Below are positions 1-64,000 of a DNA stretch of 64,000 nt, piece by piece. The position numbers and the translations under genes are program-made. How positions within the stretch are numbered: the first letter of the stretch is position 1; each line of letters opens with the position of its first letter. This stretch comes from Candidatus Bathyarchaeia archaeon (GTDB taxonomy: Archaea; Thermoproteota; Bathyarchaeia; Bathyarchaeales; Bathycorpusculaceae): contig JBEKKK010000001.1 of NCBI GenBank assembly GCA_050010755.1, positions 32,001-96,000 on the forward strand. Direction: 5' to 3'. Below the pieces are notes generated by a model. That model did not search any database and was not told where the DNA came from. It saw only the letters and a program-made list of their open reading frames with translations.

Positions 1-2
1 CA

Positions 3-1025
3 CCTCAAACAATCCTCCAGATCGGCATAACGTTCGTCTACGTGTACGGCACGAGCCTCCTCCTCGGGCCGAACCCGATCCTCCTCATCGGCAGCCTCAT
101 ACTATTCGCCACATACATGCAGAGAATTGTCCCTCAGCTCAACTCGTTTGCCAACGTCATCGGTTCATGGGTAAACGCCTCCGCAAGCTTCGAACGAATA
201 GAAGAGATGGAAGACACCCCAATCGAAGTCAAGGACTCGCCTAACGCCAGAGACATCACAATCGAGCGAGGTGAAGTCGAGTTCAATAACGTCAACTTCG
301 GCTACACCAGCGGCATCAACGTACTCACTGACATCAGCTTCAAAGCGGAAGCCGGAGAGAAGATAGCCATACTCGGACGCACCGGCTCCGGCAAAACCTC
401 CCTCATCAACCTCATTCCCAGATTCTACGACGTCAAGTCAGGAAGCATAAAGATCGATGGAGTTGACACCAAGGATTACAAACTCACCTCCCTCCAAAAA
501 CAGATAGGACTAGTACTGCAAGACGTCCTCCTCTTCACAGGCACCATCTACAACAACATATCCCTCGGCAAACCTGACGCAACCCTAGAAGAAATCATAA
601 GCGCCGCGAAGCTCGCGAGGATACACGACTTCGTCGACTCCCTCCCCGACAAGTACGACAGCGTGGTTGGGGAGAGGGGCATAACCCTCTCTGGCGGACA
701 GAAACAGAGGGTAACCATTGCCAGGGCAATCCTGACGAACCCAAAGATACTGATCCTCGACGACTCACTATCCTTCGTCGACGCCAGAACCGAACAGGAG
801 ATCCAAGAGGCACTTGAGGAGGCGATGAAGGGGCGCACGACCTTCATTATCGCCCAGAGACTCTCCACCATCAAGAACGCTGATAAGATACTGGTCCTCG
901 AGGAGGGCAGAATCGTCGAATTCGGCACCCACAGCGAACTCATGGCCAAGGCGGGCATCTACAAGAGAGTGTACGAGACCCAGTTCCTCGATAAGACCCC
1001 CGCGTGGGACCTGGAGGCGCCCTAG
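3..1025 (+). CDS. ABC exporter ATP-binding/permease subunit 1 (5'-truncated by window edge; degenerate ATPase site)
   Basis: Walker A GRTGSGKT, signature LSGGQ, non-canonical Walker B ILILDD and switch IAQR. The frame is open back to the window edge. Confidence 0.93.
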   Translation, partial: PQTILQIGITFVYVYGTSLLLGPNPILLIGSLILFATYMQRIVPQLNSFANVIGSWVNASASFERIEEMEDTPIEVKDSPNARDITIERGEVEFNNVNFGYTSGINVLTDISFKAEAGEKIAILGRTGSGKTSLINLIPRFYDVKSGSIKIDGVDTKDYKLTSLQKQIGLVLQDVLLFTGTIYNNISLGKPDATLEEIISAAKLARIHDFVDSLPDKYDSVVGERGITLSGGQKQRVTIARAILTNPKILILDDSLSFVDARTEQEIQEALEEAMKGRTTFIIAQRLSTIKNADKILVLEEGRIVEFGTHSELMAKAGIYKRVYETQFLDKTPAWDLEAP

Positions 1026-2888
1026 ACGTCGATAGGCACCGGTGGAGGGGGGCCGGGAGGACCCGGCGGGTTCGGCGTCTTCTCGACGCTAGGAGAAGCC
1101 CAAAAGAAGCGAAACACCAGAGACAGGGATCTTCTACTCAGACTTTACAGGTACGCCGTCGCCAACCGCAGAAACTTTATCATGGCAACCATGGCCCTCA
1201 TCGCCAACTCGGCGACAACCGTGATGGTTCCCTTCATGAGTAAGCTCGTGGTGGACGACATAATCACCCCCATGAACATGGCCGGCTTCATCTGGTGGAT
1301 CCCCCTCTTCCTGGCCATAACAGCCGGCTACTACTACACGCAGTACGTTTCAACGTGGCAGATAAGAATCCTCGGCGAGAACACCGTCGCCAGGATAAGA
1401 CAGGACATAATGTCCAAGCTGCAGATCATCTCCCTCAGGTACTTCTCCGAAGGAGAGACGGGGAGAATAATAGCCAGGCCCATCAACGACGCAAACAACG
1501 TCCGGATATTCTTCAGGATGGGGTTCACCAGCATCATACAGAACGCGGGATCCCTCTTCTTAGGCATCGTCATAATATTCTTCCTAAACGTGAGACTCGC
1601 CCTGCTCGCCGTAGCGGTCATGCCCATGGCGGCTATAGCGACCTACTACCTCGGACTGTTGTCGAGGAAATACAACAGGGGCGCCTTCCTCAACACGTCG
1701 GGGATGATCTCAACCATGCAGGAGAGTCTCTCAGGGATTAAGGTCATCAAATCTTTCGTCCAACTCGACAGATTCAACAAACACTTCAACGATGAGCAGG
1801 ACAAAGTCGTGAAGCAGCGGATCCTAGCCGTCCTCGTCTCATCAATCTACCAGCCGGTCGCCTACGCCATCAGAGTCGCAGGAACAGCCCTGGTCCTCTG
1901 GTACGGGGCGATCATGACGATGAACGGCAAGATAACCCTAGGGACATTCGTCGCCTTCACCGCATTCCAGATAATGTTCTTCAACCCCATCCTAGCACTC
2001 GTCCAGGCATACGATCAGTACCAGCAGGCCATGTCCGCAACCGAGAGAATGTTCGACCTCATCGACACAAAACCAGAGGTGGAAGATCCGCCGGATGACA
2101 CAGCAGTTCAGGTCGGAAAGTCAGAGAAGCTCAACTCAGAACACGTCACCTTCGGCTACGACCCCAAGATACCAGTCATAAACGACATCAACTTCGAAAT
2201 AGACCACAACACACCGAAGCTTGCGATAGTCGGACCCACCGGCGCCGGAAAGAGCACCATCATCAACCTAATATCAAGGTTCTACGACCCGCTCAACGGC
2301 AGCATTAAACTGAATGACCAGGACATCAAAAACCTAAGAATCTCCGACCTACGAAGCCACCAAAGCATCGTCCTCCAAGACTCCTACCTATTCCCAATGT
2401 GCATCAGAGACAACATCCGCTTCGGAACGCCAGACGCGACCGATGAAATGGTCATCGAAGCAGCGAAGATGGTAGGGGCCCACGAGTTCATCATGAACCT
2501 CCCCAGAGGATACGACTACATCATCCAAGAGGGCTCTTCAAACATCTCCATCGGCCAGAGGCAGCTGATCAGCTTCGCAAGGGCCATCCTCACCAACCCC
2601 GACATCCTCATCCTAGACGAGGCCACATCCAGCATCGACCCCTACACCGAACTCGTCATACAGAACGCCCTGAAAAACCTGCTATCCAACAGACTAGTCA
2701 TAATCATAGCCCACAGACTCTCAACCATAAGACTCTGCGACGAAATCGTAGTCATCGATCACGGACGCATAGTAGAATGGGGAACCCATGAAGAACTCAT
2801 GAAGGCAGACGGAATATACTCCTCTTTCTACAAGATGCAATTCAAAGAAGAGAAGGGACTCAACATCGACTATGGAGATCCATCCTAG
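1026..2888 (+). CDS. ABC exporter ATP-binding/permease subunit 2 (TM287/288-type heterodimer partner)
   Basis: TM domain plus GPTGAGKS, ISIGQ, LDEAT, AHR. The frame is open from 1026 (Gly/Pro-rich N-terminus) but the first ATG is at 1182, so the start is uncertain. Confidence 0.9.
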   Translation, partial: TSIGTGGGGPGGPGGFGVFSTLGEAQKKRNTRDRDLLLRLYRYAVANRRNFIMATMALIANSATTVMVPFMSKLVVDDIITPMNMAGFIWWIPLFLAITAGYYYTQYVSTWQIRILGENTVARIRQDIMSKLQIISLRYFSEGETGRIIARPINDANNVRIFFRMGFTSIIQNAGSLFLGIVIIFFLNVRLALLAVAVMPMAAIATYYLGLLSRKYNRGAFLNTSGMISTMQESLSGIKVIKSFVQLDRFNKHFNDEQDKVVKQRILAVLVSSIYQPVAYAIRVAGTALVLWYGAIMTMNGKITLGTFVAFTAFQIMFFNPILALVQAYDQYQQAMSATERMFDLIDTKPEVEDPPDDTAVQVGKSEKLNSEHVTFGYDPKIPVINDINFEIDHNTPKLAIVGPTGAGKSTIINLISRFYDPLNGSIKLNDQDIKNLRISDLRSHQSIVLQDSYLFPMCIRDNIRFGTPDATDEMVIEAAKMVGAHEFIMNLPRGYDYIIQEGSSNISIGQRQLISFARAILTNPDILILDEATSSIDPYTELVIQNALKNLLSNRLVIIIAHRLSTIRLCDEIVVIDHGRIVEWGTHEELMKADGIYSSFYKMQFKEEKGLNIDYGDPS

Positions 2889-3179
2889 CATCCCTAGAGC
2901 GCACTCGTTCAGTAACCCCACTGTCCAGAAGCGCGCGAATTAGCTATGCAGTAGCTTGTTGGCAACACGCTAATCTACCTACAACTAATCAGCACAAAAA
3001 AGACGGTTCGCGCCCGCCTCCCATGCATTCCAACCTATTTCGTTCTTCAACGCTCCGATGGTTAGGTTGATGGACAAGAAGCTTTTACCAAGATAGATCT
3101 TTACAACAAATTTGCGTGCCCAGTCAAAACATCATGTCGGAAATAGTTGTGTTGAGTTAATCACTTCTGAAATCCACGT

Positions 3180-4019
3180 TTAGCGAGTTGCGAGTCGGAC
3201 AATCAAGTATAAAACGAACACTATGCTGGTTATGAAGAAACTCACCGGATACGGTTCATAAAACGCAATGAATAGTCCCAGCCACGTTGCCATCAATGCA
3301 ATAGCCACGGAGATTATTACGGCGTGCTGCGGTCGTTTTGTCAATCTCTGGGCGATTGCAGCCGGCGTGACCATTAACGAGAAAATGAGAAGCACCCCGA
3401 CTACCTGAACGGAAATCGATGTCGCAACCGCAACCAAGAGCATGAAAATAACGCCGAGCAAGAGCATCGGCATTCCTTTTGCCTCTGCAACATCCTCATC
3501 AAGCGACGCAAACAAGAGCGGCCGATACACAACAGCAATTACAACCAAAATCACCAAGCTGACAAACAATGTCAACAGAACATCGCTACTACTGATGCCC
3601 AGTATTTCCCCGAACAAGATAGAATAGGCTTCCGTCGCATAGCCCGTGTACAGGCTAATAAACAGCACTCCCAAGCCGAGCATGAACGCGAGAACTGTCC
3701 CGATTTGAACATCCCGATTCGCCGCCCGCGGACCAAGCACAGCAATCCCAAATCCGCCGACGCTAGTAAACGCCAAAAGACCGAAAACGGGATTAACACC
3801 CAACAACACGGCGCCTGCAGCTCCAGCGAAACCAATATGCGAAAGAGCATGCGCTGCAAAGGACGAACGACGCAACACCACAAAGTATCCCACTATACCT
3901 GCAATAATCGCGACTATTGTCCCGGCCTCGAAGGCATGCTGCATAAACTGGTACTGAAATATCTGCAGCAAGCCGGCCTGTAAATTAATGCTTAACTCCC
4001 CCATACAATTCATCAGCAT
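3180..4019 (-). CDS. znuB: Zn/Mn ABC importer permease (ZnuB-like)
   Basis: Multi-TM protein with ALSHIGFAG and DEDVA motifs, in an operon with the ATPase and binding protein. Confidence 0.88.
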   Translation of the reverse strand: MLMNCMGELSINLQAGLLQIFQYQFMQHAFEAGTIVAIIAGIVGYFVVLRRSSFAAHALSHIGFAGAAGAVLLGVNPVFGLLAFTSVGGFGIAVLGPRAANRDVQIGTVLAFMLGLGVLFISLYTGYATEAYSILFGEILGISSSDVLLTLFVSLVILVVIAVVYRPLLFASLDEDVAEAKGMPMLLLGVIFMLLVAVATSISVQVVGVLLIFSLMVTPAAIAQRLTKRPQHAVIISVAIALMATWLGLFIAFYEPYPVSFFITSIVFVLYLIVRLATR

Positions 4020-4833
4020 GGTGATCTTCAGTCCCTGTGCCTATTATTGCCACATTGCCCTTGGAATCATGCATAACCTCAACTTGAACCCCGTACAAAG
4101 CCGTGAGACACTCCGACGTCAGAACGTCTTTCGGCCTCCCAGTTGCCACCCTGCCGTTGGCAATATAGATCACGTTATCCAGAAAAGGCAGAAGAGGATT
4201 GATGTCGTGGGCCACCAGAAACGCTGTCACGCTGCGCGATCTAACCACATTGTTGATAAGCTGAACCAATTCCCTCCCGCGCCCAATATCAAGATTCGAC
4301 AACGGCTCATCAAGCAATAATATGCGCGGGTTGCTCACCAACGCCTCAGCCAGAAATATCCTCTGCAATTCACCCCCCGACAACGCATTGAGAGATCGGT
4401 GCGCCAACCCGCCAGCTCCAACAGCTCGCAACGAGTCAAAAGCCACTTCGCAGTCGTCTTGAGAGAATAGGCTGAAACCCCACCGTTTGCCAGAGATCGC
4501 CAGCCGCACCAATTCCAGACATTCAATATTCGTTTCACTGTCAATCATGTGCCGCTGAGGCACGTAACCAATCTGCGGATTGCCACGCCTGGGCCGACCG
4601 TTAAAAATCCTAATAGCGCCGCTGATGGGCTGCTGCAACCCAAGCAGAAGTCGAAACAGAGTTGTCTTGCCCGCCCCGTTAGGGCCTATAACCGCCACAA
4701 ACTCCCCACGACCAACAGCAAAACTAGCGTCACGCCAAACTTCGCGGTCCCCGTAACCAGCCACCACGTTTTCAGCCGTAACAATCCCAGAAGACATCGT
4801 AACCGAAAATTTCTCGGGCTCTACTGCACTCAT
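3985..4833 (-). CDS. znuC: Zn/Mn ABC importer ATPase (ZnuC-like)
   Basis: GPNGAGKTT, GYVPQ, LSGGE, LLLDEP, His pair near the C-terminus. Confidence 0.9.
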   Translation of the reverse strand: MSAVEPEKFSVTMSSGIVTAENVVAGYGDREVWRDASFAVGRGEFVAVIGPNGAGKTTLFRLLLGLQQPISGAIRIFNGRPRRGNPQIGYVPQRHMIDSETNIECLELVRLAISGKRWGFSLFSQDDCEVAFDSLRAVGAGGLAHRSLNALSGGELQRIFLAEALVSNPRILLLDEPLSNLDIGRGRELVQLINNVVRSRSVTAFLVAHDINPLLPFLDNVIYIANGRVATGRPKDVLTSECLTALYGVQVEVMHDSKGNVAIIGTGTEDHHADELYGGVKH

Positions 4834-4848
4834 TAGGCATCGTCACCG

Positions 4849-5769
4849 CTACTGTCTAAGGGCAAGCGCATTCTGAAGACTGATCAATTCTGCGCTCATC
4901 CAATCTTGGAACAAAAGTTCGGGCGGTTGTATGGTTTCTGTCACACCAACCGTCGTGACGTTGTTTTGGGCGGCTAACGCCTTCATATTATCCGTGAGAG
5001 GCGTCACCGTTTGATTATTGTACACTAGCACTCTTAAGCTTCCGCTCTGAAGCTGCTGCTGAAACTCCACCACGCTCTGTGCCGGCGGATCATTTCCTTC
5101 TGACACAGCTTGCATAAACGCAGGAGGAGAGACGAGATCTAGACCCGTCGCATTTGCTAGATACTCAAAGATGCTCTCTGTAGACGCCACTTCGGTGCCT
5201 GCGAATTGCTGTCTGATCTCATCGATTCGCCCGTTATACACTCCGAGCGACGCATTCAGACTAACATACTGTTGATTATAATAGCCTGCATCAGCAGGAT
5301 CAAGAGAAACAAGATCGGAACACATCTGATGCACAGTTTCATTCACGTACGAAGGAGAATACCAAAAATGAGGGTTATCGCCTTCCTTCTTTCCGAGAAG
5401 ATTAGCCACGTTCAACACCTTTTGATTGGGATTATTGCTCGCCGAAATAAGCTTGAGAGCCCAATCGTCATACCCAGCCCCGTTGACGATTACATAGTTT
5501 GCATTTGCGATTGCCCGCGCATCCGTAATGCTGCTTTCATATTCATGAGGATCAGCATTGGGATCCGTAACGATGCTCAATACCTGGACATGCGCTCCTC
5601 CAAGCTGAAGCACCAGACTGCCCCAGAAATTTTCACCAGCAACTATTTGCAACTTTGTTGGAGTTGAACCTGATGTGGATCTATCTAAGATGTAAGAACC
5701 TGTGAGTATAGCTGCAGCCAAAACTACAACTGCCAAGACCACAACGGCCACATACGTGATTTTCTGCAA
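4849..5769 (-). CDS. znuA: Zn/Mn ABC substrate-binding protein (ZnuA/TroA family)
   Basis: N-terminal membrane anchor; DPHEYE and NPHFW metal-ligand motifs. Confidence 0.88.
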   Translation of the reverse strand: MQKITYVAVVVLAVVVLAAAILTGSYILDRSTSGSTPTKLQIVAGENFWGSLVLQLGGAHVQVLSIVTDPNADPHEYESSITDARAIANANYVIVNGAGYDDWALKLISASNNPNQKVLNVANLLGKKEGDNPHFWYSPSYVNETVHQMCSDLVSLDPADAGYYNQQYVSLNASLGVYNGRIDEIRQQFAGTEVASTESIFEYLANATGLDLVSPPAFMQAVSEGNDPPAQSVVEFQQQLQSGSLRVLVYNNQTVTPLTDNMKALAAQNNVTTVGVTETIQPPELLFQDWMSAELISLQNALALRQ

Positions 5770-5804
5770 TCACAACGCCCTCCACAAATCTTCCTTTAAC
5801 GCGA

Positions 5805-5865
5805 TTATTGATTTCTGTTATCAATAAGACAATATATAAATATTGTTGATTGCCATTATCAATAA
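5805..5865. promoter_or_regulatory. Two Fur/Zur-type operators flanking a shared TATA element
   Basis: TTATTGAT-N7-ATCAATAA (5805-5827) and TTGTTGAT-N7-ATCAATAA (5843-5865) either side of ATATATAAA (5832-5840), between divergent znuA and fur. Confidence 0.8.
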
Positions 5866-5871
5866 GAGAAC

Positions 5872-6297
5872 ATGCCAAAACTGTCGAGAAAGACAAAACA
5901 GAAAGAACTCTTGAAATCGGAAATTGAAAAGATTGATACCTTCTTCACCGCCGACGATTTGCTCAAAAGAATCAAAGAGAAAGACAAAGAAATAGGCATA
6001 GCCACGATTTACAGGTTTCTGAACGAGTTAAAGACTGAAAGAAAAATTCATTGCTATTTTTGTGACGGAAGAGTCACATACTCCAATGACAAAAAGAATC
6101 ACTGCCACTTTGTGTGCATGAAATGTAACAGCTTGACACACTTCGACGTTGACAACATAGACTTCGTGAAGAAGAAGATTGATGGTGAAATGTATCATTT
6201 CCAAATAGAAGTCCATGGAATCTGCAACGACTGTTTAAAGAAAGAATCATCAAGCGCGCGAAACGAAAAACAAACAGTGTCAGGCAAAAATTTTTAG
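5872..6297 (+). CDS. Fur/Zur family metal-responsive regulator
   Basis: IGIATIYRFL helix, HCHFVCMKC and GICNDC motifs. Confidence 0.92.
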   Translation: MPKLSRKTKQKELLKSEIEKIDTFFTADDLLKRIKEKDKEIGIATIYRFLNELKTERKIHCYFCDGRVTYSNDKKNHCHFVCMKCNSLTHFDVDNIDFVKKKIDGEMYHFQIEVHGICNDCLKKESSSARNEKQTVSGKNF

Positions 6298-6678
6298 AGT
6301 ATTGTGCCGTAAATCATCTGTCTTAGAATTCTCAGAATTAGCAATCTGAGAAATAACGGCAACCTACGATAAGAAGGGTACAAAACAATCTCCACGTAAT
6401 CTCTAAACAGCATCTGTTTCTTCCTTCTATCTTTTGCCAATCTCAACTGGAACGCTGTTGTATTCAAACCCTGCGGCTAACTCCTTCAATCGTACATCAA
6501 CTACTCGGGCATTCAAGGTACCACGTTTAGCTTCCTTGTTATAGCCATGACGATCATTTTCATTCTCATTCTGTTTCTCCGCGCGCCCATTTCTAATGAA
6601 GCAGCAGAGGAAGCAGCAAAGAAGAAATTCGGCAAAATATGGCTGAAAAGCCAAAAATAAGCTCAAATTTAGGGCCTT

Positions 6679-6786
6679 TGGTGCCGAGGGCCGGGTTTGA
6701 ACCAGCGACGACTCGGTCTTCAGCTTCGCCCCCAACGCAAAGAAATGCGATGAGTCGAGCGCTCTCCCAGGCTGAGCTACCTCGGC
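6679..6786 (-). tRNA. tRNA-Phe(GAA) with 31-nt intron at position 30/31; CCA encoded
   Basis: Acceptor GCCGAGG/CCTCGGC-A-CCA, T-arm GCTGG-TTCAAAC-CCGGC. Removing 6725-6755 gives anticodon arm CTCGG-CTGAAGA-CCGAG, and the junctions form a full BHB motif. Confidence 0.93.
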
Positions 6787-7019
6787 ACTCTGGAATACCT
6801 CTGATACTTTACTCAGTTACGTTTTCTCAGAAATATTAATGTATCTTTTTGATAGAAGGCACCAAAGGTCGCTTCTAACAATGTTTTGACTTCTTCCGGT
6901 TTTCCGCCACGTTGAAGGTGACTCATCGTTGGGCGACGCGCTGCTACGGTGCGGCCAGATGTTAGATCTGCGAAAGTTAATCAGTCAAAGCGGAGGAGTA
7001 AATATCAGAGGACTGAAGG

Positions 7020-7934
7020 ATGGCGCAGTATCGCATTGGAACCGGCGGCTGGGCTTACTTCAATGCTCAAGGTAGGTCCTCATTGAAGGCATATTCTAAA
7101 ATATTCAACTTCGTAGAGGTGAATTACACTTTCTACGAGTACCCAACGCAAAGAATGGTCGAACACTGGCGAGGATCAGTTCCGAAAGATTTCACGTTCA
7201 CAGTCCGGTGTCACCGAGACCTCACCCACAGGATCGGTTTGAAACCCGTCGAACATGCGTACAACGTTTTCAACCAGATGATCCAATTTTGCAGAGTCCT
7301 TGAAGCTCCGTTCTTGCATCTGGAAACGCCCAGGAGCTACAGCCTTGAAAAACCCGCCCTGGAACAGGCAAGGGATTTCTTTTCAACAATCAGTCTCAAA
7401 GGTGTACGGCTGGCATGGGAACTGAGAAGCCCAATAACCGAAGAAACTAGCAAGCTAATGCAGAATTTTGGCATAGTGCACAGCGTTGACCTGTCAAGAG
7501 AGCAACCAACCTATGGCTCAGATACGGTGTACACAAGGCTATTCGGAAAGGGCGAACACAACATCTACCAATTCACGGACGAGGAACTCGTTAACATCAA
7601 TCAAAAAATCGCGAAATCGGAAGCCAAAACTGTTATCGCCTCTTTTCACGGAGTCAGAATGAACACGGACGCCTTGAGGTTCAAGCAATACAAAGAATCG
7701 GGAATCTTTCCAACCGTCACACCATTCGTCGGAGCAGAATCCGCCCGTTCAGTCCTACAAGAGGACGCCGTGTTCCCCTCCTCAAAACAAGAACTGATCA
7801 AAGATCAAGGCTGGAAAATTATCGATCTCACAACCGAAAAGAGAGTGCGCCTCTCAGAAAAGCTCGCAGATATCCCCGAAAGAATCTACAACAGCCTAGA
7901 CGAGGTTGTTCAAACGTTGGAGACCAGCTCATGA
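7020..7934 (+). CDS. DUF72 family protein with extra C-terminal domain
   Basis: IGTGGW, VEVNYTFY, Y-x-R-L-F-G. The ~60-aa C-terminal FPSSKQEL...YNSLDEV segment resembles DUF2795. Confidence 0.8.
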   Translation: MAQYRIGTGGWAYFNAQGRSSLKAYSKIFNFVEVNYTFYEYPTQRMVEHWRGSVPKDFTFTVRCHRDLTHRIGLKPVEHAYNVFNQMIQFCRVLEAPFLHLETPRSYSLEKPALEQARDFFSTISLKGVRLAWELRSPITEETSKLMQNFGIVHSVDLSREQPTYGSDTVYTRLFGKGEHNIYQFTDEELVNINQKIAKSEAKTVIASFHGVRMNTDALRFKQYKESGIFPTVTPFVGAESARSVLQEDAVFPSSKQELIKDQGWKIIDLTTEKRVRLSEKLADIPERIYNSLDEVVQTLETSS

Positions 7935-8752
7935 GCAAGAACAACATCCTTCTCGGCACATCGGGATGGAGCTACGAAGAATGGGAAGGACCATTCTACC
8001 AGGAAGGAGAAAAAAGGAAGCTCAGAGCCTACACCAAAGTGTTCTCAACAGTCGAGATTGACTCAACGTGGTACCGATACCCCACAAAGGGAACAGTCAT
8101 GGGATGGCTGAAATACTCACCATCAGAGTTCGTGTACACCGCCAAAATGCCCAAACTCATCACCCACGAGAAGAAACTAGGCCTCAAAGGAAACATAGAC
8201 GCAGATCTGAAAGCCTTCTCCGAACTAATGTTGCCCCTCCAACAGAGCGGAAAACTCGCCTGCCTTCTCATCCAGCTCCCCCCAAGCTACACCTACAACC
8301 CTGAGAACCTAGAGTCATTCTTTCAAACGCTCGACCCAAGGTTCAGGTTCGCCGTCGAATTCAGACACCTCTCCTGGATGAGAGAAGAGACCTGGCAACT
8401 CCTAAACAAGCACAAAATAGCCTACACCAACGTTGACGAGCCGCTGCTACCTCCCGACGTCCACCTGACAACCGATTTTTCATACTTCCGATGGCACGGC
8501 AGAGGCAAAAAACCGTGGTTTGATTATTATTACACCGAGGAGCAGCTCGACGAGTGGATCCCCAGATTGAAGGAAGCCGCCGGAAAAATCAACAAGGTCT
8601 ATGGATACTTCAACAATCACTTTCACGGATACGCCCCCGAAAACTGCCTACACATGATTCGAAAGCTCGGACTAATCACAGAACAACAAAAAAAGATCGA
8701 AGAAAGAACACGAGCAAAACAAGCAAACCTAGGCGACTTCTTCAAAAGCTAG
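7931..8752 (+). CDS. DUF72 family protein with C-terminal PIP box
   Basis: LGTSGWSY, VEIDSTWY, LIQLPPS, AVEFRH, YFRWHG, YFNN; ends QANLGDFFKS. Confidence 0.9.
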   Translation: MSKNNILLGTSGWSYEEWEGPFYQEGEKRKLRAYTKVFSTVEIDSTWYRYPTKGTVMGWLKYSPSEFVYTAKMPKLITHEKKLGLKGNIDADLKAFSELMLPLQQSGKLACLLIQLPPSYTYNPENLESFFQTLDPRFRFAVEFRHLSWMREETWQLLNKHKIAYTNVDEPLLPPDVHLTTDFSYFRWHGRGKKPWFDYYYTEEQLDEWIPRLKEAAGKINKVYGYFNNHFHGYAPENCLHMIRKLGLITEQQKKIEERTRAKQANLGDFFKS

Positions 8753-8778
8753 CTGCTCCAAGCACTCGGCAACCGTGA

Positions 8779-8867
8779 GGAAAGAGGTGCAAGCTTTCTC
8801 CTTTCTGCATAAGGGAGAAGGGAAAGAAGAACAATGTAAGTGGTCTGCTTGCACCTCTAGTTTTCCC
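8779..8867. ncRNA. Candidate structured small RNA
   Basis: Perfect 12-bp stem AGAGGTGCAAGC (8783-8794)/GCTTGCACCTCT (8847-8858) enclosing a 9-bp inner hairpin, with a TATA-like TTTTAAG on the minus strand ~20-25 nt upstream. Confidence 0.4.
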
Positions 8868-9045
8868 AATTTGGACATGATCGCTTAAAAGGTTTGTGAC
8901 ACATTGTTTCATAGGTTTCAGTCGCCCACCTTGTTCGCAGTGCAGGCTGAAGGCGGGAACAGGTGGATCGATTCTTGGAATACGTGATTCTGATTTTGTG
9001 ATTCAAAAAGACGGGAGAGCGGTCGACAAGGATTTTGAGAAGTGA

Positions 9046-9180
9046 CTAGAAAAGCAGAAAATGAATAACCCCATAGCCGATAACGGCGAACACCAAAGAG
9101 ATTAAAGTCAAAAGAACCCTGTCAATCCTCTGTTCCTCATCGAGTTTTCCATCAGCACGGGAGAGGCTCATGTTGCTCAC
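9046..9180 (-). CDS. Small single-TM protein (44 aa), absent from the ORF track
   Basis: MSNMSLSRADGKLDEEQRIDRVLLTLISLVFAVIGYGVIHFLLF; GTG start with AGGAGAG just upstream. Confidence 0.5.
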   Translation of the reverse strand: MSNMSLSRADGKLDEEQRIDRVLLTLISLVFAVIGYGVIHFLLF

Positions 9181-9282
9181 ATCTCTCCTGTTTAAAGCTC
9201 TCAAGGAAAGGTTTTATGAAGCTAAAATACTTATTTCAGAACCCTGAAGCCGCGGATTTCAAGTGCTCAACAGGGTCCAAGC

Positions 9283-9377
9283 GGGCTCGTAGTCTAGCTG
9301 GCTAGGACGTCGCCCTCACACAGCTTAGTTGCTGGAGGAAGCGGCGAAGATCCCCGGTTCAAATCCGGGCGGGCCCA
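9283..9377 (+). tRNA. tRNA-Val(CAC) with 21-nt intron, best placed at 36/37
   Basis: Acceptor GGGCTCG/CGGGCCC-A, T-arm CCCGG-TTCAAAT-CCGGG, anticodon CAC at 9317-9319. Intron 9320-9340 has central helix CCTC/GAGG and hairpin CAGC/GCTG. Confidence 0.92.
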
Positions 9378-9421
9378 CTATAAGCACGAAGTTTAATATG
9401 TCCTAATTAACCATAGCGCGG

Positions 9422-9667
9422 CTATCTCGGTTCGAAAGATATCAGAGTCACTGTCTCCGTTATCCCGGGGATTCTGCGTATTTTGTCGAAAATGAATTCG
9501 TCAAGGCTCTCTTTGGTTGCAAAGGCAACTTCAACGTGTAAATCGTAGATGCCAAGGGTGGAAACTGCACTTCTAACACCGGGCAACTTCTTGACTTTTT
9601 CCATTACTTCGTCCTTTCCGGCTTCGACTTTTGCCAATACGTATGCCGTGACCAACGCATACTCCAC
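9422..9667 (-). CDS. Stand-alone Lrp/AsnC ligand-binding (RAM) domain protein
   Basis: AYVLAKV, G-x-YD, IRRIPGITETVTLI; no HTH domain. Confidence 0.85.
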   Translation of the reverse strand: MEYALVTAYVLAKVEAGKDEVMEKVKKLPGVRSAVSTLGIYDLHVEVAFATKESLDEFIFDKIRRIPGITETVTLISFEPR

Positions 9668-9703
9668 TCGAAGATGCGCGAGCTACAAGATAGTCAAATG
9701 GTT

Positions 9704-10288
9704 TTATCCGAGATGTGTCGGTGTTGTAGTCATAGCAAAGTAAAGCCAAGCGCCGGCAAATATGAATGCAGCTATTGCCCACAGCCACCTAAACCACCTG
9801 TTCTCAAGGTGCATTGCTGGAACCGTAAGTAACAACACAATTGCAGGTGCCAGGTAGAGCAAAGTGGTTTCCGTCGGGTTCGACGTGAGCTTATATTTCC
9901 ATATTGAATAAGCATCGGAGATCAGGTATAGGCCCAAGACAGCAGCGAAGTAGGTGCATGCTTGCACCCCTCTCCCGCGAAACAGCGCCGCAGCGCCCGA
10001 CAGCAGCACTAGCCCTGCAAGCGCACCAACGCCTCCGAACAAAATGTTATAGGCCTGGAGGCCTGAAGGGAAAAGGCCAAGGGTGATAGTTATGCTAGTG
10101 AGGAAGATGTAAAAGCCGGTTGCTCCCAGCGCAACTCCCAGGCCCGACGCTATGTTCTTCTGTCCTTCGTCGATTGAGTCTGTAGACGGCTTGTAACGAA
10201 GTCTGAGCGCTGCAACTCCTAGTATTACTCCGCTCGCAGCGATGCCCCACATCATGCTATCCAAATAATCTAAAGCTGGTGCGGTCAA
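9704..10288 (-). CDS. Membrane protein, DUF981-like
   Basis: About 6 TM segments; YNILFG motif. Confidence 0.6.
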   Translation of the reverse strand: MTAPALDYLDSMMWGIAASGVILGVAALRLRYKPSTDSIDEGQKNIASGLGVALGATGFYIFLTSITITLGLFPSGLQAYNILFGGVGALAGLVLLSGAAALFRGRGVQACTYFAAVLGLYLISDAYSIWKYKLTSNPTETTLLYLAPAIVLLLTVPAMHLENRWFRWLWAIAAFIFAGAWLYFAMTTTPTHLG

Positions 10289-10352
10289 TATTCATTACTC
10301 CAACCATTTTTATCTTTTCTATAACACAATCGGTATAAAAGCTTTCTGTTTA

Positions 10353-10535
10353 GTGCTGACGCGTGGTCTGAGATTCATCGTTGCAACCTCTCTCCTGCTC
10401 GTAACCTTCTCGCCCGTGCTTTTCTTTTCCGGCGCCTTCGAACTAGCATACCTGCTCCTTGCAATTGTTCTAGGCGGACTGATATACACACTGAACGTAG
10501 GGCTCTTCCTCACACCAACAAAACGAACAGCGTGA
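10353..10535 (+). CDS. Small two-TM hypothetical protein
   Basis: 60-aa hydrophobic ORF with basic C-terminus, after an AT-rich divergent spacer. Confidence 0.45.
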   Translation: MLTRGLRFIVATSLLLVTFSPVLFFSGAFELAYLLLAIVLGGLIYTLNVGLFLTPTKRTA

Positions 10536-10664
10536 ACAGTCTTCAAATTCTCTAGCCCTCATCTTGCCCTGATATTTCTTGCATTGATAACCCACTCAGT
10601 TCCAATTTAATTCAACTTCCAAACGTACGAAAATGCCCCCCGAGACTGGGATAATCAAAGAGCC

Positions 10665-11609
10665 TTAGCGCAAGACAGACCAAAACGCTGAAAGAACATA
10701 TGCAATTACTAGTAGCACGCCGAAAAGTAAATGCACTCTTATCGTTGACACGTTTGCCGTAATAATGGATTGCGGTTTCTCGTAGTACTTCCTTGCCGTG
10801 GTGATTGCGTTTATCGCCAAAGGAAGAGTAATTAGAACGATTAGCGAGGCAAGCGGCATCAGTCTCAATACAACCATCACCGCCGTCCAAGCATAAGCTG
10901 CCATGACAATGACTCCATACAGGTCTGCTCCTTGCTTCCTCCCGACTCTCACGACGAGGGTTTTCTTACCAACCGCCTTGTCCGCAGTGTAATCTGGAAT
11001 CTCGTTGATCCACAATATTGCGGTGATAAGAAAGCCGACTGGTACAGAAGCGACTAAAGGGCCCAGAAGCAAGTTCTTGCTCTGAACGTAATAGCTACCC
11101 AAGACCATCAACGGACCGAAGTTCAGACCCACCACCAGCTCGCCGATTCCACGTGTTGCCAGCTGCGTAACGTAGAAATATCCAGATACGACGCCTATGG
11201 CGCCCAGCAGCAAGACGCCCCATCCGACAGAAACGAAGAGTACGATGCCAATGAGACCGGCCACGGCAAAAAGGCAAAGAGCTGCAAAATATGCCCTCCG
11301 CGGACTGACCAGATTCTCCAGCAAAACTCGACTCCCCCCACTTATCGGTGAAAGCCCCTCGGTGTTGATTGCGTCACAGCCGCTTCGAAAGTCAAAATAG
11401 TCATTGATGATGTTTGTCCCCAAATGCAGGCACATCGCCGCCACTAGCGCCAAGGCAAAATATGCAGGATTAAAAGCTTTGATGGCCGTCCATGCGATGA
11501 CAGCCCCCAAGGTAACGGGAATTATTGTTCCCGTCAAAAAAGGGATCCTAGCCAGTCTCGCCCAAATCATGAACGAACGACGAAACCCTTGACCTTTAGG
11601 AGTGTCCAA
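10665..11609 (-). CDS. menA: MenA-like 1,4-dihydroxy-2-naphthoate polyprenyltransferase (UbiA superfamily)
   Basis: NDYFDFRSGCD, GGSRVL, GELVVG, NEIPDYTADKAVGKKTLVVR; multi-TM. Confidence 0.85.
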   Translation of the reverse strand: MDTPKGQGFRRSFMIWARLARIPFLTGTIIPVTLGAVIAWTAIKAFNPAYFALALVAAMCLHLGTNIINDYFDFRSGCDAINTEGLSPISGGSRVLLENLVSPRRAYFAALCLFAVAGLIGIVLFVSVGWGVLLLGAIGVVSGYFYVTQLATRGIGELVVGLNFGPLMVLGSYYVQSKNLLLGPLVASVPVGFLITAILWINEIPDYTADKAVGKKTLVVRVGRKQGADLYGVIVMAAYAWTAVMVVLRLMPLASLIVLITLPLAINAITTARKYYEKPQSIITANVSTIRVHLLFGVLLVIAYVLSAFWSVLR

Positions 11610-11614
11610 TCTGG

Positions 11615-12649
11615 CTAGCCCTCGAATTCGTCGACATAGCCAGAAAACCGCATTAGATAATTCTTGAACTTGGAATCCCTGACGTCTTTCAAACTCGAAT
11701 GAGATTTCTCTATATATTCTGCTATTTTTCCCTTACAATAACTAAAAGCCCCGGACTCTTCCATCCTGTCTTTCATTCTTTCCATATCAGCCAAGGTGAC
11801 TTTTCTATTTCCAAAGTTCCTCTTCATCAAATCCCTCGCCGCCTCGTTTCCGTGTTCATACACGTGAAGGAATGGGAGAGTGACGTTGCCGTTTCTGAGG
11901 TCGCGTGAAATCTGATTCTTGCCCAACAAATCGTCAAGATCATCATTGAGCTGATATGCCATTCCGAAATACTCACCAAACTTGGCCAAGGCTTCAACTT
12001 CCGAAGGCGTGCCTCCAGCCGCCAAGGCCCCGCAACGGGTCGCACATCTGAAGAGAGAAGCGGATTTCTTCTCTATCTTTGTGAAATACTGCTGCTCAGT
12101 TGCATCATCCAGAGAAAGAACAGCATCGATGTATTCGCCGTCTGAGAGTTCTAGCCCGCCGTCGGATAGGATTTTCATTATTTTCGGTCCATAGTCCGTG
12201 GCAAGATTTACGGACAAGGCGATTAGAGCATCTCCTGCTAAGATTGCCCCTTTTGTGAACCATTTTGAATACAGAGTCTTCATTCCGCGGCGGCAGGTGT
12301 CCTGATCTATTATGTCGTCGTGGACCAGTGTGGCAGTATGTAAGAGTTCGAATGACAAAGCGAGATTGGTCACTTTCTTCGGGTCTCCGCCGACGCTCTG
12401 AGCACTCAGCACTGTTAGTATTGGTCTCAGTCTTTTTCCATTGGATAACAATGCAAATTCCAGCAAGGGACGAAGGCTGACATCAGAAATCTTCGAGAGC
12501 AGCTTTTCAAGCTCAGACTCGATTGAACGTTTCATGCCAAATACGTATGAATGAAAATCCTCACTAGTGCAGCTGACCAATTGGCTCCTGGTTCTCATGA
12601 GCAAATCATTTCCTCGGCTGTTGTAATCAGCAAAAGTTGGGTGCAGCAA
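11615..12649 (-). CDS. trans-polyprenyl diphosphate synthase, probably longer than C20
   Basis: GKRLRP, FARM DDIID..RRG, KS/A motif, YQLNDDLDD; Ala at position -5 to FARM. The true start may be downstream of 12649. Confidence 0.88.
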   Translation of the reverse strand: MLHPTFADYNSRGNDLLMRTRSQLVSCTSEDFHSYVFGMKRSIESELEKLLSKISDVSLRPLLEFALLSNGKRLRPILTVLSAQSVGGDPKKVTNLALSFELLHTATLVHDDIIDQDTCRRGMKTLYSKWFTKGAILAGDALIALSVNLATDYGPKIMKILSDGGLELSDGEYIDAVLSLDDATEQQYFTKIEKKSASLFRCATRCGALAAGGTPSEVEALAKFGEYFGMAYQLNDDLDDLLGKNQISRDLRNGNVTLPFLHVYEHGNEAARDLMKRNFGNRKVTLADMERMKDRMEESGAFSYCKGKIAEYIEKSHSSLKDVRDSKFKNYLMRFSGYVDEFEG

Positions 12650-12745
12650 GATATAATGCTTTTTGTTATGACGATTAGGTTGATAATAATAATGAAATGC
12701 ACAAATAATCTATAAATAACAGGCCAGATAGAGGTGTTGACGTGA

Positions 12746-13465
12746 GTGAAAACATTGAATGAATCCGTCCTCCACCGAACCCTAGGCAGCCCATCCAGAG
12801 TGCAAATACTGCGGCTACTCTATCGAGGACCACTGAGCGTGGAAGAAATGGCAACGAAATTGGATCTGCAGCCTATAACTATAAGGCATCATTTGCAGTC
12901 CTTGATGGAAGCAGGGATAGTTGAATGCCACGAAGAGAGGTCAGGAACAGCAGGGCGGCCGAAAGCATACTACACCGTTGCCAAAACAGCTCCATCTACT
13001 AGTTTTCCCAAAAGACAATATCAGATTCTATCAGAATCTCTAATCAACAGCATGATAAAAGAATTTGGAATAAACAAGACGAAGGCGCTGCTCAAGAAAA
13101 TCGGCACAAACATGGGAGAATTCGCCGTAAAAACGCTTGAGTCCGAGCACAACATAAAATCTTGGTCCCCGAAGGATTACGAGACGTACATGATTCGTGG
13201 ATATTTTGAACAAGAGGGAGCGGAGCCTGAAATGCTTGAAGCGACTGGCAATAAAATTGTATACAGGCTTCACAACTGCCTTTTCCAAGAGCTGTCGGTG
13301 AAGATGCCCGAGATAATGTGTGATGTTCTTCATGAAAGCTTTCACGAGGGCGTTATCAAAGCAATTGGCAAGGACTTGAAAATAGACCGCGCTACTTGCA
13401 TGGGACACGGCGACCCTTATTGTGAACACGTTTGCGTGTGGCCACGCGCACCAAGAAAACCGTAG
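12746..13465 (+). CDS. ArsR-type HTH plus V4R-like sensor transcriptional regulator
   Basis: HTH with GRP..Y wing; HNCLF, C-x3-H, and TCMGHGDPYCE V4R motif. Confidence 0.85.
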   Translation: MKTLNESVLHRTLGSPSRVQILRLLYRGPLSVEEMATKLDLQPITIRHHLQSLMEAGIVECHEERSGTAGRPKAYYTVAKTAPSTSFPKRQYQILSESLINSMIKEFGINKTKALLKKIGTNMGEFAVKTLESEHNIKSWSPKDYETYMIRGYFEQEGAEPEMLEATGNKIVYRLHNCLFQELSVKMPEIMCDVLHESFHEGVIKAIGKDLKIDRATCMGHGDPYCEHVCVWPRAPRKP

Positions 13466-13771
13466 ATTGCAATAGCACTCAAATGGGAAAATCTGGAGAC
13501 AGCACGCGCGCTCGTTAGCTTAGGACGGAAAATGAACTACTTTCCCACGGTTTCAAGCATAATCTCGACGGTTTTCGCTCTTCCACTTTCATGGTGTATC
13601 GCAAAAGAACAAAGAGGCATCAGCCAATATCGGCAAGTTCCTTGTTCATGTTCTTCATTACAACTCTGACGCGCTGATGCCCTTGACTTGGGAGCAGAGG
13701 TTGAAGGCAGGGAATTTAGGTGAAAGTGAAGTAGCGCGCGGGCGCACTTGCTTGGAAGGTTCTGAATTCCG

Positions 13772-14296
13772 TCAGAATTCTGATAGGCGCTTCCAGTTGC
13801 TCCACTTTCGTATTATGAGCGCATCCACACTGTGGTTACCATATTTCGCGCTTCTCTCGGCTATTATCATCGCGGCGAAAACGAAAGCGTAAACTGCTGC
13901 AGTTCCAATATCCGTCGAGCCAGGTCCATAAGGCCCGCCAAATCCTTCAGGAACAGCCCATATCATCAGACTGTACAGTGCACCGACAATATACACTGTC
14001 TTTCTCAAGAAACCCACGATTAATACAAGCCCGAGCAGAATCTCGATCACCCCTATTGAATAGTAGACAGCGGTGGGTTGGGAAGTTACCGAGCTCAGCC
14101 AGAAACTGTACCAAGGATGAAGCCATGAAGGTGCGCCCTGCCCAGCTGTCTGAACCATGTTCACTATATCTGATGGTTGCAGGTAGGTGAATTTTATCAA
14201 CCCATCTATCAACCACACTATTCCGAAAGCAATTCTAAATGCAGTAAACGCATTCAATGATTCTGTTAGCGCACGCACGCGCTTGCGTATTTTCAT
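13772..14296 (-). CDS. DoxX/DoxD-like membrane protein
   Basis: RIAFGIVWLIDGLIKF, EILLGLVLIVG, EGFGGPY..GSTDIG; 4 TM. Confidence 0.7.
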   Translation of the reverse strand: MKIRKRVRALTESLNAFTAFRIAFGIVWLIDGLIKFTYLQPSDIVNMVQTAGQGAPSWLHPWYSFWLSSVTSQPTAVYYSIGVIEILLGLVLIVGFLRKTVYIVGALYSLMIWAVPEGFGGPYGPGSTDIGTAAVYAFVFAAMIIAERSAKYGNHSVDALIIRKWSNWKRLSEF

Positions 14297-14331
14297 GTTT
14301 AAATTCCACCAATGTTTACAAATTTTATATA

Positions 14332-14347
14332 ATGATTATAATAATTA
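14332..14347. promoter_or_regulatory. Candidate operator shared with the hdrA2 promoter
   Basis: ATGATTATAATAATTA is identical to 23480-23495 and abuts a minus-strand TTTTAAG. Confidence 0.55.
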
Positions 14348-14545
14348 CTTAAAACTTTGCACAATATGCTCGCGCAAATGACTCTTGAATGCGATACAGA
14401 AAACGCTTCATATCTTGACATCTGACTTAATCTCCAAACCTAGAGACCTTACTATCAAGGCGCCGAACTGGAAGACCAGAACCAGAGCACTTCTTGGACG
14501 GATGATAAGCTGCTGACAAAAATCCTACAGCAAACAAGTCGCCAA

Positions 14546-15448
14546 TCATGCTTTGGCTACAGCCGGAATTGGAGTTTTTATCTTGTCAAGAATCTTTTTC
14601 AGAGACACCACGTTCCTGCCCAGACCAAGCTCTTTTGGGTCCAACCCGAACGCGATCCCCATGAGTTGCGTGAAGTAGAGGATAGGCATGTCAATCTTCA
14701 AGTCATATCGACCTTCTACATCTTCTTGTTTAGCGTCAAGATTAAAGTGACACATAGGACAAGGAGTAACTATGCAGTCAGCCCCGATGGCCTTCGCGCT
14801 CAACAGCACGTCCTTGGTCATCTCAAGCATGACACTCTCATCTGTCAGAGCTAATGAAGCCCCACAACATCGGGTCTTGTCAGGGTAATCTAGGCTTTGA
14901 GCCCCCACGGCTTCGATAATTCTATCCATGGATTTCGGGTGTTCAGGGTCATCGAAACTTCTTACCTGCGGAGGCCTCACGAGCAAACAGCCATAGTAGG
15001 GTGCAACCTTCAAACCCTTCAGCGGCACTTTAACGTTCTCGGCAATCTTTGACGGCCCAACGTCATTTATCAGCACGTCGAGATAGTGTCTGACTTTGAC
15101 TTCGCCAGTGAACTTCAATCCTGCATCGTTGATTATTTTGTCAACTGCCCCTTTGAGGTTAGGATCTTCGTGAAGCATTTTGCTCGCTCTTGACAGGGTA
15201 AAGAAGCAGGCGCTGCAGAGGGTCACTATCTCCATGTTCATGGCTTCCGCGATCGAAAAGTTTCGGGCAGACAGAGACAGGGACAATTCTGGATTGTAAG
15301 CGTGGACAGCGTCAATGGATCCGCAACAGTTCCAATCGGGTATTTCCACGAGCTCTATCCCGAGGACCTTGTTCACGGCCATGCATGACATTCCATATTC
15401 GTGTGCAGACGCTTCTACCGAGCATCCTGGAAAGTATGCGTATTTCAT
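14546..15448 (-). CDS. hdrB: Heterodisulfide reductase subunit B
   Basis: Two CCG domains: YFPGC..WNCCG..CSAC and YYGC..RCCG..CPMC. Confidence 0.93.
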   Translation of the reverse strand: MKYAYFPGCSVEASAHEYGMSCMAVNKVLGIELVEIPDWNCCGSIDAVHAYNPELSLSLSARNFSIAEAMNMEIVTLCSACFFTLSRASKMLHEDPNLKGAVDKIINDAGLKFTGEVKVRHYLDVLINDVGPSKIAENVKVPLKGLKVAPYYGCLLVRPPQVRSFDDPEHPKSMDRIIEAVGAQSLDYPDKTRCCGASLALTDESVMLEMTKDVLLSAKAIGADCIVTPCPMCHFNLDAKQEDVEGRYDLKIDMPILYFTQLMGIAFGLDPKELGLGRNVVSLKKILDKIKTPIPAVAKA

Positions 15449-16050
15449 TTCTGTACCTCCTCTTTTTTCTGAGCACTTTTGAAAATGGCTTCTATGTCCT
15501 TTGAATGCTTTACTCTGGATGGGGTAACTTTCACTTTTCCTTTTCGAAACATCTCCACCCCGAAGAGCATGTTGTTCAAGACCTCTTTGGGACTGGTTTT
15601 CTTCATGAGCTTGACCTGTAGCTGTGGCTCGTGCATTCTGCCATACTTACCCACGATTTCAGTGAAGGCCTTGTGAAACTTCGGTTTAGTCGGAATCTTG
15701 GCCGGAACCTTGTTCTCCATTGCCATGTTCTTCAACGATGACATTATGAGTGGAATGTCGATTCCTCTCGGACATCGTGAGGTGCAAGTGTAGCACGAAG
15801 CACAAATCCATATGGTTGAGCTTGAAAGAACATCATCTTTCAAACCCAATTGCACCATCTTTATGATCTGCATCGGACTGTAATCCATAGCGAACCTAGC
15901 GTGGCAAGAGCCTGCGCAGATTCCACATTGAATACAATCGAGTATCCTTTTTCCAGCTGCAGTTTTCTTCATCTCCACCAGAAATGTGGAGTCCGCTTTC
16001 TGATTCATTATTGTGTTTTTCTGCACTTGTTCCACGCTAACTACCTCCAA
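15445..16050 (-). CDS. hdrC: Heterodisulfide reductase subunit C
   Basis: CIQCGICAGSC and IWICASCYTCTSRCP [4Fe-4S] motifs. Confidence 0.92.
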   Translation of the reverse strand: MEVVSVEQVQKNTIMNQKADSTFLVEMKKTAAGKRILDCIQCGICAGSCHARFAMDYSPMQIIKMVQLGLKDDVLSSSTIWICASCYTCTSRCPRGIDIPLIMSSLKNMAMENKVPAKIPTKPKFHKAFTEIVGKYGRMHEPQLQVKLMKKTSPKEVLNNMLFGVEMFRKGKVKVTPSRVKHSKDIEAIFKSAQKKEEVQK

Positions 16051-18442
16051 GATGTTCGGCGATTTTCTTCCTTTTCTCTTCTGGCAAGCGTCCCAGAGTG
16101 GACAGTCTTTGACTCAAAGTTTCGAAAAGGTTGACCACCTTGTCATACTGAGGCAAAGTTGTCGTGGTTGAAGCCAGTCTTAGCGATTCAACTCCGTACT
16201 TGCCCATTTCCTTCTTCAACTGGATTACATGATCCCTGATAAGATCTTCTCTGAATGGACTGTCGTCGCCTTCTATGAAAACAATTCCGTCGGCACCTGC
16301 TGCAAAGGCTTGTAACACGTGTTTGGCTCCCACTCGTCCTGCACTCGGCACGCTGATGATTCTAACATCTGGTGTATAGTTCACTCTCGTCTGCCCAGCT
16401 AGATCGGCTGAGCCATACGCAGTTGTCTTCTCAAGAAAAGCGAGAATTCTCGGCTCATCTCCCTCTCCTTGGCAGGTCAGTTGAATCTGAGCTGTCAATT
16501 GCTCGTTCGTCAAGTTTTTGAGATCAATCGCTTCAGTGGGACACTTGGGCACACATATGCCGCAACCAATGCAAAGAATCGAGTCAATTACGACGCCTTT
16601 GCGTTTGGCACTTATTGCCTTCGTCGGACAGACGGGTATGCACAAACCGCACGCGTTACATTTCTCAGGATTTATGTACGCCTTTTCCGGTGAAACAGCG
16701 ATTTCACCTTTGCCCAGGAATGTAGCCACTTTAGATGCGCATGCCATGGACTCAATCGTGGTCTCTCTAATGTCTTTGGGTCCAACAGCGCATCCCGCCA
16801 AGTAAATGCCTTCCATCTTTGTGTCCACCGGTCTCAATTTGTGATGCCTTTCCAAAAGGAAACCGTCTGGTCCAACGTCTATTCCCAGCTTTTTGGCCAG
16901 TTCATGGGAACCATAATTGGGAAGCAGAGCGGGGCTAAGAACCACCATATCGAACGTTTCCTCAATCTGTCTACCTAGAACGGTGTCTTCAGCTCTTAAA
17001 GTTAGACTGTCTCCGTTTGGAAAGACCTCGGCTGCCCTGCCTCGAATAAACTTGACCCCAAGTTCTCTTGCGTGAGAGTAGAACTCTTCATACCCTTTTC
17101 CATGCGCCCTCAGGTCTGTGTAGAATATCCAAGGTTCGGCTTCTGGGTTTGACTTAAGAAGCAACAGAGAATGCTTAATGGCGTTCATGCAGCCTATTTT
17201 GCAGCAGTAGTTTATTCCTTTGTCCATTCGGCTGCCGACACAGAGTATGAAGGCGACTTTCTTTGGCATCTTTCCGTTTGAGGGTAGATGTAGACCCTGT
17301 AGCATGAGACGCTCAAACTGCAGATTGGTTACAATGTCAGGGTGTAGACCGAAACTGTATGGGCTGAAAACGTCGTGTCCTTCAAAGACGTCTTTTGACA
17401 GCGTTGGATCAAGTTGCTGATAGCCCGTGCAAGCGATGATGGCGCCGACGTTTAATTCAACTATTTTCTCTTTTTGATCAAACGCTATGGCCCTGCCCTT
17501 GCAAAATCGCTCACAAACCCTGCAAACACCTTTGTTGAAAAAGAGACACGCATCTTTGTCTATCAAGTAACTGCTAGGAACTGCCTGCTTGAAAGGTAAG
17601 TAAATTGCCTTTTCCTGTTGCAGTCCTTCTTCAAACTTGCTCGCCTTCTTGACTGGGCAGACTCTCGCACACTCGCCGCACGATATACATTTTTCCGAGT
17701 CAACGAATCGCGGCCTGACACGTACTTGAACTTTGTAGTTACCGGGAGAACCTTCAATCGAAAAGGGTTCCGCCATCGTGATAACTTCGATGTTCGGATG
17801 CTGAGAAGCGTAGACCATTTTCGGGGTTAGAATACATTGGGAACAGTCCAGCGTTGGAAAGGTCTTACTCAGTTGGGACATGTGGCCACCGATACTGGGA
17901 TTTCTTTCCACCAAGTGAACCTTGTATCCCTTGTCAGCCAATTCAATAGAAGTCAATACGCCAGCGATGCCGCCGCCAATTACAAGAACGTCCTCCGTGA
18001 GGGGGAGGCTCTTTGTTTCCAAGGGCTCGAGGAAACGAGCACGTCCCACTAACCCACTGATAAGAGCAATTGCTTTATTGGTTGCCGCCGCGTGGTCTTT
18101 ATCATGAACCCAGCTGCATTGTTCGCGAATGTTGGCCATATCCAGCAAGTAAGGATTGAGCCCGGCTGATCTGGCTGCTTCCCTGAAAGTCTCTAGATGC
18201 ATTCGAGGTGAGCATGAAGCTACGATAACTCGATTTAGTCCAAGCTCTTTGATATCTTTCTTTATCATGTCCTGTCCAGGTTTACTGCACATATAATCAT
18301 AATTCTCGACAATCTTCACCCCATCCAGTTGGGAAATAGCTTCTTTGACCTTCGTCACTTGCACGGTGTCGCTTATGTTACCGCCGCAGTGGCAAATGAA
18401 AACTCCAATCGAAGCATTTTGTTGCACAAATACACCGACCAT
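16037..18442 (-). CDS. hdrA: HdrA fused to a degenerate (Cys-less) MvhD-like domain
   Basis: CHCG, CSP, REQCSW, GGGIAG, KTFPTLDC, ferredoxin inserts, CVGSR..YCCKIGC. The C-terminal ADLAG..GRV domain lacks Cys. Confidence 0.92.
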   Translation of the reverse strand: MVGVFVQQNASIGVFICHCGGNISDTVQVTKVKEAISQLDGVKIVENYDYMCSKPGQDMIKKDIKELGLNRVIVASCSPRMHLETFREAARSAGLNPYLLDMANIREQCSWVHDKDHAAATNKAIALISGLVGRARFLEPLETKSLPLTEDVLVIGGGIAGVLTSIELADKGYKVHLVERNPSIGGHMSQLSKTFPTLDCSQCILTPKMVYASQHPNIEVITMAEPFSIEGSPGNYKVQVRVRPRFVDSEKCISCGECARVCPVKKASKFEEGLQQEKAIYLPFKQAVPSSYLIDKDACLFFNKGVCRVCERFCKGRAIAFDQKEKIVELNVGAIIACTGYQQLDPTLSKDVFEGHDVFSPYSFGLHPDIVTNLQFERLMLQGLHLPSNGKMPKKVAFILCVGSRMDKGINYCCKIGCMNAIKHSLLLLKSNPEAEPWIFYTDLRAHGKGYEEFYSHARELGVKFIRGRAAEVFPNGDSLTLRAEDTVLGRQIEETFDMVVLSPALLPNYGSHELAKKLGIDVGPDGFLLERHHKLRPVDTKMEGIYLAGCAVGPKDIRETTIESMACASKVATFLGKGEIAVSPEKAYINPEKCNACGLCIPVCPTKAISAKRKGVVIDSILCIGCGICVPKCPTEAIDLKNLTNEQLTAQIQLTCQGEGDEPRILAFLEKTTAYGSADLAGQTRVNYTPDVRIISVPSAGRVGAKHVLQAFAAGADGIVFIEGDDSPFREDLIRDHVIQLKKEMGKYGVESLRLASTTTTLPQYDKVVNLFETLSQRLSTLGRLPEEKRKKIAEHLGGS

Positions 18443-18600
18443 GTTAATTAGGAGATATTCTCCAGCAACACTACCAACAGAAGAATGGAGATTTATAAAG
18501 ATTTCATTTCTATATTATATTTCATAACATTCATCTAAAGTATTTGGCGCTTATGTGCAGTCCTGTTATTCTGTGCTTTTCCGTTCATTTTTCTCGAGAT

Positions 18601-19395
18601 TTATCTTGTTCCGACCACTATTACGACATATCCATCTGTATGGAAGAACGTGTCTACGCCTGTCAGAACACATCTGACATCCCTGAACTTTGCTTGATTG
18701 AACAGTTCTACAACTTCCTTCGCTGACGGTGTGTAAAGCATTCTGTCTAAAAATATTCTCTTAAACCATTCAGACTCTGGACCCCCAACAACCACTCTTC
18801 CTCTAGGCTTGACAACTCTCGCCATCTCTTGCAGAGCCCTCTCTGGATTGGGGAAATATTCCAGCGCTCCGAACGAGATTATTGCACCAAATGTTTCATT
18901 CCTGAAGGGCAGGTTTTCTGCATCACCTCTAGAGAGGTTAACCACCACCTTTTTGGGGTTAAGCTTTCTCGCCGCTTTCCTCAGCTGTTGGGAGGTCATG
19001 TCAATTCCATCCACTTCGCCGATTTCCAGCCTCTTCAACACAGCCTCAGTTGTGTAGCCCGTGCCGCAGCCAACATCAAGCACGCGTGAACCTTGATGGA
19101 TGTGCGCCAGTTCTGCGACATCATTTCGCATCGTGTCTGTATAGAAGAAGACGTTCAATCTGTCATACACCTTGGACAAAACTCTGTAGAAGATCATAGC
19201 TCGTCTCTTGTCAACCAGAAACGCGCCCAATTGTTTTCCGACGCGCCTCTTGCTTTGAAATCTCTCTTCCGCCAAAATGAGTATGCAAGCCCCCAGACCT
19301 ACCGTGGCGCTTAACAAGGTTGCCCAACCAAACAGCAAAGAGTTCCGAGTTCTTCTCAGCATATTCGACAGTCCCCAGCAGCTTATGCTAAACAT
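18601..19395 (-). CDS. Class I SAM methyltransferase, UbiE/MenG-like
   Basis: YDRLN, VLDVGCGTG, GDAENLPF, EMARVVKPRG; hydrophobic N-terminal segment. Confidence 0.75.
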   Translation of the reverse strand: MFSISCWGLSNMLRRTRNSLLFGWATLLSATVGLGACILILAEERFQSKRRVGKQLGAFLVDKRRAMIFYRVLSKVYDRLNVFFYTDTMRNDVAELAHIHQGSRVLDVGCGTGYTTEAVLKRLEIGEVDGIDMTSQQLRKAARKLNPKKVVVNLSRGDAENLPFRNETFGAIISFGALEYFPNPERALQEMARVVKPRGRVVVGGPESEWFKRIFLDRMLYTPSAKEVVELFNQAKFRDVRCVLTGVDTFFHTDGYVVIVVGTR

Positions 19396-19429
19396 CTTGT
19401 GGGGAACTCATAAAAAAGGCTCGCAAGCG

Positions 19430-20338
19430 TCATTTGCCTAACAACGATCTAGCCAAGAGCAGTAAATTGCTTGGTTTTTCTCTCAATCTTCTAAGACTAT
19501 AGGGCAACCAGTTTTGGCCGTACGGTATGTACTCAGTGACTCTGTACCCGTTATTCAAAAGTTCACGCTTAAGATCGTCTCTGATGCCCTTCAGAAAAGC
19601 GAACTCGAAGTTTTTGGAGTATTCCTTACTCATTCTCATGGCCTCGTGAACCAGTCTGTCATCGTGAGTTGCAACAGAAAATAGGCTCGAGTTTTCTTTG
19701 AACAGATGTTCCATTAACTCCGCATAGTTCTTGTCTATCTCTTTTCTTGATTTGTATGCTATGGTCGCGGGTTCATTGTAGGCTCCTTTGACCAACCTAA
19801 TTTTTCCGCCGATTCTGAGCAATTCTTCAATGTCGTTCTCGCTTCTTCTCAGGTAGGCCTGGATGCATATTCCGATGTTTTTGCTCGCAGAAAACAGGGT
19901 GTTATAAATGTTGATAGTGGCGTCGGTAAACTCCGAGCCCTCCATGTCTATCCACACAAATTTTCTGAGCTTCCCAGCGTGACAAACTATCTCAACCATG
20001 TTTTTCTTGCAGTAATCTTGGTCAGCTTTGAGGCCAAGCTGAGTGAGCTTTACGGAGATACACCCCAAAATTCCATTGTGTTGCAATAGGTCGAGGATAT
20101 GCTCGTACTCTTTCAGCGCCTCTTCAACTTCGCTCGCAGTCTCAACTTCCTCCCCTAGGTAGTTCAATATAACACTGAAACCTTTGGCATTCGCAAGCGT
20201 GGAATAGCTAATTGCATCTGAAATCCTCTTGCCAGCTATCCAGTTCTTAGCCAACGGATAAGCTAGAAAAGAGACCAAAGGCACGTTCGTCATCTCAACC
20301 ACTTTATTCACGAACCTATTCACGGCTGAGCTTGACAC
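19430..20338 (-). CDS. Monofunctional proline dehydrogenase
   Basis: SVKLTQLG, IDME, QAYL, RLVKGAY, ATHD, YIPYG, RRLRE. Confidence 0.92.
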   Translation of the reverse strand: MSSSAVNRFVNKVVEMTNVPLVSFLAYPLAKNWIAGKRISDAISYSTLANAKGFSVILNYLGEEVETASEVEEALKEYEHILDLLQHNGILGCISVKLTQLGLKADQDYCKKNMVEIVCHAGKLRKFVWIDMEGSEFTDATINIYNTLFSASKNIGICIQAYLRRSENDIEELLRIGGKIRLVKGAYNEPATIAYKSRKEIDKNYAELMEHLFKENSSLFSVATHDDRLVHEAMRMSKEYSKNFEFAFLKGIRDDLKRELLNNGYRVTEYIPYGQNWLPYSLRRLREKPSNLLLLARSLLGK

Positions 20339-20418
20339 TCAATTGTAGAAATCCAGCTTAAATCTTTGCACAGAACACACGATTTGATTCTTGACAGAGT
20401 TATGAGCCGATGATTTGC

Positions 20419-20931
20419 TCACGTCGTCTGGCTCTTCGAGTTGTTCGTAGCCATCCTTCTTACAAGCTCTCTCAGCTGCGTGTCTTCGCCATGAACAAGT
20501 AAGAAGCCTTCATTTTGAACAATACAGGAAAGATGCAATTCGTCAGCAAACTTTTTTGACTCGTCGACTGACACAGTCGAAGGGTTGATACGAATCCATT
20601 TTGCGCCTCGCGGAACATTCGGAAGCAATTTTGGTTTCTCTTTTGTTTCCTCTGGGGCGTTTTTCGCTTGATCCAGCCGTGTAAACCATTTCTCAACGTA
20701 TTCAGGTTCAAAGACCATTTGTCCTTTAGACATGATATAGGATTCCACGTTGAAGAAGCATTTGTCAATCTCCTGACTGATATCGGCTTGACCGGTACCG
20801 GCTTCTGAGACGTGGACCAAGGTCTTTGCTGATTGCAGTTCTGTCATAGTATCAGATGGAATAAGGATTCCCTTTTCTTTCAAGTCAACGATCATTTCTT
20901 CAACAACTTTCCATGCGTCCAAATATCCCAT
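20419..20931 (-). CDS. DUF2096-like archaeal protein
   Basis: N-terminal W-x-V-x-E..DL..KG..IP and C-terminal PRG.KWIR pattern. Confidence 0.6.
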   Translation of the reverse strand: MGYLDAWKVVEEMIVDLKEKGILIPSDTMTELQSAKTLVHVSEAGTGQADISQEIDKCFFNVESYIMSKGQMVFEPEYVEKWFTRLDQAKNAPEETKEKPKLLPNVPRGAKWIRINPSTVSVDESKKFADELHLSCIVQNEGFLLVHGEDTQLRELVRRMATNNSKSQTT

Positions 20932-20934
20932 GGC

Positions 20935-23451
20935 TCATTCCTCCTCAACTGAAGCTACAACCAGTGGAGTAACATGTGTCTTGCTAGGAACTTGCGCGGT
21001 GGAGGTCTGTTGCACGATTGGCTCTGCCTTTTTCTTCAACAAATTCTCCAATATTGGACGCAGTTTCTGATTCTCTGCTTTGATTCTCTCCTTGCCTAAG
21101 GCGACCATCTGCCCGGTGGTTTGTTTGACGATCTCAGCAAACTTGACGCCCTCGGCAGCGGAAACATACTCTACGCGAAGTCTCTCTGAGCTTAACCCGA
21201 GCTTCTCAAGCATCTTCCCCAAGGCGTCCATTCTGGATTTCATCCTTCCGTTTCCGCTTATGTAGTGGCAATCGTAGGGTAGATGGCATGCTCCAACCAT
21301 GACCATGCCAGCGCCAAGCCTGAAAGCTTCAAGGACGAAGTCTCGATCAACTCTTCCCGAACACATCACACGAACAGGTCTTATCGTTGGTGGATACTCG
21401 ATTCTGCTCGTCCCTGCAAGGTCTGCTCCTGCATAACTGCACCAGTTACACAAGAACGCCAGAATCTTGTCTTCCGGATTTGTCTCCAGAGCTGCTCTGA
21501 TCTGGGCCAGTATCTGATCGTCCGTAAAGTGAAGTTGAGTCATTGCATTTGCGGGACATTCCGCAACGCACGTCCCGCACCCATGGCACGTGGCAGGTAT
21601 TACTTGAGCTGGTTGCTTTTCCTCGATTTTTATTGATCTGTGGGGGCATCTTTCTGCACAAATGCCACACTTAGCTGAAACATTTCTGCACTTGAGTGGG
21701 TCTACCACAGAAACTATAGGTTCGATCTTCCAAGTAGTCTTAGAGATTACAGTTGCAGCCCTTGAGGCTGCCCCACTGCCTTGCGAAACGCTGTACGGGA
21801 TGTCCTTTAATCCCTGACACGCACCCGCAAAGAATATCCCATCGGTGGGCGCATCCATTGGTTTGAGCTTGGGGTGGCTCTCCATGAAAAAGCCATCTGT
21901 TCCCCGGGTTAGACCTAGTATCCGCGCAATTTCCTCGGTACCTTTCTTGGGTATGGCGGCTGTTGCGAGAACAACCATCTCGGACTCAACCTCTATGGGT
22001 TGCCCCAGCATCATGTCCTCAGAGTGTAAAATCAAGTTGCGAGTCTCAGGGACTTCAGTAATTCGGCTTACGCGTCCGCGAACAAAGGTTACGCCAAGCT
22101 CTCTTGCGCGCTGATAGAATTCTTCAAAACCCTTGAAATTGCTCCGCATATCCATGTAGAAAATGTAGACTTCAACATCTTCCTTATACTTCTCTTTGAG
22201 CTGAATCGCGTGTTTCAAAGTGTACATGCAACAGAAGTTTGAACAATATGGATATTTCTTTACGTCACGCGAACCGACGCACTGAATGAACGACATGGTG
22301 TGGGGTTTCTTTCCATCGGAAGCCCTGATAACCTTTCCTCCTGTCGGACCCGCCGCGAGTATGAGTCTCTCAAACTCCATAGACGTGAGCACGTTTGCAT
22401 ATTTACCGTAGCCCAAAAGCGGATTATCAAACGGGAGGTATAAGTCATAACCAGTCGCTACAATTATCGCACCGACTTCGATCTCGACTTCTTCTGGTTT
22501 CTGCTCGAAATTTATGGCCTGTCTTGCTCCACAAGCATCAACGCACTTGTAGCATTCGATGCAGTAATCCCTGTTTATGGTGTAGGTCAGTGGAACCGCT
22601 TGGTCGAAAGGAACGGATATTGCCTTTCTAACGCCTAAGTTCTGGTCCCATTCATTCGGATATTCGATTGGACAAACTTCCTTGCACTCGCCACATCCAG
22701 TACAGTTGTGAGCGATCACGTAGCGCGGGTTTTTCCGAATTTTGACTTTAAAATTACCTACGAACCCGTCTACGCTCAGCAAGTCCGCATAGTCTATTAT
22801 TTCAATATTAGGATGCCTTTTCACATCAACCATCTTCGGGCCTTCAATGCATATGCTGCAATCGAGAGTCGGAAAGGTTTTGTCTAGCTGCGCCATGTGT
22901 CCTCCTATGCTTTCACCTTTCTCGAGCAGGTACACCTTGAAGCCCATTTCGGCCAAGTCAAGCGAGGCATTCATTCCAGCTATGCCGCCCCCTATAATCA
23001 ACGCTTTGTTCGTTACCGGGACCTCTATCTTCTGAAGAGGCGCTAACAGTCTCACCTTCGCGACGGCCATTTTTATCAAATCTTTGGCTTTATCCGTCGC
23101 AGCTTCGGGAGTGCTGGGGTGACACCACGATGCAAATTCACGGATATTTGCCATTTCAAAGAGAAACGGGTTCAAGCCGACCTCTGAAACCGTTCTCCGA
23201 AACGTAGCCTCGTGCATGCGAGGCGAGCACGCTGCCACGACAACACGATTGAGCCTATGTGCTTTAACGGCCTTTTTGATTTCTTCCTGTCCAGGATCGG
23301 CGCACGTGTACCGGTTATCTTTCACATAGACAACGTCTGGCAGAGTTCCCGCAAACTCAAGAAGTTTTTGAATGTTCAGCACTCCGGCTATGTTTAGACC
23401 GCAGTGACAAACGAAAACCCCTACCCTCGGCTTTTCAACTTCCTTTTCCAT
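20935..23451 (-). CDS. hdrA: HdrA-MvhD fusion (intact [2Fe-2S] ligands)
   Basis: CHCG, GGGIAG, KTFPTLDC, CVGSR..YCSNFCC; C-terminal LCNWCSY, MCSGR, GACH..DCHY. Likely start is the ATG at 23451. Confidence 0.93.
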   Translation of the reverse strand: MEKEVEKPRVGVFVCHCGLNIAGVLNIQKLLEFAGTLPDVVYVKDNRYTCADPGQEEIKKAVKAHRLNRVVVAACSPRMHEATFRRTVSEVGLNPFLFEMANIREFASWCHPSTPEAATDKAKDLIKMAVAKVRLLAPLQKIEVPVTNKALIIGGGIAGMNASLDLAEMGFKVYLLEKGESIGGHMAQLDKTFPTLDCSICIEGPKMVDVKRHPNIEIIDYADLLSVDGFVGNFKVKIRKNPRYVIAHNCTGCGECKEVCPIEYPNEWDQNLGVRKAISVPFDQAVPLTYTINRDYCIECYKCVDACGARQAINFEQKPEEVEIEVGAIIVATGYDLYLPFDNPLLGYGKYANVLTSMEFERLILAAGPTGGKVIRASDGKKPHTMSFIQCVGSRDVKKYPYCSNFCCMYTLKHAIQLKEKYKEDVEVYIFYMDMRSNFKGFEEFYQRARELGVTFVRGRVSRITEVPETRNLILHSEDMMLGQPIEVESEMVVLATAAIPKKGTEEIARILGLTRGTDGFFMESHPKLKPMDAPTDGIFFAGACQGLKDIPYSVSQGSGAASRAATVISKTTWKIEPIVSVVDPLKCRNVSAKCGICAERCPHRSIKIEEKQPAQVIPATCHGCGTCVAECPANAMTQLHFTDDQILAQIRAALETNPEDKILAFLCNWCSYAGADLAGTSRIEYPPTIRPVRVMCSGRVDRDFVLEAFRLGAGMVMVGACHLPYDCHYISGNGRMKSRMDALGKMLEKLGLSSERLRVEYVSAAEGVKFAEIVKQTTGQMVALGKERIKAENQKLRPILENLLKKKAEPIVQQTSTAQVPSKTHVTPLVVASVEEE

Positions 23452-23478
23452 GGTCTGGATACGAATCGCCCCCCACGT

Positions 23479-23500
23479 TATGATTATAATAATTATCATA
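23479..23500. promoter_or_regulatory. Palindromic candidate operator upstream of hdrA2
   Basis: TATGAT-TATAATAATT-ATCATA, just downstream of a minus-strand TTAATATA. Confidence 0.6.
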
Positions 23501-23856
23501 AAAAGTATATTAATCTTCCTGACAGGCAACCGCATTTCACACCTTAACCTCGAATGGTTCTTTGGAGCCTCTTGGTGACAGAAGAAAAACTCTCTTGAAC
23601 GGAAATCTTATATTGATTTGTATCATATCAATAATATTAAGGTGCGTCATGCTGAGAACTTTCGCCTCCTTTACTTTGCAAACACAATTTTTTGACATGC
23701 ATGACGCATCTCAACAATTCCAAACGAGCCCATACGCACTTTCCGAATTTCCCGCGCGCGTTATCGTTAGCGGTTATGCGGTTTTTTTGTGGTTGAGAAC
23801 AGAGCGTTCTACCCCGTTTCTCAAGTTCCAAGAGATTATTTGGATGACCAAAGGGC

Positions 23857-25041
23857 ATGACGGCTGTTGAGGGGCAAAAGGAGATTTCTCGTTACCGCTG
23901 GCTAGTGCTGTTTGCGTCCCTGTTAGCTTTCATGATGTATGGTTTTGCTCTTCAGTCAGTGCCTCCTTTGCTGCAGCAGTTCAAAATCATCTTCGGCGTA
24001 AACGACGCGACGGCAGGGCTCCTCATGTCCATAGTCGTTATTCCAGGAATTGTTCTGGCGTTACCAGCCGGCGTATTAATTGATAGGCATGGTTTCCACA
24101 AAATCGGGTTCCTGTCCGTTTTGACAATTGCAGCCGGCAGCCTATTGATGGCAATCTCTCAGAGCTTCTTTTGGGCACTCTTTGCCAGATTCATTGTGGG
24201 CTTCGGCGGCGGTTTGATCTCCGTTGGCACGCCATCGATTGTTCCCCAATGGTTCGAACGCAGAGAGATGGGAAAAGCCATGGGAGTTTACGCGGTGGGC
24301 ATGCCCGCAGCCACGACGGCGGCGTTCTTTGCAGCGCCCGTCTTGGCGCAGAGTTTTGGTTGGCAGTCGCCGTTTTACACTACAGTTGTTATTTCGTTGA
24401 TTTCGGCGGCGTTTTTCTGGGCAACTGTGAGAGACGGTCCGTTGAAGAGTCAGGCAACCGTTGCCAAGTTGTCTGAGGCTGGGCAGGTTTTCCGTATCGG
24501 CGAGGTTTGGAAGGTGAGTCTTGTTTGGATGTTTTTCAACATGGTTGCCATCGGCTTCCTCACATGGGCGCCCGAATTGTTCGTCACGTTTAGAGGGTTG
24601 ATGCCCTTGTCGGCCAGCATTCTCGCGAGTTTAATCATGATTGCAAACTTCTTTTTCGTTCCCTTTTACGGGTGGGCTTCCGACAGAGTGGGCAGACGCA
24701 AACCCTTCATAATCGCAGGACCCGTCGCTATGGCGTTGAGCCTTTACGCCATCTCCTATGCAACGGGCATTTTCCTGCCAGTTTCCATCTTTATTCTTGG
24801 AGCTTCAGCAGGGGCGGTCCCGCCGATTGTGATGGCGATTACGGGGCAGACTTTGCCTCCGAAATTGGCGGGCATGGGTTTTGGCGTCGTTACGTTCTCG
24901 CAGAACATCGGCATCACGCTGACTGCTCCTATAATTGGGTACTTCATACAGGTTACGGGTTCTTTGCCTCTGACTTTTTTAGGCATGTCCGTTTTCGCCT
25001 TTTGCGGGGCTGCAGTAGCCTTAACGGCTCGGACAAGATAG
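23857..25041 (+). CDS. MFS transporter
   Basis: 12 TM; motif A GVLIDRHG and GWASDRVGRR. Confidence 0.9.
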   Translation: MTAVEGQKEISRYRWLVLFASLLAFMMYGFALQSVPPLLQQFKIIFGVNDATAGLLMSIVVIPGIVLALPAGVLIDRHGFHKIGFLSVLTIAAGSLLMAISQSFFWALFARFIVGFGGGLISVGTPSIVPQWFERREMGKAMGVYAVGMPAATTAAFFAAPVLAQSFGWQSPFYTTVVISLISAAFFWATVRDGPLKSQATVAKLSEAGQVFRIGEVWKVSLVWMFFNMVAIGFLTWAPELFVTFRGLMPLSASILASLIMIANFFFVPFYGWASDRVGRRKPFIIAGPVAMALSLYAISYATGIFLPVSIFILGASAGAVPPIVMAITGQTLPPKLAGMGFGVVTFSQNIGITLTAPIIGYFIQVTGSLPLTFLGMSVFAFCGAAVALTARTR

Positions 25042-25593
25042 CGTAACCTCTTCCCCAGAAATGATACGTTTGATCTTGATAATCAAGGCGTGGTTGATTC
25101 CAGCGTAGTTCTCTTCCTAGCGCGCGCCATGATCTTTCAAGAACCCAGCTTCGAAAGGATTCTTCCAATCTGGTCATCACGTTTCCTTAGTTATGGACGT
25201 TGAACCTCGCGTAGACAGTTCAAGCTGTTCGCCGAAACCCTCTTGACATAAACGTTCTTAATGACAATGCTGTCACCTAATTTCAAGTCTCTCGCGAAAT
25301 CCGCGGAGCGCACGCGGAGACTACTTCGTCCAGTGTCTTCAATTATGAACAGAGATTCGTTCAGAGGTGGTCCTCCGTGGAGAAAGGGTGGCGGTACTTG
25401 AACCTATTTGGGCATTTGAGACGGCAGCCCTAAACCAGTTGGCCAAGACAAAGAGAATGCTGGTCATAGGATATTTGAAGCAAGGGGCTCGAACCCATTT
25501 GGGTCTAAGTCCGGGCAGGCCCTCAAGTGTTTTCTTGTTGAACGTGCAAACGATAAGATTTATTAAATATTAATATTTAATATACGAACTCGG

Positions 25594-25980
25594 TTGAACA
25601 GTATGCACAAAACACAAGACTTACGGGAATCTGAGGAAGACTGCCCCAAAAAAACTGGCGAAAAAGGCTTCGCGTGCGACGAATGTGGAGGAACGTTCCA
25701 GAGACCGATCTTAGCAACAGTTTTGACAAGCGACCAACCGCAAACCTACTACGCATGTCCACGATGCATGACCAAGGTTCAAAGCTTCAAAGTAGAATCG
25801 AAAAAGAATGAAGAAGAAACCCCAATTTTGGCCATGGAATCTGAGAGGCTGAAGAACGAGCCAGAAAGCACCGTTAAGTGCGGACATTTCCTCGGTTATC
25901 TACACAAGCATCAAAAGAACACGCCTTTTCCCGACGAGTGTTTAACGTGTGAGAGAATGTTTGAATGCATGCGTCACTGA
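25594..25980 (+). CDS. Double zinc-finger hypothetical protein
   Basis: CDEC..CPRC and CGH..CLTC..C. Confidence 0.7.
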   Translation: MNSMHKTQDLRESEEDCPKKTGEKGFACDECGGTFQRPILATVLTSDQPQTYYACPRCMTKVQSFKVESKKNEEETPILAMESERLKNEPESTVKCGHFLGYLHKHQKNTPFPDECLTCERMFECMRH

Positions 25981-26726
25981 AAAGACCACACAAGACTCAA
26001 CGGAAATGTTGAGGACCAAATATTTCTGAAGAAACGCTTCCCTCACAGCCCGAGCTGACGCTAGGACCTTTTGTTGAGACCAGATTTACACTGCCCACTA
26101 GAAGCACAAAGTAGCATTCGACGACAAGCAAGGCTTAGGCATCCTGATTGAGATGAAACCATGAAAGCGATGCCTCATCCCGCAAGTAAACATCAGGGGT
26201 CTGTCCGTCATAAGTTCTTCATCTTATAAATCAGACTGGGACGGCTACATCATCCCCCAAACCTTAGCAGCGTTCCAGACAGATAAACTGTTTGCGAGCG
26301 TTTTTATCGCTGAAAAAGTGCAAATTTATGCATTGTTTCCAAATCAGTAATATATCGCATTTCGAAGACAGTTGATGCTTTCATTTTCATAGATTCTCAA
26401 GAATGATTGAACATGATCCATCAGAATGTGCCAGCCGACCCGCTCGAATGGAAGATTCTTCTATAACAATCTTCCACAAGGATTATGTATTCTTCAAGAG
26501 AGTCTTCACAGGAAAGAGAAGGGAAGAAACAAAAACAAGGCGAGGGAAAAGACAGGGGAGAAAGGAAGAATATCTTGTCTTTTCCCCCTCCACAAAGTAT
26601 TCTATGCAGCTTTTTACTTAAGTCGTTGTCGCTTTCCCTTGGCGCGTTCTTCCATGTCCCATGGACCACATTGGGGCAACAATCGAAGACAAAAATTAAG
26701 ATCATTGGGCAGGAAAAAAAGGAAGC

Positions 26727-27047
26727 CTAATGGTCGTCCAGTCTCTTTTGAAGTGCTTTTATTGTACCTGAAACGGCTAAGACGTGCATGGCCACGGGCT
26801 TTTTTCCAACCTGGCTTATTGATGCCAATGCGGTTCGAAGCATTTCAAGCGTCGTATGCCCAGTGCGAACAATCGCCAACTTTTTGGTCGCATCATAATC
26901 AATCAGACTCAACCCAGCTTGGCTCGCACCGTACTCCCCGAAAAGCCTAGAAACAGCCCCCCAGACAGCATCCATGAAATCGCGGGAACCCAACGTCTCA
27001 TCGGAGTCTATCGACACCGCTAGATAGCGACGCTTCACTACCTTCAA
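26727..27047 (-). CDS. rnp2: RNase P protein Pop5/Rpp14
   Basis: KRRYL, LFGEYG, VSGTIK; adjacent to Rpp30. Confidence 0.9.
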   Translation of the reverse strand: MKVVKRRYLAVSIDSDETLGSRDFMDAVWGAVSRLFGEYGASQAGLSLIDYDATKKLAIVRTGHTTLEMLRTALASISQVGKKPVAMHVLAVSGTIKALQKRLDDH

Positions 27048-27775
27048 CCGTTTCCTCCTCTTCTGACAATCATTACTCCAGGAGCGACAAACTTGGAGCC
27101 AAGCTTCTCCCTGTTCCTTTTCACTATTGCCATGGGATTCTTGGAAACCGCTTCACAAGCCCCCCTTCCGGACAAGTCGAAAAGCGATGCCAACGCCGCA
27201 AGCTCCCTCGGTCTGCGCATCAGCATCTCATCCGAGACTCCACTCGATATCACGACTGGAACGTGAAATTCTCGAGCTGTGGCCGCTTCTCGGCGCAAAC
27301 TCGAAAGAAGCCTTATTCTTGCCGGTCCTTCCAGGGTCAATAAGGGTTTCACGTCTATTTCAAGAGAAGCCAAACAGTTTGAGGCCAATTCGGCTTCGGC
27401 CGCATCGAAGAAGCCTCTGCGAAAGTCGGGTTGAGGAAAGTTCAGCAGGTCCACCCGACGGTCTTTTGCCGCTTGCCTTGCAACATTTTTCGATTCACAC
27501 ATCACAGCGACTACATCGAACCTGCGTCTGAGTTTCCGCAAGAAGCCGATGAGCTCTTCCGGCGTGTGCGGCCTCAGATCCACGCGGGACGCGAAGTCCA
27601 AGTTGCATCTGTCGCAAGTTTCCCGTGCCTGCCTAATCTGCTCTTCAGAAAACTTTCGAGACGGAATCGCAATCAATGTGTAACCGAGTTTCGACGCCTT
27701 GCCCACTGCACGTGAAAACAGCTCCATCTTGTCGCCGTCCACGCAGAGATGCAGATCCGAGTAAACCCGTTTCAT
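27044..27775 (-). CDS. rnp3: RNase P protein Rpp30
   Basis: DLH, RVDLL, VISSG..RRPREL PHP-like barrel. Confidence 0.88.
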   Translation of the reverse strand: MKRVYSDLHLCVDGDKMELFSRAVGKASKLGYTLIAIPSRKFSEEQIRQARETCDRCNLDFASRVDLRPHTPEELIGFLRKLRRRFDVVAVMCESKNVARQAAKDRRVDLLNFPQPDFRRGFFDAAEAELASNCLASLEIDVKPLLTLEGPARIRLLSSLRREAATAREFHVPVVISSGVSDEMLMRRPRELAALASLFDLSGRGACEAVSKNPMAIVKRNREKLGSKFVAPGVMIVRRGGNG

Positions 27776-28224
27776 GGTAGTAACCCGAATTTTCTGCAGA
27801 TGTCTATCACTTCTTCGGTGCTGGGTTTCCTGAAGTGCATTCGCACATGTATGGGATCTGGGGAGCCTAACCTGAACTCGCCCAAGTAAGCAGATTGTTT
27901 GTCGAGGCGTATGAACAAGTTACCACTCTCCACGTGCTGAGCGATTTCGCTGTTCAAAGCTTCTTTGTCCACCATGGCAAGGTTCGAGGCAAGCTTCTCA
28001 AGAAGCATCCTAGCCGCCTTCTTGTTCTTGATTCGCGCTTCGAACAACGTTATTGGGTTTCCATGATGCCCCGTCAAAGCCGTCCTCTTGAACGTGACGG
28101 TATCTGCCGATTCCGCTGGCAGAATGTTGCGGACAGCCTTCAGAACTCTTTCCAAGTCTTCCGTTGCATGGGCAAAAACTCGCACGTCAACGTATGCAAT
28201 CGGAGCCACGGAAGACAAAAACAC
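27772..28224 (-). CDS. DUF54-type putative RNA-binding protein
   Basis: HATED..V..A, GHHGNPI, RLDKQ; conserved position next to rnp3. Confidence 0.85.
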   Translation of the reverse strand: MFLSSVAPIAYVDVRVFAHATEDLERVLKAVRNILPAESADTVTFKRTALTGHHGNPITLFEARIKNKKAARMLLEKLASNLAMVDKEALNSEIAQHVESGNLFIRLDKQSAYLGEFRLGSPDPIHVRMHFRKPSTEEVIDICRKFGLLP

Positions 28225-28249
28225 ATCACTTATACCCTGTTGGCGCCTG

Positions 28250-28561
28250 TCAGCTTTTAGGCTTTCCCTTCTGCTTTGGTTTGGGAGCTACCTTCTGCTT
28301 TGGTTTGGGAGCTACCTTCGGCGTCGGTGTTGGAGCCGGTTTCGGCTTTGGTTTGGAAGCGAGTCTCCTGTCTTTAACGAAGGTTTTGGCATCCTCGACG
28401 TTCTTGTCGTGGGATGTTTTTCTCTTATCGTCCACTGGTAGGCCGAGTTTTACAGCTTCTTTCAGGCTTGATCCAGCCTTTTTCAATTCTTCTCGGCTGA
28501 AACCCCTTCCGAACCGTTCTTTCCCATCGTTCTTGAATACTTTCGGCCTCGTTGGTGTCAA
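28250..28561 (-). CDS. rpl13e: 50S ribosomal protein L13e with Pro/Lys-rich tail
   Basis: R.GRGFSREELKKAG..LGLPVD.KRKT. Confidence 0.9.
   Translation of the reverse strand: MTPTRPKVFKNDGKERFGRGFSREELKKAGSSLKEAVKLGLPVDDKRKTSHDKNVEDAKTFVKDRRLASKPKPKPAPTPTPKVAPKPKQKVAPKPKQKGKPKS
28267..28319. repeat. 24-bp tandem repeat (~2.2 copies) encoding KVAPKPKQ
   Basis: CCTTCTGCTTTGGTTTGGGAGCTA at 28267-28290 and 28291-28314. Confidence 0.9.
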
Positions 28562-28564
28562 GGA

Positions 28565-29143
28565 CTATTTTCCTCCCGCGCCCGCTTTCAAGCTAGGCCT
28601 AACCTTTTCGGCTCCGCGTCCTCTTGTTCTCAGAGCCCTGACCTTCTTGCCTGCACTGGTTAGGCTTCTGAACGCTCTTCTGCGGTGTTGCTTCTGGCCT
28701 ATCCACCTGATGTTCTTATCGGCCTTTATCGCCGGATGATGCGCGTCGACCATTATCACTTCAAACCATTTTGAAACGCCGTCTTCTCCAACCCAGTAAG
28801 AGTTCAGGACTTCAAGGTTGGGAAACTTTCTTGCGACTCTTTCTTCGGCGATCAGCCTCAGGCTTTTTGAAGGCTTGAACTTTTTGACCCCCATCCGTTT
28901 CGGCCTTCTGCCCGCCTTAGGCCTCTGCTTTCGCATTCCCCCTCTTCTTATGCGAACGCGCGCCAAAACGAAGCCTTGCTTCGCCTTGTATCCCAGCTTT
29001 CTAGCCTTATCTAAGCGCGTCGGTTTCTCCACTCGGGTTATAACCGACTGCCCGCGCCATTCAATCAATCTCTGATGCATTAACTCGTCGACATAGGATT
29101 TCTCATGTTGAGCCCATGCCTCTGCAATGTATTTGTACGTCAA
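28565..29143 (-). CDS. rpl15e: 50S ribosomal protein L15e
   Basis: [38 protein letters not shown] start at 29143 after AGGTGG. Confidence 0.96.
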
Positions 29144-29167
29144 TCGTTTCCACCTTAACATTAGTTT

Positions 29168-29225
29168 ACGGTTCAGCCTTTACGGCCACATCCCTGCGGA
29201 CTTCAATCCGCCAGTAGCTTGAGTC
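29168..29225 (-). promoter_or_regulatory. Structured 5' leader of rpl15e (eL15 r-leader-like)
   Basis: Hairpin GCGGA-TTGAAG-TCCGC followed by GGGATGT-GGCC-GTAA-AGGC-TGAACC, a K-turn-like element. Confidence 0.6.
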
Positions 29226-29334
29226 ATAGCATCAAGCACCAAAATAAACCTTTCCAGAGCGCACGGGAATTGACTGCTTCACATTGAGAGGTAAGCTGGT
29301 AGTGCGCGCACAGAGCTCTGGGAGCAGGAAATGA

Positions 29335-30696
29335 CTATTTCACGATTCGTGAATTGGCTTCTTTAAACATTGTTAAGGTCTGTAACCGCCACTTTTCAAA
29401 GCCTTCTGGAGCAACCGGATACGTCTTGTAGTGTGCTTTGACTTGTTTCATCATGTTCACCGTGACGCGCAACCTGTTCAGGAACCTTATTCTCTTCAAC
29501 CCTTTGAAAACGCGTTTTGCAGTCTCCGAAACGTTCAGATGAAAGTCTTCGCCCATACCAGCCTTCAGAACATCCTCTTCTTTCAACAGCTGATAGTTCA
29601 TTCCATAGTTGAGGTCTTCGTCACGACTCTTCAGGAGCAGCAAACGGAAAATGTCCAGACTGGCCTGTTTCGCCCCGTAAATTTCCTCGTACCTGCAATT
29701 GTAAGGCCACAGTGCTTTCCTGCTGAAGTCATCTTTGTTGAAGGCCTCGAGGATTGTTTTGCCCACAAGGTGGCCGCTCAGCATTGACGGGCCTATGCCC
29801 CCACCGTGGATCGGATTGACGAGGCAGGCCGCATCGCCGATTATTGCCACTCCGTTGCCCACCATGTTATCAAGAGGCCTTCGCGTTGGATCGTACCACG
29901 CGCCTCCATTCAGGAGTAATGATCCCTCAAACATGGGTCTCGGCAGAATATGCTGATAAAACTGGTTTTTGGGGTTCGGGAAATCCCCTCGCATGCAAAT
30001 TCCCACGCCGGCGTTGACTCTCGCTCCGCTTTTTGGAAAAATCCAACTGTAGCCTCCGGGGCTAATCCTCTGATTCAGATAGATTTCGCAGTACTTTGTG
30101 TTCTCAGTTTCCTGCCTAAGCTGCCGTATTTCGCGATAGCAAGCTTCAACGTCTTCGTTTGCGACGTCGTTTTCGATTCCTAATTCTTGCGGAAGTTTTT
30201 TTCTGACAACGGCCACAAACCCACTCGCATCCACGATTACCTTGCTCTTCAACCGGGCATCTTTGCCAGTCTTCATGTTTTTGACCACGACACCTGTCAC
30301 GTAATGTTTCTCAATGATCGGTTTCAGACACTGTGCTGAATCAAGGAGACTTGAACCTTCATCGAGCGCTTTTCTCAACAGCCATTGCCCAAACAGGTGC
30401 CTGTTCAGCAAATAGCCCACGAAATCCTCATGTTCAATAGTGAAGACCGTATGCAAATCGGGCGAATATATCTTGATGCCCTCGATTCGCTTCTCCAGTT
30501 CACCGCCCTGTGGCTTTTCCAAACCCAAGTTTTTCAGATGATGCTCGCCCAACGCGTCGCCGCAGACTTTCTCTCCAATCTCCTCCCTCTTCTTTCTCTC
30601 AACCATACAGACTTTCAGGCCCGCCTCAGCTGTGGTTTTCGCCGCCAAGCATCCAGCGGTCCCAGCCCCAACAACTATGACATCGAATTCTTCCAA
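29335..30696 (-). CDS. Geranylgeranyl reductase family (digeranylgeranylglycerophospholipid reductase-like)
   Basis: GAGTAG, PGGYSWIFP, IGDAA..P..GGG, YxxxY. Confidence 0.88.
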   Translation of the reverse strand: MEEFDVIVVGAGTAGCLAAKTTAEAGLKVCMVERKKREEIGEKVCGDALGEHHLKNLGLEKPQGGELEKRIEGIKIYSPDLHTVFTIEHEDFVGYLLNRHLFGQWLLRKALDEGSSLLDSAQCLKPIIEKHYVTGVVVKNMKTGKDARLKSKVIVDASGFVAVVRKKLPQELGIENDVANEDVEACYREIRQLRQETENTKYCEIYLNQRISPGGYSWIFPKSGARVNAGVGICMRGDFPNPKNQFYQHILPRPMFEGSLLLNGGAWYDPTRRPLDNMVGNGVAIIGDAACLVNPIHGGGIGPSMLSGHLVGKTILEAFNKDDFSRKALWPYNCRYEEIYGAKQASLDIFRLLLLKSRDEDLNYGMNYQLLKEEDVLKAGMGEDFHLNVSETAKRVFKGLKRIRFLNRLRVTVNMMKQVKAHYKTYPVAPEGFEKWRLQTLTMFKEANSRIVK

Positions 30697-30961
30697 GCCG
30701 ACACACGCTCAACAGTTCCAATCTAGTTCGCCAATAGAGGCTCATAACTTTTGCTGAGTCTTTATATGCTTACTCGCCATCCGTCCCCTCAACTCCGAGC
30801 AATACTCGAAGGCTTTGACACGTCAGCAACGTATTTGTTACTTGCATCAGCGGGCAGGATTGCGCGTTTGAAAGACGTCTAAATGAGAGTCTATTTATAG
30901 GAAATGTGTAGTTCTAGTACAGATTGAGCGTTCATAATCGTTAATATACTCAAGAGCAACC

Positions 30962-31246
30962 ATGGACACAAGAATCAAAAAAGGTGTGCTTAACGATATG
31001 ATGAAGAAAGCTGATGTTAAGAAAAATATGGTTTACACGATTGACTTGACGAAAATCGATGGAGACGGAGCTTTTGAATGCCCGAAATGCGGATCTTTAA
31101 TATCGCCAGAAGACGAAACTGACACCACGTACGAGATCGTTGAAACCAAAGTCAAGGGTGACGACCTGGAAGAACTGGTGCTAACCTGCAAGAAATGCGG
31201 AACCACCATCAAGCTTGTAGGTTTTTTGGCACAGCCCCAAGCTTGA
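30962..31246 (+). CDS. Small zinc-ribbon protein
   Basis: CPKCG and CKKCG. Confidence 0.75.
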   Translation: MDTRIKKGVLNDMMKKADVKKNMVYTIDLTKIDGDGAFECPKCGSLISPEDETDTTYEIVETKVKGDDLEELVLTCKKCGTTIKLVGFLAQPQA

Positions 31247-31262
31247 CTTTGATAGCTTCCGT

Positions 31263-31538
31263 CTAACCCTCTTGTTCAAGTTTCCTACTTATTCCAGCAA
31301 AAACCGCCCATACCATAGCGCCATAGAAGAGGCCGTTTAGGACGGCGCTGAAATACAAAGAGTACTCGTTTACAGCTGGCCCCAGCTTGTAACATATGAA
31401 ATTTCCTGGAAACATGGGGAAAGGAGCCAATAGAGACGCCGCTGTAAACATCAAGAAGAAAATAAGCATAATCGGCGTCCCTCGCATTATCCGTTCACCT
31501 TCAAAGGCTTCGAAATGTTTTTGACGTGCTGAGTTCAA
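31263..31538 (-). CDS. Small membrane protein
   Basis: Two hydrophobic segments; start probably at the internal Met. Confidence 0.6.
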   Translation of the reverse strand: MNSARQKHFEAFEGERIMRGTPIMLIFFLMFTAASLLAPFPMFPGNFICYKLGPAVNEYSLYFSAVLNGLFYGAMVWAVFAGISRKLEQEG

Positions 31539-31603
31539 GGGTCTCGTAAGATTTTATAAACGTTTTTGTATGGATGTACAACAAAAATACAGATTACGAA
31601 TAA

Positions 31604-32725
31604 CTAAAGAATCGGCGTGAAAGGAACGGCACACAAGATGAATATAACTACCAGACCGACTGCGACTAGTTTTCTACTCCATGACAGGCTGGAAACATCA
31701 TCCAAAGGACCTGGGTGCCTGAAGGACAGCATCAAGACTACCAAAAAGGCCATCGGAACGAGCCCTTCAATGAATAGGTACACGATTGAAATGGCAGCAA
31801 GGGCAAATCTAAAATTCCTGTTTTCCCCTAGAACTGACCGTGCTACGTGACCCCCATCCAACATCGCAACTGGGAGTAGGTTCAGCGTTGTGACGAGCAT
31901 TCCAACCCAACCGGCAAATGCCACAGGATGCAAGAACAGAACGTCACCCTGTGGAGCCTTAGGGAACAAGTTCAAACCTCGCAGAAATAATTCAAGAATT
32001 TTCCACATTATCGGCTCACCTATTGAGGACGTGTTTGCGATTGAAGGGCCTGGAATTAGAAGCATCAGTCCAACGAGGCTGACGATGACCGCTATTATGA
32101 AACCGGCTATGGGACCGTCAGCCCCAACATCGAACAACGCATCTTTGTTTCGGGGAAGAGACTTCTGCATGATCACCGCGCCGAACGTTCCGAAACCTCC
32201 CACGACCGGCGGAGGTCCTGGGATAAAATAGGGCAGGGTCGCTTCGATGCCCTTTCTGTTGGCAGTTATCTTGTGGCCCATCTCATGAATTCCCAGCACG
32301 GCCATCACGGCTATCGTAAAACTCGCGCCTCCGATGAAGGGGTTAACCTCGCTGGGTGAAAGCATGTAGCCTGTCACAAATGTGGTTGCGATTGTTGCCA
32401 AGAAAAGGGCCCAGTTTATGAGAGTGTTACTCGGTTTTACAGTGGGCTTTGAGACAACTGTTAGAACGACTCTGTCGCCTGATCTTCGGAGCATAGCAAT
32501 CAGGTTCATCAGTCGCAATTTCTCTAGAAGTCTGAGAAAAGCCTGTTTTGTTTCTTGCGGCTGAGCCAGATAATACGTGGGAACGCCACTGTCCATCAAT
32601 GCTTCTTGAACCCGAAACTCGGAGGTAACCACGCTTGTGACTTGTTCAAAAGTGACCGGTGTGGAAGACGGTTGAACGTTCTCTCCGGGCGTTGCACTCA
32701 TGAAGATTTCCCTTTTTTGCTGCAC
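31604..32725 (-). CDS. Site-2 (M50) membrane metalloprotease
   Basis: HEMGH, GP, NLLP..LDGGH. Confidence 0.92.
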   Translation of the reverse strand: MQQKREIFMSATPGENVQPSSTPVTFEQVTSVVTSEFRVQEALMDSGVPTYYLAQPQETKQAFLRLLEKLRLMNLIAMLRRSGDRVVLTVVSKPTVKPSNTLINWALFLATIATTFVTGYMLSPSEVNPFIGGASFTIAVMAVLGIHEMGHKITANRKGIEATLPYFIPGPPPVVGGFGTFGAVIMQKSLPRNKDALFDVGADGPIAGFIIAVIVSLVGLMLLIPGPSIANTSSIGEPIMWKILELFLRGLNLFPKAPQGDVLFLHPVAFAGWVGMLVTTLNLLPVAMLDGGHVARSVLGENRNFRFALAAISIVYLFIEGLVPMAFLVVLMLSFRHPGPLDDVSSLSWSRKLVAVGLVVIFILCAVPFTPIL

Positions 32726-32992
32726 TAAAGTCGTCAGCGATACAAAAGTCTATTGGAATTACACGCTCAGACTCGTTGCGATCTGAGCCATGGAAGGCCG
32801 TGGGAGCGCTCTCCAAAGCCCGATTTAATTTGCTTTACCTGCCCCAGAAATGCTTTACGAGCGTTTTCCGGCAGAGCTACTGCCGCTCACTGCTCGAAAT
32901 GGCCTCAAATATTAAGCAAGTTTTATATTATGTGGAGACCAAATCTGTTGGTCGATTGGTTGAGGGTAATCTATAAGAGGAAAAAGAAACTC

Positions 32993-33217
32993 ATGAGATT
33001 AACCAAGCTCAAAGCATTCCTTGTTTTAAATCCAGGAGCAGTTTTCATAATCCTCTTTGCCGCGCTTGTTCTCACGTGTGCTTACCTCCTGATTCTGGGT
33101 AATCCTACCACCGTTATTGACCCAGTCGCTGTTCTTGCGTATTCTTTCTTGGCTATCGGCATTGTTTTGCAGGCGGTGGGTTTCATCAGAGCCAGGGCCC
33201 TGGGAGAGCGAGTGTAA
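32993..33217 (+). CDS. Small two-TM protein heading the glycosyltransferase operon
   Basis: MRLTKLKAFLVLNPGAVFI...; its stop abuts the next ATG. Confidence 0.65.
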   Translation: MRLTKLKAFLVLNPGAVFIILFAALVLTCAYLLILGNPTTVIDPVAVLAYSFLAIGIVLQAVGFIRARALGERV

Positions 33218-33946
33218 ATGGAAGACATGATTGACGTTTCTGTAATTCTATGTGCTTACAACGAGGGCGACATCATAAAGAGCTCCATCGACAAAGTTGA
33301 CAGCGTGATGACAAAAAGCGGTTGGAACTATGAAATCGTAGTCGTTGACGACGGCAGTTTAGACGATACTAGGGAGAAAGCTCTCAAATGCAGAACCCAA
33401 AGGAACAACGATCATTTGAAGGTTATCAGCCACTGGAAGAATGCTGGCAAAGGGGCTGCCATAAGGACGGGTTTTGCTCATGCCGAAGGCAAATTCATCG
33501 TGGCCATAGACAGCGATTTGGACGTTGATCCTTTCTTGATTCCCAATTACGTTGAAGCTTTAAAGACTAATGACATTGCGGTTGCTTCGAAGTGGAATCC
33601 CAAATCACGCACAATAATGACGTCCAAACGGAAAGTCTTGAGTTTCGGCTTCAATGCACTTTCCAGATTGCTCACAGGAATAAAACTGAGGGATACGCAG
33701 ACAGGGTTGAAGGCGTTCAGAAGAACAGTGTTTGAAAGAATGGCGCCCAAATTTCTAGTGGAACGGTATGCTTTCGACTTGGAGATGATGTCCGCGTGCA
33801 ATCACGCTGGTTTCAAAATTGTCGAATTGCCCGTTAACGTTCACGTTGAAAGTATGGTAAGCTTTAAGGAAATTCTCAGAATGAGCAGAGACATGGTTGA
33901 AGTCGCCTACAGGTTGAGAGTAAAGAAATATTACCAGCGCAACTAG
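33218..33946 (+). CDS. GT2 glycosyltransferase, dolichyl-phosphate glycosyltransferase-like
   Basis: AYNE, VDDGS.D, GKG.A, DSD, DTQTGLKAF. Confidence 0.88.
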   Translation: MEDMIDVSVILCAYNEGDIIKSSIDKVDSVMTKSGWNYEIVVVDDGSLDDTREKALKCRTQRNNDHLKVISHWKNAGKGAAIRTGFAHAEGKFIVAIDSDLDVDPFLIPNYVEALKTNDIAVASKWNPKSRTIMTSKRKVLSFGFNALSRLLTGIKLRDTQTGLKAFRRTVFERMAPKFLVERYAFDLEMMSACNHAGFKIVELPVNVHVESMVSFKEILRMSRDMVEVAYRLRVKKYYQRN

Positions 33947-33975
33947 TCTTAAGGAGTGTTGCGGTCTGGAAATGG

Positions 33976-35067
33976 ATGCAGAGACTAAAAATACTAGTTT
34001 TTAATTGGCGATGTTGGTTAAACCCTGAGATGGGCGGAGCAGAGGTTTTTACACATGAGGTACTCAAGAGGTGGGCTGCCGCAGGCCATCAGGTCACTCT
34101 GTTCACTGCAAAGTTCAGAGACAGCAAGCAAAACGAAGTTGATGACGGCGTTAACATAGTCAGGAGCGGTGGAACGTACTCTGTCTATTGGGGCGCAAGA
34201 AAATATTACCGCAGGTACTTCTCCAAAGAAGATTATGACATCGTCATAGACGAAATCAACACCGTGCCGTTTATGACTTCAAAATTCGTGAAGAGAGGAG
34301 AAAAAATCGTTGCTTTGATACATCAATTAGCCCGAGAGTACTGGTTCTATGAGACCCCATTTCCTGCAAGCTACTTTGGATACTATATCTTAGAAAAGAG
34401 GTGGCTCAATAAATACAGAAACATCCCCACGGTAACTGTGTCAGAGAGCAGCAGAAGAGACTTGGCTGACTTAGGCTTTGAAAAGGTCTTCATCGTTGGC
34501 GAAGGATTGAATTTCGAACCTCTGGAAAAACTAGGCGAAAAGACAGACTTCCCCGTAATAGTATTTGCAGGAAGGCTGAAGAAGGCAAAGAGGCCCGACA
34601 ATGCCGTCGAAGCTTTTAGAATGGTTAAGCAGAGGGTCCCGAACGCTGAGCTTTGGATAATCGGAGATGGCTATCTCAAAGAAAAGTTGATGCAAAATGC
34701 TCCCGAAGGCGTTAAATTTTTCAACTCGCTTTCAAATAAGAAGCGAAGAGACCTTATCAAAAAAAGCTGGGTACTAATCAATCCCAGCGCAAGGGAGGGC
34801 TTCGGATTAAACGTGATTGAGGCGAACGCCCTAGGAGTCCCAAGCGTTGCCTACAACGTAGCGGGATTAAGAGACGCCATCGTCGACGGAAAGACAGGGC
34901 TTCTTGCCAGTCCCGGGAACACTGAGGATTTGGCCAAGGCAATTGTTCGCACACTGACGGATGCTAATTTGAGAAACAGACTTTCAGAAGAGGCATTGAT
35001 CCGAGCCAGGAACTTTAACTGGGATAAAGTGGCTGATGAATTCATGAAAATCATCACTGCAGATTGA
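33976..35067 (+). CDS. GT4 glycosyltransferase
   Basis: GGAE, GRL...K, EGFGLNVIEA (EX7E). Confidence 0.9.
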   Translation: MQRLKILVFNWRCWLNPEMGGAEVFTHEVLKRWAAAGHQVTLFTAKFRDSKQNEVDDGVNIVRSGGTYSVYWGARKYYRRYFSKEDYDIVIDEINTVPFMTSKFVKRGEKIVALIHQLAREYWFYETPFPASYFGYYILEKRWLNKYRNIPTVTVSESSRRDLADLGFEKVFIVGEGLNFEPLEKLGEKTDFPVIVFAGRLKKAKRPDNAVEAFRMVKQRVPNAELWIIGDGYLKEKLMQNAPEGVKFFNSLSNKKRRDLIKKSWVLINPSAREGFGLNVIEANALGVPSVAYNVAGLRDAIVDGKTGLLASPGNTEDLAKAIVRTLTDANLRNRLSEEALIRARNFNWDKVADEFMKIITAD

Positions 35068-35073
35068 CGGGAC

Positions 35074-35907
35074 TTGCTTCGAGGAATGACTGAAAACAAG
35101 CCTTTAGTTTCGATTATCATTCCAACGAAGAACTCTGCAGACACGATTGACAAGTGTCTGGCATCAGTGAAGATGCAAAGTTATAACAAGATAGAGATAA
35201 TCTTGGTTGACAATTACTCCCGTGACGATACTCTAAATATTGCCAAGAAATATGGCACGAAGATTTTCCAAACAGGTCCCGAGCGAAGTGCGCAAGTCAA
35301 TCTTGGAGTATCCAGAGCCTTGGGCAAGTACGTGTATAGAGTTGATTCAGACTTCGTGCTCGAGCCGGGTGTTGTATTCGAAGCTGTTGAGAGCTGCGAG
35401 AAATCTGGTTACGATGCAATAGTCATTCACAACACTTCGGACCCGACGATTAGTTTTTGGGCCAAGGTCAGGAAAATGGAAAGAGACTCTTACAGAAACG
35501 ATGAAATCAACGTCGCAGCCCGCTTCTGGAAAAAAGAGGTGTTCGAGGCAATTGGGGGATTTGATGTTAATCTAATTGCAGGAGATGATTACGATCTTCA
35601 TAATAGGCTCTTGAAGGGCGGCTACAAAATAGGGTGGATCAAGGCACAGGAAACTCACATTGGAGAGCCGAGAAACATGGCCGAGATTTTCAGAAAACAT
35701 TACTTTTATGGCCAAAACTTGGGACGCTTTATCGAAAAAAACCAAGAAACAGCCTTGAAACAACTCAGCCCACTGAGACGAAGCCTCGTAAAAAGTCTTT
35801 CAGGATCTTGGCAAGATCCTGACATCATAATGGGTTTTTTCGTGTACCAATTTCTCAGGTACACCGCAGCAACTCTTGGAATGTTATCAGTCAGACTGAG
35901 CAGCTAG
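35074..35907 (+). CDS. GT2 glycosyltransferase
   Basis: VSIIIPTKN, DNYS.D, DSD, GGFD..DDYD. Confidence 0.88.
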   Translation: MLRGMTENKPLVSIIIPTKNSADTIDKCLASVKMQSYNKIEIILVDNYSRDDTLNIAKKYGTKIFQTGPERSAQVNLGVSRALGKYVYRVDSDFVLEPGVVFEAVESCEKSGYDAIVIHNTSDPTISFWAKVRKMERDSYRNDEINVAARFWKKEVFEAIGGFDVNLIAGDDYDLHNRLLKGGYKIGWIKAQETHIGEPRNMAEIFRKHYFYGQNLGRFIEKNQETALKQLSPLRRSLVKSLSGSWQDPDIIMGFFVYQFLRYTAATLGMLSVRLSS

Positions 35908-35924
35908 CGCCTGCAAGCCTGAAA

Positions 35925-38633
35925 TCAGGTTCTTCTTGCTCTGATTTTGCGCATGACGTTATGAGCGATTTCTCTGATATTCTTTCTAACCAGAAGCACA
36001 ACAAGTAATGCGGGAAGGATTGTTGAAGCAGCGACCGAGGCTGTTAGAAGATTCTGCGTCTCGTATACCACCGTTATTGTAAGATTTCCTGTAGCGTTCA
36101 CCAACCATCCGTTGGCAAAATCGTTAACTTCTACATGGTCATTCTCTGAGATTGGACTACCGTTAACGAACGCCTCCCAATGCGTGTCATAGCTTTCCAA
36201 GAACACCAGCAAAAACTCTGAATTTGATTCTGCCTTTGCAACGTAGCTTGTTGGAGATGTTTCCTGCCAAGAAAAACTATCAGGCGCTTGCAGCGTTCCG
36301 ATTTGCGACGTCAAATTCGTCTCCAGATTCGAGTTGATGAAGGCAGAATGCTGAATAGTGGACCAAGCTGAGTCGTTTATAAGCTGATACATGTTATCGA
36401 GGTTTGAAAACGGGAGAACGTTATCTGCGGTGTAGAATTTTTCTAGCGCGTAAGAGTTCTGATATAGAGAAGCGCCTTCCCATTCGTTAGCCAAAGAGAT
36501 TTCTGTGCTTCCATTCAGTAGTTTGAGGTCACTCACTTCGGTCAAGTTACCGCTTATAATGTTTTCTTCAACGAGGAAATCTTTGATGCCTAATATGCCC
36601 AGAAATTTCGGGGCACCGTCATTTCGAACGTATGCCTCCAGCTCCCACATGCTTACCATGTTGAAAGGCGACGCCTCCGTGAAGTTTATACGCAGTTTTG
36701 TTGCGGAGGCTACTTGTGGAAACACGTATTCCGGTTCAAGACTGGTGTTGTTAACAACCTTTACTTGGGTTGTCCAGACCGAGCCATTCCAGGTCTCTAT
36801 AGCATAGTCGTTTGCATATGCGTTCTCGAAAAAGATTTTTACGCTAGATAGCTGTTGAGTCGTGTTCCAATCAACTTCGAACCACTGAGGCGTACCGTGC
36901 TCAGAGGCCCATCGAGTTTTATAATCTCCGTCAATAGCTTGAGCGGGCACCAGTCCCTCTTTTTCAACTGAGCTCGCCGACGCTCTCCCTTCGGGTGCCA
37001 CATTTACATCTCCGCCCGTCAGCACCAATCCATAAACTTCGTTCAGCAAATCCAAATTCTCAGACTGAACGTATTCTGTTCCGCAATCAGATAAAATGGG
37101 CTTTGAAAAGACGAGAGGATACGGGTTTCCACACGCAAATATTCCTCCATTCGTGAAGTTATACGTTACGTAAGTACCTCTCTGCGGTAACAGAATCGTC
37201 CAGTAATTGCCAGGAATTGCATTCTCGGCCTCCTCAAAGTAGGGCGGAAGATATGACCCCTTAATGTTTGTGTCCAGATAGTTTTCTGTAACAACACCGG
37301 TAAACAGGGGATAAGATACATAAAAAAGCAATGCGATAATCAAGCCTACAACAAGAAGTTTCAAAACGCCATTTTTTATCCTTCTGTATGAAGTTGAAAC
37401 GAATAGCCCAATCAGTATTCCATAGGAGAGTACAACGAGAAATATCCAATTAGTCGGCTCTCGAAATGCTGTCATCACTGCAAAGTTATTTGCTAACCAA
37501 ACATAAACTTTATAGAACATTGGAGAGAAACCGCTAGTAAAAGCCAAAAACACCGCGGCTACTGAAGCAAAAAAAATCGCAAGTTTGCGTGATCTCGAAA
37601 CGAATAAGGCTGCAAACGCAAGAATTGGCGGGACATATGATAAGACTATGAGTATCGGGTTGCCAAGATACACCACTGAATAAGGAGTGTAATAACTGCC
37701 GAGAGCACCAGAATAGAAACTCCATTTCGCTATAAGTCTCAACACGTCGTGAGGCTCAATCAAGAGGCCATAGGACGACACCGTTGTCGTTGTATGAGCA
37801 TATCCCGCAAGAAGAGCACTAAAGTTTGCAAATATGAGCATAATGACCCATATCGAAGCAAGAAGGACAGCGAAGATGAATACAGCCAAGCACTTAATGT
37901 ACTTGCGGAATAACCCCCAATCGAAAGAAAAGTTCAAAAATTTGGCGTTTCCGTCTTTATGGTAACCGACTCCTAGACCCGCATTAATGTACATGAAAAA
38001 TAATGTCACGAGCAGTCCGACTACACATAGGACAGGTGCGCGATAGTTTGGAAAAGCCCCGTATGTTAGAGTGAACAGAAACCCAGAGATAGCGATGATT
38101 GTGTAGGATTCTTTCTTCAAACCTTCGGCAAATGCTACGAGGCAGGGCAGAATCATCAGCGACATATCTATGAAACCGATTGCCGTCTGCTCTCTGTCCA
38201 CGACCAAATGTATGTTCGAAGTGAAGAATAATGCAGCTATAAACGCTGCTATAATGTCGCCATTTGTGAGACGCTTGGCATAAACGTACATGAGAATTGA
38301 CACGAGAACATACATCAAATAAGTTGCCATTAACTGGGATGCAGAAGTGTTCACTCCAGCCTCTTGAAAAGCTGTTACCAAAAAAGAGAATGGATCAAGG
38401 ATTCTGGGCGAATATACCGATGGAATACCCCAATCAATTTCATTCCATGTATAAAACACGCCTTTGAGAAAAGCGCTCGGAAACACTGGAGGCCGAAGAT
38501 CGCCCCCCATCACAACATTGGAAGGTTGAAACCAATTCAAGGCTCTCAAGTTGACTAACAAAAAGATTACGAGCAGGAGTAGCTCCACGCGATTCAGATG
38601 TATTATATTTCTAAATCTTTTCAATACGGTCAA
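35925..38633 (-). CDS. Large GT-C-fold membrane protein with discoidin/CBM32 (F5/8 type C) domain, AftD/YfhO-like
   Basis: About 12 N-terminal TM, FR.P motif, AIDGD..TRWAS..QWFEVD, LVFLESYD..W..ANGW, C-terminal TM. Confidence 0.7.
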   Translation of the reverse strand: MTVLKRFRNIIHLNRVELLLLVIFLLVNLRALNWFQPSNVVMGGDLRPPVFPSAFLKGVFYTWNEIDWGIPSVYSPRILDPFSFLVTAFQEAGVNTSASQLMATYLMYVLVSILMYVYAKRLTNGDIIAAFIAALFFTSNIHLVVDREQTAIGFIDMSLMILPCLVAFAEGLKKESYTIIAISGFLFTLTYGAFPNYRAPVLCVVGLLVTLFFMYINAGLGVGYHKDGNAKFLNFSFDWGLFRKYIKCLAVFIFAVLLASIWVIMLIFANFSALLAGYAHTTTTVSSYGLLIEPHDVLRLIAKWSFYSGALGSYYTPYSVVYLGNPILIVLSYVPPILAFAALFVSRSRKLAIFFASVAAVFLAFTSGFSPMFYKVYVWLANNFAVMTAFREPTNWIFLVVLSYGILIGLFVSTSYRRIKNGVLKLLVVGLIIALLFYVSYPLFTGVVTENYLDTNIKGSYLPPYFEEAENAIPGNYWTILLPQRGTYVTYNFTNGGIFACGNPYPLVFSKPILSDCGTEYVQSENLDLLNEVYGLVLTGGDVNVAPEGRASASSVEKEGLVPAQAIDGDYKTRWASEHGTPQWFEVDWNTTQQLSSVKIFFENAYANDYAIETWNGSVWTTQVKVVNNTSLEPEYVFPQVASATKLRINFTEASPFNMVSMWELEAYVRNDGAPKFLGILGIKDFLVEENIISGNLTEVSDLKLLNGSTEISLANEWEGASLYQNSYALEKFYTADNVLPFSNLDNMYQLINDSAWSTIQHSAFINSNLETNLTSQIGTLQAPDSFSWQETSPTSYVAKAESNSEFLLVFLESYDTHWEAFVNGSPISENDHVEVNDFANGWLVNATGNLTITVVYETQNLLTASVAASTILPALLVVLLVRKNIREIAHNVMRKIRARRT

Positions 38634-39174
38634 TCAGTCCACAAAGCTACTTGAAGCCAGTTTGTTTAGTTCTGACTTAGAGTTATATAAACTTCTCCAA
38701 GAAGCCTGGCAAGTCAAGCACAGATGAGTGACTGCCCTAGCGAATCCGCGACAGTTTTTTCCGAATTTGACCAAAATGCATAGTTCAATTCTGAATAGAT
38801 TTTTCACTGCTGTTTCTCTTCTTTATGGACAATGAATGCTAAAAAAGAAGGTACCAAGTGTCCAAGTTTGCGCTCACTTTTCTATGTTTTTCCCTCAATC
38901 AATCTTTCTCTCGAAAATTACCATCGAACATATTTGGACTGAGAATTAATGATCCTAACATCACTCATCTTAAGCCTACTATTCTTATTATTTCCCTTAG
39001 AGGCATCCTAAGGCAGTTACGTTAACTGTCCGACGCTTAAAAGATGGGAAATCTGCTTTTGTTCAAATTATTAATACCACTTGAAACAGAGTGACCTATG
39101 ATAACCGCCGGCGATCCCGTTACCAAAATTTCCTAACGGTCTTCAACGACTATTAATGGTAGGAGATAAAGGCC

Positions 39175-40104
39175 TTGAGGCTGAGTCCCGTAGATATACT
39201 CAGGGGCTTGGTCATAGCCCTGATGGTGCTAGCCAATAATGGAGTTTTCGCAGAAAGTGATTGGAACGGCCTAATGCTGGCTGATTGTATTTTCCCGACT
39301 TTCATCTTCGTAGTGGGTGTGGCCATTCCTTTTTCCAGGCAGTCCAAACTAAGGATAACGAGGAGAACGGTTGTGCTCTTTCTGTTAGGTTTTGCCCTGA
39401 CTACTAACTGGACGTTTGTAGTGGAAGGCTATGGCAGCTTTAGACTGCTCGGCGTGCTCCAGAGAATAGCATTGTGTTACCTCTTTGCCTCCATCGCCTA
39501 TTTTTACGTAAAGTCCAAGCGTGCGCGCCTAGTTTTAGTGGCAGCCATCCTCGTAGGCTACTGGATAGTGATGGCGCAAGCTCCTCTCACTCAGGCCGGC
39601 AACTTGGCAGCTCAAATAGACAGAGCTTTGATCGGGCCCAGCCACATGTACAACGGTTTATGGGACCCTGAGGGACTGCTCAGCACGTTACCCGCCATAG
39701 CTACGTGCCTCATCGGAGTAGCCGTTGGAGAAAGCCTGAGAGACAAAAAACCAATAACCAATTTGGTCAACGTGGGCCTATTAGCTATACTGGCCGGCGC
39801 AGCGTGGAGCATAGTCTTTCCAATCAACAAATCCCTCTGGACCAGCTCGTTCGTCCTAGTGGTGGCGGGCATAGGCATGCTAAGCCTAGTTGTTCTGTCA
39901 TTTACAAATGAACGTCTGAACCTTCCACTGACTGCCCTAGGCTCAAATGCAATCACAATCTACTGTCTCAATTCAATAGTAAACATCTACCTGAGTCCAT
40001 ATATTCTCTTAGAGGACAACTTACAACGCTCTCTACTAATCCTAGCAGCCTGGCTGCTACTCAGCTATGCCTTATACAAAAAGAGAATATTCATCAGAGT
40101 CTAA
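39175..40104 (+). CDS. Heparan-alpha-glucosaminide N-acetyltransferase-like (HGSNAT/NagX) membrane protein
   Basis: DILRG, AD.IFP.F.F.VG, GVLQRIA, DPEGLLST, PINK.LWT.SF. Confidence 0.88.
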   Translation: MRLSPVDILRGLVIALMVLANNGVFAESDWNGLMLADCIFPTFIFVVGVAIPFSRQSKLRITRRTVVLFLLGFALTTNWTFVVEGYGSFRLLGVLQRIALCYLFASIAYFYVKSKRARLVLVAAILVGYWIVMAQAPLTQAGNLAAQIDRALIGPSHMYNGLWDPEGLLSTLPAIATCLIGVAVGESLRDKKPITNLVNVGLLAILAGAAWSIVFPINKSLWTSSFVLVVAGIGMLSLVVLSFTNERLNLPLTALGSNAITIYCLNSIVNIYLSPYILLEDNLQRSLLILAAWLLLSYALYKKRIFIRV

Positions 40105-40168
40105 CGCGCGCCATTTATTTGCTATCTTTATCCTTGACGATAGCAGAAAGAAAAAGCGCGCGGGCGAG

Positions 40169-41518
40169 CTAGCTAAGCCGCTTTGGATTTTTTCTTCTTT
40201 TACAAGCAAAAAAAATGATGCCCATAGATAACATCGGTATTAAGATAAAAGGAAATGATATGGGTATTTCAGGCACTGTGTTTTCGTTTGGAAAGTCGGC
40301 AAGTGTTCCGTTGTAAACTGTCCCGTTGTCTCGTATGGGTGCGCGGTATTCTCCTCCTCCAAGGCCATCTATCGTGAAATTTAGGCTGTCGTCAACGCAG
40401 TTGCTGGGGATTTTAGATAATGAGAAATCGCTTAAGTCAGGTTGGAAGGTGCTGTTCAGAAACTTGTCCGGGCTTTGTTCATCATAGTTTATGTAGCTGA
40501 CAACTTCTCCATTGACCCGAGCAACTCGTTTGCTTTGATTGTAAAACCATTCAATAGACTCGTTATCATAGGGCGAGCGAAAGTTTACGGTGTAAGTTGG
40601 GGTCGATGCATACTCATTCTTGAATGCGGTTGTGATGTCTTGGAGGGCCCAAAAATTATAGTTTCGCGTGGACAGCAGAGTCTGAATCCAATCTTCCACC
40701 GATCCTTCAACGCCGTTGCTGTAATGCTCCACCCATTCAAATTGAACAGAGGCGAACGCAAACGGTTCCTCTCCTCCCAACGACGCGTCTATGAGATTGA
40801 GAAAGTAGTTTTTGGCCACGGATGTGTCTCCATTGAAGAAGTCTATCAACGAAAGAATATGGGTGTGTAGGTTGTGGCTTACGGTGAAACTGCTTACCCA
40901 ATCCCACACCTGATGAGGAAACACAACCATGCCGCCACTAACATTATTCGGCACTAAAACATGATTTTCCGAGGCATAGTAAGGCAGCTGCCAGCCGCCT
41001 CGTTCCGTCATCCAATCAATCGAGTATTGATCGAAACAGTAACCAGTCACATATTCAAAGCCCTTACTCAGGCAATAGTTCATCGTGTAAGTGTCGGGTT
41101 GGAAATCAAAAATGCCCTTCGGAGCATACCCAACAACATTGATCCACTCATCAATTATTCCATCAATTATACTTCTGCGTTGTTCAAGACTATACTGTTG
41201 CATCATGAAGGTTTGAGGAATCAAAACACCATAAGCCTTCAACGCATCAAGCCGCGTTTGATTTAGAAGCCAGTAATCGCTCATGTTTTGCCCATACCAT
41301 TGGTCGTTTACTACGGCAAACGTGAAGTTATGAAAGTTCAACTGCTGAAGCCAAGCGATTAAAGGATCTGCATATTCTGGTTGGTCAAGGATGATAAGTA
41401 AACTAACAAACTTCGGCTGCACTTCAGCATGAACTGGGGCTAGACAAACCGAAAATATCAGAGCCAAAATTAACAGAGTTGCCTTCAACATGTTTTCACT
41501 TTCTAAATAATCTGACAT
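40169..41518 (-). CDS. Secreted glycan-active barrel protein (DUF3863/deacetylase-like) with PEF-CTERM-like anchor
   Basis: Signal peptide; DQYSIDW.T..GG...PYY; ends VPEIP-TM-KRRK. Confidence 0.55.
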   Translation of the reverse strand: MSDYLESENMLKATLLILALIFSVCLAPVHAEVQPKFVSLLIILDQPEYADPLIAWLQQLNFHNFTFAVVNDQWYGQNMSDYWLLNQTRLDALKAYGVLIPQTFMMQQYSLEQRRSIIDGIIDEWINVVGYAPKGIFDFQPDTYTMNYCLSKGFEYVTGYCFDQYSIDWMTERGGWQLPYYASENHVLVPNNVSGGMVVFPHQVWDWVSSFTVSHNLHTHILSLIDFFNGDTSVAKNYFLNLIDASLGGEEPFAFASVQFEWVEHYSNGVEGSVEDWIQTLLSTRNYNFWALQDITTAFKNEYASTPTYTVNFRSPYDNESIEWFYNQSKRVARVNGEVVSYINYDEQSPDKFLNSTFQPDLSDFSLSKIPSNCVDDSLNFTIDGLGGGEYRAPIRDNGTVYNGTLADFPNENTVPEIPISFPFILIPMLSMGIIFFACKRRKNPKRLS

Positions 41519-41698
41519 TTCCGTACTACCTCTACTTTAGTTTTTTCATGTTTTCATCTGTGCGAGCGCTCATTTTTTGGGCCCTCAGTGATCTTCTGAT
41601 GCTGTGTTGCCATGCAGGTTTTCTCTCTTACCGACTGCTGTACAAGGGTAAGGAGCGCGGGTGCCAGATTATCGCTTTTCCATTAATGTTGTTGGAGC

Positions 41699-42406
41699 TT
41701 ATTTGAGCGCTACAATTAGCTGGTGGTGTGAGAAAGGAAGCAGAACATTTGTGCTTAACGGTATTGGAATGAATTCTTTTCTGAGAAAACTTTTGAGGAA
41801 GGGTGCGCCCAGAAAACCATTATGGAAAGGAAGGAGCACGAAGCTACCGAAACCGGATGTCTCCATCGATTTTTCCAGGTCCTTCCTGCTCATCAAACCC
41901 ACATGATAAGGATTCTTGAGCGAAGTATATCTTACTAGGTGGAATCCCACTTTTGTGAGAAAGCTTTCTTTGTCTGGTGTCACTGCGATGAAAGGTTTTT
42001 TCTGTTTTAGGACACGGAAAATCTCGTCAAGACACTTGCCGGGTTTTGGCATATGTTCTATCGTGTAAACCGCAAGGACTGCATCAAACGCATCATTCTT
42101 GAACGGAAGCATTTCTCCGTCCAATCTTGTTCTTTCGATTTTTGCAGCGGCCCTCAGTGCTGTTAGCGATATATCGCTTCCAATTGCGTGATAACCGTTA
42201 CGGCTTAACATATTGGTGAAGTAACCTTTTGAACAACCGATCTCAAGCACGGTTCCCTTCTTCGTATACTTTTTCAGCAGTTTCATTAAACCACAGAATA
42301 GCCACTGCTTGTATTCATCAAGGTCATAAAGTTTCAACCATCTGTCCAAGTAATGCTCATGCATTTTCTTGATGATTATATCGCCTTGTTCAACTTGTTT
42401 GTTCAT
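41699..42406 (-). CDS. Class I SAM methyltransferase
   Basis: VLEIGCSKG, LPF, IEH, P.H. Confidence 0.85.
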   Translation of the reverse strand: MNKQVEQGDIIIKKMHEHYLDRWLKLYDLDEYKQWLFCGLMKLLKKYTKKGTVLEIGCSKGYFTNMLSRNGYHAIGSDISLTALRAAAKIERTRLDGEMLPFKNDAFDAVLAVYTIEHMPKPGKCLDEIFRVLKQKKPFIAVTPDKESFLTKVGFHLVRYTSLKNPYHVGLMSRKDLEKSMETSGFGSFVLLPFHNGFLGAPFLKSFLRKEFIPIPLSTNVLLPFSHHQLIVALK

Positions 42407-42479
42407 GTCTTACCAATCTTCAGTTCTTTCATCGGACATTATCCGGAGTCTATTCGAAGTCATATGATAATCCTTCCCT

Positions 42480-43397
42480 TCACGCGCGCTCAACTGTTAG
42501 AGCATTTGTCATTAATCCCATCGCCACCGAGACATATTCTAGGCTTTTCAGAAGCAAAAGTCCCAGTGCGAGTGTTGGTTTTTCAAAAAACCTTCGATTC
42601 TTCAAAAACAACCATGCACGATAGAATATACTTGTCTGATGATGTGCATATGGAGAACGCTTCAGGTAAATCTCCGCAGTTTTTCCATAGTAATATTTTT
42701 CCCTCAACCAATCCGTCAGTTTGAGATCTTCTTCGTGGTGTAGAATGAAGGACTTTACACCCTGCTTGACGTTGAGCTGCATCGCTTCAATCTTTTGAGG
42801 AAGAATGCTCTCTTCGTAGAATTCAATTTCCTCGTCAAATCCTCCGACCAGCAGCACTAAGTCCTTTTTGAAGAATCTTGCTGATTCGACTTCTGTTTTT
42901 GAATAGAAGCTTCTCTCGAAGTCTCTAACCTTGACCCAATAACTGCTGCCTATGCTCCTCTCGGGTATAGTTAGCCCTCCTAGGGTCGCATCGTTTTCCA
43001 TCATTTCTACGCATTCCTCAACGACTTTTGATTGCAGTTCCATGTCCGAATCTAGAAAGAGAAGATATTTTCCATCAGCTACGTTTGCTCCGCAATTCTT
43101 TGCTCTGGCTCTCTCTGACTTGACCAAGAGAACTCGGGCACCATGTCTCTTCGCCACCTCTTCCGTTCTGTCTGTTGAGTGATTGTCAATGACAATAACT
43201 TCTATGTTCTCATAGGTCTGCTGCCTTATGGACCTTGAACATTGCTCGAAAAACCTCTCAGAATTGATAGTCGGAATCACAACAGAAACCAGAGGTTCAT
43301 CCTTCACCAGCTGCGCCCTCCAGCGCGGTGGCGCGTTAATTTTCTCTTGAGGTTCAGTTTCCTCTCTACCCCTCAGCATTCTTATGATGTTATCCAA
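42480..43397 (-). CDS. GT2 glycosyltransferase
   Basis: VSVVIPT, DNHSTD, LDSD, GGFDE; paralog of 35074-35907. Confidence 0.88.
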   Translation of the reverse strand: MDNIIRMLRGREETEPQEKINAPPRWRAQLVKDEPLVSVVIPTINSERFFEQCSRSIRQQTYENIEVIVIDNHSTDRTEEVAKRHGARVLLVKSERARAKNCGANVADGKYLLFLDSDMELQSKVVEECVEMMENDATLGGLTIPERSIGSSYWVKVRDFERSFYSKTEVESARFFKKDLVLLVGGFDEEIEFYEESILPQKIEAMQLNVKQGVKSFILHHEEDLKLTDWLREKYYYGKTAEIYLKRSPYAHHQTSIFYRAWLFLKNRRFFEKPTLALGLLLLKSLEYVSVAMGLMTNALTVERA

Positions 43398-43442
43398 ATA
43401 ACTAATTTTCGTTTAACGCGCATTCTTGTAGCGCGAGCAGGA

Positions 43443-45344
43443 TTACAGCTGGGGGAAGCTTGGCGTGGCCCGAAGGCATTGGATACAAAAGCGCGCGCGT
43501 TTTGCTCTAGGTGGAGACATGCGAAAAGAGGGTGTTTTGCTCGTTCTCGTCGGCCTTTTCTTTTTTATGAAAATTGCCGATAGTGTTGCCAGCCCGAATA
43601 ACGATAGAATTTGGAACGATGGGAACTCTGGTATGGTCACTTGCGTTGAATTGTGATAAGTGAAGTACAGATAGCTTTGGGTGCTGTTTGATTCTTGCAG
43701 CAGGGTGTACGGTATTTCTGCTGCGTTGACGAAGATTGTGAATGTTTCGTTCATGATGGCTGTTGGAAGCGAGATTCTGCAGAAGCCAGTAGTGCCGTTT
43801 TCACCCGTAGCGTTGAAGCTTATCGCGGTACCGTTGAACTGAAAATCGGATATCGTAGAGTTGGAGATGACTTGAACATGGTATTGCGAGTTTGCGTTGA
43901 AATCAGAAAACATTCCCATCAAAGGAAAATTGTCCCAATTGCTGCTGTCGATAATATAGGGTGTATCACCTATTCCGTCGCTTCCAGTTTCGTTCTGGTA
44001 TCGCCCAGTTTTCAAGTCCGTTCCGTTGTAGTCGCTCCAATAGTTACCGCCATGAAGATAACGGTCGTCCCAAATGTTTGCTGAGTCGCTAGTTGAATAA
44101 ACTTGGACGTCATTGTTGATAAAGTTGTTATGGAAAATGGTGTTGTTTGAAGAAGAAAAAAGTCCTATACCATGCCCGTAGTTTGCTGTTATTGTGTTTT
44201 CAAAAATACTGTTATTGTTTGAACTGGAGTCAAACCCGACGCCATAGCCGTTGTTTGCTATGTAATTTCCAGAAATACTGTTATTTAAAGAGACGTAAAG
44301 CCCTACGCCATAGACGTTGTTTGCTGCTATGTTGTTTTCATTAATACTATTGTTCGCGGAAGAATCAAGGCGTACACCGTTCCAGTTATTGGCTGTTATG
44401 TCGTTTCCACTAACGCTGTTGCCTGAAGAATTGTCAAGGTAGGTACCATACGCGTTGTTTGCAGTTATGTTGTTTCCACTAATGGTGCTGTTCAAAGAAG
44501 AGTCAAAGTGGATTCCATCCCAGTTGTTTGCTGTTATGTTGTTTCCATTAATACAGTTGTTTGAAGAAGAGTCAATGTGGATACCGTAAGCGTTGTTTTC
44601 TTCTATATCGTTTCCAGTTATGGTGTTGTTCGAAGAAGAACCGAGTGTGACGCCATCACCGTTGTTTGCTGTTATGTTGTTTTCGCTGACAGTGTTGTTT
44701 ACAGAATAATCGAGCCCAAATCCCCCGACATTGTTAGTCATGTTGTTTCCGCTGACACAGTTGTTTGCGGAGTTGTAAAGATAGACGCCATGGCCGCCGT
44801 TTGCTGTTATGTTGTTTCCACTAACCGTGGTGTTCGCAGAATAATCGAGTCTGATGCCATACCCGTAGTTTGCCGTTATGTTGTTTCCATACACGGCGTT
44901 GTTCACTGAATAATCGAGCACAACGCTCCCGACATTGTTCACTACATCGTTTCCATTTGTGGCCCTATTTGAAGAGTTTTCCAAGTAGACGCCATAGTCA
45001 AAATTCTCTATGTTTGTGTTTTTTATTGTTACGTTGTTCATGTTGACTAGGTCTATTCCAGTGCCGCTTCCCTTTCCCGTCACAGTGTAGCCTGCCCCGT
45101 TCAAAACAATGTTGTCCCTCTCAACAACAATTCCATCCGCTTCGCCGGTGATGTTACCCGTCAAGGTATACGTATTGTCGTCTGTAGTATGGATCGGGGT
45201 TGTCCCAGGGTCTATCGAGCCGTCTGGCCGTATGTAAACTGTTCCAGAATCAGCCTTGACAACCTGAGTCAAAGCCGTCGTTGTTGACGATAACGAAAGC
45301 AAACACAGAACTGCAACCAAAACAAGAACAGCCTTGTTCATCAA
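43443..45344 (-). CDS. NosD/CASH parallel beta-helix surface protein with PEF-CTERM
   Basis: Signal peptide; ~23-aa repeats NNITANN..G..L..S; GGNYWSDY..DGIGDTPY; IPEFP-TM-KKKR. Confidence 0.85.
   Translation of the reverse strand: MMNKAVLVLVAVLCLLSLSSTTTALTQVVKADSGTVYIRPDGSIDPGTTPIHTTDDNTYTLTGNITGEADGIVVERDNIVLNGAGYTVTGKGSGTGIDLVNMNNVTIKNTNIENFDYGVYLENSSNRATNGNDVVNNVGSVVLDYSVNNAVYGNNITANYGYGIRLDYSANTTVSGNNITANGGHGVYLYNSANNCVSGNNMTNNVGGFGLDYSVNNTVSENNITANNGDGVTLGSSSNNTITGNDIEENNAYGIHIDSSSNNCINGNNITANNWDGIHFDSSLNSTISGNNITANNAYGTYLDNSSGNSVSGNDITANNWNGVRLDSSANNSINENNIAANNVYGVGLYVSLNNSISGNYIANNGYGVGFDSSSNNNSIFENTITANYGHGIGLFSSSNNTIFHNNFINNDVQVYSTSDSANIWDDRYLHGGNYWSDYNGTDLKTGRYQNETGSDGIGDTPYIIDSSNWDNFPLMGMFSDFNANSQYHVQVISNSTISDFQFNGTAISFNATGENGTTGFCRISLPTAIMNETFTIFVNAAEIPYTLLQESNSTQSYLYFTYHNSTQVTIPEFPSFQILSLFGLATLSAIFIKKKRPTRTSKTPSFRMSPPRAKRARFCIQCLRATPSFPQL
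44140..44960. repeat. ~69-bp degenerate tandem repeats encoding beta-helix coils
   Basis: Recurrent GTTGTTTGCTGTTATGTTGTTTCC; about a dozen units. Confidence 0.8.
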
Positions 45345-45619
45345 ACGTCACTTCTGTAAATGATCTAGGGACTGATTGAATAAGTTCTTAATGTTTGCGG
45401 AAAAATGCTCAAATGAAATCGTGAACCAAGATGAGCCATGGCTACCGCCGAATTTCCGACAAAAGGCGGCGGGTAGGGTTACTTACGCTCGCAATGTCGG
45501 ACCCGGGACCGCTCAAAAGTCGAAATCAACACTATTTGCGGCAACACCAACGCAAAGAGCAATGAGGCCGCTGCAAAAACAGAATTTTATTCTAGAATAT
45601 TCACGGTACGAAGATTCAC

Positions 45620-45650
45620 AAAAAATGTGGAAAAAAGAAAGAAAAGAGGA
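45620..45650 (-). terminator. Oligo-U terminator after the S-layer gene
   Basis: Minus strand TCCTCTTTTCTTTCTTTTTTTCCACATTTTTT immediately after the stop. Confidence 0.6.
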
Positions 45651-45657
45651 TTTGCTT

Positions 45658-48087
45658 TTAGTTGAAGTCTACCTTTGCTGTTGAGCTTGTGGGGAGCTTC
45701 TGGTACCACCAAACGTGCACTGGACCAATTATTGGCAGCGCTGTTGGTGTAACCGTACCTGTCCATGTTAGTGCGTGGTTCTGGTCGAATGCGCCTGCGC
45801 CGCTAAAGGTCGTGTATGCATTAGTGCCGAATTCCGTTATGGTTCCCAAGGCCTTTACGATTGTGAAGGCGGTCGGTTCGCTATTTGGTCCCGTGTATGT
45901 CATCTGAAGTATCAGAGACACTGTTCCTGCTGGTAAGCCTGCACTCGTTGCTGTTGTGTTTCCGAAGAGGTATTGAGAAGCCCATGCTGCGGCCCAGTAT
46001 GTGTCTCTACCGTTCCAGCCGTATATTGACAGACCTCGTGTTCCGTTGACATCGTGAACCAAGCTGATGACTGCGTAGTTTGCAGTGTAGCCGAACGTTG
46101 TTGTGGCAACGTTCCAGGTTGAGATCGGGAAGAAGTCCAATGTCTTCATGGTTGCATCGCTTGTCGGCGCTGTTCCTGTTACTGTTCCGCCATGTACATA
46201 TGCGTAGTAGCTGCCACTTGTTCCTTCTCTGTCAATCGCGACGCCGAAGTCGTTGAAGTACCTTGTGATTTGATTGGCCTTGCCGCCGCCTAAGCTAAGA
46301 ATACCATTGGGACTGTAGCTCACGATTGGGGAGGATGTGCTTACGAATGGAGTAGGCCATGCTTGGGTTAAGGGATTTATTGATGGTAGCCAATAGTCGC
46401 TGTCATTATCGTAGCCTCCTGCAATCGGTTGGTACGGATAGGCTGATTCTGAGAATTCCTCGTTTGCTTGGGGTACGTAGTCAAGAAGTCCTCCTCGCTT
46501 GTAGGTCGTCGTGTCCGAGCCAGTTCCTGCGCCGCTGTTGCTGAAAGTCTGGTAGTAGTTGCCGGTGAATGGGTCTAGGCCGAATGGAATGCTTAATCCC
46601 GGATCGTTTTTGTCGAAGAGTGCGAGGGCTGTCACGTTTGTGCCGTAGACGCTTCCCAAGAAGCTTGCGCCCGCGCTGTCGGTTGTAGCTGAAGTTTGTC
46701 CTAGGGCGGTGTACATGAACGGGGTCGATGCTGCCGATGCTGTCCTCAATGTGTTAAGATCCATCGGGTTGAACACGCTGTTTAGCGTGTACAAAACTTC
46801 GGTGTCCAGTTGGTTCACATTGTACGTTGGGTCGTTAGCGTCCTTGGCTCCGTGTGGATCAGTGTTGAAATCAGTCATGCCGAGGACCGCTACGAACCTC
46901 ATTTCCCTTTGTGCTCCCTTGGCAAGCCAGGTGTCAAGGTTTGGATAGGCTGTGTTGTTGTATCGCCACTGAGTAATCACCCATGGGGTGCTAGGCTCCT
47001 TGGGACTTGATGGCGGTCCTGGCAGGTCCGCGATGGCGGTGCCAAACGGAAGGTTATCCACGAAGTTACCCGTTGGATTCGGAAGCAGTTGACTGTATAC
47101 AGTGTACTCGGTGGTGTTCGGCCAATAGCCTGCAAAGAATATGTTATCCTTGCCTACGTCGTAGGCTTGCAGCACGTCGTAAGTGCTTGCTCCCGTTATT
47201 GGGTACTGATAAACCGTGCTGTTAGCGTTGTGGTAGTAGTGAACGAAAGCTGCGTTTGAAGGGTTCAGATTCGCCGCAATGTCAAGCTCGTACCTGTTGC
47301 TGAAGGCGAAGTCGTTTATCAGGTCTAATATCTTCGGTTCAAGCAGTATCTTCACGTCATAGTCGACGATAGCATACTTCATGTCTTTGTAGAAGTTAAT
47401 CGTTACGAAAACTTCTGCAACATCTTCATTGTAGAATGCGTCATGGATTATTGTTCCCGTTCTTACAACGACAAGTCTGGCACTGTCATATAGTATTTCC
47501 ACGCCTGTGGGATTCAATGTACATACAGTAAGACTGGCGCCCACATCAGCAGGGTTGTAATTACCGTACCAGCTGTAGGCCGCTCTTGCGCCTTCAGTAA
47601 CGGAGGTGTTGCTGTACATTGCCCAAGCTTCCACCGCCCTCATAACTCCCTGTCTTGTGTAATTCAGGTAGAAGGTCCACCCTTGGATCTCGAGCTGCGG
47701 CGGAATCAATGGGTTAGAGCTTGCCCACGATTCTGTGAGATTCCAGTCGCTGTTGTTTGCTCCGTATGCAATGCCAGCGCTTGCCGGCGTTGCCATTTCA
47801 CCGTATTCCGTCAGACCGACTCTGAGGCTCTTGCCAGCATTGTAATAATCAGCACTCGGCAATTGAGCTGCATACAGGCCATTCGCGGTTGCCCATTGGT
47901 TTACCATGTATGAATACTGCATACTGGAATAGGCGTCGCTTCCTGCTGTACCCTCTAAAACGACATAGTTAGCTCCTGCGCCTGATAGTCCACTTCGAAA
48001 AGCCATTGTTGGTGCCATAATCGAACATAGTATCACTAAAGCTGTAAGTATCGCAACAATAGTCTTAATAGGATTGTCTATTTTCAA
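45658..48087 (-). CDS. Probable S-layer glycoprotein
   Basis: Signal peptide, Thr/Asn-rich with many N-x-S/T sequons. ILSLGGGKAN and GWNGRDT..AA resemble the ILVGGPxAN / G.DR..T..AA motifs of Methanococcus/Thermococcus S-layer proteins. Sits beside the glycosylation genes. Confidence 0.7.
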   Translation of the reverse strand: MKIDNPIKTIVAILTALVILCSIMAPTMAFRSGLSGAGANYVVLEGTAGSDAYSSMQYSYMVNQWATANGLYAAQLPSADYYNAGKSLRVGLTEYGEMATPASAGIAYGANNSDWNLTESWASSNPLIPPQLEIQGWTFYLNYTRQGVMRAVEAWAMYSNTSVTEGARAAYSWYGNYNPADVGASLTVCTLNPTGVEILYDSARLVVVRTGTIIHDAFYNEDVAEVFVTINFYKDMKYAIVDYDVKILLEPKILDLINDFAFSNRYELDIAANLNPSNAAFVHYYHNANSTVYQYPITGASTYDVLQAYDVGKDNIFFAGYWPNTTEYTVYSQLLPNPTGNFVDNLPFGTAIADLPGPPSSPKEPSTPWVITQWRYNNTAYPNLDTWLAKGAQREMRFVAVLGMTDFNTDPHGAKDANDPTYNVNQLDTEVLYTLNSVFNPMDLNTLRTASAASTPFMYTALGQTSATTDSAGASFLGSVYGTNVTALALFDKNDPGLSIPFGLDPFTGNYYQTFSNSGAGTGSDTTTYKRGGLLDYVPQANEEFSESAYPYQPIAGGYDNDSDYWLPSINPLTQAWPTPFVSTSSPIVSYSPNGILSLGGGKANQITRYFNDFGVAIDREGTSGSYYAYVHGGTVTGTAPTSDATMKTLDFFPISTWNVATTTFGYTANYAVISLVHDVNGTRGLSIYGWNGRDTYWAAAWASQYLFGNTTATSAGLPAGTVSLILQMTYTGPNSEPTAFTIVKALGTITEFGTNAYTTFSGAGAFDQNHALTWTGTVTPTALPIIGPVHVWWYQKLPTSSTAKVDFN

Positions 48088-48352
48088 TTTTTCATTCCTC
48101 TCAAATTTTTTTCGTCCTTCTATATGTCTTAGCTAATCCGTTTAAAAGTCTTTCCCCACCAAGAAAAGAGAAATAGGCACGTGCGCTCCCTTCTTTAGCC
48201 ATCGTTTCCGCCATAGACACCAAACCGAAATCAAAAATCTAAAAAAATTTAAAGCGACGCAAAAGAAAAAATGCGAACATGGGTCTTCGGAGTGCCGGCG
48301 CTGATTGAGCGCAACAATCTCCGTATTGACAGAAATGCAATGTTTTTTGGCT

Positions 48353-49141
48353 TTAAAGCACGTTTCGGAAAAGATCCTCCTTTCTCGAAATAAACACGTC
48401 ATCGATCCGACCCTTTTCCCGCGAGACCAGAGATTTGTCTAGCCCCCTCAAAACAACGACTGGTCTGGCCTCATCCCCTTGACCCATGATAAGCTCAGCT
48501 GCTGCCGCAATCTCATCAACGATTCCAACATTTTTGACTTTGAGAATCTGCCCGAAAAGATCAGTTTTTCCCCTGTAGTCCCTGAACGGACTGATACCTG
48601 CGACGCCTATCGCGAAATTCACTTGCCCCCGCCTGAATGGACGACTGTAAGTGTCGGACATCACTACCGCGACTTCTTTCCCAGTCGAATGTTGGATTCG
48701 CTTGGAGCACTCTTGCGCCGATCTGTCAGGGTTCTCGGGCAAAAGTGCGAACTCGTTTTTTCCCTGCACGTTCGACTTGTCTATCCCGGCGTTTATGCAC
48801 ACCAAGCCGCGAACGTCTTGGACGAGCAAAATCTCATGAGACGCTTTCAGCACCTTCTTAGTTTCCCTCAGAACCAGCTCCACAAACCTCGGATCTTTCC
48901 TAACGATCTTAGCCAGTCTTTGAGCCTTTCTCGAAACCGAAACATCTCCTAGGTTGATCACCCTTCCTTCGGCCTTCGAGAAAATCTTCTGGGCAACCAC
49001 AATCACATCCCCGTCTTCGAAACCCAGACCATTTTTGCCCGCAGTTTCAACGATGATCTTAGCCAAGTCGTCGCCCGACTGTATCAAAGGGAAACCTTCA
49101 AGAGCAAAACCCGTGAAACTCTTCAACGAATTTACCCTCAC
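48353..49141 (-). CDS. cofE: Coenzyme F420-0:L-glutamate ligase
   Basis: GDDL, K..SKAEG, NAGIDKSN, LLP.NPD.SA, SDT..RPFR.G, DE.A.AA. Confidence 0.92.
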   Translation of the reverse strand: MRVNSLKSFTGFALEGFPLIQSGDDLAKIIVETAGKNGLGFEDGDVIVVAQKIFSKAEGRVINLGDVSVSRKAQRLAKIVRKDPRFVELVLRETKKVLKASHEILLVQDVRGLVCINAGIDKSNVQGKNEFALLPENPDRSAQECSKRIQHSTGKEVAVVMSDTYSRPFRRGQVNFAIGVAGISPFRDYRGKTDLFGQILKVKNVGIVDEIAAAAELIMGQGDEARPVVVLRGLDKSLVSREKGRIDDVFISRKEDLFRNVL

Positions 49142-49303
49142 CGAACCCTACATTGCCCTTACACACTGTTAAAACTCTTTGCTCACATTGGCAAATCTGA
49201 CATGTGCATAAGGCTCAAGATTTCCAAGTTTGATTGCAAATTCATAATGCTTAAGCTCAGCACAGTCTGAGGATTAGAGCAAACCTAAATCCACAATGGA
49301 TGC

Positions 49304-52285
49304 ATGTTTATGAACAGAAAGTATATTTCACTATTTGTTCTACTTGCCACATTTCTTTTCTTGGGCGCGTTCACAGGTGCCTACCGACTTGTGCCCATAG
49401 CCAAGGCAACATACGTTGAAGGAACCATCACACAAGATACGATTTGGACTCTGGTTGACAGTCCGTTCATTGTCTCAAACAACATTATTGTGAAACCAGG
49501 GGCAACCTTGACCATAGAACCTGGAGTCCAAGTGAGATTTGGAGACAACTTCTCTCTATTGGTAAACGGGGGAATCGTCGCAGACGGCACAAGCGACAAA
49601 GTGATACAGTTCACGTCTGATGATGTGAACGCCAGCACGGGAGCGTGGGGAACAATACGGATTAACGGAACCCTGCAGTCCTCGATTACAAACTGCATAG
49701 TTGAATATGGACAAGCTGGCATAACGCTCGACGGAGGCTCTCTAAACCTTCAAAACGACAGCGTTGGATACAATTTGAACGGCACCGTGGTGAACAGTGG
49801 CAGCATAACAGTTGAGAACGACCAGATTGTCAACAACACCGTGGACGGCATCAACATAGCCGGAGGCGCTGAAGCTACAGTGCAAAACAATGTTATAAGT
49901 CTAAACGGAAACGGCATCGATTTAACTGGAGATTTGACTGGAAACATAAACATAACACAAAACAATATCATCCTGAACAACCAAAGCGGAATCGCGCTCG
50001 AGGCTGATGCATACCAAAACACCGTCATCATTCAAAACAATCTTTCATTAAACAACTATGGATTTTATGTAGAAACAAACACGAGCACTTACATCACCAA
50101 CAATTACATTTCAAACAATACGGACGGAATCTTCTACCAAGCCGGAAACGGCAATGAAGCTCATTTCAACGATATCTACAATAACACGATGGGTATGGAC
50201 GTTTCGCTCCAAGCCAACGTGAATGCAACCTACAATTACTGGGGCGACGAGAGTGGCCCGTTCCACAGTTCTCTGAACCCAAATGGAAAAGGAAACCCAG
50301 TTGGTGGCGATGGAGTAGACCTTGAGTTCATATTCTTTTTGTCAAAACCTTTCGAATATAACAACACGCCCCCGACAGCCGTTCTTCAAACTGACAAGGC
50401 GACGGTTGCACCAGACGAAAACGTAACCTTCATCGGCACAAACTCGTTCGACGATGGACGCGTTGACCAATACTTCTACGACTTCGGAGATGGAGCAAAC
50501 AGCGGATGGACAACGTTGTCCCTCTTCAACCACACCTACACCAGCATAGGAACATACTATGCGAGTCTAACGGTTATGGACGATTTTGGGAACTTGAGCC
50601 AAAATCCTGCAACAGTAGCCATCTCAGTCCAGAATCTGGCGCCGCTGAGCGTCTCGATGACGCTGAACAGCCTTGTGGCTGATGACAACGGAAATGTCAG
50701 TGTCACAGTTTACGTGTCCGATCAATATGGAACAGCAGTAGCAAATGCAGCAATAACGTTACTTCCGCTAAAGGGCGGAAGTTTCTCGCCAGCATCAGGT
50801 GTAACTGACTCAACAGGCCAATTTGAGACAACATTCACAGCGCCAAACGTTACAGACACCACTTACATCAGATTAATCGCGACTGCCACTGAAACCGGAT
50901 ATGCTGACGGTTCCGCCTACACGTACGTCAAGGTTCTCTCACCGTTGCTTATCCAAATGACAACTTCGCCCACGACAGTAAAATCTGAAGCCAACATCGC
51001 GGTGATTTTCAGTGTTACGAACGGTATCGGTCAGCCCATCGCCAATGCCTCACTCACAGCAGTCTCAGACAACGGAACACTCTCAACAAACACTGGGATG
51101 ACCGCTGCAGACGGCACCGTGGCATTCAATTTCACTGCCCCCTACACGCTTGCCCCCGCAAACGTCACTTTCACAATAACAGCCCAAGAGCCAGGGTTCA
51201 CGACCGGGAATGATCAAGAAACAATAACGGTATTACCAAACATCCTGGCCGTAGAATTGACTCCTCAATTCCCAACAATCGTTTCTGAAGGAAACACAAG
51301 CGTAACTGCCCTCGTAACATGTGACACAATTCCTGTACCAAACGCAAACGTCACCGTATCATCAGGCAACCGAGGAAACTTCACTTCAATCACAGGAGTC
51401 ACGGATTCAAATGGCCTCGCAAACTTTCTTTTCACAGCACCGCAGACAACATCGCTGCTCAACACGACATTAACGGCTACAGCATCAAAGAGTCATTACA
51501 TAGATGGAACAGGTCAAACAGTCATAAGCATAGTACCAAAAACGCTAATCGTGCAGTTGACAGCCCAAAACTATACTGCAAGTTCAGAAGATAATGTGTC
51601 TATGACGGTCAAAGTGACTTACAATCTTGCTCCAGTTCAAAACGTCAAGGTCACCGTGACGACCAGCAATGGAGGGAACTTTTCACAGCCCTTAGAAACG
51701 ACCGACGCCAATGGTTTGGCAACTTTCTTTTTCACAGCACCACAAGCCAATGCTCCAACAGCCGTAACCCTCACGGCCAATTGCTCAAAAACGGGATATG
51801 CTGACGGGCTTGATTTCCTAACGTTAACGGTCAACCCTGGAAACATCAGCGTCCAACTCACCGCCAGCACGTACGCAACCGTACCAGACAGCAGCATCGT
51901 CATGACTGTAAGTGCTACGGCAGGTTCAAGACCAGTTGCAGGCGCCCAAGTAGTCATTTCAACGAATTTCGGTAACTTTTCCAGCACAACGGGTCTCACT
52001 GACGTAAACGGGACGTGCTCATTCGTGTTCAATGCTCCATCGACGAACGTCCAGTTGCCAGTGGTCATAGCGGCCAACGTCACCAAGAACGGATACATCG
52101 GAAATGGGAGCCAAACAACGATAACCGTCGTTCCAGTAACGGTCACTCACAACAATGCGGGCGGCTTTCCAGTGCTGACCATGCTGCTGATACTCATCCC
52201 CGTTATCATTGCCGTTATAGTTGTTGTCTTGGTCAAGATGAAAGTGATTGTCGTTTCTTCGGGGCAGGAGAACGGGTCTGAATAA
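49304..52285 (+). CDS. Large surface adhesin: beta-helix + PKD + ~5 Big_1/invasin-like Ig repeats + C-terminal TM
   Basis: TLTIEPGV, NYWG, YDFGDG, repeated G.TD.NG...F.FTAP...A...GY..G. Confidence 0.82.
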   Translation: MFMNRKYISLFVLLATFLFLGAFTGAYRLVPIAKATYVEGTITQDTIWTLVDSPFIVSNNIIVKPGATLTIEPGVQVRFGDNFSLLVNGGIVADGTSDKVIQFTSDDVNASTGAWGTIRINGTLQSSITNCIVEYGQAGITLDGGSLNLQNDSVGYNLNGTVVNSGSITVENDQIVNNTVDGINIAGGAEATVQNNVISLNGNGIDLTGDLTGNINITQNNIILNNQSGIALEADAYQNTVIIQNNLSLNNYGFYVETNTSTYITNNYISNNTDGIFYQAGNGNEAHFNDIYNNTMGMDVSLQANVNATYNYWGDESGPFHSSLNPNGKGNPVGGDGVDLEFIFFLSKPFEYNNTPPTAVLQTDKATVAPDENVTFIGTNSFDDGRVDQYFYDFGDGANSGWTTLSLFNHTYTSIGTYYASLTVMDDFGNLSQNPATVAISVQNLAPLSVSMTLNSLVADDNGNVSVTVYVSDQYGTAVANAAITLLPLKGGSFSPASGVTDSTGQFETTFTAPNVTDTTYIRLIATATETGYADGSAYTYVKVLSPLLIQMTTSPTTVKSEANIAVIFSVTNGIGQPIANASLTAVSDNGTLSTNTGMTAADGTVAFNFTAPYTLAPANVTFTITAQEPGFTTGNDQETITVLPNILAVELTPQFPTIVSEGNTSVTALVTCDTIPVPNANVTVSSGNRGNFTSITGVTDSNGLANFLFTAPQTTSLLNTTLTATASKSHYIDGTGQTVISIVPKTLIVQLTAQNYTASSEDNVSMTVKVTYNLAPVQNVKVTVTTSNGGNFSQPLETTDANGLATFFFTAPQANAPTAVTLTANCSKTGYADGLDFLTLTVNPGNISVQLTASTYATVPDSSIVMTVSATAGSRPVAGAQVVISTNFGNFSSTTGLTDVNGTCSFVFNAPSTNVQLPVVIAANVTKNGYIGNGSQTTITVVPVTVTHNNAGGFPVLTMLLILIPVIIAVIVVVLVKMKVIVVSSGQENGSE

Positions 52286-52333
52286 GATATCGTGAGACGC
52301 AATATTTAATAGAGTCTTCCGGTCATTAAGTAC

Positions 52334-53980
52334 ATGTACAGGAGAAGAACAATGACACAAGAACGGCTCAAAGGAACATTCGCGAAGCTCAAAAGAGTGC
52401 AGATTAGACTGAACTTCAAGAAACATGAACAGCCGGCACCTGCACCGGCCACTCCGAAAGCCGTGCCCAGAGGGTTCAGAATAGCTGAGAAGTATCCGCT
52501 CTACGAACCCTTCGCACACGTGGCCATTGCACAGAACCCCAAGACTGGAGAGTTCAAGTATGTTCTGGACGAGCTTCAGCTTGATCCTCTTGAGAGAAGT
52601 GTTTACCAGAGAATCTTGGAGATACTTCTCGCCGAGATAGAATCGCCGAAAGAAGAGATTGCGGATCCGAGAAAATTTTTTGCTGATGAAGCTAAGAAAA
52701 TCGTGGATAAGTATCGGATAAGCTTGGGTTGGTTGCCGGACGTTTCGTGGTACAAGATTCTCTACCACGCTGAGAGAGATCTCGTAGGTTTCAGTTCAAT
52801 TGACCCGCTGATGCGTGACCCGAACATCGAAGACATATCGTGTGATGGAGTTCAGAGGTCGGTCTACATATGGCACAGAACCTATGAGAGCATCGAAACA
52901 AACATCCAGTTTGAAAACGACGAAGAACTCGACAACATGGTCGTCAAACTTGTTCACATGGCAGGAAAACACGTCAGCTCAGCCTTTCCAATAGTAGATG
53001 CTTCTTTGCCAGGAAAACACAGACTGGCAGTCTGCTACAGGCGCGAGATCACGCCCTTCGGCACCGCCTTCACCATCAGAAAATTCAGAGAAGATCCATA
53101 CTCGATAATAGACCTGATCAACATCGGCACCTTCTCAGAAGAAATGGCCGCTTACTTCTGGATGTGCCTTGAAAATAGATCGTCAATAATGGTTCTGGGA
53201 GGAACGGCTGCCGGCAAAACCACAGCACTAAACGCCCTGGCCTGCCTGATCAAGCCCGGAAGCAAGATAATCACCATCGAAGAAACGGCAGAACTCAACC
53301 TGCCTCATGAAAACTGGATTTCACTGATTGCAAGACAGAGCTACGGTTTAGGAGGAAACAGCATAGGCGAAGTTGCCCTCTTCGACCTAGTAAAAACTTC
53401 GATGAGACACCGCCCGGACATACTAATAGTAGGCGAGGTCCGAGGCCAAGAAGCCTACGTTCTTTTCCAAGCGCTGGCCACCGGCCACGGCGGAATGTGC
53501 ACAATGCACGCAGAAAACCTAGACTCAGCGCTCAAACGTCTAACGCAAAAACCCATGGACATCTCGCCAGCCTATCTTCCTCTAATGAACATAATACTCT
53601 CAATTCAAAGAGTTCACCTCGTGAAAAACAATGAGAGGAGAGCCTACAGACGTGTCCTCAACGTTAATGAAATCGCGGATTACCAAGATTACAGGGGAAT
53701 CTTCAAATGGGCGCCGGCCGAGGACCAACACGTACCGAGTTATGACAAGAGCGTCATGCTACCAGCGATTTCTGAACGAATAGGTTGGACCAAAAAAGAC
53801 CTGATCGATGAGATTGAGAGACGCAAGAATGTTCTGCACTGGATGATAGAACGCAAGATAAGAAGTTACAAGGACGTCGCAGCGATAATCGCAGAATACT
53901 ATGCAAGGCCGAAACAGTTTTACGAAAAAGTCCAAGCAGGGGAGGAGGTCAAGGTTATTGCCCATTCTAAAAACCCTTGA
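52334..53980 (+). CDS. Type IV pilus assembly ATPase (FlaI/VirB11 family)
   Basis: IEDISCDG, TIRKF, GGTAAGKT, IEE..EL, RHRPD..IVGEVRG, TGH...TMH. Confidence 0.93.
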   Translation: MYRRRTMTQERLKGTFAKLKRVQIRLNFKKHEQPAPAPATPKAVPRGFRIAEKYPLYEPFAHVAIAQNPKTGEFKYVLDELQLDPLERSVYQRILEILLAEIESPKEEIADPRKFFADEAKKIVDKYRISLGWLPDVSWYKILYHAERDLVGFSSIDPLMRDPNIEDISCDGVQRSVYIWHRTYESIETNIQFENDEELDNMVVKLVHMAGKHVSSAFPIVDASLPGKHRLAVCYRREITPFGTAFTIRKFREDPYSIIDLINIGTFSEEMAAYFWMCLENRSSIMVLGGTAAGKTTALNALACLIKPGSKIITIEETAELNLPHENWISLIARQSYGLGGNSIGEVALFDLVKTSMRHRPDILIVGEVRGQEAYVLFQALATGHGGMCTMHAENLDSALKRLTQKPMDISPAYLPLMNIILSIQRVHLVKNNERRAYRRVLNVNEIADYQDYRGIFKWAPAEDQHVPSYDKSVMLPAISERIGWTKKDLIDEIERRKNVLHWMIERKIRSYKDVAAIIAEYYARPKQFYEKVQAGEEVKVIAHSKNP

Positions 53981-55637
53981 GGCATGGTCATTCCGTCTCT
54001 TCGGACCCATTGCACCGTCCTTTCTGAAGAACGTGTTCGAGTTCAAGGGTTACCTTGAACGGGCAAAAATCAAGATGTACCCCGAAACATACGTCTCACT
54101 AATGTTCTTTGCTGCTGTGATGATGATTCCATTGTCGATAGTTGCGGCTGTAATCGTTATTCTAACCGGTTTCCTGCCACTCATTTTCTTGATACCAACT
54201 CCGTTTTACGTGATGATCGGATTCATGGCTGTTCCCATGTCCAGATCCGGCGAAAGAGCGAGCAATCTGGAAAGAGAAATGCCCTTTGCCACAGCCTACA
54301 TCAGCGTCATGGCTGCAGGCGGCATAGCGCCGTACACCAGTTTTAAGAGACTCGCACAAGTCGAACTGATGCCAGCGATGAAGACCGAAGCAAGGGAAAT
54401 CATAAAAGATGTGGAGATATTTGGAATAGACCCTTTGACGGCGATTCAGAACGCGGCGAAGAAAAACCCGTTAGACATTTTCAAAGACTTTCTCTCAGGA
54501 TACTCATCGACCGTAATCATCGGCGGAGACATCGGACACTTCTTGGAAAGGAAGGCAGAAGACATTTTCAAGGCGAGAGCATTACGCGTCAAAGCCGCAG
54601 CTGAGCGGCTTGGAATGCTCCTGGAGACGTTCATTATAGTCAACGTCATGATGTCCCTCTGCTTTTACATAATGTTCAGCGTACAAAACATTGGCGTCGG
54701 AGGAGCATCTGGCGGCGGCAATGTATCAACCATCATTCTCTACACGTTCGTCCTGAGTCCAATGCTGTCAATAATGTTCGTCTATTTGGCGCACAGTATG
54801 CAACCCAAGACGCCGGTTGTTGAAATGCGCCCCTACAAGGTTTTCGGAGTCTGTTCCGTAGCAGGATTGGCGTTGTTCCTCTTCCTCTTTCTAGGTGGCA
54901 GTTTTGGCATACTGAGTCAGATGCCGGTGGCACTCGCGCTGGCATTGTTCGTTTCAACTGCGCCTGCAGCCGTGGTTCACGGTAAACTTTCAGGCAAGAA
55001 GACAAGCATTGAACAGGGCGTGAACAGTTTTCTGAGAGACATGACGGAAGTCAGAAAGACTGGACTTTCACCCGAGAAGTGCATTGAAAGTCTTTCGCAT
55101 CGTGAATACGGCGTGTTCAGCAAGGAGCTCCGAAAAATCAGCTCAGAAATTTCTTGGGGAATCCCACTGAAGAAGGTGATGATGGACTTCATAGATAGGA
55201 CGAGAAGTTGGATGACGCAGATCGTCATGTTCTTGCTCGTTGAGACAGTGGATGTCGGCGGTGGAACTATTGAAATGATAGAGTCGCTTGCAAGATTCAA
55301 CAACCTGACCCAAGAGGTTGAAAAAGAAAAGAAATCTTCAACCCGACCCTACATCATGATGCCCTACTTTGCGGCACTTCTTCTCGTCGTCACCACTTCC
55401 ATGATGCTGGGTTTCACAACGGGCACCATAGGGGTTGCCGGCTCGGCCCCCCCAGCCAACCTGGGCTGGATCAGACAGGTTTTCATGACATCAGCCATTT
55501 TCTACAGCTACATGGTGGGCATAGTGGCCGGAAAAATTAGCGAGGAATCCATAGCGGCAGGGTTCAAGCACGCGGCGATTCTGGTCATAATCTCAGTCAT
55601 AGCAGCAGAAATATTGCCCTTGTTCATTAAGCTCTGA
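53958..55637 (+). CDS. Type IV pilus platform protein (FlaJ/TadC, two T2SSF domains)
   Basis: Multi-TM with two cytoplasmic domains. TTG start at 53958 after GGAGGAGG. Confidence 0.88.
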   Translation: MPILKTLEAWSFRLFGPIAPSFLKNVFEFKGYLERAKIKMYPETYVSLMFFAAVMMIPLSIVAAVIVILTGFLPLIFLIPTPFYVMIGFMAVPMSRSGERASNLEREMPFATAYISVMAAGGIAPYTSFKRLAQVELMPAMKTEAREIIKDVEIFGIDPLTAIQNAAKKNPLDIFKDFLSGYSSTVIIGGDIGHFLERKAEDIFKARALRVKAAAERLGMLLETFIIVNVMMSLCFYIMFSVQNIGVGGASGGGNVSTIILYTFVLSPMLSIMFVYLAHSMQPKTPVVEMRPYKVFGVCSVAGLALFLFLFLGGSFGILSQMPVALALALFVSTAPAAVVHGKLSGKKTSIEQGVNSFLRDMTEVRKTGLSPEKCIESLSHREYGVFSKELRKISSEISWGIPLKKVMMDFIDRTRSWMTQIVMFLLVETVDVGGGTIEMIESLARFNNLTQEVEKEKKSSTRPYIMMPYFAALLLVVTTSMMLGFTTGTIGVAGSAPPANLGWIRQVFMTSAIFYSYMVGIVAGKISEESIAAGFKHAAILVIISVIAAEILPLFIKL

Positions 55638-55644
55638 GCATGGA

Positions 55645-56487
55645 ATGGAGAGAGTGGAAATGGCTGCAAGAAAATATCTTCGACGCTTTCGAAGGAACAA
55701 ACGAGGCATCAGCCCGGCCATCTCCTCGGTCATATTGACAAGCGCCATCATCGTGATGCTTCTAGTGGTCATTGCTTTCGTAAACAGCTATTTGAACGGG
55801 CAAATTGCTCAAAACGAGTTCAACTCGATGAAGCAGTTCATGCAGACTCTTGGTCTGCAAGTGGATGACGTGGCGTGGATTCCCGGGCGCACTCAAACCT
55901 TAACCTACGCTAGCAGATACGGAGCAATTACGTTTCGATCTCCGGCCTTAACCTACAGTTTCTACTTTGACGGATTGCTCGTGGCCAGCTTCAGCGTTGG
56001 CGTAATTATGTACAACATACCCGTGAGCTCTTATTCGATTGCGAACAATTACTTTGAAGAACTATTTCCATCTTCAAACAGTTTCTTGCAGAACGGCACT
56101 GCTGCGCCCGTGGGCAGAGTGTTTGTCACGGAAGAAATGCCTATGCAGGACGGAAGCTATATCAGGGTAGTGGTCGCGCCTATCGTCCGCCAGCTCAACG
56201 CAGTGATAAACGGCATCAACTATGCGAACTTCTATCTGCCGATTCTCATTCCAGGTCCATCGCCAGAACTGTCGCAGTCAGTTACCATGACAGGATTAAA
56301 CGTCAAACAGGAGATATTCAACAACGTCAACAACGTCACGATCAACGTGGCTGTTCAGACCGCGGGAATAGGTTTGTCAAATAGCTTTTTCAACTTCGGG
56401 GCTACGAGCCAAACTGTCATCCTTGGTCAAAATTCGGTTGTTCAGATTTTCGGGGGGAATGTGACTGTTTCGCTAGGTTCCACCTAG
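55645..56487 (+). CDS. Pilin-like protein with class III signal peptide
   Basis: RNKRG|ISPAISSVIL followed by a hydrophobic helix. Confidence 0.82.
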   Translation: MERVEMAARKYLRRFRRNKRGISPAISSVILTSAIIVMLLVVIAFVNSYLNGQIAQNEFNSMKQFMQTLGLQVDDVAWIPGRTQTLTYASRYGAITFRSPALTYSFYFDGLLVASFSVGVIMYNIPVSSYSIANNYFEELFPSSNSFLQNGTAAPVGRVFVTEEMPMQDGSYIRVVVAPIVRQLNAVINGINYANFYLPILIPGPSPELSQSVTMTGLNVKQEIFNNVNNVTINVAVQTAGIGLSNSFFNFGATSQTVILGQNSVVQIFGGNVTVSLGST

Positions 56488-56509
56488 AAGAGTTAAAGGA
56501 GGCCCATTT

Positions 56510-56992
56510 ATCCCACACGTAACCATCGAACACGTTATCATGATTCCGATTCTCATCGCACAAATATTCCTGTTCCCCATCGTTGCTAGCTATTTGATGA
56601 ATGTTTGGGTTGATTCGCGAAGGACACTTGTACTTCAAGACGCAGCCAGCAACATCGGAAGCACAATACAGCAGATGTACTTCGCACTTAATCATCCCAC
56701 AATACCAGCCGGGACAACCTCCGACCAGTTTGGGCTTCCCCTGTACGTAGACGGGTACTTCTACACGGCAAACGCGACACTTCAACCTTCAAGCTTAGCG
56801 ACAGGTTCTAGCCAGGTACTCGAGATAACAGTCAGATTGGTTACCACCACCAATGAGGTTACATCATCAGTACTGTTAGGTTCAAATGTTCATTGGAATA
56901 GCGCCACGACGTTTGAAAGCAACTCCACGACCGCGGACGCTTACGCCCAGAAGTTTCAAAACGGGACAATATTGTTAGGGTTCGGAGGTTAA
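56510..56992 (+). CDS. Minor pilin-like protein
   Basis: xPHVTIEHVIMIPILIAQIFLFP N-terminal helix. Probable start is ATC at 56510 after GGAGG; first ATG is at 56540. Confidence 0.68.
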   Translation: MPHVTIEHVIMIPILIAQIFLFPIVASYLMNVWVDSRRTLVLQDAASNIGSTIQQMYFALNHPTIPAGTTSDQFGLPLYVDGYFYTANATLQPSSLATGSSQVLEITVRLVTTTNEVTSSVLLGSNVHWNSATTFESNSTTADAYAQKFQNGTILLGFGG

Positions 56993-57009
56993 GCAGGGGC
57001 GGTGTATAA

Positions 57010-58188
57010 GTGGCAGGAGCGACAATAGATCATCTGGTTGCCTTCGTCATTTTCTTAGCGGCCTTACTGCTTTTCATAGGATTCTACAATCAAATGAACC
57101 AAACAGCAATAGTGTATCAATACCACACATCCATAGCGACTAAGTGCAGTGATGTCCTCGACAGCATGCTGTTAAACCCAGGCTCTCCATCCGATTGGGG
57201 GCTCTCAGACAGTAGCACTCAGAGCCTCACGTTCTTTGGTGTGCAAGACCCAGAATTTCAAGAGTATAGGCTGAGCCCGTTTTCCGTTATGAGACTGCTT
57301 TCTCCATCAGCTCAACAATACAATAACGTGTCATGGAACGTGAATGGGGGATATTTGCTCGTTCAATCAAGCGAGTGTATCGGTTATCACAGCGTGACCA
57401 GCATGTTGGGGATAAACGGAACCTATGATTTTCAACTGTCAATCACACCAACCATCACAGTGAGCATATCCCAAGTACCCAGCACTTATTTGGAACTCGA
57501 GATCCAGGCGTACGGAACCGGGTTCCCACTCAGTAACGCTACCGTAAACTATCTTATGTTTTGGGCGACCCCGGGCACGTCAGGTAGTTATCCCGTGCTA
57601 AACTATAATTTCACATCTAATCTTCTTCAAACAGATTCTTCGGGAATGGCATTGATTCCGTTTCCATCCCTAAGCAGTGGAACCGCATTCTGCTTCATAG
57701 CAGAGGTCTACACGGGAGGAATTTACGGAACAGGTTATTTGGCACAAGACACCGTGACGACCGCGGGAAATTTGATTCCCTATATTGAGAGCTACGATGG
57801 GGGAACAGCAAAGATAATGCTCGCCCAGATTGGCATGGGCAACCTGTATTTCAACGCCTCTTTCTATGCTCTACCGAACAATTTCTTGCCGGCCCAAGCC
57901 GGAAACTTTGTCGGCACTGTGAACAGCGGCACGCCTAATGAGAACTTGACTATAACGACGAGTAATCAAACCGGCTTCCTGGTTGTCGCCTATGGAGATG
58001 GAAGCAACTGCGGCATGGTGATAACGCCCCTTGGAGTTTCATCGCTGGGAACGCCGGTGACTTTCGGTGCAAGCGTTTCTGGAAAGAATTGGGTCGCCAC
58101 GGATTTGCGCCAAGTTCTCATCGGAGACATCGCGTATCAGGCAAAATTGTCCTTGTGGAGTCTACAAGGTACTGGAGTGACAGGCTAA
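57010..58188 (+). CDS. Minor pilin-like protein
   Basis: MAG|ATIDHLVAFVIFLAALLLF; PGSPSDW motif. Confidence 0.7.
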   Translation: MAGATIDHLVAFVIFLAALLLFIGFYNQMNQTAIVYQYHTSIATKCSDVLDSMLLNPGSPSDWGLSDSSTQSLTFFGVQDPEFQEYRLSPFSVMRLLSPSAQQYNNVSWNVNGGYLLVQSSECIGYHSVTSMLGINGTYDFQLSITPTITVSISQVPSTYLELEIQAYGTGFPLSNATVNYLMFWATPGTSGSYPVLNYNFTSNLLQTDSSGMALIPFPSLSSGTAFCFIAEVYTGGIYGTGYLAQDTVTTAGNLIPYIESYDGGTAKIMLAQIGMGNLYFNASFYALPNNFLPAQAGNFVGTVNSGTPNENLTITTSNQTGFLVVAYGDGSNCGMVITPLGVSSLGTPVTFGASVSGKNWVATDLRQVLIGDIAYQAKLSLWSLQGTGVTG

Positions 58189-58189
58189 G

Positions 58190-59485
58190 ATGATGCGCAC
58201 AGTTGAAGTGTTGATCGTAGTCATGATAATGACAGGAGCCTTCCTGACAGCCTCGTTCTTTGCTGTTTTACCCTCGCCTCGGCAGGTTTCGCCTCTGAAC
58301 CTGAGCAGACTTTCCTTGACGACGTTGGAGACTCTCGATGCAGCGGGTGGTCTTAGCACCGTTGCCTTCGACCCGACAAACAATACAGCTTGGAATCAGC
58401 TTCAGGTTGCACTCTCAGCCTGTCTGCCATCGAACATAGTCTACAATCTAACCGCTTACGAAGTTTCAGGCGTAAGTGGACAACAACTCTATTCGGCGAG
58501 CAGATCAATTTCCAACGCTCAAAGCTTAGGCGTCGGCTCTAACGCCGCATCATACATGGTTGCCTCCTCTAACGTGACCTTCAGTGTCACACCTCAGAAG
58601 ATTGCAGCAACGCTCTACATATTGAACTGCAGTGACTCGAACGGCTGGTGGATTACAGGATACACTGTTCAAAGCATCGCACAACAATTTCTGGAGATGT
58701 TTAGTTCGTACTTTAACCCGTCCTCCATTGTGATGGTGCAGAACACTACACAGCTTGGACAGCTAATGAGCGGACAACCTCTCGAAAATGAGACTCTTCA
58801 AAATGCCATAGTCATCAACACGTGCGGAGAAGCTGTGCCCATTCCCCAAGCCTATGCAATCAATTATTCAAGCGAATACGATGAGTACTGCTACCAACTA
58901 GGCAAGTGCGTCAACAAGTACAATTGGACTTGGGTGAGCATAGTCGGCTACCCATTCTATTACGTGACAAACACTGTGCAACTCGCAGCAATCCAGAACA
59001 CATGGGGCATATACGGCATGTACATGGACGGTGCTGCGGGACTCAACGCTTTTCTCGAGGGCACAGACAACCAACCATACAATTACAATGACAATTGGCT
59101 GACTAATGATGTCGGCGTCGTAAGCCTTACGGCGACAGCTCTAGGCAACTGCAGCTATTATGGGGTATTCCCTTCCCCCACCCAGACAGCCACTAGAGCC
59201 TTGCCAGATTCAATCACCACTCAATACAACCTTACCGTCGCAAATACTGTTTTGAACCCAACAGGCGGCAACCTGCCCGGATCAGTGTTAAACCACATTT
59301 TCAAAGGAGCCACAAACGTTACAGGATCTCTTTTCGCGCTGGGCGTAACACGAGTCCCAGATACGAGACTCGCAGCCTTGGGAATCTTATCAGACTACAA
59401 CCCCGTGCTCTACAAGTCACAGTACACGGCGGCAGGCACTTCTGAACTCGTCGTTCTACAACTCGGACTAGCAGGAGGATCTTGA
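58190..59485 (+). CDS. Minor pilin-like protein
   Basis: MRTVEVLIVVMIM N-terminal helix followed by a large extracellular domain. Confidence 0.7.
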   Translation: MMRTVEVLIVVMIMTGAFLTASFFAVLPSPRQVSPLNLSRLSLTTLETLDAAGGLSTVAFDPTNNTAWNQLQVALSACLPSNIVYNLTAYEVSGVSGQQLYSASRSISNAQSLGVGSNAASYMVASSNVTFSVTPQKIAATLYILNCSDSNGWWITGYTVQSIAQQFLEMFSSYFNPSSIVMVQNTTQLGQLMSGQPLENETLQNAIVINTCGEAVPIPQAYAINYSSEYDEYCYQLGKCVNKYNWTWVSIVGYPFYYVTNTVQLAAIQNTWGIYGMYMDGAAGLNAFLEGTDNQPYNYNDNWLTNDVGVVSLTATALGNCSYYGVFPSPTQTATRALPDSITTQYNLTVANTVLNPTGGNLPGSVLNHIFKGATNVTGSLFALGVTRVPDTRLAALGILSDYNPVLYKSQYTAAGTSELVVLQLGLAGGS

Positions 59486-62284
59486 TTGAATAAAAAAGGT
59501 CAATTTTCAATTATAGCTGCTTTACTGGTAACGGTGATTCTCGTATCAACCGTCATGATAACGTACACAATGATACTTAACAATTCGATACAGGTTCAAC
59601 CTCAAGTCTTAACCGCCATCGATGAAACCAACTTTGCCCTCAAAGAATTGCTGGGTTTCAGCGTGGGCTATTACGGTTCAGTCATCCGAGTCACCGGAGA
59701 CAGTTCATTTGCCAATCAGAGTACGCTGAACTACACTACTAGCGGACTGGAATACATTGCAAACACTCACCCAGACTGGGGAGCAGGGTTCAGCCTTACA
59801 AACCTCACCATCCAAACATACTGGTTCAATAACGTCAGTTACAGCACAGGATATCTCGACGTGACTTATAATCTGACAAAACTTGGAATTGATGAAGTGC
59901 AGTACGCGCCCTCATGCGGACTGACGGTGCAGATCGCAAACACAACACTAACCAATCAAACGAGCCTAGTCGTGACCGAAGATCAAAATGAACCCGTGAC
60001 AGATCTCGGAGAACAAAACTTCCAATTTTTCCAGTACGAAACCTCAAACTCGACCTGGGCATTAGTCTCTCCAAGCACGAGCCCAACAACCTACACAAAC
60101 GGCACATACCAGATTCAACCGCCAACGGGGATAGACGCCAACTCATACGTCGTTCAAGTAACGGATCAGAGAGGCATAATCGTAGTGGCCTCACCGTATT
60201 CCTCGTATAACATAAACATGACTTGGCCCACCCTCTCAACAACCGTATCATCAGCGAATTACTATGTGAACAACAACGCCTCACACGTAGATCCCAACGA
60301 TTTGAACTGGGGATTTGAGTCGAACTTCACAGCTCAGCAATATGGTCCAGACAAAATAAACGACACTCTGACCGAAGCCAATTCAGTCAGCCCTATTCCA
60401 GAGGCCTACGTCTACTGCAACAATTACGCGTCATCATGGACAAACCCGACCAACGCGTATGACAACAACACGTCCACGCGCGCTCAGAGCAATAGTGCAT
60501 CGTCTGGAGCGAATACCACGACTCTTGTACTGAATTTAACCGGCGTGGTTATCGGAACTAAAATTCAGTTTTGGGTTGGGCAGGGCGGTAGTGGCAGTGA
60601 TTATACGACAATGTACATCGACGTAGCCAATCAAACAGGAAGCTGGTTAAACGTGTTTCATGCACCTCCAACAGAGGGAAGTTATCAGAATGCAACTTTT
60701 CCAAGTGTTTCCTACACGGCGATGAGGTTTTACAGGTATCGAAACAGCGGAAACGGCAATACACAATTTTACGTTTACGAAGCTCAGGCTGTAAACGCTA
60801 CATGGACTCCCCCTGCCAATTATCGCCTTGACTTAGAAGAGCAATGGACCAACGTCAATTACGGAGCAAGTAACGAGAGTTTGGACATTTTCACGGGACC
60901 GTTTTCCGGTCCAGCAGAAACTCTGTCTGTCCAATGCTGGAATACCGCTAGCAGCTCCTGGTCAACGGTCATCTCGAGTTTGAATGCCAATAGTTGGAAT
61001 AATGTCTCAGTCACCACATACCTCACAGGTTCTACATTTACGATTAGATTCTTGGACGGAACTCAGACGGGAGATTCGGTGCAAAACAGTTGGCAGATAG
61101 ATGCAGCTCTCCTCTTCCTTAATGGTACAGTTCAGCTTGTTCCGTCGTCCAATCCTATTACGATTGAGCTACTGCAAAATGGCACTATGCGGTGGCTTGG
61201 ACAAAGTCTGCAGATGACAACTCAGGCCATGCCCATCCCGCCGCTCCCCGTCAAATCGATACATGTGAACCAGACTATAAACGGGGTCGCGTCTGAAGTA
61301 CCGTTCCAAATAGAAGACTGGGCTTCGAATTATCTGATACCGTTGGGCCTTACCAGTAACTTAAGCGTCTTCAACGATGGAAACATGATTGTTTTTCTCG
61401 CGAACAGTAACGTTTCAAGAGTCACTGTATGGTGGAACGGAAGCGACACCGCTACTCAAACGCCCTATGCCTTCGTGGACAGATACTTTACCGGAGACAA
61501 TCCTGGCGCAGGAACGCTGACAAACGGCATGCTAACTCTTCAGTTTAATGGAAACTTTCAGTTAACCTCTTCTAACGGGACCGAATCGTGTACTGCCATT
61601 TTCATGCGAATAAACAATCAATGGAGCACCTATGGGGCTAGCCCGGCATACATAATCACGTTTGGAGTTGTAAGAGATATAGTTCAGCAAGAAGCCGAAT
61701 GGAGTAACGGCGTCCCGAACTCTCCAAACCTCTATTCTCACATAGTCATAACTTTGCCGGCGAACGCCACCTATTACACCTATGAACTGAGGGTTTTGTT
61801 CGTGCAATCACCACAGAGCAGAAACATCACAGATCTGTGCCCAATCGAACTGCAAACCTCAACCACCCTAACCCAAACCGAAAACGGAACGGCAAACGGG
61901 TTCCCAATAGTCTCAACGGCAACGGGCACGTTCTTCAACCAATCGACAGCCTCAGCGCATCATTGGAGCCAACTCAGTTCAGGAACAAATGGAGCAGGAA
62001 TAATGTTCACAGACACAGGAAACAATGAACTCTACTGCTTTGACAGTATGGCCGGAACGCAGACTGGAGGTCTCAGAGTAAACTCGGCGGCAGGAACGAT
62101 TGAACTGCTTCCAGTAGAGATGGCCCCAGTAGGCTTCACCTACGCACTGAACACAATTTGGTGCGGGGCAGTATCCACATTCAGCAACACTACGCCAATC
62201 TATCAAATAGCAAGCGGCCAAGTCAGCGGCTCTTGGACCAGCGTCGAATACCAACCAACTGCAACAGTATACACAGGAGATTAA
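59486..62284 (+). CDS. Very large pilin-like/adhesin protein with class III signal peptide
   Basis: MNKKG|QFSIIAALLV; 932 aa, beta-rich, many sequons. Confidence 0.75.
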   Translation: MNKKGQFSIIAALLVTVILVSTVMITYTMILNNSIQVQPQVLTAIDETNFALKELLGFSVGYYGSVIRVTGDSSFANQSTLNYTTSGLEYIANTHPDWGAGFSLTNLTIQTYWFNNVSYSTGYLDVTYNLTKLGIDEVQYAPSCGLTVQIANTTLTNQTSLVVTEDQNEPVTDLGEQNFQFFQYETSNSTWALVSPSTSPTTYTNGTYQIQPPTGIDANSYVVQVTDQRGIIVVASPYSSYNINMTWPTLSTTVSSANYYVNNNASHVDPNDLNWGFESNFTAQQYGPDKINDTLTEANSVSPIPEAYVYCNNYASSWTNPTNAYDNNTSTRAQSNSASSGANTTTLVLNLTGVVIGTKIQFWVGQGGSGSDYTTMYIDVANQTGSWLNVFHAPPTEGSYQNATFPSVSYTAMRFYRYRNSGNGNTQFYVYEAQAVNATWTPPANYRLDLEEQWTNVNYGASNESLDIFTGPFSGPAETLSVQCWNTASSSWSTVISSLNANSWNNVSVTTYLTGSTFTIRFLDGTQTGDSVQNSWQIDAALLFLNGTVQLVPSSNPITIELLQNGTMRWLGQSLQMTTQAMPIPPLPVKSIHVNQTINGVASEVPFQIEDWASNYLIPLGLTSNLSVFNDGNMIVFLANSNVSRVTVWWNGSDTATQTPYAFVDRYFTGDNPGAGTLTNGMLTLQFNGNFQLTSSNGTESCTAIFMRINNQWSTYGASPAYIITFGVVRDIVQQEAEWSNGVPNSPNLYSHIVITLPANATYYTYELRVLFVQSPQSRNITDLCPIELQTSTTLTQTENGTANGFPIVSTATGTFFNQSTASAHHWSQLSSGTNGAGIMFTDTGNNELYCFDSMAGTQTGGLRVNSAAGTIELLPVEMAPVGFTYALNTIWCGAVSTFSNTTPIYQIASGQVSGSWTSVEYQPTATVYTGD

Positions 62285-62467
62285 GGGATTCTGTCAGAGT
62301 GTGACCTGCATCGTGAACTGTAATAGGAGTAATGATATGATAGAGGCTTTGGAAAGTTTGCCATTGTCTAACTAGTCCCCGTCGAGCAGTGTATATTGAT
62401 CAGAAATGCAGATTGAGGGTTCATACGTGTTAAATAACGAAATTGAGTCTTCCTTAAACAACAGAAG

Positions 62468-62905
62468 GTGAATAATCTGATACGTAAACTATCCAAATCC
62501 AAGAAGGGCATTTCGCCGATACTGGCAACGCTACTGCTGGTTGTAATCGCCGTGGCGGCCATCGTGGTCACCTACGCCTGGGTTATGACTTATACAGGTC
62601 ATTTGACGGGACAAGCAGGTGTTGTTCTCTACGAAGCAAACGTGAACTTCTACGGAAGCGGGTCAACGATAGACATTGACGTAGGAAATTCGGGAACTTC
62701 AGGCACCACGATAATTCAGGTTTACGTTGGAACATCAGCGTCAACAATGGAAAACCAGACGATTACTCCCATATCGCTCGCGGCGGGTTCTGTCCAGAGA
62801 ATAACGGTATCCTATTCTTGGCAAGCTGGAACAACATACTATTTCAAGGTGATATCGTCAAGTGGCCAAAGCCTGCCATGGAGTACAACAGCTCAGATAT
62901 CCTAG
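62468..62905 (+). CDS. Archaeal type IV pilin (likely major pilin)
   Basis: KKG|ISPILATLLLVVIAVAA; has its own upstream TTAAATA. Confidence 0.9.
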   Translation: MNNLIRKLSKSKKGISPILATLLLVVIAVAAIVVTYAWVMTYTGHLTGQAGVVLYEANVNFYGSGSTIDIDVGNSGTSGTTIIQVYVGTSASTMENQTITPISLAAGSVQRITVSYSWQAGTTYYFKVISSSGQSLPWSTTAQIS

Positions 62906-63015
62906 AAAACCCCTTTTTTAAAGTTCATCCGAATAATCTTAGCACGCGTGCCTCGAGCCAATGTGGAAAGATAATTAAGCAGAGAAGATAATTCGGAACT
63001 TCTGACGGTGTCACT

Positions 63016-63840
63016 TTGCAGTTTCCTTCGCAGACCCTGTTGGAGTTGGCAAGGACAATACTGGCCTTGGCCTTTCTTTTCTATGCTTCATGGAGCGACA
63101 ACGAAACACGAGAGGTAAGTAACACCGTTTGGATGGTTTTCGCTCCGCTCGCCTTCGTGCTCACTTTTGCCGAGGTTTACTTTTACCAGTTTTCCCAGTG
63201 GCCCCTCTATGGGATTTGCTTCGGCTTCACTGCCATGTTTGCCATCGTGATTTTTTACGCTGGAGGCTTCGGGGGAGCCGACGCAAAAGCACTTATGTGT
63301 CTGGCACTCGTGTTACCGTTCTTTCCAACGAGCCTGCTAACTCCCCTATACGGAGTTTCGCCCACCCAGCAGATACTCTTTCCTCTGAGTATTTTCAGCA
63401 ACTCCGTTTTGCTGGCGGCTCTCATGACGTTTGTTATGCTCGGGTACAACGTCGCTTGGCGTTTAAGAACAGGCAGAGAATTGTTTGAAGGATACTACGA
63501 GAACGGGTCCGTCGGCAGGAAGATTCTGGTCTTGATAACTGGTTATAGAGCTCCCATTCAGAAATTGAAGGACAAATGGCACGTTTATCCTCTTGAGGAT
63601 GCACACGAGGATTCTGAAAACAACATCGAGAGAAAACTGATCGCTATGCCAAAGGACGAGGGCAGAGACGGCGTCGTTCAGAGGCTTGATGAGGCTATCA
63701 AGGATGGAAAAATCCAAGACGGCATTTGGGCATCTCCAGGCCTGCCCTTCCTAATTTTCATCACGGCGGGTTTAGTCCTCGCGCTATTCGTTGGCGATAT
63801 CGTGTGGCTTTGCATAACACGCCTAATGGCACTCATTTAG
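63016..63840 (+). CDS. Prepilin/prearchaellin peptidase (A24, FlaK/PibD family)
   Basis: ASWSD...REV, GGADAK, C-terminal PGLPFLIFI. Confidence 0.92.
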   Translation: MQFPSQTLLELARTILALAFLFYASWSDNETREVSNTVWMVFAPLAFVLTFAEVYFYQFSQWPLYGICFGFTAMFAIVIFYAGGFGGADAKALMCLALVLPFFPTSLLTPLYGVSPTQQILFPLSIFSNSVLLAALMTFVMLGYNVAWRLRTGRELFEGYYENGSVGRKILVLITGYRAPIQKLKDKWHVYPLEDAHEDSENNIERKLIAMPKDEGRDGVVQRLDEAIKDGKIQDGIWASPGLPFLIFITAGLVLALFVGDIVWLCITRLMALI

Positions 63841-64000
63841 CAGCTATTTTGAACACATCTTTTTCAGAGAAGAAATCAGGACTAAACGTGTTTTCTGTGC
63901 TTAGTTTTTTAAGAGCAGAAATGGTTGTTATCTTGTCTCTTAGCTGTTTGCGAGGTCTGAGATTGCGGTTGTTTGGCAGCTCTGGAGTGCGCGGTTTAGC

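What the first reader, a model, noticed from the sequence alone, without database searches (positions are those of the whole stretch)
10665..23500. Candidate co-regulated locus coupling quinone assembly, Hdr and proline dehydrogenase
Seen: within 13 kb lie a MenA-like prenyltransferase, a polyprenyl synthase, an ArsR-V4R regulator, a DoxX/DoxD-like membrane protein, hdrB-hdrC-hdrA, a UbiE/MenG-like methyltransferase, proline dehydrogenase and a second hdrA-mvhD. No ring-synthesis genes (menFDHCEB or mqn) and no hydrogenase (mvhAG) are present in the window. Established: prenyl synthase + MenA + MenG suffice to convert DHNA into menaquinone, ProDH reduces quinones, DoxD is the quinone-side subunit of TQO, and HdrABC is normally soluble and quinone-independent. 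Inference: the organism may scavenge a naphthoate head group sensed through V4R, build a membrane quinone, and link amino-acid oxidation to an HdrABC that lacks its usual donor module. I know of no such arrangement in this lineage.
Basis: partly seen in the sequence, partly recalled or inferred. Interest (0 to 1): 0.85.

Follow-up and report, generated by a model that had tools for sequence, protein, structure and literature searches.

The report
Mobile quinone and Hdr gene island
An uncultured peat archaeon carries a 16-kb block of genes, apparently acquired as a unit, that pairs the last steps of membrane-quinone assembly with an extra heterodisulfide-reductase complex and proline dehydrogenase, which hints at what such complexes do in archaea that make no methane.

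Summary
The listed genes are all present at the stated coordinates. They lie inside a ~16-kb insertion (window ~9379-25527) beside an intron-bearing tRNA. Two same-genus genomes lack the insertion at that site.

The core is DUF981, a long-chain prenyl-diphosphate synthase, a MenA/UBIAD1-type prenyltransferase, an ArsR regulator with a V4R-type sensor, and HdrA(MvhD)-HdrC-HdrB. This core recurs beside MenA-like genes in Bathyarchaeia of several families. Two records repeat nearly the whole order, including HdrA2-DUF2096-ProDH.

The methyltransferase and DoxX are additions found only here. The canonical UbiE that closes the cluster in relatives is missing.

The genome (93.5% complete) has no men or mqn ring genes, no chorismate synthase and no chorismate-binding enzyme. 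In the class sample, 129 of 401 genomes carry the MenA-like gene, but only 2 have MqnA/D and 3 have MenB.

Best reading: a mobile module that prenylates a salvaged or unknown aromatic head group into a membrane quinone and ties it to ProDH and to a dedicated Hdr set. Whether Hdr uses the quinone directly is inference. No paper on this cluster was found.

The parts
9283..9378 (+). Intron-bearing tRNA. It forms the left boundary of the insertion.
   Evidence: ARAGORN. Rfam tRNA 55 bits. In G004 this tRNA is followed directly by the DNA of window ~25528 onward.
9422..9667 (-). Stand-alone Lrp/AsnC ligand-binding (RAM) domain protein, 81 aa.
   Evidence: Pfam AsnC_trans_reg, E 6.2e-15. Homologues lie in the clusters of L054, L055, L074, L075, L082 and L083.
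9704..10288 (-). DUF981 six-helix membrane protein with a UreI/SatP-like channel fold.
   Evidence: Pfam, E 4e-24. Model pLDDT 90.2. VIA-align 2 gives Z 17.8 to the urea channel 3ux4 and Z 15.8 to SatP 5ys3. It sits beside UbiA/IspB in L055, L056, L058, L074, L075, L081, L082, L083, L085 and L116.
10665..11609 (-). MenA/UBIAD1-type aromatic prenyltransferase.
11615..12649 (-). trans-Polyprenyl diphosphate synthase (IspB-like).
   Evidence: Pfam, 182.5 bits. NCBIfam. Alignment A10. It lies 5 nt upstream of the UbiA gene.
12746..13465 (+). ArsR-type winged-helix regulator with a Cys-rich V4R-type sensor domain. It is transcribed divergently from IspB-UbiA.
13772..14296 (-). DoxX-family membrane protein. 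It is an addition found only in this version of the cluster.
   Evidence: Pfam DoxX 27.7 bits and DoxD 21.5 bits. It is absent from L074 and L075. An RNA-library contig of a relative skips it.
14546..15448 (-). HdrB with both CCG motifs intact.
15445..16050 (-). HdrC.
16037..18442 (-). HdrA fused to MvhD (called HdrA1 in this report).
   Evidence: The HdrA2-type NCBIfam model scores 853 bits.
18601..19395 (-). Class I SAM methyltransferase. It is an addition found only here and is not the cluster's UbiE. Homologues are 253 aa, so the true start is probably 11 codons further in.
19430..20338 (-). Monofunctional PutA-type proline dehydrogenase.
   Evidence: Pfam, 120.7 bits. It holds the same position in L074 and L075.
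20419..20931 (-). DUF2096 protein, 3 nt downstream of HdrA2.
   Evidence: It also lies next to HdrA2 in L074, L075 and L113.
20935..23535 (-). Second HdrA fused to MvhD (called HdrA2 in this report).
   Evidence: The NCBIfam model scores 1063 bits against a cut-off of 1100.
23857..25041 (+). MFS transporter of the organic-anion or aromatic-acid type. It lies inside the insertion.
   Evidence: Pfam MFS_1, 169.6 bits. The NCBIfam subfamily matches are all below their cut-offs.
25420..25527 (+). Degenerate tRNA-like copy. It shares a roughly 14-nt imperfect repeat with the 3' end of the tRNA and forms the right boundary of the insertion.
   Evidence: Rfam does not recognise it as a tRNA.

Best explanation
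Window ~9379-25527 is a horizontally acquired accessory module of Bathyarchaeia, inserted at the 3' end of a tRNA gene.

Its biosynthetic half is a long-chain prenyl-diphosphate synthase plus a MenA/UBIAD1-type prenyltransferase, here with a non-orthologous methyltransferase. This half attaches an isoprenoid tail to an aromatic head group. The cell cannot make that head group from chorismate. The head group is therefore either salvaged or made by an unknown route. The DUF981 channel-like protein and the MFS transporter are candidate importers, and the V4R-type regulator is a candidate sensor.

The product is a membrane quinone, most simply a (demethyl)menaquinone-like naphthoquinone. It would serve as the electron acceptor of proline dehydrogenase. 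It would be connected to the cytoplasmic ferredoxin or F420 pool by the module's own HdrA(MvhD)-HdrC-HdrB set together with HdrA2.

Shown here: gene identities, the insertion, the conserved synteny, the phyletic link, and the absence of known ring pathways. Inferred: the nature of the head group, the salvage, and any direct electron transfer between Hdr and the quinone.
For: 1. Insertion.
- In G004:C6 and G003:C7 the tRNA block (window 8777-9378) abuts the DNA of window 25510 onward.
- 0 of 4 same-genus genomes have the MenA-like gene.
- Their best HdrB is 33-40% identical. That equals this genome's two other HdrB paralogues at 40% and 35%.

2. Synteny.
- Of 20 loci fetched around the best UbiA hits in the class, 6 carry island-type hdr genes together with IspB and/or the ArsR regulator (L052-L056, L058). 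A seventh (L062) has an HdrA paralogue with ETF.
- 7 of 79 other metagenome loci have Hdr beside UbiA.
- L074 and L075 repeat the order HdrA2-DUF2096-ProDH-HdrA1-HdrC-HdrB-ArsR-IspB-UbiA-DUF981-RAM at 65-92% amino-acid identity. Both end with a full-length UbiE.

3. Phyletic link.
- Island-type HdrB occurs in 12 of 400 other genomes. Of these, 9 have the MenA-like gene, against 119 of the other 388. Fisher one-sided p is 0.0024, but related genomes are not independent.

4. Quinone context in relatives.
- Neighbouring genes include UbiE, a GGR-like reductase, PNPOx, an SQR-like flavoprotein, multihaem cytochrome c with Ccm, and FrhB-like genes.

5. Prenyltransferase type.
- MenA models score far above DGGGPS models.
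- UBIAD1 is the only solved structure matched.
- Both Asp-rich motifs are invariant in 24 homologues.

6. No ring pathway in the own genome.
- MqnA/D, MqnC, MenD, chorismate-binding enzymes and chorismate synthase gave no match. MenB gave only two crotonase-like hits below its cut-off.
- In the class sample: MqnA/D in 2 of 401, MenB above cut-off in 3 of 401, MenA-like in 129 of 401.

7. Folds.
- The sensor domain matches the phenol sensors PoxR, DmpR and MopR, and Bet3.
- DUF981 matches the UreI and SatP channels.

8. Modular pattern of Hdr sets.
- The genome's other two Hdr sets sit beside a NiFe hydrogenase and beside acyl-CoA dehydrogenase with ETF. Neighbours therefore plausibly name each set's redox partner.

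9. Proline pathway.
- A P5C-dehydrogenase-like gene lies elsewhere in the genome and would complete proline oxidation.

That PutA-type ProDH enzymes pass electrons to membrane quinones is established family knowledge, recalled rather than tested here.
Against: - HdrB keeps every cysteine of the methanogen heterodisulfide site. No quinone-binding or membrane-anchor subunit of Hdr was identified. DUF981 looks like a channel, and DoxX occurs only in this genome.
- The genome shows no NuoH-type complex. tblastn with relatives' proteins found no Ccm or multihaem cytochrome. No route for re-oxidising a quinol is visible.
- The link is facultative. 119 of 128 MenA-bearing genomes lack the island-type HdrB, and 3 of 12 genomes with that HdrB lack MenA.
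- The canonical UbiE is missing here, and the role of the local methyltransferase is unproven.
- Intergenic gaps of 80-376 nt with TATA-like boxes suggest at least five transcription units (read by eye).
- The MenA, Hdr and ProDH proteins all score below NCBIfam equivalog cut-offs.
- No integrase was found in the insertion.
Confidence: 0.55

Rival explanations
1. Redox-stress island. The Hdr set is a thiol-disulfide reductase system. The prenylated quinone is a membrane antioxidant or a thiol oxidant. The genes sit together because a redox-sensing MsvR-like regulator controls them, not because electrons pass between them.
For: The regulator has the MsvR architecture, a wHTH plus a Cys-rich V4R-type domain with four invariant Cys and conserved His residues. 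HdrB is a canonical disulfide-reducing type. DoxX proteins take part in thiol homeostasis in mycobacteria (recalled). The organism is found in peat and wetland metagenomes. Such soils swing between oxic and anoxic (my own assumption).
Against: The MsvR model matches only the HTH part, at 44.5 bits against a cut-off of 220. Relatives link the same Hdr to FrhB-like genes, c-type cytochromes, SQR-like genes and ETF, which are energy-metabolism genes. ProDH is not a stress enzyme.
Confidence: 0.17
2. The product is not a menaquinone. It is another prenylated redox carrier, for example a phenazine-like or benzoquinone-like compound built on a head group from an unknown pathway or from lignin-derived aromatics. 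Hdr works with it in the way HdrDE works with methanophenazine.
For: No DHNA pathway was found in nearly the whole class sample, although the MenA-like gene is in 129 of 401 genomes. Such breadth is odd for pure salvage. PNPOx-UbiA fusions and adjacent PNPOx genes suggest that the head group is modified. In Methanosarcina, UbiA and UbiE genes are suspected of making methanophenazine by an unknown pathway (PMC6315138, passages read). A UbiA-type phenazine prenyltransferase exists (PMC4044012, title and abstract start in the listing).
Against: The known bacterial phenazine and benzoquinone head groups also derive from chorismate (recalled), which this genome cannot make. No hydroxylase or decarboxylase set was seen in the cluster. 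The protein is nearest to MenA/UBIAD1.
Confidence: 0.18
3. Mosaic of unrelated neighbours. The genes share an island and some synteny only through common descent and hitch-hiking, with no functional coupling.
For: The locus has several promoters. Accessory genes vary between versions (DoxX, the methyltransferase, FrhB, SQR-like, Ccm). Most MenA-bearing genomes lack this Hdr.
Against: The adjacency recurs across at least six numbered families of the class, in different gene orders and orientations. On the UbiA tree, well-supported branches force at least 4 changes of the Hdr-linked label, and 0 of 500 label shuffles clustered as tightly. The Hdr beside UbiA is always the same orthologue group, 49-92% identical against 35-40% for paralogues.
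Confidence: 0.1

Closest known systems
Partial menaquinone pathway with DHNA salvage. MenA plus a prenyl synthase without ring genes, as reported for Streptococcus agalactiae (recalled, not read here).
   Same: The genome has a MenA-type prenyltransferase and a polyprenyl synthase but no men or mqn ring genes, so it would depend on an external head group.
   Different: This is an archaeal case that extends across a class (129 of 401 genomes). It comes with a V4R-type regulator, a channel-like DUF981 and an Hdr set. Neither the substrate nor the product is known.
HdrA2B2C2 of Methanosarcina acetivorans. An MvhD-fused HdrA that uses F420H2 and ferredoxin (recalled, not read here).
   Same: Both HdrA proteins here score best on the HdrA2 model, at 853 and 1063 bits, and both are fused to MvhD. 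Seven relatives' clusters add an FrhB-like gene. No hydrogenase lies in the module.
   Different: MCR and the CoM and CoB pathways were not examined in this genome. The neighbours here are quinone-assembly genes and ProDH. The scores fall below the model's cut-off.
CCG-domain proteins that work with membrane carriers. HdrDE with methanophenazine, DsrMK/Hme and QmoABC with menaquinol, SdhE of type E succinate:quinone reductase, and the Etf:menaquinone FeS oxidoreductase of syntrophs (all recalled).
   Same: HdrB here scores 216 bits on the SdhE model of methylmenaquinol:fumarate reductase, close to its 246 bits on the HdrB model. HdrC also matches QmoC.
   Different: In those systems a membrane subunit, or a membrane-bound CCG protein, makes the contact with the carrier. 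No such subunit is identified here, and the complex is of the soluble bifurcating HdrABC type.
XylR/DmpR/PoxR/MopR aromatic sensor domains, and MsvR.
   Same: The sensor has the V4R-type fold with a Cys-rich site. Like MsvR, it is joined to a wHTH.
   Different: Here the sensor is attached to an ArsR-type wHTH, not to an NtrC-type activator. Pfam files it under ATC_hydrolase. The ligand is unknown.

Membership tests
MenA (1,4-dihydroxy-2-naphthoate polyprenyltransferase) | UbiA-superfamily membrane protein with both Asp-rich motifs. | tested here: met
   Pfam UbiA scores 108 bits. N66, N69, D73 and D79, and N202, D206 and D210, are invariant in 24 homologues.
MenA (1,4-dihydroxy-2-naphthoate polyprenyltransferase) | Closer to MenA/UBIAD1 than to DGGGP synthase or other UbiA branches. 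| tested here: met
   MenA models reach E 1e-22 to 7e-50, against E 3e-9 for DGGGPS. The only PDB hit is UBIAD1. MenA genes that sit beside MenB (L170-L172) nest within the same tree.
MenA (1,4-dihydroxy-2-naphthoate polyprenyltransferase) | Score above the curated equivalog cut-off. | tested here: not met
   NF004749 scores 170 against a cut-off of 277. TIGR00751 scores 97.4 against 102.15.
MenA (1,4-dihydroxy-2-naphthoate polyprenyltransferase) | A DHNA supply from the men or futalosine pathway in the same genome. | tested here: not met
   The genome is 93.46% complete.
MenA (1,4-dihydroxy-2-naphthoate polyprenyltransferase) | Prenylates DHNA. | not testable with these tools
   This needs an enzyme assay or complementation of a menA mutant.
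HdrABC heterodisulfide reductase | HdrB with two CCG motifs for the non-cubane clusters. | tested here: met
   HdrB aligns over its full length to 5odc_B with all motif cysteines. These cysteines are invariant in 13 orthologues.
HdrABC heterodisulfide reductase | HdrA flavoprotein with Fe-S domains, an MvhD module, and HdrC with two 4Fe-4S motifs. | tested here: met
   
HdrABC heterodisulfide reductase | Score above the curated cut-offs for the CoB-CoM enzymes. | tested here: not met
   HdrB scores 246 against 345, HdrC 83.5 against 160, and the two HdrA proteins 853 and 1063 against 1100.
HdrABC heterodisulfide reductase | CoM-S-S-CoB as substrate, with MCR and CoM and CoB biosynthesis present. 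| not tested
   No search for MCR or for the CoM and CoB pathways was run.
UbiE/MenG quinone C-methyltransferase | Full-length match above the subfamily cut-off. | tested here: not met
   TIGR01934 scores 77.8 against 158.35, and only model positions 5-141 of 223 are matched. PF01209 scores 62.5 bits over positions 8-151 of 233.
UbiE/MenG quinone C-methyltransferase | Orthologous to the UbiE that closes the cluster in relatives. | tested here: not met
   It is 29% identical over 141 residues to the UbiE of L075. tblastn with that UbiE finds nothing in the genome.
PutA-type proline dehydrogenase | Pro_dh TIM-barrel domain. | tested here: met
   Pfam scores 120.7 bits against a cut-off of 27. 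The Thermus-type equivalog scores 215 against 500, below its cut-off.
V4R-domain regulator | V4R domain recognised by sequence. | tested here: inconclusive
   Pfam V4R reaches E 0.014 (15.9 bits against 31). ATC_hydrolase reaches E 1.4e-7 and MetOD1 E 4e-4.
V4R-domain regulator | V4R/Bet3-type fold. | tested here: met
   Foldseek gives E 2e-5 to 1e-3 against the PoxR, DmpR and MopR sensor domains and against Bet3. The model has pLDDT 83.3.
tRNA-targeted integrated island | Absent from the same site in close relatives, with a repeat of the tRNA 3' end at the far boundary. | tested here: met
   The repeat is short (about 14 nt) and imperfect.
tRNA-targeted integrated island | Integrase or another mobility gene. 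| tested here: not met
   Pfam found none in any island ORF. Only short ORFs lie in 25045-25600.

The most novel reading that the evidence does not exclude
The module's HdrA(MvhD)-HdrC-HdrB is an HdrABC that uses a membrane quinone in place of CoM-S-S-CoB as its high-potential partner. It would bifurcate electrons from F420H2 (through FrhB in relatives), or run in reverse to lift ProDH-derived quinol electrons with ferredoxin. The quinone would be built on a salvaged aromatic head group. This would give HdrABC a substrate in archaea that do not make methane, and would add a new kind of quinone-linked bifurcation.
Probability: 0.25. Interest if true: 0.85.

Novelty: new variant of a known kind. 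Interest (0 to 1): 0.66.

Why it matters
What HdrABC/MvhD complexes do in archaea without methyl-coenzyme M reductase is an open question. One paper calls their conservation 'puzzling' (PMC10667645, passage read).

This report describes a dedicated Hdr set that travels with quinone-assembly genes. In relatives the same Hdr set also sits beside F420-dehydrogenase-like genes, cytochrome c genes, or both. That gives a concrete and testable candidate partner for the complex.

The work also exposes a class-wide puzzle. A third of the sampled Bathyarchaeia genomes carry a MenA-type enzyme but no known route to its substrate. That points either to cross-feeding of quinone head groups in peat and sediment, or to an unknown head-group pathway.

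Tried and rejected
- Complex prediction of the HdrA2 C-terminal part (residues 600-866) with ProDH gave 'no answer', score 0.00 against a mark of 0.32, and the controls were not run. This is no evidence either way.
- An earlier plan to test DUF981 with HdrB and HdrC was dropped. The fold searches showed a channel-like fold, not an anchor-like one.
- DUF981 as a haem or thiol redox anchor was rejected. It has no Cys pair, and its two conserved His residues lie at opposite ends of one helix in the model.
- I looked for a shared operator. The only conserved element in the ArsR-IspB intergenic region of 5 clusters looks like the TATA-box region, and no shared motif stood out upstream of the other genes (by eye).
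- Metatranscriptome. The one RNA run holds only assembled contigs, 90-95% identical, so they come from a relative. They lie on RAM/DUF981, ArsR, HdrB, HdrC, HdrA1 and HdrA2, with low cover over most of IspB-UbiA. None lies on the methyltransferase, on ProDH, on most of DoxX or on the MFS gene. Contigs cannot show expression level or absence, and DNA may be present in the library, so this is not used as evidence of co-expression.
- No integrase-like ORF was seen at the right end of the island (read by eye without a family scan).
- The Atlas search with DUF2096 returned only DUF2096 clusters.
- Literature searches found no paper describing a MenA-Hdr cluster in Bathyarchaeia. Subscription journals and supplements were not searched.
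Full report
OBSERVATION

- 10665-11609 (-): a UbiA-family protein. MenA models score best (NF004749, 170 bits, E 6.8e-50).
- 11615-12649 (-): a polyprenyl synthase.
- 12746-13465 (+): an ArsR-type regulator.
- 13772-14296 (-): a weak DoxX match.
- 14546-18442 (-): hdrB, hdrC and hdrA.
- 18601-19395 (-): a class I methyltransferase.
- 19430-20338 (-): Pro_dh.
- 20935-23535 (-): a second HdrA-MvhD.

Three details need correcting. Both HdrA proteins carry the MvhD (FlpD) domain. A DUF2096 gene (20419-20931) lies between ProDH and the second HdrA. Pfam files the regulator's sensor under ATC_hydrolase, not V4R.

The window is archaeal. It encodes RNase P p30, ribosomal protein L15e and an archaeal prepilin peptidase. 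The nearest named homologues of the prenyltransferase are from Candidatus Bathyarchaeia. None of the 51 window ORFs scanned matches a men, mqn or hydrogenase family.

THE LOCUS IS AN INSERTION

A DNA search of four same-genus genomes shows the empty site. In G004:C6 and G003:C7, the block ending with the tRNA at window 9283-9378 lies directly against the DNA that in this window starts near 25510. The alignment confirms this for G004.

The tRNA carries an intron. ARAGORN finds it and Rfam scores it at 55 bits.

At the far boundary, 25420-25527, lies a degenerate tRNA-like copy. Its 3' end shares a roughly 14-nt imperfect repeat with the real tRNA. About 16 kb is therefore an insertion relative to the congeners. 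It spans everything from the small RAM-domain gene at 9422 to the MFS gene ending at 25041.

None of the 4 congeners has the MenA-like gene. Their best HdrB is 33-40% identical to the island's. This genome's own two other HdrB paralogues are 40% and 35% identical. The Hdr set therefore came with the insertion. No integrase was found. An independent peat DNA run covers the whole stretch, including the right junction, at full identity.

THE GENES TRAVEL TOGETHER

In a sample of 401 genomes of the class, 129 have a MenA-like gene at E <= 1e-20. I fetched up to 10 kb on each side of 20 of the best hits and searched them with the island's proteins.
- Six loci (L052-L056, L058) come from numbered families f1, f6, f7 and f34. 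They carry island-type hdr genes together with IspB and/or the same ArsR regulator.
- A seventh locus (L062) has a PNPOx-UbiA fusion beside an HdrA paralogue and ETF.
- The other 13 loci show no Hdr.

Searching with ProDH in named genome records gave 7 loci. Two of them repeat almost the whole order. One is a Bathyarchaeota chromosome (L075). The other is a contig binned as a bacterium (L074). The shared order is HdrA2, DUF2096, ProDH, HdrA1, HdrC, HdrB, ArsR (opposite strand), IspB, UbiA, DUF981, RAM. Amino-acid identity is 65-92%, and a full-length UbiE gene closes each cluster (148-152 bits on PF01209). Both lack the methyltransferase and DoxX of this window. The other five ProDH loci (Micrarchaeota, Nitrososphaeraceae) have none of the cluster genes.

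A metagenome scan with an alignment of UbiA homologues returned 80 loci, one of which is the window's own DNA. Seven of the other 79 have Hdr beside UbiA. Many of these contigs are short, so this is a lower bound.

On a tree of 104 UbiA proteins (quick IQ-TREE, rooted on the genome's second UbiA), the 17 Hdr-linked rows fall in several clades.
- Well-supported branches force at least 4 changes of the Hdr-linked label.
- 0 of 500 label shuffles clustered as tightly.
- A large clade of 41 rows, holding mostly metagenome loci and some f35 genomes, has no Hdr.
- MenA genes that sit beside MenB (L170-L172) nest inside the tree as a long branch.

At genome level, island-type HdrB (E <= 1e-85, 51-80% identity) occurs in 12 of 400 other genomes. 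Nine of these 12 have the MenA-like gene, against 119 of the other 388. Fisher one-sided p is 0.0024, but related genomes are not independent. In 6 of the 9 the two genes are within 13 kb of each other. In one (G400) they are 130 kb apart, yet IspB, two ArsR genes, an FrhB-like gene, the hdr genes and two PNPOx genes stay together.

The link is facultative. Most MenA-bearing genomes lack this Hdr.

WHAT THE NEIGHBOURS IN RELATIVES SAY

Beside the core, relatives carry the following genes:
- a true UbiE, a geranylgeranyl-reductase-like gene and a PNPOx-like gene (L055);
- an SQR-like flavoprotein (L058);
- an FrhB-like F420-dehydrogenase subunit directly after hdrB (L054, L056, L081, L116, L178, L179, L180);
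- multihaem cytochrome c with the Ccm system (L052, L087, L176).

These are genes of quinone biosynthesis and of membrane or F420-linked electron transfer.

THE RING PROBLEM

The genome is 93.46% complete, in 8 contigs. Family searches found the following.
- No MqnA/D, MqnC or MenD.
- No chorismate-binding enzyme and no chorismate synthase.
- The MenB model hits only two crotonase-like genes, well below its cut-off.
- Two UbiA-family genes in all: the island one and a second, probably the lipid enzyme.
- No full-length UbiE.
- No NuoH-type complex.
- No homologue of the relatives' FrhB-like, Ccm, cytochrome or PNPOx genes (tblastn).

In the class sample, MqnA/D occurs in 2 of 401 genomes and MenB above its cut-off in 3 of 401, against 129 of 401 with the MenA-like gene. 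The head group therefore cannot come from any known chorismate-based route. This holds for nearly all of the class sample, not only for this genome.

THE PROTEINS

Prenyltransferase. Both Asp-rich motifs are invariant in 24 homologues. The only solved relative found by sequence is UBIAD1.

Prenyl synthase. It has small residues before the first DDxxD motif (A10). From memory, this is the pattern of long-chain enzymes. It was not tested here.

HdrB. It aligns over its full length to the methanogen enzyme, with all CCG cysteines present. It scores almost as well on the SdhE model of methylmenaquinol:fumarate reductase (216 bits against 246).

Regulator. The sensor domain has four invariant cysteines and conserved histidines. 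Its model (pLDDT 83.3) matches the phenol-sensing domains of PoxR, DmpR and MopR, and also Bet3.

DUF981. The model is confident (pLDDT 90.2). It resembles the six-helix channels UreI (Z 17.8, rmsd 2.8 Å over 164 residues) and SatP (Z 15.8) (Foldseek E 1.3e-3). A designed six-helix barrel also scores Z 14.2, so part of the match is generic.

Methyltransferase. It belongs to a broad family of about 253-aa proteins that JGI labels automatically as UbiE or MPBQ/MSBQ methyltransferase. It is only 29% identical over 141 residues to the cluster's UbiE in L075.

Proline pathway. A P5C-dehydrogenase-like gene lies elsewhere in the genome.

A MODULAR PATTERN OF HDR SETS

The genome has three HdrBC sets.
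- One lies beside MvhD and a NiFe hydrogenase large subunit.
- One lies beside acyl-CoA dehydrogenase and ETF.
- One is the island set, beside ProDH and the quinone genes.

It is therefore plausible that each set's neighbours name its redox partner. This also shows that the organism does have the usual hydrogenase donor, attached to a different Hdr.

MECHANISM

The best-supported reading is a mobile module with three functions:
- it prenylates a salvaged or unknown aromatic head group into a membrane quinone;
- it regulates this through an aromatic-type or redox-type sensor;
- it connects the quinone to ProDH and to a dedicated Hdr set.

Shown here: gene identities, the insertion, the synteny, the phyletic link and the missing ring pathways. 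Inferred: the head group, its import by DUF981 or the MFS transporter, and any electron transfer between Hdr and the quinone.

Thermodynamically, F420H2 could reduce both ferredoxin and a menaquinone by bifurcation. Proline-derived electrons could reach a menaquinone but not ferredoxin without such coupling. This rests on recalled redox potentials.

Several points count against a direct Hdr-quinone link. HdrB looks like a plain disulfide reductase. No anchor subunit was found. The genome shows no way to re-oxidise a quinol. The locus has several promoters (by eye).

COMPARISON AND NOVELTY

The parts are known kinds:
- a partial menaquinone pathway that relies on salvage;
- an MvhD-fused HdrA2-type complex;
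- CCG proteins that work with membrane carriers;
- V4R sensors.

The conserved and mobile combination of these parts appears new, and so does the class-wide mismatch between MenA and any ring pathway. Five full-text searches found no description of either. I read passages of PMC9012536, PMC10667645 and PMC6315138. I opened no supplements.

VERDICT

I rate the finding a new variant of a known kind, with interest 0.66.

Noticed in passing
G000:C1:1049500-1059408 (L168, L186) and G000:C1:262500-270500 (L169): The genome's two other HdrBC sets lie elsewhere. One is beside an NfnB-like gene, MvhD, a 1021-aa fused HdrA and a NiFe hydrogenase large subunit. The other is beside acyl-CoA dehydrogenase and ETF alpha/beta.
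   Followed up: partly
L176 (G025:C58) and L052 (G238:C31): The island-type HdrA1CB lies beside CcmE/C/F and a multihaem cytochrome c. In G025 no MenA-like gene was found in the genome.
   Followed up: partly
G025:C58:7495-8376 and G317:C57:2678-3565: The island-type hdrB carries one in-frame TAG in two of the three genomes that have this HdrB but no MenA-like gene. This may be gene decay, recoding or a sequencing error.
   Followed up: no
L062:9407-10948 and proteins P0098, P0099, P0101, P0113, P0119: Fusions of a PNPOx-like flavin or F420 domain to the MenA-like prenyltransferase. Separate PNPOx genes lie beside the cluster in L055 and L180.
   Followed up: no
L074 (whole locus): This contig is labelled as part of a bacterial (Acidiferrales) MAG, yet it carries the archaeal cluster at 65-92% amino-acid identity. 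It is probably mis-binned, or possibly a transfer.
   Followed up: no
G001:C9:89658-92804: In a third congener, about 1.7 kb of other DNA lies between the matches to the left flank and those to the right flank. The tRNA site may be a hotspot for insertions.
   Followed up: no
window 25191-25403 (-): A 70-aa stop-to-stop frame at the right end of the island looks by eye like an AbrB/SpoVT-type antitoxin fragment.
   Followed up: no
window 7020-8752: Two tandem DUF72 genes lie just left of the tRNA. In G004 their homologue is on another contig, so synteny around the site is poor among congeners.
   Followed up: no
window 13454-14550: A peat RNA-library contig from a 90-95% identical relative joins the end of the regulator gene to hdrB, with 175 other bases in between. 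That relative's cluster therefore lacks DoxX.
   Followed up: partly
window 48353-49141 (-): An F420-0:gamma-glutamyl ligase (CofE) gene, so the organism probably makes coenzyme F420.
   Followed up: no
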